From Candidatus Woesearchaeota archaeon (lineage in GTDB: Archaea > Nanobdellota > Nanobdellia > Woesearchaeales > UBA583): DNA of 32,000 bases. This document shows, in pieces, positions 1 through 32,000 of the stretch (position 1 is the stretch's first letter; every line of letters begins with the position of its first letter). The notes beneath the pieces were generated by a model that saw only the letters and a program-made list of their open reading frames with translations, was not told where the DNA came from and searched no databases. The stretch is from NCBI GenBank assembly GCA_965205335.1, contig OZ242164.1, forward strand, positions 209,905-241,904. The letters run 5' to 3'. Both the position numbers and the translations under genes were made by a program.

Positions 1-669
1 GCAGTTTCAAACTTTGTTAAAAACAGGCTAATAAATGATTACAAAGTAGACCCTAACAAAATCAGAGTCATTCACAACGGAGGGATTTCAGACTTAAAGC
101 CAAGCCTTACCTCAAATAATAATTTACTCCCGAACTCAAAAGTAGTTTTATTTGCAGGAAGAATGACTCTTCAAAAAGGCCCAAGACACTTTCTAATTAC
201 AGCAAAAAAAGTCCTTGAATACAACCCAGATGTTTCATTTGTTATGATTGGGAGTGGGGACATGCTCTCAGAAGTAATTGAATTTGCAGTTGAATTGGGA
301 ATTTCCAAAAATGTATTCTTCCACGGACAATACAACCGTGATGAAGCAAACCAGTTCTTTGAAAGAGCAGATGTGTTTGTTATGCCATCAATATCTGAAC
401 CATTTGGCATAGTTTCAATTGAAGCTATATCCAAAGGAACTCCCTCAATCATCTCAAAACAATCGGGAATATCAGAAGTATTGCAAAATGTATTCAAAGT
501 TGATTTCTGGGACTGCGATGAAATGGCTCACAAAATCCTCGCTTTACTGCAATATCCAACACTCCACTCACACATGAGAAATGCGGCATTTTCTGAAATT
601 GACAAATTCAGTTGGAACAAACCAGCAAAAAAATGCTATAACTTGTATAAAGAACTAAACAAAAATTAA
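1..669 (+). CDS. Glycosyltransferase, GT-B group 1 (GT4-like); 5' end cut by window edge
   Basis: Frame 1 is open from base 1 (AVSNFVKNRL..IRVIHNGG..VVLFAGRMT) and is continuous with the 163..669 ORF. The C-terminal half carries the group-1 GT signature (FVMPSISEPFGIVSIEAISKGTPSI). Confidence 0.8.
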   Translation, partial: AVSNFVKNRLINDYKVDPNKIRVIHNGGISDLKPSLTSNNNLLPNSKVVLFAGRMTLQKGPRHFLITAKKVLEYNPDVSFVMIGSGDMLSEVIEFAVELGISKNVFFHGQYNRDEANQFFERADVFVMPSISEPFGIVSIEAISKGTPSIISKQSGISEVLQNVFKVDFWDCDEMAHKILALLQYPTLHSHMRNAAFSEIDKFSWNKPAKKCYNLYKELNKN

Positions 670-731
670 AAGTCTAGTATTTACTCTCAGTGAAAATTCA
701 ACTATAAATAACAAAGAGCATTCCCTTTTAT

Positions 732-1967
732 ATGGTCGCAGTATGCTTCTACTTTCAGGTTCATCAACCCTTTAGAATAAAGCCATATAAAATATTTGAC
801 ATAGGACATGATAGCAAGTATTTTGACAAACAAAAAAACATAGAAATAATGGATAAAGTAGCAAACAAGTGTTATCTCCCTATGAATTACCTGCTTCTTG
901 AACTAATAAACAAACACAAAGGAAAATTTAAAGTTGCATTCTCAATCTCAGGAGTTGCAATAGAACAAATGGAAAAATATGCTCCCCATGTTCTTGAGTC
1001 ATTCAAAAAATTATCCCGAAGCGGATGCGTTGAATTTCTCTCTGAAACATATCATCACTCCCTTAGTTTCTTGTACTCAAAAGAAGAATTTAAAGAACAA
1101 ATTAAAATACATAACAAAAAAATAAAAGAACATTTTAACGTCAAGCCTAAAATTTTCAGAAACACTGAATTAGCTTATTCAAACGAACTAGGCAATTTCA
1201 TTGAGAACATGGGATACAAAGGAGTTTTAGCCGAGGGCTGGGATCCCATTCTTGGATACAGGTCAGCAAACTATCTATACAAGCCAAAAAACTCAAAAAA
1301 AAAAATTTCTTTATTTCTAAAAAACTACAAACTATCAGATGACATAGCATTTAGATTCTCAAACAAAGCATGGGAACAATGGCCTCTTACAACCGAGAAA
1401 TTTTCCCATTGGATTAACCGAGCAAATGGAAATGGAGAGATAATAAATCTATTTATGGACTACGAAACATTTGGAGAACACCAATGGGAAGATACAGGAA
1501 TTTTTGAATTTATGAAACAACTCCCTCAAGAAATTCTTAAAAACCCCCACAACTCATTTGTAACACCATCAGAAGCAATCAAAAGATTTGAAAAAAGAGA
1601 TGAAATAGACATTCCTCATATACTAACATGGGCGGATACTGAAAGAGACTTATCAGCATGGCTTGGAAACAATTTGCAAAACGAAGCCAGTTATGAAATA
1701 TTCAAAATGGAAAAAGATGTAAAAGAACTCAAAGACAAAGAAATACTTGAAAAATGGAGAAAACTTACAACATCAGATCATTTCTATTATATGAGCACTA
1801 AATACTCAGAAGATGGAGACGTTCACAAATATTTCTCAGCATACGACTCACCATATGATGCATACGTGTATTTCATGAACATAATGCGTGACTTGAAAAT
1901 GAGAGTTGCTCAATTAAAAGAAAAAAAAAGGGAACTAAAAACCAATAAAGTAAGCAATATTTCTTAA
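732..1967 (+). CDS. Glycoside hydrolase family 57 (alpha-glucan-active enzyme)
   Basis: 411-aa ORF. The N-terminal CFYFQVHQPFR matches the GH57 HQP region, and MDYETFGEHQWE resembles the catalytic-Glu region. A TATA (actataaata, 701-710) lies about 26 nt upstream of the ATG. Confidence 0.75.
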   Translation: MVAVCFYFQVHQPFRIKPYKIFDIGHDSKYFDKQKNIEIMDKVANKCYLPMNYLLLELINKHKGKFKVAFSISGVAIEQMEKYAPHVLESFKKLSRSGCVEFLSETYHHSLSFLYSKEEFKEQIKIHNKKIKEHFNVKPKIFRNTELAYSNELGNFIENMGYKGVLAEGWDPILGYRSANYLYKPKNSKKKISLFLKNYKLSDDIAFRFSNKAWEQWPLTTEKFSHWINRANGNGEIINLFMDYETFGEHQWEDTGIFEFMKQLPQEILKNPHNSFVTPSEAIKRFEKRDEIDIPHILTWADTERDLSAWLGNNLQNEASYEIFKMEKDVKELKDKEILEKWRKLTTSDHFYYMSTKYSEDGDVHKYFSAYDSPYDAYVYFMNIMRDLKMRVAQLKEKKRELKTNKVSNIS

Positions 1968-3823
1968 CAATTAGGATTACATCTCTTAAACAGTTTATCT
2001 ACCATTTCAATATATGACGTGCTGCTCCATAACTGAGCATAACATCCTTGAGGCTTCTGCTCCTTTGCTGAACTAATCTCTGAACCAAAGCCAATGCAAC
2101 CAAGTTCTAAAATATCCTTAGTTGAACTAAGTAGAAGATTATTAATTTCCTTTCTATATTTCTTTCCATTAAAATCATCTAAAACAATTGCTGCAATATT
2201 ATTAATCCAGTACCATGAATCTCCATTATGATAACTCAAATTATTTTCACCTGTATAAGAATCCTTGAAATTAGGATCTTTCTTTGAAAGAGAAGAAACA
2301 CCCCCCCAATCGGTTTTCATAACTTTCAGTGCATTATCAAATACCATCTCCCAATCCTCACTTGTCAAAAAATATTTATAAAAATAATAAGCCAAAAATA
2401 CATTGCACGACAACCTATCAATCATTGGTTCATCATATAAATTTCCACTTCTAAAATAGATACTTGCTATATGTGAACTGAACTCTTTCTCAAACTCTGA
2501 GAAATTGCTCTCATCCTCCCACTTCCCTAAAATTCTTGCAAACGAAGTAATATTACTTACAAAACCAAGCAATTGAACCAAAATATCCAAAGGATAATCC
2601 AACGGAATAGTATCCATCCATGAATCTCCTCTATCAACTCTTAGAAGACTAACTTCCCTATCCCAGTTCCTTCTTAGAATCGCTCTAAAAGAACTTACGA
2701 ATTTATTATAAATTTCCTCAAGTTCATAATTACTAAAATACTTATAAAGTTCCTCTCTCTTCTTTAGAGTCTTTATAAAATCAGTAAACCTTTTTGATAA
2801 CCAAAAAACTGAATCAGGAGAACAATTTGAACCATCCTTATCAATAATCTTCAAACTACCATCCTCATCAATATTTTTAATATAATGCATTAACCTGCCC
2901 CTGACATAATCAAATTCTCCATTTGAAATAAAAGCCCAAATACTTACAAGTTCATCCCTTGACCAGACATCAGAAAACCAAGGAATTCCTGCAAAAGCTC
3001 CACTTCCATTTAAAAACTTATAAACAGCATTATTTGACAATTTATATGCTAAATTAACATTTGCAGTCATTAACCTTTTAAATTTTTTATCCTCTAATAA
3101 TTTCTGTGTGTTTTGAGCATCGGAAAAATAAGTTTTCTCAAAATTTAACCTTGCCCTACAAACCTTTGATATTGCCTCATCTCTTAAAAGACTTACTGCA
3201 AATATTATCTCTTCCTCTGATTTAACCTTAAACATTAAAGCCTTAAAAACATACAAATCAAACAAAGAATCTCTTTCCTGCGAATAAGAATACTTCTTAT
3301 TAACCCATTTTTTAATTTCCTCAATTTCCAAGTTCTCTGTTTCAAATGCCAAATACACTTTATAATCAACACTCTCTCCATTTTTCTTAATGTATTCTAT
3401 TACGCAGATACCATTCTCATAACTAATATTATAGAATCTTCCCATATCAGAAAAATCATCAGATTTTCTTGCATCTAAATCCAATTCAATCCAAACAGGG
3501 TTATTTGTTGAATAAAACAAAACTTCATCAGAACTCACATAGAATTTATCATAAAATCCATCAAAGAATCTTCTTACCTCAAGCCCTGAATACTTTACCT
3601 CAACAGGCTCTTTTTGAGAAGATACTATAAACTCATCAATTACTTTGTAAGTTTGCTTTGAGTTAGAATCATAAAATGAATAACCCTGAAACTTGCATGA
3701 ATTTCTCACAACTCCCAAATTCAAAAAACCACCTTTGCAGTCAGTCAGGAAAAAATTAGAATTAATCAAATCTTTTGTTTCAAATGATACAGTATCAAGA
3801 ATGAAATCATATGAAATCTTCAT
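1964..3823 (-). CDS. Glycogen debranching enzyme, amylo-alpha-1,6-glucosidase (GDE_C / GH133-type) family
   Basis: 619-aa ORF with an ATG start. Motifs GIPWFSDVWSRDELVS and YHNGDSWYW are typical of the GDE C-terminal six-hairpin glucosidase domain. Its stop overlaps the GH57 stop within TTAA at 1964-1967. Confidence 0.8.
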   Translation of the reverse strand: MKISYDFILDTVSFETKDLINSNFFLTDCKGGFLNLGVVRNSCKFQGYSFYDSNSKQTYKVIDEFIVSSQKEPVEVKYSGLEVRRFFDGFYDKFYVSSDEVLFYSTNNPVWIELDLDARKSDDFSDMGRFYNISYENGICVIEYIKKNGESVDYKVYLAFETENLEIEEIKKWVNKKYSYSQERDSLFDLYVFKALMFKVKSEEEIIFAVSLLRDEAISKVCRARLNFEKTYFSDAQNTQKLLEDKKFKRLMTANVNLAYKLSNNAVYKFLNGSGAFAGIPWFSDVWSRDELVSIWAFISNGEFDYVRGRLMHYIKNIDEDGSLKIIDKDGSNCSPDSVFWLSKRFTDFIKTLKKREELYKYFSNYELEEIYNKFVSSFRAILRRNWDREVSLLRVDRGDSWMDTIPLDYPLDILVQLLGFVSNITSFARILGKWEDESNFSEFEKEFSSHIASIYFRSGNLYDEPMIDRLSCNVFLAYYFYKYFLTSEDWEMVFDNALKVMKTDWGGVSSLSKKDPNFKDSYTGENNLSYHNGDSWYWINNIAAIVLDDFNGKKYRKEINNLLLSSTKDILELGCIGFGSEISSAKEQKPQGCYAQLWSSTSYIEMVDKLFKRCNPNC

Positions 3824-3925
3824 AAAAACAAGAGTTGCAAAAATTTTATATAAAATCCTCTTAATTATTAAGTAAATAATAAATTATTTCAAAATTTAGG
3901 AATGTGGATTAAATATAAAAACCCA

Positions 3926-4582
3926 CTACTTCTCTCCTTTAGAACCTTTTCTGAATTTAAAAATATAAATAAAGAAACAAGAAATCATACTTCCAATTCC
4001 TTCCAAGAGCATATCCTTTTGTGCATCCCACACATCCCCTTGCGAACCTAAAACTCCACCATATATTTTCTCCTCAAAATGAATAGAATAACCCCACTCC
4101 AAAATCTCATAAATCGCCCCGGTTGCAAAAGCAAAAAGAACTATGCATAGCAAAGTGAACAATGAATTCTTCTTCAAAAGTTTTTTCTCTGTTAAAAGTT
4201 CATAAGCAGGTAAGGTAAGCAAAAGCCCAAACGAAAAATGAATTATTCTATCATAATGATTTCTACCAAGATTAAATAACTCGCTTAGAAAAAACCCTAA
4301 AGGAACTTCCGCATAAGAATAATGAGCTCCAATTGTCTGAAAAATTCCTATTAAAAAAATCATAAAATAAGATATCCTTGAAAATCGAAACTTCTTATAA
4401 GTAAAAATTAAAACAAACAAAAAAATAACAAACAGGACATTTTCAGAAACCCAAACACTCCTATAATTAGGATTAATTGCTAAGGCAGTCCAAAAAATTA
4501 AAAAAATAATTAACAGAATCTTTTCAAAATTTAATTTCATATCCTGAGCACCCTTTAAAGAATTTGATTTCTTATCTGACAT
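3926..4582 (-). CDS. DUF2238 / YjdF-like integral membrane protein
   Basis: Multi-TM ORF with GAHYSYAEVPLG and GRNHYDRIIHFSFG motifs, as in the YjdF family. The track start at 4639 is a GTG. The ATG at 4582 lies about 28 nt downstream of a TATA-like box (rc of 4605-4617), so 4582 is preferred. Confidence 0.65.
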   Translation of the reverse strand: MSDKKSNSLKGAQDMKLNFEKILLIIFLIFWTALAINPNYRSVWVSENVLFVIFLFVLIFTYKKFRFSRISYFMIFLIGIFQTIGAHYSYAEVPLGFFLSELFNLGRNHYDRIIHFSFGLLLTLPAYELLTEKKLLKKNSLFTLLCIVLFAFATGAIYEILEWGYSIHFEEKIYGGVLGSQGDVWDAQKDMLLEGIGSMISCFFIYIFKFRKGSKGEK

Positions 4583-4642
4583 CTGAAAAATAAATATTCT
4601 CCTGCCTTTAAAAATATTATCATAATCTATTAAAAACACACC

Positions 4643-6283
4643 CTACAATTTCTTTATCGCAAAATCATATGCTCTCAAGTAGTTCTCAATAAACACAGAC
4701 CAATCATATTTTAAAGCAAGTTTCTTTGCAACACCTCTGCGAAAAGACTTTGCTTCATCACTCTCTTGCAAAAAACTATCAAGCATAAAACATAAATCAT
4801 CAATAGCACATTCCTCACTGCAATTAATCCTATCAAGCACTAAAGCACCTGAACACAAACTCCCATGAACTGACTCAATAGTTTGCCCAAAACCTGCAAG
4901 ATTAGAAGTTATCGCAGGAACGCTAAACGAAATGCTCTCAAGAGGTGTATATCCCCAAGGTTCATAATATGACGGAAAAACTCCTAAATCACAGCCTGAA
5001 ATAAACTCATAATATTCTCTATTAAAAGCCCTATCAGAACCATCAAGAAGAACAGGAATTAAAATATTTCTAACCTTATCATCACTACAATTCTCTAGTC
5101 CATTCTCTCTTAAACACCTTATAATATCATGCTCTTCTATGCAATGTGTTGAAAGAGGAGTTTTAAAACCTCCATCAATTTTCTCTTCATTATAATTTGC
5201 AGTTGAATCAAATATCTGAGAATTTAACTCAAAATCCCCTATGATTACAATAAAAAAATTCAACACCTCCATCTCTGACTTTTCATTCTTTAACTTTTCA
5301 TTTAACCTTGAAAGAGCCTTTATGTAAATATCATATCCCTTGTTCCTAAACTCATTTCTCCCACTTGTATAAAAAATCTTAGTTTTGCTTGTATCAATCT
5401 CATAAAAATTACTAAAATACAATTCAATAAAATGATTTGTTATTTCCCTTGAATTCCTGAACTTCCCATCACCCCATGCTAATCCATCAACATTCTGATT
5501 ATTAAACCCATTGTACAATAAAACATCAGCTTCCTTTCCATATAATGCTCTTGCCTCATTATTTGTAACATCTGATACTGTTGTAAAACAATCCGAAATA
5601 TGAGCCAAAACTCTCTCTGTCTGATGCTTAGTATGAACACCCATATCATAAGCATATCTCTGAGGATTTATTACATTCTGTATACTTCTAAGATCTTCCC
5701 CATGAGATGAAATTGTTCTTCCAAGCATCGTTGCATGGGTTGTAAAAATGCATTTGAACTTACGAATTTCCTTCATTTTAAAATATAATATAGTCCCTCC
5801 ACTCATCCATTCATGAGCATGAACTAATACATTTTCATCATTATCCTCATTTAATTTCTCAATAACTATTCCACAGCACCACGACCAGAGAATTGCTTCA
5901 TCATAATCATGCCAGTCTGAATTCAAAGAATCAATCTCATATCTCTTCCATAACTTCTTTTTAATATCATCTATATTCTCACTATAACTCATATAATCAA
6001 CTAATATAACATTTTTATCTCCTGAAATATCTGTTGTTCCAAAATGAACCTTTATTCCCATAGACTCTAATTCCTTTACTTTTTCAGTTAGATTTTGAGG
6101 AACTTCTGTTTCATAAAAAGTCTTTTTTGAAGACTCAAAGTAAGGACCTACCATATAATAATCTCTAACTTTATCCACAATATATGGAACTTTAGAACTT
6201 ATGACTGTAAAAATTCCCCCTTGCTTATTGCAAACTTCCCAAGAAACCTCATACAATACAGAATCTATTCTCATACAATCCAA
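4643..6283 (-). CDS. Glycogen(starch) synthase, eukaryote-type GT3 family
   Basis: LYEVSWEVCNKQGGIFTVISSK, HAHEWMSG, IFTTHATMLGR and CFTTVSDVT line up with the GT3 (Gsy/GYS) N-terminal and catalytic motifs. The 6283 start is a TTG. The ATG at 6274 (MRIDSVLYEV) lies about 26 nt from a TATA (rc of 6294-6306) and is the likelier start. Confidence 0.85.
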   Translation of the reverse strand: MDCMRIDSVLYEVSWEVCNKQGGIFTVISSKVPYIVDKVRDYYMVGPYFESSKKTFYETEVPQNLTEKVKELESMGIKVHFGTTDISGDKNVILVDYMSYSENIDDIKKKLWKRYEIDSLNSDWHDYDEAILWSWCCGIVIEKLNEDNDENVLVHAHEWMSGGTILYFKMKEIRKFKCIFTTHATMLGRTISSHGEDLRSIQNVINPQRYAYDMGVHTKHQTERVLAHISDCFTTVSDVTNNEARALYGKEADVLLYNGFNNQNVDGLAWGDGKFRNSREITNHFIELYFSNFYEIDTSKTKIFYTSGRNEFRNKGYDIYIKALSRLNEKLKNEKSEMEVLNFFIVIIGDFELNSQIFDSTANYNEEKIDGGFKTPLSTHCIEEHDIIRCLRENGLENCSDDKVRNILIPVLLDGSDRAFNREYYEFISGCDLGVFPSYYEPWGYTPLESISFSVPAITSNLAGFGQTIESVHGSLCSGALVLDRINCSEECAIDDLCFMLDSFLQESDEAKSFRRGVAKKLALKYDWSVFIENYLRAYDFAIKKL

Positions 6284-6341
6284 TCAAAAAAACGCTAATT
6301 AAAAATTCTTATTAATCAAACAGTTGTAAACAAAAAATTGA

Positions 6342-6938
6342 CTATTTTTTGATAAAAAGACCCGAATCCCCAACTTTCTGAATCAACGAAAAATTGTCAG
6401 ATTCATAATCATTATATATTTTTCTTAAAGTTTGAATCAATAATTTACTTTCAAATTCTCTTTTCGAAGCTAAATATTTTTTTCTTCTAGCTTCTTCTCC
6501 TTGTAGGACTTGTAGGGTCTTCTGGTACATTACACTTACTCCCGTCACATTCTCATATCCTCTAATCATATTCTCATCTTCTCTCCTTATGTCTTCATAT
6601 TCTTTCCGTGCCTCTAATAATCCTAAAAAATTTAACAAACCTGCAAACAAATTTCTAATTTTTTTATTATTCCGCTTAAGAAGTATTTTTCTTTCACTAT
6701 CCAGCTTAATACCTCCCAGCGAATAATAACTCTCCTTAAGAATTTCAATGTTCTTCTCTGCCATTTTAGTAAGACTTTTCTTAAATAGCCCTTTGCTAAA
6801 TCTTTTGTCATATCCCTTGCACAAATTTAAAATCTGCTTCTCATAAGCTAAAAAACCTAGCATCTCATTAACTGTAAATTCATGACCAGTTGTCAATTTC
6901 TCCTGAAGATCTCTTATTTTATCACTTAAATTTCTCAT
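6342..6938 (-). CDS. Hypothetical protein, predicted helical/coiled-coil
   Basis: 198-aa ATG-initiated ORF in a stop-rich AT background, with K/E/L-rich composition like neighbouring real genes. No recognisable motif. Confidence 0.5.
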   Translation of the reverse strand: MRNLSDKIRDLQEKLTTGHEFTVNEMLGFLAYEKQILNLCKGYDKRFSKGLFKKSLTKMAEKNIEILKESYYSLGGIKLDSERKILLKRNNKKIRNLFAGLLNFLGLLEARKEYEDIRREDENMIRGYENVTGVSVMYQKTLQVLQGEEARRKKYLASKREFESKLLIQTLRKIYNDYESDNFSLIQKVGDSGLFIKK

Positions 6939-7122
6939 TTTTCACATTATAACCAAAGTTACATCTAGTTTTTATCTTTTTTATATATATATATGTTAAC
7001 TAAGAAGTAGTATCTCCTTGTAAAATCGGCACTTAAGAAATTTTTTGATATGAAAAATTACAAACCGAACTTATACAAGTAAAATTTATAAAGAGTACAC
7101 ATCTAAAATAATTTATACTACT

Positions 7123-9279
7123 ATGTTAGCGAAATTAATAGGGAAATCAGATATTTACAAATTCAGAATTGAAATCTTAGGAGATGTTAAAACATTTGAT
7201 TTCCTAAAAGTAAATCATGAAGAATTCCCAAACATTCTAACCCAAGTCACTAACATAACTCGTGATGGCGATACTCTTTTAGGAGACTGCAAAATTATAG
7301 GGTACAGAGAAAGCGGAGTACTAAAAAACATAAGAACACCATTCTTATTAGATGCACAAATTGAAAAAGCTGATGACAAATTTATTGAAGAAACAATAGG
7401 ACTAAACATTGACAAAGAAAACTTCATAGGAGTCTTAGAACACCACTCAGGTTTAAAAATTTCAATTGATCTTAAAAAAGCAATCACAAAACACATGGCA
7501 ATTCTTGCAAAATCAGGAGCGGGAAAATCATACACTGTTGGAGTAATACTTGAAGAAGTCCTGAAAAAGAACATACCAATTGTAATACTTGACCCTCATA
7601 ACGAATATGCATCCCTGAAATATCCCAACGCTGAAAAAAAAGACTTGGGCAGACTTGAAAAATTCAATTTAAAACCTCAGGGATTTTTAGAAAGAGTAAA
7701 AGAATTCTCCCCTGACACTGAAATAAATCCTCAATGTGAACCAATAACACTTGACATAAACAAACTAAAACCTCAGGAATTAGTTGATTCCCTTCCCCAA
7801 AAACTAAGCCCTGCCCAATCAAACATACTATTTAACATTCTCAGCAACACAACAAACAAACTAAGCATTGATGAATTAATATTTAACATTTCAAACGAAG
7901 AATCAAACTCAAAATGGTCTCTTATAACAATGCTTGAACAACTTAAAAAATTAAAACTATACTCAAACACCCCAACGCCCCCCGAAGAGATAGTAAAATA
8001 CAAAAGATGCTCTATCATTTCATTAAAAGGAGTTGAGCCCTATGTCCAAGAAACATTCATTAGCGGACTAATAAGAGACTTATTTGACAAAAGAAAAAAA
8101 GAAGAAATCCCACCCTTCTTATTAGTCTTAGAAGAAGCCCATAATTTCTGCCCTGAAAGAGCACTTGGAGAAACAAAAGCCTCAAAAGTAATTCGGACAA
8201 TTGCTGCTGAAGGTCGTAAATTCGGACTTGGACTATGCGTCATTTCACAAAGACCAGCAAAAGTTGATAAAAATGTAATCTCCCAATGCACAACCCAGAT
8301 ACTTCTTAAAATCACAAATCCCAACGACTTAAAATCTGTTATATCATCATCAGAGGGTGTATCTTCTGACTCTGAAGGGGAAATCCAAAAACTAAACATC
8401 GGAACATGCCTCCTAACTGGAGTCATCGACATACCTCTAAAAATAAACATAAGACCAAGAATTTCAAAACACGGAGGAGAAACCGTTGACATAACACTTC
8501 CATATGAATTAGATGAAAACGGAAACAAATCAGAAGACGCTAATACACCAAATGAAAATGAACAAAAAAACACAAATAACGAGAAAACAGAAGATGATAA
8601 AAAAGAAATAAAAGAAGTAGAAAATAAAACAGATGAAAAAGAAATGAACAAAGAGAGAAATGATGACAAAATATTTACTTCTGGCAAGAACAATGAATTC
8701 ATCCAACACATCAGTGCAGAAATAACACCTGACGATGCCAAAGTAATGCTTGACTGCGATAAAATTGAAATCCAATTAGTCCCAGCATCAATAATCAAGC
8801 TAAAAACAAGTTCAGGAAAACAGGCAAACATACTGTACGATAGAGCAAACAAAAAAATAATAAAAAAAATATTTCCTTATGAAGGATATGATGCAAATCT
8901 AAATCCTGATAACCTAACAGATACTGAAATGAAATTTCTAAAAGTCATTCTAAAACTTGAAGACAGCTTTAATCCAGCTGAACTAATGATTAAAACCGAC
9001 AGCACATTCAACGAAATCCTAAGAGTCTGCGACACATTAGCAGCAAAAGGAGTTATTAACAAATCAAACAAACAATTTGAAATAGGAAGCCTAAAATTTG
9101 CCAAAAAATTAGATGAATTAAACTTTTATGGAAACCAGAAATTTGAAGAAATATCTTATGATACAATCCTTGACTCAAAAATTAATGAAAACGAGACTAG
9201 AAAACTCTTTGAAATATTTGGAACTGTTCATAACATCAAGGAAATATTCATACTAAAATACATTGGAAAGAAAATATAA
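7123..9279 (+). CDS. HerA/DUF87-type hexameric ATPase with K/E/N-rich linker and C-terminal winged-helix-like extension
   Basis: Walker A (ILAKSGAGKSYTVG), Walker B (FLLVLEEAHNFCP), ISQRP and the terminal RPRISKHGGET are all typical of archaeal HerA. Residues about 460-525 are low complexity. Residues about 526-718 form an extra domain. Confidence 0.85.
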   Translation: MLAKLIGKSDIYKFRIEILGDVKTFDFLKVNHEEFPNILTQVTNITRDGDTLLGDCKIIGYRESGVLKNIRTPFLLDAQIEKADDKFIEETIGLNIDKENFIGVLEHHSGLKISIDLKKAITKHMAILAKSGAGKSYTVGVILEEVLKKNIPIVILDPHNEYASLKYPNAEKKDLGRLEKFNLKPQGFLERVKEFSPDTEINPQCEPITLDINKLKPQELVDSLPQKLSPAQSNILFNILSNTTNKLSIDELIFNISNEESNSKWSLITMLEQLKKLKLYSNTPTPPEEIVKYKRCSIISLKGVEPYVQETFISGLIRDLFDKRKKEEIPPFLLVLEEAHNFCPERALGETKASKVIRTIAAEGRKFGLGLCVISQRPAKVDKNVISQCTTQILLKITNPNDLKSVISSSEGVSSDSEGEIQKLNIGTCLLTGVIDIPLKINIRPRISKHGGETVDITLPYELDENGNKSEDANTPNENEQKNTNNEKTEDDKKEIKEVENKTDEKEMNKERNDDKIFTSGKNNEFIQHISAEITPDDAKVMLDCDKIEIQLVPASIIKLKTSSGKQANILYDRANKKIIKKIFPYEGYDANLNPDNLTDTEMKFLKVILKLEDSFNPAELMIKTDSTFNEILRVCDTLAAKGVINKSNKQFEIGSLKFAKKLDELNFYGNQKFEEISYDTILDSKINENETRKLFEIFGTVHNIKEIFILKYIGKKI

Positions 9280-9357
9280 ATTCTAATAATTGAGATAACA
9301 AAAATATTTTTATCTCTCTTATTTTTGCTATTTGACACCCAAGAGTGATTAAAAAAC

Positions 9358-9373
9358 ACAAACTTATAAATAT
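9358..9373 (+). promoter_or_regulatory. BRE/TATA promoter element (ACAAACTTATAAATAT) for the repeat-protein gene
   Basis: The TATA core is at 9364-9371, and the GTG start at 9395 follows after a 21-nt spacer. An identical 16-mer occurs at 14180-14195. Confidence 0.6.
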
Positions 9374-9394
9374 ATTTCTATTTTTTATCATATT

Positions 9395-10240
9395 GTGACA
9401 TTAGAAAAAGTTCTTGAAACATCAGGAGAAGAATTTAATAGGTTCGATGAAATCTGTAAAATCTATGAAATTTCAAAGGAAAGATTAGAAGAGATTATAG
9501 AAAAATTCCCTGCATTTGCAGGATATGACCATAAAAGAGTTGTAAAGCAGGCAACACAAGTATATGAAAACGAAAAAAGAGTTAAAGAAGCTATATTAAA
9601 ATTCCCTCCATTTGCAGGACTTGACCATAAAAGAGTTGTAAAGCAAGCAACACAAGTATATGAAAACGAAAAAAGAGTTAAAGAAGCTATATTAAAACAC
9701 CCTCAATTTGCAGGACTTGACCACAAAAGAGTTGTAAAGCAAGCAACACAAGTATATGAAAACGAAAAAAGAGTTAAAGAAGCTATATTAAAACACCCTC
9801 CATTTGCAGGATATGACCACAAAAGAGTTGTACAAGAAGCAACACAAGTATATGAAAACGAAAAAAGAGTTAAAGAAGCTATATTAAAATTCCCTCGATT
9901 TGCAGGACTTGACCATAAAAGAGTATATAGACAGAAAACAAGAATCGGACGCCTTATAGGTTTATCCAATGAAGAATCCATTGATATTATTCTTAATACT
10001 TCTAATTCGGCTGGTTATTCCTACAGAAGGGATTTAGCCAGAATTGATGTTGTAAGAACTCTAAGAGATGAAGGAGTGGAAATCACAGAAGATGTAAAAA
10101 ACTGGTTTATTAATAACTATATAAAAAGTCCATATGTACCTAATACAAGAAGAAGAATCTCTCATGTAGATGATGGGTTAGAGCCACCATTATTAGTTGG
10201 GGCAAGGAGAAAATTTGCAGACCAACTTAATGCAATCTAA
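9395..10240 (+). CDS. Tandem-repeat helical protein (32-aa units xPxFAGxDHKRVVKQATQVYENEKRVKEAILK); possibly mTERF-like
   Basis: 281-aa ORF with a GTG start placed as expected for a leaderless mRNA. It has 4 full units plus 1 degenerate 32-aa unit. The C-terminal LIGLSNEESIDIILNTSNSAGYS resembles a further diverged unit. Confidence 0.7.
   Translation: MTLEKVLETSGEEFNRFDEICKIYEISKERLEEIIEKFPAFAGYDHKRVVKQATQVYENEKRVKEAILKFPPFAGLDHKRVVKQATQVYENEKRVKEAILKHPQFAGLDHKRVVKQATQVYENEKRVKEAILKHPPFAGYDHKRVVQEATQVYENEKRVKEAILKFPRFAGLDHKRVYRQKTRIGRLIGLSNEESIDIILNTSNSAGYSYRRDLARIDVVRTLRDEGVEITEDVKNWFINNYIKSPYVPNTRRRISHVDDGLEPPLLVGARRKFADQLNAI
9505..9925 (+). repeat. In-frame 96-bp tandem repeat, 4 full copies plus a partial fifth
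   Basis: Unit starts are at 9505, 9601, 9697, 9793 and 9889. The last ~50 nt of each full unit are identical. Differences cluster in the first ~45 nt. Confidence 0.95.
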
Positions 10241-10248
10241 TAGTAATT

Positions 10249-10380
10249 CTAAATAAAATTTTTATCTAACCATCTTGACTTTTTTAATGCCTTAATTCTG
10301 CTCTCTGTTGTTGGATGTGTTGAAAATAATTTAAATATTGAACTTCCTTTAAACGGGTTTACAATAAATAAACCCTCAAC
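10249..10380 (-). pseudogene. Relic of the C-terminus of an M48/HtpX-type metalloprotease
   Basis: The minus-strand frame reads [43 protein letters not shown]. LFSTHPxxxxRIxAL matches the conserved HtpX C-terminal motif (LFMTHPPLDKRIEAL in E. coli). An in-frame stop lies immediately upstream at 10381-10383, and there is no start codon. Confidence 0.5.
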
Positions 10381-10461
10381 TTAAGCAGTTCCCAAATGGA
10401 CATTTTATTCCCTTCAAAATAATTATAAATATATTTCAATAAAAACTTTATAAAAGTTCTA

Positions 10462-11385
10462 ATGAGTTCACAAAACAGCCTGACAACCCTTTACAATATT
10501 AGCAGTTCCATCCCTCTTCTACTATTTATAATTTCATTATTTATTTTACACCAATTCATTATAGAAGAATTCTCATATGGATTTATTGCAATGTTTCTTG
10601 CATTAATCATACAGACTATGTATTTAATGATCAAAGACTTGCAACATACTAATCAAAGTAACTTTAACAAATATCTAACGAACATTTCAGAACTTATCAC
10701 ATTTGGTATCTGTCCAATTATTTTTGGATTAATCTTCTTCAAAGGTGCTGAATCCATATTTATTATATCATCATTAATACTTTTTGCGATATTTACAATA
10801 CTTTGGGCGGTAAGAAATTGGGCGCTTGATATGAAAAATTCAGTGGGCTGGTCAATCTCGTTTAATGGTTTATTCATGCCAATAATCTATTACATATACT
10901 TATACCACCTTTACGGCTCAGACAGTTCTGTATTCCTTTTATACTTTCTAACAGTTGGTGTTCTAGGCATTTGGAATTACAATTTTTTAAGCAATATAAA
11001 AGATAAAGAAAAATACTATTTAGAAGAATTTGAAATCCAGAAATCAAGGATAATGGATATGGTTGAGAATTATTATGACAAAAAGGAAAACCTGCAAAAT
11101 AGCAAAGACAATGAGAACCTAGAAGATGAAGAATTTGAAATAGATGGAGAATTTGAGGCTGATAGAGAATTCATTGAAAAAACCTTCCAAAATGAAACAA
11201 AAAATAATAATGATTTTAGAATAGAAAATATGCCAACTGAAAGTGAATTAAGAGATACATTTGACCCTTCAAGCATGAAAATAGAAAATTCAACTAAAAA
11301 ATCATTACAAGAAGAAAGAAAGAAAAACGAAAATAATTCTGCAGATAATAACAAAGAAGATGAATTAGATAGAAAATGGGATTAA
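10462..11385 (+). CDS. Integral membrane protein with acidic, low-complexity C-terminal tail
   Basis: 307-aa ATG ORF. The N-terminal ~170 aa contain several hydrophobic segments and the C-terminal ~130 aa are D/E/K/N-rich. No family motif recognised. Confidence 0.6.
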   Translation: MSSQNSLTTLYNISSSIPLLLFIISLFILHQFIIEEFSYGFIAMFLALIIQTMYLMIKDLQHTNQSNFNKYLTNISELITFGICPIIFGLIFFKGAESIFIISSLILFAIFTILWAVRNWALDMKNSVGWSISFNGLFMPIIYYIYLYHLYGSDSSVFLLYFLTVGVLGIWNYNFLSNIKDKEKYYLEEFEIQKSRIMDMVENYYDKKENLQNSKDNENLEDEEFEIDGEFEADREFIEKTFQNETKNNNDFRIENMPTESELRDTFDPSSMKIENSTKKSLQEERKKNENNSADNNKEDELDRKWD

Positions 11386-12653
11386 ATCCTTAGGAATTTC
11401 CTGTTTCCTAAGTAAGGTCTTAGAACTCTTGGAATTCTTACATTTGCATCCATTGTCTGATACTGTTCAATTATTGCAATAATAACCCTTGTTAGAGCAA
11501 TTGCTGTTGAGTTCAAAGTGTGCATAAATTCTAATGTTCCATCTTCTGTCTGATACCTTGCATTTAACCTTCTTGCTCCATAATCTCTATAATTTGAGGC
11601 GCTAACCATTTCACGATACTTTTTCTGAGAAGGCAGCCACGCTTCAATATCAAATTTTCTTGATGCCATCGAACCAATATCTCCACTACAAATATCAACA
11701 ACTCCATAATGCAGTCCCAACTCATCAAAAATCTCCTTTGCATTACCTAATATCTCCTCATACAACTCATCTGAATCTTCTGGCTTTGAAAATATGAACT
11801 GTTCAATCTTATTAAAATTATGAACTCTAAATATCCCCTTTGAGTCCTTTGTAACTCCAAGTTCCTTTCTAAAACACGCAGAAAAACCAACATACTTCAA
11901 AGGTAAATCCTTATGATTAATTTCACAATCAGCATGCAACACAGCAAGAGCATGCTCTGATGTTCCAATCAAACATAAATCCTCTCCCTCAATATCATAA
12001 ATTAATTCCTTAAAATCACTAAGCGAAACAGACTTTCCAAGCGCTTCTTTTCTAAGCATGGGAGGAACTTCTATAGGACAATAACCTTTTGAAATCATTT
12101 TATTTAAAACATAATTGTAGAGGGCAAATTGAAGCATTACAAGTTCATTTTTCAAGTAATAAAAACGTTTCCCTGAATGCTTTGCGGCAGTCTTTAAATC
12201 ATACCAATCATTTGCCTCGCAGATTTCCTGATGTGTTTTTACATCAAATTCAAATTCAGGTTTCTTTCCTCTTCTTTCCACCTCAACATTATCCTCTTCA
12301 TCTTCGCCATAAGGAACTTCTTTATCTAAGAGATTTGGAATTTTTATCAATATCTCATCTCTCTCACTTTCCAAATTTTTAACTTGCTCATCCTTATTAA
12401 CTATATCATCCGCTACCTTCTTAACCTTATCCAACTGGGACTTAATATCTCCTCCTTCCTTTTTCACTTGCGCTATAAGTTTTGACTCCTTATTTTTTTC
12501 TGATTTTAGTTTGTCTAAGTCAAATTTAGCCTTTCTCCACTTCTCATCTGCTCTTAGGACTTCATCAACAATTGATACATCAAAATCAACTCTTCTTTTC
12601 AATTCCTCTTTCACAAAATCAGGTCTTTCACGAATTAATTTAATATCAAGCAT
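11382..12653 (-). CDS. serS: Seryl-tRNA synthetase
   Basis: The canonical N-terminus MLDIKLIRERPDFV is followed by a coiled-coil arm and class II core motifs (FRVHNFNKIEQF, GSMASRKFDIEAW, NSTAIA..R). The track start at 12668 is a GTG. The ATG at 12653 lies about 25 nt from a TATA (rc of 12673-12683). Confidence 0.95.
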   Translation of the reverse strand: MLDIKLIRERPDFVKEELKRRVDFDVSIVDEVLRADEKWRKAKFDLDKLKSEKNKESKLIAQVKKEGGDIKSQLDKVKKVADDIVNKDEQVKNLESERDEILIKIPNLLDKEVPYGEDEEDNVEVERRGKKPEFEFDVKTHQEICEANDWYDLKTAAKHSGKRFYYLKNELVMLQFALYNYVLNKMISKGYCPIEVPPMLRKEALGKSVSLSDFKELIYDIEGEDLCLIGTSEHALAVLHADCEINHKDLPLKYVGFSACFRKELGVTKDSKGIFRVHNFNKIEQFIFSKPEDSDELYEEILGNAKEIFDELGLHYGVVDICSGDIGSMASRKFDIEAWLPSQKKYREMVSASNYRDYGARRLNARYQTEDGTLEFMHTLNSTAIALTRVIIAIIEQYQTMDANVRIPRVLRPYLGNRKFLRI

Positions 12654-12787
12654 AGTTATGTCACACACTTTTCATATTTAAACATTTCTATTGTTACATA
12701 AAATATTTGTTATCATTTAAAGTAAATAGTAAAATTTTATGAACTCTCTAAGTCTTTCTTTTAGAATTCAAAAAGGTACTAAAAAAA

Positions 12788-13858
12788 ATGTTAAATGAAA
12801 AGCAAGCAAGAGAACTTATGGAAGAGTATGGCCCAACAGTAAATGAAGGTAGAACAATTGAAGAGTTAATTAGAGATAATGAGATTCCAAGACTAAATGA
12901 GGAAGACATAGAAACCAGAAAAGGGAAAGTAACTGATAGTGTTTTTGGCGAAAACTTAAAAATTGAATATCTTCCCCTTCGCCTTATGTATAGAACAAAC
13001 AAGGTATCAACTCATGATATAAACAGAGGAACTATTCCTTTTAAGGATCAGGTTCTTGCAGTGAATCACGAATTTATGAGAGGACTTGTAGGAAAAACTT
13101 TAGGAGATCCTCAATTCAATATTCTAAATCTTGAGCCAACATCAACAGTAATCCCTACTGTTAATCTTCATATGATAATGATAGAGAGTGTTCTTAGAAA
13201 ATATATGGCAGAAAGCTCCACTCAAACCTCACTCTATCAGGCATGGTTGAGGGCTAAACAAGATGACTTAGAAAGTTTTAATTATGCAGGAAGAGATTTT
13301 AAGGTAAGTAATTTATCTCCTAACGGACTTCTCCCATTCCTACTTGATTCTCCATCTACAAAATCAGAGGTTGATGAAACCATATCACCCGAGGAAGTCA
13401 TTAGCAGAGGAATATGTACAGAAGGTGATTATACAAAGATAGTAAACGTTGGAAGTCAAGCATTTAACCTTGTAGCAGACTATCTTTCCGAAAGTGGTTT
13501 GGTGTTAGTTGATACCAAATTAGAGCACGGAAGAATACCTAGTAAAATAATTAAGAGTCAAATTTTTGGAGCAGACGAATTATTTACATTGGATTCTTCA
13601 CGATTCTGGAGACTTGATGATTCTGGTAATATTGAAATAGGAGAAAATGGAAAACCTGTTTCATATTCAAAGGAATTTGTTAGAGGAATGGAGTTTGATA
13701 AAAGAGGTCTCTTAAAGCCTGAAGATGAAATAAGAGCAGGAGTTAGATATATAATAGGAATTCAGCATATAATAGGAAAGGAGTTTAAGCCAGATTTAAG
13801 ACCAAGAGATGAGAGAATTGTAGAATCAACAAATATGATACTTAAGTATCTAACATAA
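12788..13858 (+). CDS. SAICAR synthetase (PurC)-like protein, long/eukaryote-like form
   Basis: Collinear matches to PurC/Ade1 motifs: GKVTD, TNKVSTHDI (cf. TDRISAYDV), SPSTKSEVDETIS (cf. TPSTKAEQGEHDENIS), LVDTKLEHG (cf. ADTKFEFG), TLDSSRFW (cf. TPDSSRFW) and SYSKEFVR. Confidence 0.7.
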   Translation: MLNEKQARELMEEYGPTVNEGRTIEELIRDNEIPRLNEEDIETRKGKVTDSVFGENLKIEYLPLRLMYRTNKVSTHDINRGTIPFKDQVLAVNHEFMRGLVGKTLGDPQFNILNLEPTSTVIPTVNLHMIMIESVLRKYMAESSTQTSLYQAWLRAKQDDLESFNYAGRDFKVSNLSPNGLLPFLLDSPSTKSEVDETISPEEVISRGICTEGDYTKIVNVGSQAFNLVADYLSESGLVLVDTKLEHGRIPSKIIKSQIFGADELFTLDSSRFWRLDDSGNIEIGENGKPVSYSKEFVRGMEFDKRGLLKPEDEIRAGVRYIIGIQHIIGKEFKPDLRPRDERIVESTNMILKYLT

Positions 13859-13971
13859 TAATTTTTATCTATCTACAATTTAGGTTTACGATATTTCTTA
13901 ATTAGTTTTTTCCAAGATAAACTACAATAAACTTTATATTAATAGTTCAATTTCTCTTCTTTATTATTCAT

Positions 13972-14046
13972 GGCCCTATAGCTTAATCTGGATTAGAGTA
14001 AGAGGTTTCGGCCCTCTTGGTGCGGGTTCAAATCCCGCTGGGGTCT
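13972..14046 (+). tRNA. tRNA-Arg (anticodon TCG)
   Basis: Hand-folded cloverleaf. Acceptor stem is GGCCCTA/TGGGGTC (2 G-U pairs). Anticodon stem is AGAGG/CCTCT with loop TTTCGGC. T arm is GCGGG-TTCAAAT-CCCGC. No CCA is encoded, and an oligo-T follows. Confidence 0.9.
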
Positions 14047-14179
14047 TTTCTTAATTGCATTTACGCTTATTCCCAGTAAAAACACACTAAAAAAATAGAA
14101 TATTCTGAATAAAAATTAAGATTATGGGATAAAATTTCGTAATATTTTTAATATTAAATCTCAAAATTTCCTAAAAACA

Positions 14180-14195
14180 ACAAACTTATAAATAT
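14180..14195 (+). promoter_or_regulatory. BRE/TATA promoter element (ACAAACTTATAAATAT), twin of 9358-9373
   Basis: Identical 16-mer. An in-frame GTG at 14217 follows after the same 21-nt spacer. Confidence 0.6.
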
Positions 14196-14216
14196 GTGTC
14201 TCTTAACAGTAGTAAT

Positions 14217-14774
14217 GTGGCATTATATGACAGAATACTTTTTAGGAATAAAACATTCCATCTTCTATCACCTATCACTAAGAAAGAATTCATTGGAAAT
14301 ATGTCTTTAAGGTCGGCAAGTAAAAGAGATTTAACTTATTACATAAGTAGGTCCATCATGGGCTATAAAGACTATTCTGATATAAGAAACAAGCGAGGAG
14401 AATTATATGTAATTAGGAAAACTACTGAGAAAGACAGGTGGTATGGAGTTCTAAAATTTGTAGCCTCTTCTAATCAACTTAAAGGACTTAATGAGAATTC
14501 CATAATTCAAATTATAGGACCAACATCATATAATCTTAATTGGGGAGTTTTTGAAGACGACCTAAATAAATTATATGAATCTATAAGCAATAAATTAGAA
14601 GAAAACTTATATAGAGAACCTGAAAGAACTAAAATGATTAAAGGTAGAACATTGAATGTCTATAGAGATACAAAACAAGATAACAAGATAACTTACAGAG
14701 ATCAAAATGACGCAGAATATAGATCTTCAGATGGGCAGGTAGACAGACAATTAAAACTAAATTTCTCAACCTGA
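14217..14774 (+). CDS. Hypothetical protein
   Basis: The ORF is open from 14196 (GTG), but that codon abuts the TATA box. The in-frame GTG at 14217 fits leaderless spacing. Composition is typical of neighbouring genes, and no motif was recognised. Confidence 0.5.
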   Translation: MALYDRILFRNKTFHLLSPITKKEFIGNMSLRSASKRDLTYYISRSIMGYKDYSDIRNKRGELYVIRKTTEKDRWYGVLKFVASSNQLKGLNENSIIQIIGPTSYNLNWGVFEDDLNKLYESISNKLEENLYREPERTKMIKGRTLNVYRDTKQDNKITYRDQNDAEYRSSDGQVDRQLKLNFST

Positions 14775-14794
14775 TCTCTACAAAAACAGAATAT

Positions 14795-15610
14795 TTAAAC
14801 TCTACTTTTAAAAATTGAAGAAAAAGGAATCGATAATAAAAACAAACCAATCAAATTCATTACAATAGTTGCTCCTACTGGCAAATCAAAAAGATATGAA
14901 CTAAAAATTCCAAGATAAATCCCTAATACACATGCAACACACGAAATCACAATTGACGCCTTAAACGACTTACCAATTCTTAACCCGATTAACGCTGGAA
15001 TAACCAACAAAGCCGAAACCAATAAAATACCTACCACCCTAACAGAAATAACAACAGTAATGGCGCAAAGAACAATAAACACCTTATCTATTAACTCAAC
15101 TTTCTTATTTCTAACCTTTGCAACATCAGAATTAAAAGCCAAATAAAGCAAACTCTTATAATTAAAAAAATAAAAAATACAAATCAGAATTAAAACAATT
15201 ATTGCAATAACAATATCAAAATAACTAATTGTAAGGATTGAACCAAACAAATATGAAAAAATATCAGTATTCATCTTATCTGCAATACTAATTAATATCA
15301 ATGCAAAAGCCAACCCAAAAGACAAAATAAGAGCAATAGCACTCTCCCCATACAACTTTAACTTATTCACTAATCTATCAATTCCCAAAGATGCAATAGT
15401 TACAAATCCCAAAGCCATAAGCATTGGATTAAAACCTGTTACAAACCCAAGAGCAATCCCCCCAAACGAAGCATGTGCAAACGAATCCCCTAAAAGAGAT
15501 AACCTTTTCAAAATCAGAAAAACTCCAATCAACGCTGTAGCAATCCCTATAACTAACCCTCCAAGCAATGCCCTTTGCATAAAACCATAAGATAAAACCT
15601 CAAAAACCAT
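14795..15610 (-). CDS. znuB: Metal ABC transporter permease (ABC-3 / ZnuB-TroCD family)
   Basis: 271-aa polytopic membrane ORF whose start lies 1 nt from the upstream ATPase stop. The family call rests on operon context and overall ABC-3-like hydrophobic pattern. Confidence 0.8.
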   Translation of the reverse strand: MVFEVLSYGFMQRALLGGLVIGIATALIGVFLILKRLSLLGDSFAHASFGGIALGFVTGFNPMLMALGFVTIASLGIDRLVNKLKLYGESAIALILSFGLAFALILISIADKMNTDIFSYLFGSILTISYFDIVIAIIVLILICIFYFFNYKSLLYLAFNSDVAKVRNKKVELIDKVFIVLCAITVVISVRVVGILLVSALLVIPALIGLRIGKSFKASIVISCVACVLGIYLGIFSSYLFDLPVGATIVMNLIGLFLLSIPFSSIFKSRV

Positions 15611-15611
15611 T

Positions 15612-16313
15612 TTAACTATGTCCTCTATGCTTATGACTTAACTCATGAAAACTATCCCCATAAGTAGAATATAACAATGAGTGAATATTCTTAGCATCAT
15701 CAACACATACCTTCTTATCATGAATACATACTATCTTCGTAAAATAACTTGAAATCATCCCTGTATCGTGTGTAACAAAAAGAATAGTCAAATTCCTTTC
15801 CTTATTTAACTTCTTTAACAATTTATAAAAATCCTCCTGAGTCTTTGTATCAACCCCAACCGTTGGCTCATCTAAAATTAGAATATCAGGATTAGACAAT
15901 AATGACAAAGCAATCATTACTCTTTGAGCCTGTCCTCCCGACAAATTCTTAAACTGCTTATCCTCAAAATTTGAAACTCCCAGACTCTTCAAAACATCAT
16001 CTCTTAAAGAACAATCACAACACTCCAAATCTAAAATCTCCTTAACCCTTGCAGGAAAATTAGAATCATAATTAAATTTCTGAGGAATATAAGATAACCT
16101 ACCATTAACCTTAATACTTGATTTCTTTGCCCTAAGCAAACCTAAGATTATCTTAACAAGAGTAGATTTCCCTGTCCCATTTGAACCAATAACTGCAACC
16201 AAATCTCCTTTATTAATTGAAAAGGAAACATTCTCTAAAACATTCTCCAAATCATTAAAAGAATACGTCAAATTCCTTACACTAATTATTGTTTTCACTG
16301 TTTTTCTTTTCAT
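15612..16313 (-). CDS. znuC: Metal ABC transporter ATP-binding protein
   Basis: Walker A (GSNGTGKST), ABC signature (LSGGQAQRV) and Walker B (LILDEPT). Confidence 0.9.
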   Translation of the reverse strand: MKRKTVKTIISVRNLTYSFNDLENVLENVSFSINKGDLVAVIGSNGTGKSTLVKIILGLLRAKKSSIKVNGRLSYIPQKFNYDSNFPARVKEILDLECCDCSLRDDVLKSLGVSNFEDKQFKNLSGGQAQRVMIALSLLSNPDILILDEPTVGVDTKTQEDFYKLLKKLNKERNLTILFVTHDTGMISSYFTKIVCIHDKKVCVDDAKNIHSLLYSTYGDSFHELSHKHRGHS

Positions 16314-16386
16314 TTTCTAACTCTAACAAATCCAAAGCAAATTAAAAAGATATTGATTAACCATTTTAATATAAAACCTTCAAAAA

Positions 16387-17391
16387 TCAATTCATATGAC
16401 AATCAAGACCTATCTTCAAATTATTTAAATTACCTCTCATAATTGAAAAATAATCCTCATTCTCATTCATCTTTAAAGGATTTAATTCCAGAACTTCTGC
16501 TCCAATATCATTTGCAATAGTCTGTGCAGTTTTAGGATCTAACTGTCCTTCTGAGAAAATATACTTTAAATTATTCTCTCTTGCAACATTTATAACTCTT
16601 TGAATTGTTTTAGGTGAAGGTTCACTCTGGGGAGAAAACCCAGAAATACTAACCTGTTCAAATCCATACTCATTAGCCAAATATCCAAAAGCTTTATGAT
16701 TTACAATTATTTTATCATTACTACAATTTGAAAGCCCCAAATCAAATTCCTCTTCCAACTCTCTAAGTTTCTCTAAATAAACTTCTGAATTCTCAGAATA
16801 AATCTGTGCATTTTGGGGATACATCTCACTTAAATGCTCTTCAATTTCCCTTGTCATCTTTTCCATATTATGAATTGATAACCAAACATGTGGATCATAT
16901 TCCTCACTATCATATTCATTAGATTCTTTGTCATCATGTCCTTGTTCATCCTCTTCACTTTCATCATATCTATGTTCATCTTCATCCAACTCCTTATTAT
17001 AATCTTCATTCTCTCCAACTAATTCTAACGTATGAGTTGCATCAATCATTTTAATGTCTGAATTTGCATCAAGTATCTTTTCTTCTATATTTTCAAAACC
17101 CCCACCCATTACAATAAAAACATCTGCTTTTGACAAAGAAACAACCTGAGTTGGCGTTGGTTCATAACTATGAGGATCAACTCCCACTGGAACTAAAACC
17201 AATACTTCCGCACTATCAAGAGCAATTGCTTCTGTAATCTCCTGAACTGGATAAAACGTCACAACAAAAATCTGATTATCCAATGCAACCTCTGAACTAT
17301 CCAAACTTGAAGAATTTACCTGAGCACACCCTGCAAAAAATAAAACAACAAACGCAAATAACAAACCCAACAAAACAAATTCTCTTTTCAT
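16387..17391 (-). CDS. znuA: Metal-binding lipoprotein, cluster A-I solute-binding protein (ZnuA-like) with acidic/His-rich loop
   Basis: Signal peptide with lipobox (FFAGC). DPHVWLS and HKAFGYL are motifs of TroA/ZnuA-type SBPs. The D/E/H-rich insert (DEDEHRYDESEEDEQGHDDKE) is typical of zinc-specific ZnuA. Confidence 0.8.
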   Translation of the reverse strand: MKREFVLLGLLFAFVVLFFAGCAQVNSSSLDSSEVALDNQIFVVTFYPVQEITEAIALDSAEVLVLVPVGVDPHSYEPTPTQVVSLSKADVFIVMGGGFENIEEKILDANSDIKMIDATHTLELVGENEDYNKELDEDEHRYDESEEDEQGHDDKESNEYDSEEYDPHVWLSIHNMEKMTREIEEHLSEMYPQNAQIYSENSEVYLEKLRELEEEFDLGLSNCSNDKIIVNHKAFGYLANEYGFEQVSISGFSPQSEPSPKTIQRVINVARENNLKYIFSEGQLDPKTAQTIANDIGAEVLELNPLKMNENEDYFSIMRGNLNNLKIGLDCHMN

Positions 17392-17410
17392 ATATACTAA
17401 TGATTTCGTT

Positions 17411-17422
17411 AAGTTTATAAGT
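17411..17422. promoter_or_regulatory. Near-palindromic TATA element (AAGTTTATAAGT) apparently shared by divergent znuA and fur/zur genes
   Basis: Its centre (~17417) lies 26 nt from the znuA ATG (17391, minus) and 31 nt from the fur-family ATG (17448, plus). No other TATA is present in the 56-nt intergenic gap. Confidence 0.45.
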
Positions 17423-17443
17423 ATTATTAATTCTCATTATCAG
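17423..17443. promoter_or_regulatory. Candidate Fur/Zur operator (ATTATTAATTCTCATTATCAG)
   Basis: An AT-rich segment resembling the Fur-box half-site (..AATCATTATC) lies between the TATA and the fur-family start codon. Confidence 0.3.
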
Positions 17444-17447
17444 TAAG

Positions 17448-17813
17448 ATGAACCAAAGCAGAAATACAATCCAGAAAAAAATAATAGAACAGGAAATAGA
17501 CAACATAAAAACTTTCTTTTCAGCAGAAGACCTTTTAGAAAAAGTGTCTCAGAAAAATAGAAAAATAGGAATTGCAACCATCTATCGGCACTTAAAAACT
17601 TTAAGAAAAAACGAAGAAATATATTCCTACTCCTGTTTGGGGAAAACCGTTTACTCAAATACTAAAAGAAGTCACTGTCATTTCTTATGCACAAAAACAG
17701 GAAAAGTGATTCACTTTGACATAAAAAACTTAGATTTTCTAAAAGATAACATCCCAGGAGAAATTGAAAGTTTTCAGATTGAAGTTAAAGGAATTCACAA
17801 AGATTCAGAATAA
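17448..17813 (+). CDS. Fur-family metalloregulator (likely Zur)
   Basis: 121 aa. It has a winged-helix segment (IGIATIYRHLKTLRKNEEI) and HCHFLCTKTG, like the Fur HHHxxC motif. It is divergent from the metal uptake operon. Confidence 0.8.
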   Translation: MNQSRNTIQKKIIEQEIDNIKTFFSAEDLLEKVSQKNRKIGIATIYRHLKTLRKNEEIYSYSCLGKTVYSNTKRSHCHFLCTKTGKVIHFDIKNLDFLKDNIPGEIESFQIEVKGIHKDSE

Positions 17814-17863
17814 ACCAAACCTAAAAAAACAATCATTATAAATAAACATTTACTATTACTAAT

Positions 17864-18193
17864 ATGTCTATATTTGGAAAATCATGTTTTGAATGCGGGA
17901 AAAAAACAAAATCTCTTATCTGTGGAAAATGTCACAAATGCTACAAGAAATCCTATCCTCCTGTTAAAGAAATCAAACCAATTAATCTTAAAATATGCAA
18001 CCAATGTAAAAAAATCCATATCAACAATTCCCTTCACACTCTTGATGAAATCAAAAAAATTCTGCCAAACATAATGAAAAAAAAAATTACATTAAACGAA
18101 GGATACACACTAAAAAACATCTCCATAACAGACATAGGACTTGAAGGAAACAAATTAGTATTTAGTATGAAAATTAAAACTGATATAAAATAA
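17864..18193 (+). CDS. Small zinc-ribbon protein, NMD3 N-terminal-like
   Basis: CFECGKKTKSLICGKCHKC..(19 aa)..CNQCKK reproduces the CxxC-x9-CxxC...CxxC spacing of the NMD3 N-terminal domain. A TATA at 17836-17843 lies about 25 nt upstream of the ATG. It is only 109 aa. Confidence 0.4.
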   Translation: MSIFGKSCFECGKKTKSLICGKCHKCYKKSYPPVKEIKPINLKICNQCKKIHINNSLHTLDEIKKILPNIMKKKITLNEGYTLKNISITDIGLEGNKLVFSMKIKTDIK

Positions 18194-18257
18194 ACCTAAT
18201 ATTTCTTATCCCACAGTTAAAATAAATTCATATTAAACACCCATCACTTGTAACTTT

Positions 18258-18746
18258 ATGAATTTTCCTAATCCATTTAAGAAAAAAGAAGATAGAGAAT
18301 ATAAACTAAATACAACACATCTTCCATCACTAAGTGATATGGGAACAGACAAGCCACAAGAGAATCCTCTAAACTCTCCTGTTTCTGCAATGCCAACTTT
18401 TGGTTCTTCAAGTTCATTTGGGAGTACATCCCCTATCACTGATAAGCACGAGTACGATACACATGATTTTTCATCTTCAACACCAATTAAATCATTAAGT
18501 TCAGGGTTCAATCCTGAGCCAACAAACAACAGTTCAAATGAGAGCAACTCAGACAACAGCATCCACGTAGAAATAACTAAAACAAAAATTGACACACTTG
18601 AAGCAAAAATCACATTAATTGGAGCCAAACTAAATAATATAGAACAAAAATTAGAATTAATCTTTCAGATGATGGAAAACGAAGTATCAGAAGAAACCAG
18701 AAGAAAGATAAGGGTTGACTCAATGATGAACAAAATCAGGGGTTGA
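18258..18746 (+). CDS. Hypothetical protein, S/T/N-rich N-terminal half and coiled-coil C-terminal half
   Basis: 162-aa ATG ORF. Its composition is more gene-like than the overlapping antisense ORF 18233..18628, which is L/S/V/F-rich. Confidence 0.45.
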   Translation: MNFPNPFKKKEDREYKLNTTHLPSLSDMGTDKPQENPLNSPVSAMPTFGSSSSFGSTSPITDKHEYDTHDFSSSTPIKSLSSGFNPEPTNNSSNESNSDNSIHVEITKTKIDTLEAKITLIGAKLNNIEQKLELIFQMMENEVSEETRRKIRVDSMMNKIRG

Positions 18747-18782
18747 ATCTAAAGGATTTACAGTTAGTTAAAAACAAAAAAA

Positions 18783-19532
18783 TTATCTCATCTCATTCCA
18801 TTTCTTAGTTGAATACTTCTCTTCTGAAAGTTCCTTTGCTCTTATAATCTCTTCCTCACTATAATCCCTAATTTCCAGATTATACCTCTTTCTAAAAGAA
18901 TTCTCCAAAGCATTACAAACAGAATCAAAACCAACATCAACTTCATCACTAATCGAAGTTACCCTCTTCTTAACAGAACTTATTAATTTATCTGCAATCT
19001 TCTCCTTCCCAACACTCAAAAGAGAAAACATCTTGTCAACATCAACCTTAAACAAAAGAGTTCCGTGCTGAAGAAGTATCCCTTCCCTTCTTGTCTGAGC
19101 ACTTCCTGAAATCTTTCTTCCATTAACTATAATATCATTTATCGGAGAAAAAACTGCCTTTATCCCAATTTCAGACAAAGCATTAATTAACACATTGCAA
19201 ATCTCCTCATACGAGTCGCGAATATTTTTGCTAAAATAACTATCAGGAGCAATAACTGAATACGTAATCTCACCTAGTACATCATGATAAACTGCTCCTC
19301 CTCCAGTTCTTCGGCGAACAATATCAACCCCTTCTCTAATACATTCCTCCTCATTTACCTCAATATGATAACCTTGAAAATAACCAATAGAAATTGCAGA
19401 AGGTTTCCATGTATATATCCTGATTGTAGGATTTGACTTTTTAGAACGAACACTCTCGCAAATTGCCTCATCCAAAGCCATATTCATATAAGCATCAAAT
19501 TCCTTTTGCCTTATGAACCTAAACTTATTCAT
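18783..19532 (-). CDS. lplA: Lipoate-protein ligase A, catalytic (BPL_LplA_LipB) domain only
   Basis: RRTGGGAVYHD and GRKISGSAQ motifs. At 249 aa it lacks the C-terminal accessory domain, which is encoded by the upstream overlapping gene. Confidence 0.9.
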   Translation of the reverse strand: MNKFRFIRQKEFDAYMNMALDEAICESVRSKKSNPTIRIYTWKPSAISIGYFQGYHIEVNEEECIREGVDIVRRRTGGGAVYHDVLGEITYSVIAPDSYFSKNIRDSYEEICNVLINALSEIGIKAVFSPINDIIVNGRKISGSAQTRREGILLQHGTLLFKVDVDKMFSLLSVGKEKIADKLISSVKKRVTSISDEVDVGFDSVCNALENSFRKRYNLEIRDYSEEEIIRAKELSEEKYSTKKWNEMR

Positions 19533-19815
19533 TTGAAATCACCTCTAAAATTGCATTTGCAATATCATCTGAACTAACCCCAATTAAACTAGCATTTCTG
19601 CTTGAAAGAGCCCCATCAATCTTATCCTTTAACTCACCGCAAGAAATATCAGAACGAACGCCATTTAATACACTCTCAATATCAGTTATTGTTTCCTCTG
19701 GATGCAAAAAAAAATCCCCAGTAATCTTAATTTTCTCAATCTTAGAATCAAAATCCAAATCAATTCTAAACAACTTTCCTCCCTCAACCTTTTTCGTTAT
19801 AGTTTTTAAAACCAT
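19525..19815 (-). CDS. Lipoate-protein ligase C-terminal accessory domain protein (LplB-like)
   Basis: KIKITGDFFLHPEETITDIESVLNG is the Lip_prot_lig_C signature. The track start at 19911 is a TTG inside the lipA start region. The ATG at 19815 is preceded by a TATA on the minus strand. Its stop overlaps the lplA ATG (ATGAATAA). Confidence 0.7.
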   Translation of the reverse strand: MVLKTITKKVEGGKLFRIDLDFDSKIEKIKITGDFFLHPEETITDIESVLNGVRSDISCGELKDKIDGALSSRNASLIGVSSDDIANAILEVISNE

Positions 19816-19902
19816 AACTTTGCATATTCCATATATTTTATAAAATTTTCCAACTAACCCAAAGTAAAAGAACTTTATAATATCTAAAAAAATAAAAAGC
19901 AT

Positions 19903-20775
19903 ATGAAACAAAAGCCAGACTGGATAAGATACAAACTTTCTCTAAACAACGACTATTCCAAAATTAAAAATGCTTTAAGAAAAAGAGGATTAGTTACTGT
20001 ATGCGAAGAGGCAAGATGCCCAAACATTTCACAGTGCTGGGACAAAGAAGGAACTGCGACATTCATGCTCTTAGGGGATACATGCACAAGAGGATGTAAA
20101 TTCTGCGCCATTAAAACAGCAGTAAAAGGAAAGGAAATTGATAAAGATGAACCCTCAAAATTAGCCGATGCCATAGAAGAAATGGGGCTTGACTATGCAG
20201 TTTTAACAGTTGTTGACAGAGATGACTTAGAAGATGGAGGAGCAAACCACATAGCAAATTCAATCAGAAAAATAAAAGAAAAATCAGAAGCATTTGTTGA
20301 AATCTTATCAGGAGACTTTGCAGGAGATTTAGACAACCTAAAAATAGTTATTGACTCAAACCCAGACGTATTCGCTCATAATATTGAAACTATAAAAAGA
20401 CTTCAAAAAAAAGTAAGAGATCCAAGAGCTAATTATGAACAATCACTAATGATACTAAAACAAGCCAAGAAAATAAATCCTAACATAATAACAAAATCAT
20501 CAATAATCCTTGGATTTGGGGAAAATGAATTAGAAATATTCAAAACAATGATTGATTTAAGAAAAGTTGGCTGTGACATTTTAACACTTGGACAATATCT
20601 AAAACCAAAAAACTCAATACTTGATGTGTATGAATACATAACTCCTCAGAAATTCAATGACTACAAAATAATAGGAGAGAAATTAGGATTCAAATATGTT
20701 GCAAGTGCCCCATTTGTCAGGTCATCATATATGGCAGGGGAATTATTTGTTAAAAATATTTTACTAAACAAATAA
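19903..20775 (+). CDS. lipA: Lipoyl synthase (radical SAM)
   Basis: It has the N-terminal auxiliary-cluster motif CEEARCPNISQC and the radical-SAM motif CTRGCKFC. A TATA at 19871-19880 lies about 25 nt upstream. Confidence 0.95.
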   Translation: MKQKPDWIRYKLSLNNDYSKIKNALRKRGLVTVCEEARCPNISQCWDKEGTATFMLLGDTCTRGCKFCAIKTAVKGKEIDKDEPSKLADAIEEMGLDYAVLTVVDRDDLEDGGANHIANSIRKIKEKSEAFVEILSGDFAGDLDNLKIVIDSNPDVFAHNIETIKRLQKKVRDPRANYEQSLMILKQAKKINPNIITKSSIILGFGENELEIFKTMIDLRKVGCDILTLGQYLKPKNSILDVYEYITPQKFNDYKIIGEKLGFKYVASAPFVRSSYMAGELFVKNILLNK

Positions 20776-21072
20776 GAAAAATTCACCCTACTTAACAATA
20801 GAAATAAAAAATATGAAGCCCACAAACACTAACCCAAATGCTCATAGCAGGACTTAGACGTCATATACTTGCAAAAGGATCCTCTGTGGAGGGCTTTACA
20901 TCCCGTTGAAGAGTAACGAATTCTTCCATTGGGACAAACATAACAAACAATATCTATTATATAAAGATATTCCTTCAAATTACTTAAAGATAAGTGCCAT
21001 TAATTATACACAAGAAAATTTAACCACATCTCCATCATATTTCTGAAACACCAATAAAAATTTAGCCAGAAA

Positions 21073-21972
21073 CTAATCATAATGCTTTGTAGGAATCACA
21101 AAATAACCACAACCTAAATTTATATTATTATTTCCTGAATAATCCTCTGGCAAAGCAGGAAAACTCTCATTTATTATCTCAAACTCTTCATTCTCAGTCC
21201 TCCATTCCTGAATAATAACACCACTCACAGAATCTGTTGCAGAATCCGAAACTAAATAATTTATATTTCTCACAAAAAAATTTCCATACTTTGATGCAAG
21301 TCTTGAAAAAAAAGTCTGAACTCTATTTACTCTAACTCCAATTACTTCTCCTGCATCTCCAAAAAATCCTCCACTCAAATCAGGTGAATTAGGGAGTCTG
21401 TATATAAAATAATATACCATCAAATTCTCCCCTTCCAAAACTGATAAATCTGAAAGAACACCCTGAGACAAAGTTACATCATTCAAATTAGATGTCTCTT
21501 GTTCCTTAAACAAATCCTCATAATCTTCATCACCATAAATCTTCTCAAGTTTAGAACCCAAATCAGATATATCATTCTCTGCTTTTGCAAAACCACAAAA
21601 TACACATATACTTTTTCCATAAGAATTTGCCGCCATAATATCTCTTCCATTTGCCATCTTATAATAACAATCCTTAGACAACTCTGCCAAAGGTTCTACA
21701 TTTTTATTTCTTATCTCAATAGTCTTTGAAGGACAAGTACCTGCTAATGTCTTAATAAGAATTCCCTTAGGTTCTGTCAATCTATTAAAAAAAGTTTCAT
21801 CAGGTTTCATATTATCCACAAAAAAATTACACTCAATTAAAGATGACTCATATTTTGAATCTCCTATCTGAAAACTAATGAATATTACCAAAACAATAAA
21901 TGAAAATATAGCAATTATTATAAGTAGAATCTTTGAATAAACTACATTTCCTTTTCTATCTAACTTATTCAT
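21073..21972 (-). CDS. Hypothetical membrane-anchored/secreted protein
   Basis: An N-terminal TM/signal segment (ILLIIIAIFSFIVLVIFISF) is followed by a ~260-aa soluble region with several Cys. The ATG at 21972 overlaps the ftsY stop (ATGAATAA). The longer 21999 start is a TTG. Confidence 0.55.
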   Translation of the reverse strand: MNKLDRKGNVVYSKILLIIIAIFSFIVLVIFISFQIGDSKYESSLIECNFFVDNMKPDETFFNRLTEPKGILIKTLAGTCPSKTIEIRNKNVEPLAELSKDCYYKMANGRDIMAANSYGKSICVFCGFAKAENDISDLGSKLEKIYGDEDYEDLFKEQETSNLNDVTLSQGVLSDLSVLEGENLMVYYFIYRLPNSPDLSGGFFGDAGEVIGVRVNRVQTFFSRLASKYGNFFVRNINYLVSDSATDSVSGVIIQEWRTENEEFEIINESFPALPEDYSGNNNINLGCGYFVIPTKHYD

Positions 21973-23221
21973 CTTCAATATCAAATAACTGCCTTGCAAT
22001 TAATTTTGCATCAAATTCTAATAAATCATCATAACTCTGTCCATTGCCGAGAAAATATATAGGCCTATCTATTGAATACGCTGTTGTCACAATAGAGCCC
22101 GGCTTTTCATCCGTATCAACCTTTGTTAGAATTATACCATCAATCCCAACTCCCTTATCAAATAAATAAATCTGCTCTGTTAAATCATTTCCTGAAATTA
22201 AGTCCCCAATAAAAACTGCCATCTGAGAATTAGCTACCCTTCTAATTTTTTGCAGTTCCATCATTAAATTTGAATTATTGGGCATTCTTCCAGCAGTATC
22301 AATTAAAACAACATCTATTTTCTTTGCTTTTGCATGCTCAATTGCATCATACGCTACTGCTGCTGGGTCTGAACCTTCTTTGTGCAATATTAACCTAAAA
22401 TCCAAATTCTTTGAATGTTCCTCAAGTTGTTCAACAGCAGCAGCCCTAAAAGTATCAGATGCAGCAACCACAACAGACAAACCATTCTCCTTTAAGAAAT
22501 TAACAATCTTTGCAATTGTTGTTGTCTTTCCCGTGCCATTCACACCAAGAATTAAAATTTTAACAGGAGACTCTTCCTCTCTCACTTCATTCAACCTTTC
22601 TAAAAAATCCCCTTCCCTATCTTTAAGAATTGTTTCAACTTCCTCCTCTAACACACTCCTGATTTTTTGAGACAACTTAAACCTGTTAAAAGAATTATCC
22701 ACAAGTTCTTCTTTTAATCTCTGCCCTATTTTTTCAACCACTTCATAAGCTATATTAATCTCAAGCAAAAACAACTCAAGTTCTAACCAGATTCTATCAA
22801 AATCCTCCTCCTTTATCTTCTTTAACTTCAACTTTGTAAATACTTTTTTTAGAAACCCTTTTTTCTCTTCCTCTAAAACCTCTTGTTCTTCTTGCGTATT
22901 CTCCATGTCCTCTTCTATTTCTGCCAACTCCTCATCATCATAAGGCTCACCTACTTCATCTTTGGTTCTTGACCTTTTTCTATTCTGTCTCTTTGGTTCT
23001 TTTTTCTCATCAGAAACATCCTCTGAATCTTTTACATAATCATCCTCAAAATCTTCACTTTTCCTTTTTCCAAATATCCTCGACAAAATCCCCCTTTTCT
23101 CTTCTGGATTATCAGAAATTTCATCAACTGATACCTCCACTTCTTCATCAGGATTTTCCTCAATTATCTCCTCTGATTTCTCAAAAACATTCTTTAATTT
23201 GTCTTTTATCTTTCCAAACAT
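21965..23221 (-). CDS. ftsY: Signal recognition particle receptor FtsY with acidic N-terminal domain
   Basis: SRP GTPase motifs are G1 (GVNGTGKTTT), G3 (DTAGR) and G4 (TKVD). The N-terminal ~130 aa are D/E/K-rich. A TATA on the minus strand at about 23246-23256 lies about 30 nt upstream. Confidence 0.95.
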   Translation of the reverse strand: MFGKIKDKLKNVFEKSEEIIEENPDEEVEVSVDEISDNPEEKRGILSRIFGKRKSEDFEDDYVKDSEDVSDEKKEPKRQNRKRSRTKDEVGEPYDDEELAEIEEDMENTQEEQEVLEEEKKGFLKKVFTKLKLKKIKEEDFDRIWLELELFLLEINIAYEVVEKIGQRLKEELVDNSFNRFKLSQKIRSVLEEEVETILKDREGDFLERLNEVREEESPVKILILGVNGTGKTTTIAKIVNFLKENGLSVVVAASDTFRAAAVEQLEEHSKNLDFRLILHKEGSDPAAVAYDAIEHAKAKKIDVVLIDTAGRMPNNSNLMMELQKIRRVANSQMAVFIGDLISGNDLTEQIYLFDKGVGIDGIILTKVDTDEKPGSIVTTAYSIDRPIYFLGNGQSYDDLLEFDAKLIARQLFDIEDE

Positions 23222-23235
23222 CTAATACTTCCAAA

Positions 23236-23281
23236 CCTATTACATTTATAAGTCTTAAGATTAACTTACACGAATTAATTT
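23236..23281 (+). repeat. Left copy of a ~46-nt direct repeat (contains the ftsY TATA box)
   Basis: 23241-23280 and 26701-26740 match at 35 of 40 ungapped positions (hand alignment). A further CCTAT matches if a 2-nt indel is allowed. Confidence 0.7.
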
Positions 23282-23483
23282 AGAAATCTATTTTGAACAA
23301 TTTCAAAGCATATATAAAAAATTTATACTTATTTGTAACAAAACACTGTATATTTAAGTTACAATACCTCCTTCACTTCAACTTGTGAAATAATTACAAA
23401 AGTTTTCTCCCTATACTTCTATCAGCATATCATTATGCTATGTTATTGGAATTTCTTCTCCTATCCCAATATCTCTTCTGGTA

Positions 23484-24353
23484 TCACTTACTCTTCTTGA
23501 ACTTTATCTCCCAGAATTTGTTCTTCGTGTCAATTATGCATGTTTCCCCATATGGAATTGATATGTTAGGATTTATATGTCCAATCTTCTGGTTCATTAT
23601 AACAGGAATGCGAAAGTCCTTGAAAAACTCCCTTAAATAATCATTTATGTCTTCACTTGCCTCTCTGAAATCTCCTAAAATAACTCCCTTGACTGAATCA
23701 AATTTTCCTGCAAGTTTCAACTGCCATAAAATGTCATACACCCATGGTGATTCGCCCGTTAATTGTTCAAAGAATAAAATTTTCCCTTTTGTGTCAATCT
23801 CATAGGGAGTGCCAAGAGTTCTTCCAACGAGGATCGTGTTACCTCCAGTTATCTCTGCCTTTGCATATCCTTCAACAATCACACTATCATTTCCTTTTAT
23901 ACCAATCCTGTAATCTTCTCTATTAAGAGCCTTTTGAAGATAGTGAACAGTTTCCATACCTGGTCCTCTGGTAAAAAGACCTTTTGATGCTATGTTGGGT
24001 CCATGTATACACCTAACGTCTGTCCTTGAGTAAAGAGCCAAAAGCAGTATAGTTATATCACTGAACCCAATAAGTGTCTTAGGACTACTGATTTTATGAT
24101 AATTAATACTCTCAAGTATACTTACAGCTCCCATCCCTCCTCTTACTGGGAAAACAATATCTGACTTAGGGTCTGCAAGGGCTTTGTTGATTTCCTCTAT
24201 TCTTCTCTTAGGAGTTCCCGCATAATACAAGTATTTTTGGGTGATACCTTTCAAGTTCTTACATTCAAAACCAAGTCTGCGAACATTCTCCATTGCATTT
24301 TTCAACTTCTTATCCGTTATACTCCCTGAAGGGGCAATTAAATGCACTTTCAA
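23484..24353 (-). CDS. Peptidase S66 (LD-carboxypeptidase LdcA / MccF-like serine peptidase)
   Basis: Nucleophile motif GFSDITIL, acidic motif ILFFEQL and KIGHINPN (catalytic His region). It uses a TTG start (or the GTG at 24347) overlapping the upstream gene's TGA (TTGA). Confidence 0.85.
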   Translation of the reverse strand: MKVHLIAPSGSITDKKLKNAMENVRRLGFECKNLKGITQKYLYYAGTPKRRIEEINKALADPKSDIVFPVRGGMGAVSILESINYHKISSPKTLIGFSDITILLLALYSRTDVRCIHGPNIASKGLFTRGPGMETVHYLQKALNREDYRIGIKGNDSVIVEGYAKAEITGGNTILVGRTLGTPYEIDTKGKILFFEQLTGESPWVYDILWQLKLAGKFDSVKGVILGDFREASEDINDYLREFFKDFRIPVIMNQKIGHINPNISIPYGETCIIDTKNKFWEIKFKKSK

Positions 24354-25486
24354 ATTCGAGTCACCTCTTCAAAATTATGATCTCGTCTGGGAATTCTCTC
24401 ACTCAACACACTCCCAAGAGGAATTGGATGTAGTGCACCTCCCAAACCATTACCATGTTGGGGACTTCTCTTCCAGTCATCCCATCCAATGATGTGGTAA
24501 CTTCTACGTTCTTTTTGTCCAATTTGAGCCCTCCTTTCCACTGCATCAACAATATCTGGGTTAATATTAAGAATAACTTCAGTGTAACTCCCCTCTTTTC
24601 CTCTTATCCCATAAAGACTGCCTGCCCCTGAACCATTAAACTCAAGTACATTAGGTCCTCTGAAATCCACTGAACCGTAAATAATTTTTCTACCTGGAGG
24701 AGAATCCAGAAAACGTTCAACAACATCTACTTGATTCCTATCACGTGGTTCATCTATATAAACCTCTGAAACTCTCTCACTACCATAACCACCTTCCATG
24801 CAATTCACTCTTACCCTATTATGTATCCTTCCGTCTAATATAAAGTACCTAATTTCCTTGCTAGCAGGTACAAATCCCTCAAAACAATAATCTCCTAATC
24901 TTTCGCAACTATCAAAATATCCAGACACCTGCTCTGGAGAATCCAGAAATACAATTCCTTCTCCTCTTTCTCCTATTTGTGGCTTTGCTACAACTCTCTG
25001 TCCCGACCTGAGTATTCTCTCAAGGTCTTTGCGATTCTCAGGTTCCACAGAAGGCATGTATGGAAGATAAGGCCTAAGTACCTTCTTCTGTACATTCTTT
25101 AAACTGTACCAATTAACTTCAGGTGGATTAACCATCAGCCTATGATTCTTCGATAACATTTGAATTGCTCTTAAAAAATCCTTTGGCTTGCTTAAATCAC
25201 GCGTACCCCGCACAGTATCCTGCCCATATCCTTGCATAAAAAAAATGTCTCCTTCCGGTACACAATTTCTTCCCACTTGCTTAAACTTCCCATCATCTAA
25301 CCTGTGTATTCCACCAAAAATACCTCTCTTGGGATCCACAACATCATCTGAAAAAACAACTCTCATATCATGCCCTCTATTCTCAAACTCTTTGTATTTC
25401 CCAAGAATATACTCATAATCTCCGTTCACTTTCCCCTTAAAATAAGGTTCCAATCTTCTGTCTATAGACATAGTAACTCTGTTCAT
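24350..25486 (-). CDS. ATP-grasp family ligase (RimK-like fold), function unknown
   Basis: RVVAKPQIGERGEGIVFL (P-loop-like ATP-grasp segment), FEGFVPASKEIRYFILDGRI and GSVDFRGPNVLEFNGSG fit the ATP-grasp order. The protein is Arg/Gly/Pro-rich, unlike its neighbours. Confidence 0.7.
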   Translation of the reverse strand: MNRVTMSIDRRLEPYFKGKVNGDYEYILGKYKEFENRGHDMRVVFSDDVVDPKRGIFGGIHRLDDGKFKQVGRNCVPEGDIFFMQGYGQDTVRGTRDLSKPKDFLRAIQMLSKNHRLMVNPPEVNWYSLKNVQKKVLRPYLPYMPSVEPENRKDLERILRSGQRVVAKPQIGERGEGIVFLDSPEQVSGYFDSCERLGDYCFEGFVPASKEIRYFILDGRIHNRVRVNCMEGGYGSERVSEVYIDEPRDRNQVDVVERFLDSPPGRKIIYGSVDFRGPNVLEFNGSGAGSLYGIRGKEGSYTEVILNINPDIVDAVERRAQIGQKERRSYHIIGWDDWKRSPQHGNGLGGALHPIPLGSVLSERIPRRDHNFEEVTRI

Positions 25487-25647
25487 TCTTCTTCTCTAAA
25501 AATCTCCGAAATCAATCATTTTTGTTAAACTACACATTCTCTATACTCAGTCAATAAGCATCATATACTAGAATGTGCAATTTATACATTATAAGTATTC
25601 TTCATATAATATAATTTTTATGTATTAAATACTTGGAAATTTTGAAT

Positions 25648-25660
25648 AAACTTATAAATA
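25648..25660 (+). promoter_or_regulatory. BRE/TATA promoter element (AAACTTATAAATA) for the tandem-Lrp gene
   Basis: Same core as 9360-9372 and 14182-14194. The ATG at 25682 follows after about 20 nt. Confidence 0.55.
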
Positions 25661-25681
25661 AAGTAAAAATATACAAAATAT

Positions 25682-26650
25682 ATGATGAATTTAAAAATTA
25701 AGAAAATTTTATATATGTTATCGGACAATTCAAGAATCAGTTCAAAGAGCATATCAAAAGAAGTAAAGATTACGCAACAAGGCGTAAGTTATCAAATATC
25801 CAAACTTAAAAATACGGGTATAATCAAAAATTTCAGTCTTGTGGCAGATTCCGCAAAATTCGGATACAGCAATTTCTGCGTACTTATAAGGCTGAAAAAA
25901 TACTCAAGAAATTACATCAGAGAGATTATCCGAGAACTCCAAAAGTACAAAGAAATTATTGCAATTAATATTTTGTTTGGAAACTACGACATTTTCCTGA
26001 AATTCTCAACTCACAACTCATCTCAGTTCAACAAAATTCTAAGAGAAATTATTAATAATAATTCCAATAAATTAATAGATTATACAATCCTGACACAAGT
26101 AGTTGTGTATCATTTTTCAAGAGGCTATCTCTCAAGAAGAAAAACAATAAAGCAAGCAATAATTTCAGGAGACAGGGAAATTGTCAATCTGGACAGAATG
26201 AATGTTGAGATAATAAACAAACTAAATGAGAATTCAAGAAAGAATTTCTCCCACATAGCAAATGAACTAAACACAACGTCAAAAACCATAATATTAAGAG
26301 TGAAAAACTTAGAAAGAAAAAAAGTAATAAGAGAATATGGAATAAACATAAACCATACAAAAATAGGCATCAAGAAATACCTTCTATTCATAAGTTTCAA
26401 TTTCATGCATTCAAAAGGGGAAAATATACTTGCGGACTTTTCACACAAATGCCCTAACATAATAGAATTAATAAAAACATTTGGAAGATGGGATGCAATT
26501 CTAGTGATAGAAGTACTAAAAGACGAGGATTTCAGAGAAGTTCTCAATATAATTAAAGAGAAATTCGCAGATTCCATCAAGTATTATGATTTCCTTGAGT
26601 CAGAGGAAACAATAGCATGGAAATATCTTCCAAAATTAAATTCCAACTGA
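25682..26650 (+). CDS. Tandem (duplicated) Lrp/AsnC-family transcriptional regulator
   Basis: It has two HTH segments (ILYMLSDNSRISSKSISKEVKITQQGVSYQISKL and IINKLNENSRKNFSHIANELNTTSKTIILRVKNL). Each is followed by a RAM-like beta-alpha-beta-beta-alpha-beta region. It is divergent from the ATP-grasp operon. Confidence 0.8.
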   Translation: MMNLKIKKILYMLSDNSRISSKSISKEVKITQQGVSYQISKLKNTGIIKNFSLVADSAKFGYSNFCVLIRLKKYSRNYIREIIRELQKYKEIIAINILFGNYDIFLKFSTHNSSQFNKILREIINNNSNKLIDYTILTQVVVYHFSRGYLSRRKTIKQAIISGDREIVNLDRMNVEIINKLNENSRKNFSHIANELNTTSKTIILRVKNLERKKVIREYGININHTKIGIKKYLLFISFNFMHSKGENILADFSHKCPNIIELIKTFGRWDAILVIEVLKDEDFREVLNIIKEKFADSIKYYDFLESEETIAWKYLPKLNSN

Positions 26651-26693
26651 TAAACTCAGGAGTTCTCAATGAGTTAAGTTCCTCTCTTATTCC

Positions 26694-26741
26694 CTATAAT
26701 TACATTTATAAATTTTGAGATTAACTTATACGGATTAATTT
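26694..26741 (+). repeat. Right copy of the ~46-nt direct repeat
   Basis: See 23236-23281. This copy has no gene positioned to use its minus-strand TATA. Confidence 0.7.
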
Positions 26742-26821
26742 CGTTTTAGGTACAGATTATTTATTTAATTATCTGAAATTAAAATTAACATTATTAATTA
26801 AATCCACTTGATTTATACAAA

Positions 26822-27328
26822 ATGGATGAGAAAGATAAAAAAGTTAATCTAAAAGTAAAAAATAGGATTGAAAGGTTAAGTAACCCTAAGTTAAAAGAGG
26901 ATTTACTAACCCTCATAAAGATATTGAGGATTGGTTATGGGATAAAACCTGTAAGACCAAGAACCATAGAAGGATATGTTAACGCTCTAATTCAGCTTAG
27001 TAAATTCAAACCAAACCAGAAATTTCTCGATTATGATAAAAAAGACTTGTTAGAATATTTTAGTTCAATAGATGAAAAAGGAATTTCAAAAAATAGTTTA
27101 AATTTATACAAAATTAAAATAAAAAAATATTTTACGTGGTTATATAGAGAAAATAATTTATGTGGGAGAGAAGAAATACCAGAAATAGTTTCATGGATAA
27201 AAATATCAAAGCAAATAAGAAAAACTAAATATATTGAAACTTCTTTTTTAACAGGACGGTTCAAAAAGGGAATAAATGAAAAGTTGGAAAATCATTCAGA
27301 ACAAATAAAAAAAACACTATCCCTCTAA
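26822..27328 (+). pseudogene. Tyrosine recombinase/integrase, N-terminal SAM-like (core-binding) domain only
   Basis: IEGYVNALIQLSKF, KKDLLEYFSSI and SKNSLNLYKIKIKKYFTWLY fit the integrase N-terminal four-helix domain. The ORF ends after 168 aa. Only ~90 nt remain before tRNA-Thr, so no catalytic RHRY domain can be encoded here. Confidence 0.55.
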
Positions 27329-27417
27329 AACTTAACAGAACCCAGAAATAATCAAAATCCTACCCAAAATTGAACAGAACCGGAAGTCCGGAAATTGAAG
27401 CAGACATTACTGAAAAA

Positions 27418-27489
27418 AGCTACTGCTGGGAATTGAACCCAGGACCTGCACCTTACCAAGGTGCCGTTCTACCACTGAACCACAATAGC
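27418..27489 (-). tRNA. tRNA-Thr (anticodon GGT)
   Basis: Hand-folded on the minus strand as GCTATTG-TG-GTTC-AGTGGTA-GAAC-G-GCACC-TTGGTAA-GGTGC-AGGTC-CTGGG-TTCAATT-CCCAG-CAGTAGC-T. No CCA is encoded. The palindromic TATA GATTTATAAATC lies upstream. Confidence 0.9.
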
Positions 27490-27578
27490 GTTATTAACCT
27501 ACAGATTTATAAATCTCTCTCACCTTAAATATTTAGTGGATTTAAAAATAATTTATACCTAAACCAACATTATAGGGA

Positions 27579-28121
27579 TTAATTCAAAAATTTACTTTTA
27601 ATAATATCAAAACACATATAAAAAAATTCATCCTTACTTGGAACAAAGTCCCGTCTATTCGAGTTGTAATACTCTATTATTTCACTTATTGGAATTAATT
27701 TTATCCCCTCAACTTCCTCATTAGTATTAATTATTCTCTCATCACTTATTCGCACAAAATAAATATACCTAAACTCACTCTCATACCAGTTTGGAATTAC
27801 TTCCTCATCAAAATAGGCTATATGTTCTTCCCCTAAACCTTCCTCTGAGATTTTAATTCCTAATTCTTCTAAGCATTCCCTTACAGCAGCCTGCTTAGGT
27901 TCTTCTCCTGAGTCCACATGCCCAGATACTGATTCTGTATATTTAAGGGGATACTTAACCTCATCTGAACGTTTCTGCAAAATAATCTTATTCTCATCAG
28001 TTACAAACCAAACCACAACTGCTCTGTGGAGTAGCCCCTTTTCATGTATCGTACTATAATCCTTAGACTCTCCTATTAGTTCATTATTCTCATTAACTAT
28101 ATCAATTCTTGGCCACTGCAT
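27579..28121 (-). CDS. Nudix hydrolase (IPP-isomerase-type-1-like)
   Basis: Nudix box GHVDSGEEPKQAAVRECLEELGI. The preceding LLHRAVVVWFV..ILQKRS resembles the Idi type 1 / Nudix N-terminal strand pattern. Confidence 0.85.
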   Translation of the reverse strand: MQWPRIDIVNENNELIGESKDYSTIHEKGLLHRAVVVWFVTDENKIILQKRSDEVKYPLKYTESVSGHVDSGEEPKQAAVRECLEELGIKISEEGLGEEHIAYFDEEVIPNWYESEFRYIYFVRISDERIINTNEEVEGIKLIPISEIIEYYNSNRRDFVPSKDEFFYMCFDIIKSKFLN

Positions 28122-28163
28122 TTTTTAGACTCATTTCTATATAACTTCCCAAACACTATCTCT

Positions 28164-28829
28164 TCATTTATACCTTATAAGTTCATTATCTACAAGCACA
28201 TAATGCTGTAATTCAACTGGTCTCCAATCATCCTCTATTAAATCCGCATTAAGCCATTTTGAAAGTTCCTCTGCATTGCCTATTGTTGCAGAAAGTCCAA
28301 TTATTCTAATCTTAGGATACTTGGCTTTAAAGATTGACAAAAGAATTTCAAGAGTTGGCCCTCTCTTCTCATCATTTATCAAATGAATCTCATCAGCAAT
28401 AACAAGCCCCAAATCTTCAAGAATTTCTCTATTACGCCTAATTAATGAATCCAATTTTTCCGCTGTTAAAATCAGCAAATCATAATCATAATTATATTTC
28501 TCATTCTGAATCTCTCCAACCGAAACTCTTATCTTTACTTTTTCCCCATAAACTTCCTTAAACTCCTTATATTTCTCCCAAGCCAAAGCTTTTAGAGGAA
28601 CTATATAAATTACTCTCTTTTGTTTGTTTAATATTTCATCAAGCATTGCAAGTTCTGCAATAAGAGTTTTCCCTGATGCTGTCGGAGAGCATACTACCTG
28701 ATTTTTATTATTATCAAAAAGTCCCCTTTTAATTGATTTCTCCTGAGAAGGTCTTAGTTTCTCTATTTTAAGTTCTTTCAGAAATCCACGAATATTCTCA
28801 GGGATTTTCAGAATAGTTTCATCAGTCAT
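28164..28829 (-). CDS. Hel308/Ski2-like superfamily 2 helicase, first RecA domain only (truncated or split gene)
   Basis: Motifs Q/I (LRPSQEKSI, SPTASGKT), II (ADEIH) and III (SATIGN), then DWRPVELQ. The ORF stops after 221 aa, and the next gene downstream is the unrelated Nudix gene. Confidence 0.8.
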   Translation of the reverse strand: MTDETILKIPENIRGFLKELKIEKLRPSQEKSIKRGLFDNNKNQVVCSPTASGKTLIAELAMLDEILNKQKRVIYIVPLKALAWEKYKEFKEVYGEKVKIRVSVGEIQNEKYNYDYDLLILTAEKLDSLIRRNREILEDLGLVIADEIHLINDEKRGPTLEILLSIFKAKYPKIRIIGLSATIGNAEELSKWLNADLIEDDWRPVELQHYVLVDNELIRYK

Positions 28830-28864
28830 ACTATCTCACAAGAATTAGAATTTATAAAACTTGG

Positions 28865-29008
28865 GTTATACTGGCTCTGTCCGGAAATTGCTTTTTCCAA
28901 AATCTATGCTAACTATATTCAATCAAAGAAAAAAATTATTCGTCAAAAGTTGCTTTATTGATACAATATTTTAAGTTTTCTTGAATTTCCGGACAGAGCC
29001 GTTATACT
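28865..29008. mobile_element. MITE-like element: 128 bp with perfect 17-bp terminal inverted repeats, flanked by an 8-bp direct duplication
   Basis: TIR-L GGCTCTGTCCGGAAATT at 28873-28889 and TIR-R AATTTCCGGACAGAGCC at 28984-29000. GTTATACT is found at both 28865-28872 and 29001-29008. The 94-nt AT-rich interior has no ORF. Confidence 0.65.
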
Positions 29009-29412
29009 ATTAATATTCAAAGTAAGAACAATTTTTTACAAACACAAAAATAAAATTAGATTACACAGTTGTAATTCAGTACAAAAATAGTTAAAGATAA
29101 GTTAGATAAGTTAATTGAATTTGATAAAAATGAGTTTTCAAGTTTTTGTGATTTGTTTAAGATTTCTTCAAATTCTTTAAGTTTTTCTTTTAGTTCATAT
29201 AGTATGCTTTCAACTTCTGTCATTAATATCATAAGTAAACTATGCATTCAAATAAATTCTCTTTCATTATGTGTAGAAACATTCTTCAAGAAATTTTTAC
29301 TATTAATAATAAAAATGATATAGTTTTTAACTTCAATACAAATTCTTGAAACTTATATCACAATCAATTTTCCCAAAAATTTAAAAGTAATAGAACTTAA
29401 CCCTTATTTATA

Positions 29413-30018
29413 ATGGCAATAATATTTGATTTTGATGGAGTACTCCACGATACATTTGAGTTTCACAGATGTCATATAGAGAAGTTTGCAGGAATTGAGT
29501 TATCTGAGCAAGAATTCAAAGATGTTCACAACGAAAACTTTAATAGTTATAAACACCATGGATTTAGAAGTGTAAACTGGAAAGAATATGAAGAATTTAT
29601 TTATCCAAGTATCTCCCACCTAAGAATAGAAGATAAGATTAAAGATGCAATCTCGAAACTTAGCGAGAATCACGAACTATATATAAACAGTTCAGGAGGA
29701 ACTAGGTGTATTCTAAGTTATTTAGAAAATAATGGTATAGATTCCTTTTTCAGAGAAGTTTTAGGCTCGGACTTTCACAAATCAAAAGTATATAAGTTCA
29801 GGCATATTTTTGGCGAATATGGTTTAACTTCTAATGATTGCATTTTTATAGCTGACACATTAGGAGATATTTTAGAAGCAAAAAAAGTTGAAGTAAGAAC
29901 CATTGCGGTTGTTTCTAAATACCACAATAGAGAAACTTTAGAGCAAGGAAGTCCATATAGGATAATTTCACATTTAGGAGAATTATATGGGATAATAAAT
30001 TCTGATTCTCCCCACTAA
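29413..30018 (+). CDS. HAD-superfamily hydrolase (phosphatase, PGP-like)
   Basis: HAD motif I at the N-terminus (IIFDFDGVLHDT), motif II-like SSGG and a motif IV-like ADTLGD. Confidence 0.8.
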   Translation: MAIIFDFDGVLHDTFEFHRCHIEKFAGIELSEQEFKDVHNENFNSYKHHGFRSVNWKEYEEFIYPSISHLRIEDKIKDAISKLSENHELYINSSGGTRCILSYLENNGIDSFFREVLGSDFHKSKVYKFRHIFGEYGLTSNDCIFIADTLGDILEAKKVEVRTIAVVSKYHNRETLEQGSPYRIISHLGELYGIINSDSPH

Positions 30019-30163
30019 TTAAAAAAATTACTCTTCTCTTCCAAAATAGCAAAATAATTTAAGAAAGGAACACAAACTCTTCAACAAAATAATTAAAGTG
30101 TTCTAATTTTTGTAAAAATTAAATAAACAAAATCTTTTAAATAAGTTTTATTTTGAAATTAAT

Positions 30164-31483
30164 ATGAGGAAAAAAAATTTATTGATAGTATTAATCTTAT
30201 TATTTCTTGCTTTTTTAACTGGTTGTCAGTTTGAAGAGTCTAAACAAAAAGAGGATTTAATTCCTGATAATCCGCCAATTAACGAAGAAACAAGTGGCAT
30301 TGATGTAAAAAAGAATATCTTTAACGAAGAGGAAATAAGAAATTCAGTTATCGATGAAATTAATAATTTAAGACTAGAAAATAATCTTACCTCTATGATT
30401 TATAATGAAAATCTTGAAAACCGAGCAGAGAAATGGGCTTTATATCTTAAAAACACAAATAGTTTTGAAACGAATGAATTTGAAAAAAATTTCGCCCAGA
30501 CTATTCATACAATACCTTATAGTAATAATGTGAAGAATTGTAGAAGAACTAAAACAAACAAAGAAAATGTGGAATGTCTGATGAGAAGTTTTGAAAACTC
30601 TAAGAATATAAAAAATATTTTGAGTTACAACCAATTCGGAGTTGGAGTTGAGTCAGTCTTAGATGATAATGGAATTTACAATGTTTTATATGTTTTCTAT
30701 TTTAACAATAATCTATCTACTATCTCAGACACATACAACCTGAATTTCTCAGAGATTAGAGATAGTGTTTCTCATAAGATAAAAAAAGAAAGAGAGAATA
30801 GAAATCTGCACTTTGTAAGAAGAAATTATAAATTAGATAAAATTGCAGATATAAAAGCAGAAAAACTAATTAATGAAGGGTTTCATCATACCGATGAAGA
30901 AGGGAAAAACATTGATGATATTTTAAAGGAGAACAACTTTTTCTACATAACAGCAGGAGAGAACTTATTTTATACATCCTTGATAGGAAATGAGTCTAAC
31001 GAATATCTTGGAAACCTGTCCGTTTCGAAATGGTTAGAAAGTCCAGGTCACAGGAGTTTGGTTTTAAACAGAGATGACTGGCTATATAGTGATATGGGAA
31101 TTGGCTTGAGTTTAGATAACAAAAATAATCTTTTAAATTTTGTTCTAATCTTTGTCACGCTATCAAAAAAAGGTACAATAGAAGCAGAAAAAGATTACTG
31201 TTACACAATTGAATTATACGATAAAGATCTTTTTGAAGAAGGAGTCTTTGAAGAAGTAGATGTGAATGTTATAATAAATTCTAAGAGAAAAATCTCAAAG
31301 ATGTTTTTAGTTGATGACTCATCTGAAGCAGAAAATTGCTGGGACGGTAACGTGGACGATATTAAAGAATGGAGAAATATCAAAAATTTAAATGAAACCT
31401 TGAAAATCAAAAAAGGATATTCACTTCTGTTAAGAATGAAAAGGGATTCAGAAATAAATTATGTTATTAATTATATTAATTGA
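30164..31483 (+). CDS. Secreted lipoprotein with CAP/SCP (YkwD-like) domains and an extra C-terminal domain
   Basis: Signal peptide with lipobox (LAFLTGC). The second domain shows the CAP signature (AGENLFY...WLESPGHRSLVLN...MGIG). A degenerate first CAP-like segment is present (INNLRLENNL..NRAEKWALYL). Confidence 0.7.
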   Translation: MRKKNLLIVLILLFLAFLTGCQFEESKQKEDLIPDNPPINEETSGIDVKKNIFNEEEIRNSVIDEINNLRLENNLTSMIYNENLENRAEKWALYLKNTNSFETNEFEKNFAQTIHTIPYSNNVKNCRRTKTNKENVECLMRSFENSKNIKNILSYNQFGVGVESVLDDNGIYNVLYVFYFNNNLSTISDTYNLNFSEIRDSVSHKIKKERENRNLHFVRRNYKLDKIADIKAEKLINEGFHHTDEEGKNIDDILKENNFFYITAGENLFYTSLIGNESNEYLGNLSVSKWLESPGHRSLVLNRDDWLYSDMGIGLSLDNKNNLLNFVLIFVTLSKKGTIEAEKDYCYTIELYDKDLFEEGVFEEVDVNVIINSKRKISKMFLVDDSSEAENCWDGNVDDIKEWRNIKNLNETLKIKKGYSLLLRMKRDSEINYVINYIN

Positions 31484-31630
31484 TTTAGCTAATTGCAGAC
31501 AACTTATGATAGGTTCCTATAAATTTAAAGAAACGATTTTGAATATGTGATTAAATTTTCATAATAAATTTTATAAAGAGGTTCTTGTTAATATTTAATG
31601 TGCCGTCAGTTATGGCGGAGCTTAATGGAT

Positions 31631-31704
31631 GGGCTCGTAGCTCAGTCCGGTAGAGCACCGCCCTTGCAAGGCGGGGGCCTCGGGTTCAAATCCCGACGAG
31701 TCCA
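31631..31704 (+). tRNA. tRNA-Ala (anticodon TGC)
   Basis: Hand-folded cloverleaf with acceptor stem GGGCTCG/CGAGTCC, including the G3:U70 alanine identity pair. The anticodon loop is CTTGCAA and the T arm is TCGGG-TTCAAAT-CCCGA. No CCA is encoded. Confidence 0.95.
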
Positions 31705-31872
31705 TTAGGCCTCGCGAGATTTTTACTGTTGCATATTTGATTTATCTTATATGTTAGTAAGTCCCGATGAGTCCATTTGAGTATGCAGCTTTTAAGATCT
31801 ATCTTAAGAGTGAAGAACAAAGGTAATTGCTTGCAATTACTTATGATGTTAAGTATGAAAATAGCCTTATAG

Positions 31873-32000
31873 TTTTTATTAATTAAATCTATTATGTGAA
31901 TGACTTGGCTTGGGTAGCGATGAAGGACGTGGTTAGCTGCGATATGCGTAAGGTAGGAGCATACTTCCTTTGAACTTGCGATTTCCGAATAGGACTTCCT
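31873..32000 (+). rRNA. 23S rRNA, 5' end (continues beyond window); start position approximate (+/- 10 nt)
   Basis: GTGAATGACTTGGC..GCGATGAAGGACGTGG..GCTGCGATA..GCGATTTCCGAATAGGA is collinear with the universally conserved 23S domain I 5' sequence (E. coli GTGGATGCCCTGGC..GCGATGAAGGACGTG..CTGCGATAAG..GCGATTTCCGAATGGGGAAAC). Confidence 0.9.

Follow-up and report, generated by a model that had tools for sequence, protein, structure and literature searches.

Why should murein-wall-less archaea of the Pacearchaeota and Woesearchaeota type encode an LD-carboxypeptidase-family enzyme, and why should its gene be joined to that of an ATP-dependent ligase? We addressed this in a window of 32,000 nucleotides from a Candidatus Woesearchaeota archaeon (contig OZ242164.1 of assembly GCA_965205335.1), to which all coordinates refer, and in related loci designated by L numbers. 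Two genes lie next to each other on the minus strand: a ligase gene (24350..25486; 378 aa) and, downstream of it, a gene for an S66-family serine peptidase (LD-carboxypeptidase/MccF family; 23484..24353; 289 aa, TTG start). A preliminary description of this DNA had reported these gene calls and their TTGA overlap at 24350–24353, an ATP-grasp protein, an S66 peptidase with intact Ser, Glu and His motifs that might co-occur with the ligase in other genomes, and a fused double Lrp/AsnC regulator transcribed divergently from a spacer of about 195 nt. The evidence below bears out each of these points.

The ATP-grasp identity of the ligase becomes visible only with a family profile and an AlphaFold model, because the window protein alone is sub-threshold: it scores 21.7 bits on Pfam PF14398 (cut-off 26.8), and its best PDB match by phmmer has E = 0.22. 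An exhaustive HMMER search assembled a family of about 50 cluster representatives, and a 43-sequence profile of this family matches Escherichia coli GshB (1GSA) over its full length (E = 1.6e-16), followed by RimK (about 1e-9) and, weakly, CphA (E = 2e-5). GSH-S_ATP is matched by 16 of the 43 members at E up to 0.01 (best 3e-8). With the model (residues 1–329; pLDDT 86.7, pTM 0.83), Foldseek returns GshB, PsnB, RimK and LysX at probability 1.0, and the near-full-length alignments to 1gsa, 7drp, 5zct and 5k2m display the three-domain ATP-grasp fold. Residues N120, K130, K168, E211, D274 and N284 are invariant in the family (alignment A2). K168, R213, R226, D274, E282 and N284, invariant or nearly so (n = 43 sequences), align in the profile alignment to GshB K160, R210, R225, D273, E281 and N283, which we take to be the ATP, Mg and substrate residues of that enzyme. 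The ligase thereby presents the ATP/Mg2+ ligand pattern of a Lys in the ‘KP’ strand, an Arg pair, an Asp and Glu-x-Asn.

Sequence profile and predicted structure together establish that the product of the 378-aa gene is a predicted ATP-grasp amide ligase of GshB/RimK class and belongs to a small family that lacks annotation. Judged by curated models, it is neither a GshB orthologue nor a RimK family alpha-L-glutamate ligase. The NCBIfam GshB equivalogs TIGR01380 and PRK05246 give zero match for the window protein (the L003 homologue reaches 31–32 bits against cut-offs of 272–299), TIGR00768 and PF08443 do not match it, and BLASTP does not relate it, at E ≤ 0.01, to the RimK-type ligase found beside its homologues. 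The conserved body comprises residues 1–320 (24527..25486). Residues 321–378 plus the stop codon (24350..24526; GC 0.43) form a lineage-specific tail of 58 aa that is predicted to be disordered: alignment A2 ends near residues 320–325 in every relative, the tail is missing from all other family members, residues 330–378 have a pLDDT below 50, and positions 24380–24545 lack DNA similarity to L001.

The peptidase is recognized by Pfam in both its N- and C-terminal domains (PF02016, 103 bits, cut-off 25; PF17676 (S66C), 94 bits, cut-off 23.7), and its Ser98/Glu196/His259 triad is invariant in 33 archaeal and bacterial S66 homologues (alignment A5). Matches to MccF and LdcA structures in the PDB range from E = 1e-23 to 1e-18, and the triad motifs align with GYSD, FIED and CCHTHP of MccF. 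Like LdcA and MccF, the characterized S66 enzymes, the protein has the two-domain S66 fold family and the Ser–Glu–His triad. Unlike them, it falls by sequence in a separate archaeal clade and within neither orthologous group; it shares 46–68% identity with its archaeal relatives and no more than 38% with bacterial proteins.

The arrangement of the two genes points to translational coupling. On the minus strand (...CGA ATT TGA / TTG AAA GTG...), the ligase stop codon and the peptidase TTG start overlap by 4 nt, and a Shine–Dalgarno-like GAGGTGA (24361–24367) precedes the TTG by 7 nt. The identical overlap recurs in five other loci (L003, L005, L012, L014 and L015). Upstream of the ligase, a divergent control region of 195 nt (25487..25681), partially conserved and with TATA-like elements on both sides, separates it from the plus-strand gene for a fused tandem Lrp/AsnC-type regulator (25682..26650; 322 aa). 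The Lrp-side TATA element, CTTATAAA, is at 25651–25658, about −27. The ligase side lacks a TATA-like element near −27; the nearest, TGTATAAA, is at 25581–25588, about −98, with a GGAG at about −20. The lack of this element had been noted before as an exception to nearly every other gene of the window, which was an overstatement: a TATA element centred between −40 and −18 is present in 11 of 31 window genes, compared with 6% of random positions. The Lrp-proximal half of the control region is kept in five of six copies (window, L001 and L002), three of them in L002, where they precede the S66 gene, an LdmS-like ligase gene and a racemase/beta-aspartyl-peptidase pair. Pfam and NCBIfam place two helix–turn–helix domains in the regulator, with HTH_24 at residues 2–49, AsnC_trans_reg at 67–127 and an HTH_AsnC-type domain at 170–211. 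A second ligand-binding domain, for which Pfam gives no above-cut-off match, is suggested by the length of the protein and by an internal repeat in its L005 counterpart (L005_reg340). Regulator identity is 84–90% in L001 and L002 and 30% in L005.

The pairing of ligase and peptidase is not incidental. The S66 gene directly follows the ligase gene in seven of the eight genome loci found via the ligase, including diverged genomes in which the two are coupled neighbours; sampling from the peptidase side gave seven contexts, with an intact upstream ligase in four, an interrupted one in one and a remnant in one. The distance matrices of the two proteins correlate (Mantel r = 0.53, 33 of 5000 permutations). 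In most relatives, which are Pacearchaeota/Woesearchaeota-type genomes, the gene order is Asp-type racemase, RimK-type ligase, GshB-like ligase and S66 peptidase, a previously undescribed operon of tiny DPANN archaea. The divergent tandem-Lrp regulator accompanies the full operon in some loci and is conserved with the ligase–S66 pair in L001, L002, L005, L008 and L012. The operon racemase passes the cut-offs of both TIGR00035 asp_race (225 bits, cut-off 93) and cysteate racemase CuyB (221 bits, cut-off 190). L002 has extra genes for a beta-aspartyl-peptidase-like protein and an LdmS-like Asp ligase. This larger operon had not been visible to the preliminary description. The S66 gene stands alone in L016 and has survived ligase loss in L002, and therefore the peptidase also has a role independent of the ligase.

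How might these components work together? The racemase would supply a D-acidic amino acid (D-Asp-like), and the two ligases, working through an acyl-phosphate formed at a C-terminal carboxylate, would append residues to a small acidic peptide or protein tail, leaving it with a terminal L–D bond. The S66 peptidase, if of LD-carboxypeptidase type, would strip the terminal D-residue. Ligase and peptidase would thus act as antagonists that determine how much product there is or how long it is, and expression would be tied to amino-acid supply by the Lrp regulator. We infer the logic of the D-residue and the L–D bond from family names. Building and trimming a short peptide that ends in a D-residue, a function already put forward in outline, is probably still the best functional reading. 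We advance only tentatively the wider proposal that murein-wall-less DPANN archaea of the Pacearchaeota/Woesearchaeota type possess a ribosome-independent pathway that makes and edits a D-amino-acid-terminated acidic peptide or protein C-terminal tail. The components of this pathway may be the Asp-type racemase, the two different ATP-grasp ligases, the LD-carboxypeptidase and the amino-acid-sensing tandem Lrp regulator.

Known systems offer partial parallels. GshB extends a small peptide by an amino acid at its C-terminal carboxylate; this enzyme is the best full-length match of the ligase in both sequence profile and structure, with aligned ligand residues, but identity is only about 14% and the operon context is entirely different. 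In Enterococcus and Lactococcus, an aspartate racemase gene lies beside that of the ATP-grasp D-aspartate ligase Aslfm, and the cyanophycin system combines an ATP-grasp polymerase (cyanophycin synthetase) with a serine peptidase (cyanophycinase) and an isoaspartyl dipeptidase. The archaeal operon resembles the former in that a racemase gene adjoins an ATP-grasp ligase predicted to use a D-acidic amino acid, and the latter in pairing an ATP-grasp enzyme with a serine peptidase and, in L002, a beta-aspartyl peptidase; unlike these systems, it lacks a Mur-type precursor and a CphA-type multidomain synthetase. In Pseudomonas, the ATP-grasp glutamate ligase RimK is co-transcribed with the trimming protease RimB, together with RimA (PMC7343187, PMC11957791). 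There, as predicted for the archaeal operon, which itself includes a RimK-family ligase, a ligase that extends a C-terminal carboxylate and a peptidase that removes residues are encoded together for dynamic building and trimming. The archaeal trimmer differs in being an S66 serine peptidase, whereas RimB is a retropepsin-like aspartic protease; the archaeal operon has two further genes, for a GshB-like second ligase and for an Asp-type racemase; control is by Lrp rather than by cyclic-di-GMP/RimA; and an acceptor such as RpsF was not found.

The same peptidase could instead serve to scavenge peptidoglycan peptides, with an LdcA-type S66 enzyme harvesting D-Ala and tripeptides from bacterial wall debris, the racemase converting salvaged D-amino acids, and the ligases being accessory or unrelated. 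Published genome surveys read the Pacearchaeota protein exactly in this way, annotating it as muramoyl-tetrapeptide carboxypeptidase and taking it as a sign of feeding on bacterial cell walls (PMC11537232), and both Pacearchaeota and Woesearchaeota have genes for murein lytic transglycosylases (PMC8204110). The persistence of the S66 gene without the ligase in L002 and L016 and the strong purifying selection on it in the window also fit. We nevertheless consider scavenging unlikely: the peptidase reaches only 123 of the 378 bits at which the NCBIfam LdcA equivalog (NF008424) is cut off, it is only 33–38% identical to bacterial LdcA-like proteins, the operon racemase is of Asp/cysteate type rather than an Ala or Glu racemase, and no peptide importer is present among the annotated window ORFs. 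Tight translational coupling to two ATP-dependent ligases, a feature conserved in most genomes, likewise argues against it.

The window itself retains only part of the operon. A pseudogene remnant of the Asp-type racemase, its last 34 codons with two in-frame stops, lies at 23381..23482 on the minus strand (tblastn, 50% identity to the C terminus of the L002 racemase, E = 6e-7), in a left flank (window 21422–23498) that is collinear with L002 (8043–5924), where the same site holds a larger cluster. No RimK gene was found in the window; this gene and a racemase gene may be located in another part of the 1.2-Mb genome. The dN/dS of the ligase is 0.48–0.60, compared with 0.09–0.14 for S66, Lrp and FtsY (S66, 0.13 versus L001; Lrp regulator, 0.09), and its non-synonymous evolution is about four times faster than that of S66. 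These values show relaxed selection, as estimated from sequence, on the ligase and strong purifying selection on the peptidase and regulator. In L001, which has the closest copy, the ligase is split into two ORFs on a contig with a coverage of only 1.79×, and L002 has a remnant of about 37 aa. Whether the window locus represents a reduced, decayed form of an operon conserved among DPANN archaea is an even call; in this organism the synthetic arm seems to be in decay, with the hydrolytic arm and regulator kept.

Taken further, this pattern would mean that the ligase is decaying and non-functional here, that only the peptidase and its regulator matter, and that their adjacency to the ligase is a historical leftover. 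The raised dN/dS, the disordered read-through tail of 58 aa, the loss of the racemase and the broken ligases of L001 and L002 all point this way, and with a dN/dS of about 0.5 and such a tail the window ligase may indeed be non-functional. As an account of the locus we regard this as doubtful, as the ORF is intact across 378 codons, the window and L001 both retain every invariant catalytic residue, dN/dS stays below 1, and the stop/start overlap and Shine–Dalgarno-like motif for S66 are preserved.

The preliminary description had also raised the option of a make-and-resist module; in such a module, the ligase would produce a toxic peptide or an aminoacyl-nucleotide antibiotic, and S66 would be an MccF-like enzyme of self-immunity. 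MccF immunity proteins are the top PDB sequence matches of the peptidase (E about 1e-23); the idea otherwise finds no support, and we consider it very improbable. The protein has 289 aa compared with 336–371 aa for MccF, HMMER splits the match in two and leaves unaligned the inter-domain region (MccF about 146–198, query 128–157), where MccF has its extended nucleotide-binding loop, and the genes sharing its operon encode a racemase and a RimK-type ligase. The mcc gene context is missing: neither Pfam scans of 25 window ORFs nor the related loci revealed an MccB-type adenylyltransferase, precursor or exporter, and PADLOC gave no match. A graspetide/RiPP system, with the ligase as macrocyclase of a ribosomally made precursor peptide and with S66 as leader or tail peptidase, is similarly remote: the graspetide macrocyclases PsnB, CdnC and AMdnB rank near the top of the structural and profile matches of the ligase, but GshB is the best full-length match, N-terminal domain included, a racemase and RimK partner ill suit a RiPP cluster, and the reading is weakly refuted by the missing precursor, as no conserved free-standing small ORF (carrier, precursor or acceptor) occurs within 2 kb of 13 clusters, where the recurring small ORFs are all shadows of conserved genes.

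The two genes also stand out in composition, which had led to their being called foreign. The other 29 ORFs have a mean gene GC of 0.315 (SD 0.024), which the ligase (0.398; z = +3.4) and S66 (0.374; z = +2.4) both exceed; the deviations are real, and the 40–45% counted by hand was slightly high. The 2-kb window 23501–25500 has the largest tetranucleotide distance within the 32 kb. The reported Arg/Gly/Pro bias of the ligase is evident (Arg 10.3% versus Lys 5.3%; Gly + Ala + Arg + Pro 28.5%, the highest in the window). The anomaly sits mainly in codon positions 1 and 2 and is mostly amino-acid composition; synonymous codon usage is ordinary, and both proteins belong, by sequence, to DPANN-archaeal clades. 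‘Foreign’ is therefore apt only in the narrow sense of deviating composition. Of the compared loci, the window and L001 are the only two with raised GC. In gene trees, the window groups with L002 for Lrp and with L001 for S66, each with 100% bootstrap support. As regards a donor lineage, this incongruence fits exchange of a ligase–S66 cassette between related lineages and not bacterial or other cross-domain import; the raised G+C would reflect a cassette with a history unlike that of the adjacent regulator.

The module is bracketed by a direct repeat. Copy 1 of this spacer element, ‘X’ (23239..23346), lies upstream of FtsY and is orthologous to the racemase–FtsY spacer of L002. Copy 2a (26699..26741; 43 nt), just past the Lrp stop codon, is 88% identical to 23239–23281 (local alignment score 66, shuffle maximum 43), and copy 2b (27570..27665) is about 78% identical to 23266–23360 (score 94, shuffle maximum 47). 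Between 2a and 2b are a 168-aa tyrosine-recombinase N-terminal (SAM-like) fragment on the plus strand (26822..27328; Pfam, PHROGs phrog_1) and, adjoining it, a tRNA-Thr(GGU) on the minus strand (27418..27489). Pfam found no recombinase catalytic domain in the scanned window ORFs, and searches for phage or plasmid relatives of the module gave no matches.

The locus offers a worked example of gene-by-gene pathway decay in one lineage, with a racemase stub, a relaxed ligase and a retained peptidase and regulator, and its GC anomaly may stem from relatives exchanging a cassette and not from transfer across domains. The ligase defines a small ATP-grasp family that is captured by no curated model. 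In most genomes examined, S66 is coupled to this ligase within an operon that also encodes a racemase and a RimK-type ligase, which suggests an endogenous D-amino-acid peptide cycle instead of, or as well as, feeding on bacterial walls; the operon is directly testable with four recombinant enzymes. If the proposal is true, it would reveal an unrecognized D-amino-acid peptide metabolism in archaea, and ‘muramoyl-tetrapeptide carboxypeptidase’ genes would be reinterpreted.

The 378-aa product called from the minus-strand ORF at 24350-25486 is poorly served by existing models. Pfam PF14398 reaches 21.7 bits (cut-off 26.8) over only about 50 residues, no NCBIfam model matches it, a phmmer search of the PDB with the single sequence gave a best E of 0.22, and a word-indexed search of 5.8 billion proteins returned only the protein itself and one relative (61% identity), with no improvement when the family profile was used. 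An exhaustive HMMER search recovered 53 proteins at E ≤ 1e-3. Nearly all of these are 280-320 aa long and align to query residues 3-320, apart from P0151, a 797-aa repeat protein with 14 matches to the ligase tail, which we judged to be a low-complexity or repeat artefact and set aside as a family member. Across a 43-sequence alignment, N120, K130, K168, E211, D274 and N284 are invariant, and P169, G177, R213, R226, G271, F275, E282, G285 and G287 nearly so. The family profile matches Escherichia coli glutathione synthetase (GshB, 1gsa) over its full length (E = 1.6e-16), with further matches to PsnB (2e-10), RimK (about 1e-9) and cyanophycin synthetase (2e-5). Window residues K168, R213, R226, D274, E282 and N284 align to GshB K160, R210, R225, D273, E281 and N283 (GshB positions checked by counting along the chain), which we take to be ATP, Mg and substrate ligands.

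AlphaFold modelling gave a pLDDT of 32 with a 2-sequence alignment and of 86.7 (pTM 0.83) with the 43 HMMER-derived sequences; residues 1-329 of the latter model are confident, and residues 330-378 fall below 50. Foldseek matched this model to GshB, PsnB, RimK, LysX/ArgX and DcsG, each with probability 1.0. Taken together, the profile match, the alignment of catalytic residues and the predicted fold assign the protein to the GshB/RimK clade of ATP-grasp ligases; the ATP-grasp call of the preliminary description, sub-threshold in single-sequence matches, is thus upheld by the family profile, AlphaFold and Foldseek. The family is small, lies outside all of the curated models, and its member here is an orthologue of neither GshB nor RimK. 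The last 58 residues constitute a lineage-specific tail that is predicted to be disordered and is absent from all other family members.

ORF calling places a 289-aa gene with a TTG start immediately downstream (23484-24353, minus). The minus-strand junction reads ...CGA ATT TGA / TTG AAA GTG, so the ligase stop and the TTG start have TTGA (24350-24353) in common, as expected from the translational coupling proposed earlier, and a GAGGTGA motif lies 7 nt 5' of the TTG. The description of this product as an S66 peptidase with intact motifs also holds: both Pfam S66 domains match with scores far over their cut-offs, and Ser98, Glu196 and His259 are invariant among 33 archaeal and bacterial homologues and align with the MccF motifs GYSD, FIED and CCHTHP. 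The protein shares 46-68% identity with archaeal relatives and at most 38% with bacterial proteins. Divergent from the ligase gene, across a 195-nt gap, is the 322-aa ORF at 25682-26650 (plus), whose domain matches agree with its earlier reading as a fused double Lrp/AsnC regulator.

To place this arrangement in a wider context, we scanned genomes by the ligase family alone (12-sequence alignment, one genome per species) and obtained eight loci, from genomes called Pacearchaeota, Woesearchaeota or 'archaeon' and one bearing the label Methanosarcinales. An S66 gene lies directly 3' of the ligase in seven of the eight, and a RimK-type ligase directly 5' of it in seven; an Asp/Glu-family racemase is present in four and the divergent tandem-Lrp regulator in two. 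Sampling from the S66 side (seven contexts), an intact ligase is directly 5' in four (L003/L004, L005, L014 and L015), and the remainder have an interrupted ligase (L001), a remnant of about 37 aa (L002) or no ligase (L016). L003, L005, L012, L014 and L015 have the 4-nt stop/start overlap too, and pairwise distances of ligase and S66 correlate across 11 loci (Mantel r = 0.53, a value attained in 33 of 5000 permutations). The adjacency of the two families, reported from the window, is therefore meaningful. The canonical operon comprises a racemase, a RimK-type ligase, the ligase family member and S66, with the tandem Lrp divergent where present. One lineage has an extra, fifth member, a DUF3335 gene that overlaps the S66 stop (L003 6855-7448; also L004 and L011) and has no NCBIfam match. 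The locus labelled Methanosarcinales (L012, CAYPCY010000001.1) has about 32% GC, and in its cluster proteins it shares 83-87% identity with L005; in this it resembles the DPANN loci, and the bin or the label may be wrong. Our literature search for a pairing of ATP-grasp and LD-carboxypeptidase genes in archaea found nothing. The build-and-trim logic is known from earlier work, as are the two enzyme superfamilies; what appear to be new to the literature are the ligase subfamily and the four-gene arrangement.

The operon racemase scores 225 bits against TIGR00035 (asp_race, cut-off 93) and 221 bits against the CuyB cysteate-racemase equivalog (cut-off 190), and is distinct from MurI-type glutamate racemases. 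The ligase upstream of the family member is RimK/MptN/LysX-like, scoring under the equivalog cut-offs; L014 has a DcsG/GshB-like ATP-grasp gene in place of RimK, and L002 has additional genes for a beta-aspartyl-peptidase-like protein and a weakly LdmS-like (Asp-Met ligase) ATP-grasp. A recurring theme of these partner genes is acidic (Asp-type) amino acids, D-stereochemistry, and ATP-dependent amide synthesis set against peptidases. L002 carries three copies of the Lrp 5' end with the control region, preceding S66, the LdmS-like ligase, and the racemase/beta-aspartyl-peptidase pair, which is consistent with one regulon, apparently assembled through copying of the bidirectional promoter. The extra copies are at L002 2116-2460, before the LdmS-like gene, and 4806-5223, between the beta-aspartyl-peptidase-like gene and the racemase. 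In L001 the module is repeated in tandem as a diverged second copy (11722-12763). It comprises a fragment of the Lrp 5' end, the control region and a paralogue of the ligase that is 51% identical to the window ligase and runs past the contig end.

The window copy of the operon is a decayed, degenerate example. Neither a racemase nor a RimK homologue was found in the 32 kb of the window. Positions 21422-23498 (FtsY and the spacer to the S66 stop) are collinear with L002 (83% identity), a match that reaches into the 3' end of the L002 racemase, and about 3.9 kb has been lost relative to L002. The seemingly plain S66-FtsY spacer contains a racemase pseudogene stub (23381-23482, minus; 50% identity, E = 6e-7) consisting of the last 34 codons, interrupted by two in-frame stops, which shows that the operon was formerly larger at this site. 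Between the window and L001, dN/dS (Nei-Gojobori) is 0.13 for S66 and 0.48-0.60 for the ligase; for Lrp it is 0.09, and for FtsY, between the window and L002, 0.14. At synonymous sites the ligase has diverged as far as S66 (about 0.5), and it is therefore gaining about 4x more non-synonymous change. Its catalytic residues are all retained in both the window and L001 copies. The L001 ligase is broken into ORFs of 61 aa and 261 aa, on a contig with coverage of just 1.79x, and the L002 ligase is nearly gone.

The compositional deviation noted by eye is real when computed. Gene GC is 0.398 for the ligase (z = +3.4) and 0.374 for S66 (z = +2.4), compared with 0.315 ± 0.024 for other genes; the top tetranucleotide distance of the window is at 23501-25500; and the ligase has more Arg than Lys and the highest Gly+Ala+Arg+Pro fraction in the window. 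The Lrp gene of the module is native-like (GC 0.296). Codon positions 1 and 2 account for most of the deviation (GC3 +1.1 SD for the ligase, +2.6 SD for S66), and Karlin codon bias beyond the amino-acid-based expectation (z = 2.9 and 3.8) is ordinary among window genes, which range to 17.6. The GC rise is confined to the window and L001, with no enrichment in nine other genomes, and both proteins fall in archaeal clades; judged by its relatives, the source organism would belong to the DPANN archaea. Given these archaeal nearest relatives, the ordinary codon usage and the absence of GC enrichment elsewhere, we rejected recent cross-domain transfer. In three-way comparison, Lrp groups the window with L002 (nucleotide identity 0.899 versus 0.831) and S66 groups it with L001 (0.879 versus 0.782), each with 100% bootstrap. 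This incongruence is most simply read as exchange or recombination of the ligase-S66 cassette among related lineages, separately from the backbone of Lrp and FtsY, which makes the label 'foreign' partly right, in a local sense only.

A 43-nt repeat (23239-23281 and 26699-26741, 88% identical) brackets the three genes. The left copy continues unbroken to 23346-23360, and the whole piece is orthologous to the L002 racemase-FtsY spacer. The second half of the right copy (27570-27665) overlaps the 3' end of a NUDIX gene. Between it and the first half are 844 bp containing a 168-aa N-terminal integrase fragment (26822-27328, plus) and tRNA-Thr (27418-27489, minus). Scanned ORFs of the window include neither an integrase catalytic domain nor an SSV-type split-integrase C-terminal half, and tblastn found no phage or plasmid relatives of the ligase, which leaves a source in known phages or plasmids without support. 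The repeats and integrase fragment record past rearrangement and do not establish the module as a mobile island. Nearby, a 221-aa DEAD/ResIII helicase ORF (28164-28829, minus) with the N-terminal domain only, followed directly by the NUDIX gene, may be truncated. Elsewhere, the window encodes glycogen-type genes (GT4, GH57 and amylo-1,6-glucosidase-like; 163-3823) and a lipoate ligase and lipoyl synthase pair (18783-20775), both of which stand out in a small genome. It also has genes for a ZnuA/ZnuB/ZnuC-type metal ABC transporter, next to a divergently transcribed Fur-family regulator (14795-17813), and for a 439-aa protein containing a CAP (cysteine-rich secretory protein) domain (30164-31483).

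A TATA-like element is centred at -27 of both the Lrp and FtsY genes, and the ligase gene lacks one there, as first described; the contrast with nearly every other gene was overstated, as by a strict criterion (TATA centre from -40 to -18) 11 of 31 genes carry such an element, compared with 6% of random positions. The only conserved TATA-like element on the ligase side is TGTATAAA (25581-25588, about -98), with GGAG near -20, a layout compatible with a leadered transcript. The inferred leader matched no Rfam family.

In all, the features reported in the preliminary description are confirmed and its interpretation is supported in part; the analysis shows the enzyme classes, their coupling, the conserved operon and its decay in this lineage. 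The main rival to a build-and-trim role is scavenging of peptidoglycan peptides by S66, as a Pacearchaeota S66 gene has been read (PMC11537232). Scavenging accounts for S66 being kept without the ligase and leaves the conserved coupling to two ligases unexplained. MccF-like immunity, the make-and-resist option raised initially, lacks its defining partner genes, and PADLOC gave no support for a defence system. A graspetide pathway likewise lacks its defining partners, and no conserved small ORF that could be a graspetide precursor or a LysW-like carrier was found within 2 kb of 13 clusters.

We retain build-and-trim as the best functional reading, for which the closest functional precedent is the RimK/RimB pair (PMC7343187, PMC11957791). 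We infer a mechanism in which the racemase would supply a D-acidic residue, the RimK-type and GshB-like ligases would lengthen a small acidic peptide or tail via acyl-phosphate chemistry, S66 would take the terminal D-residue off an L-D bond, and Lrp would tie expression of the operon to amino-acid supply.
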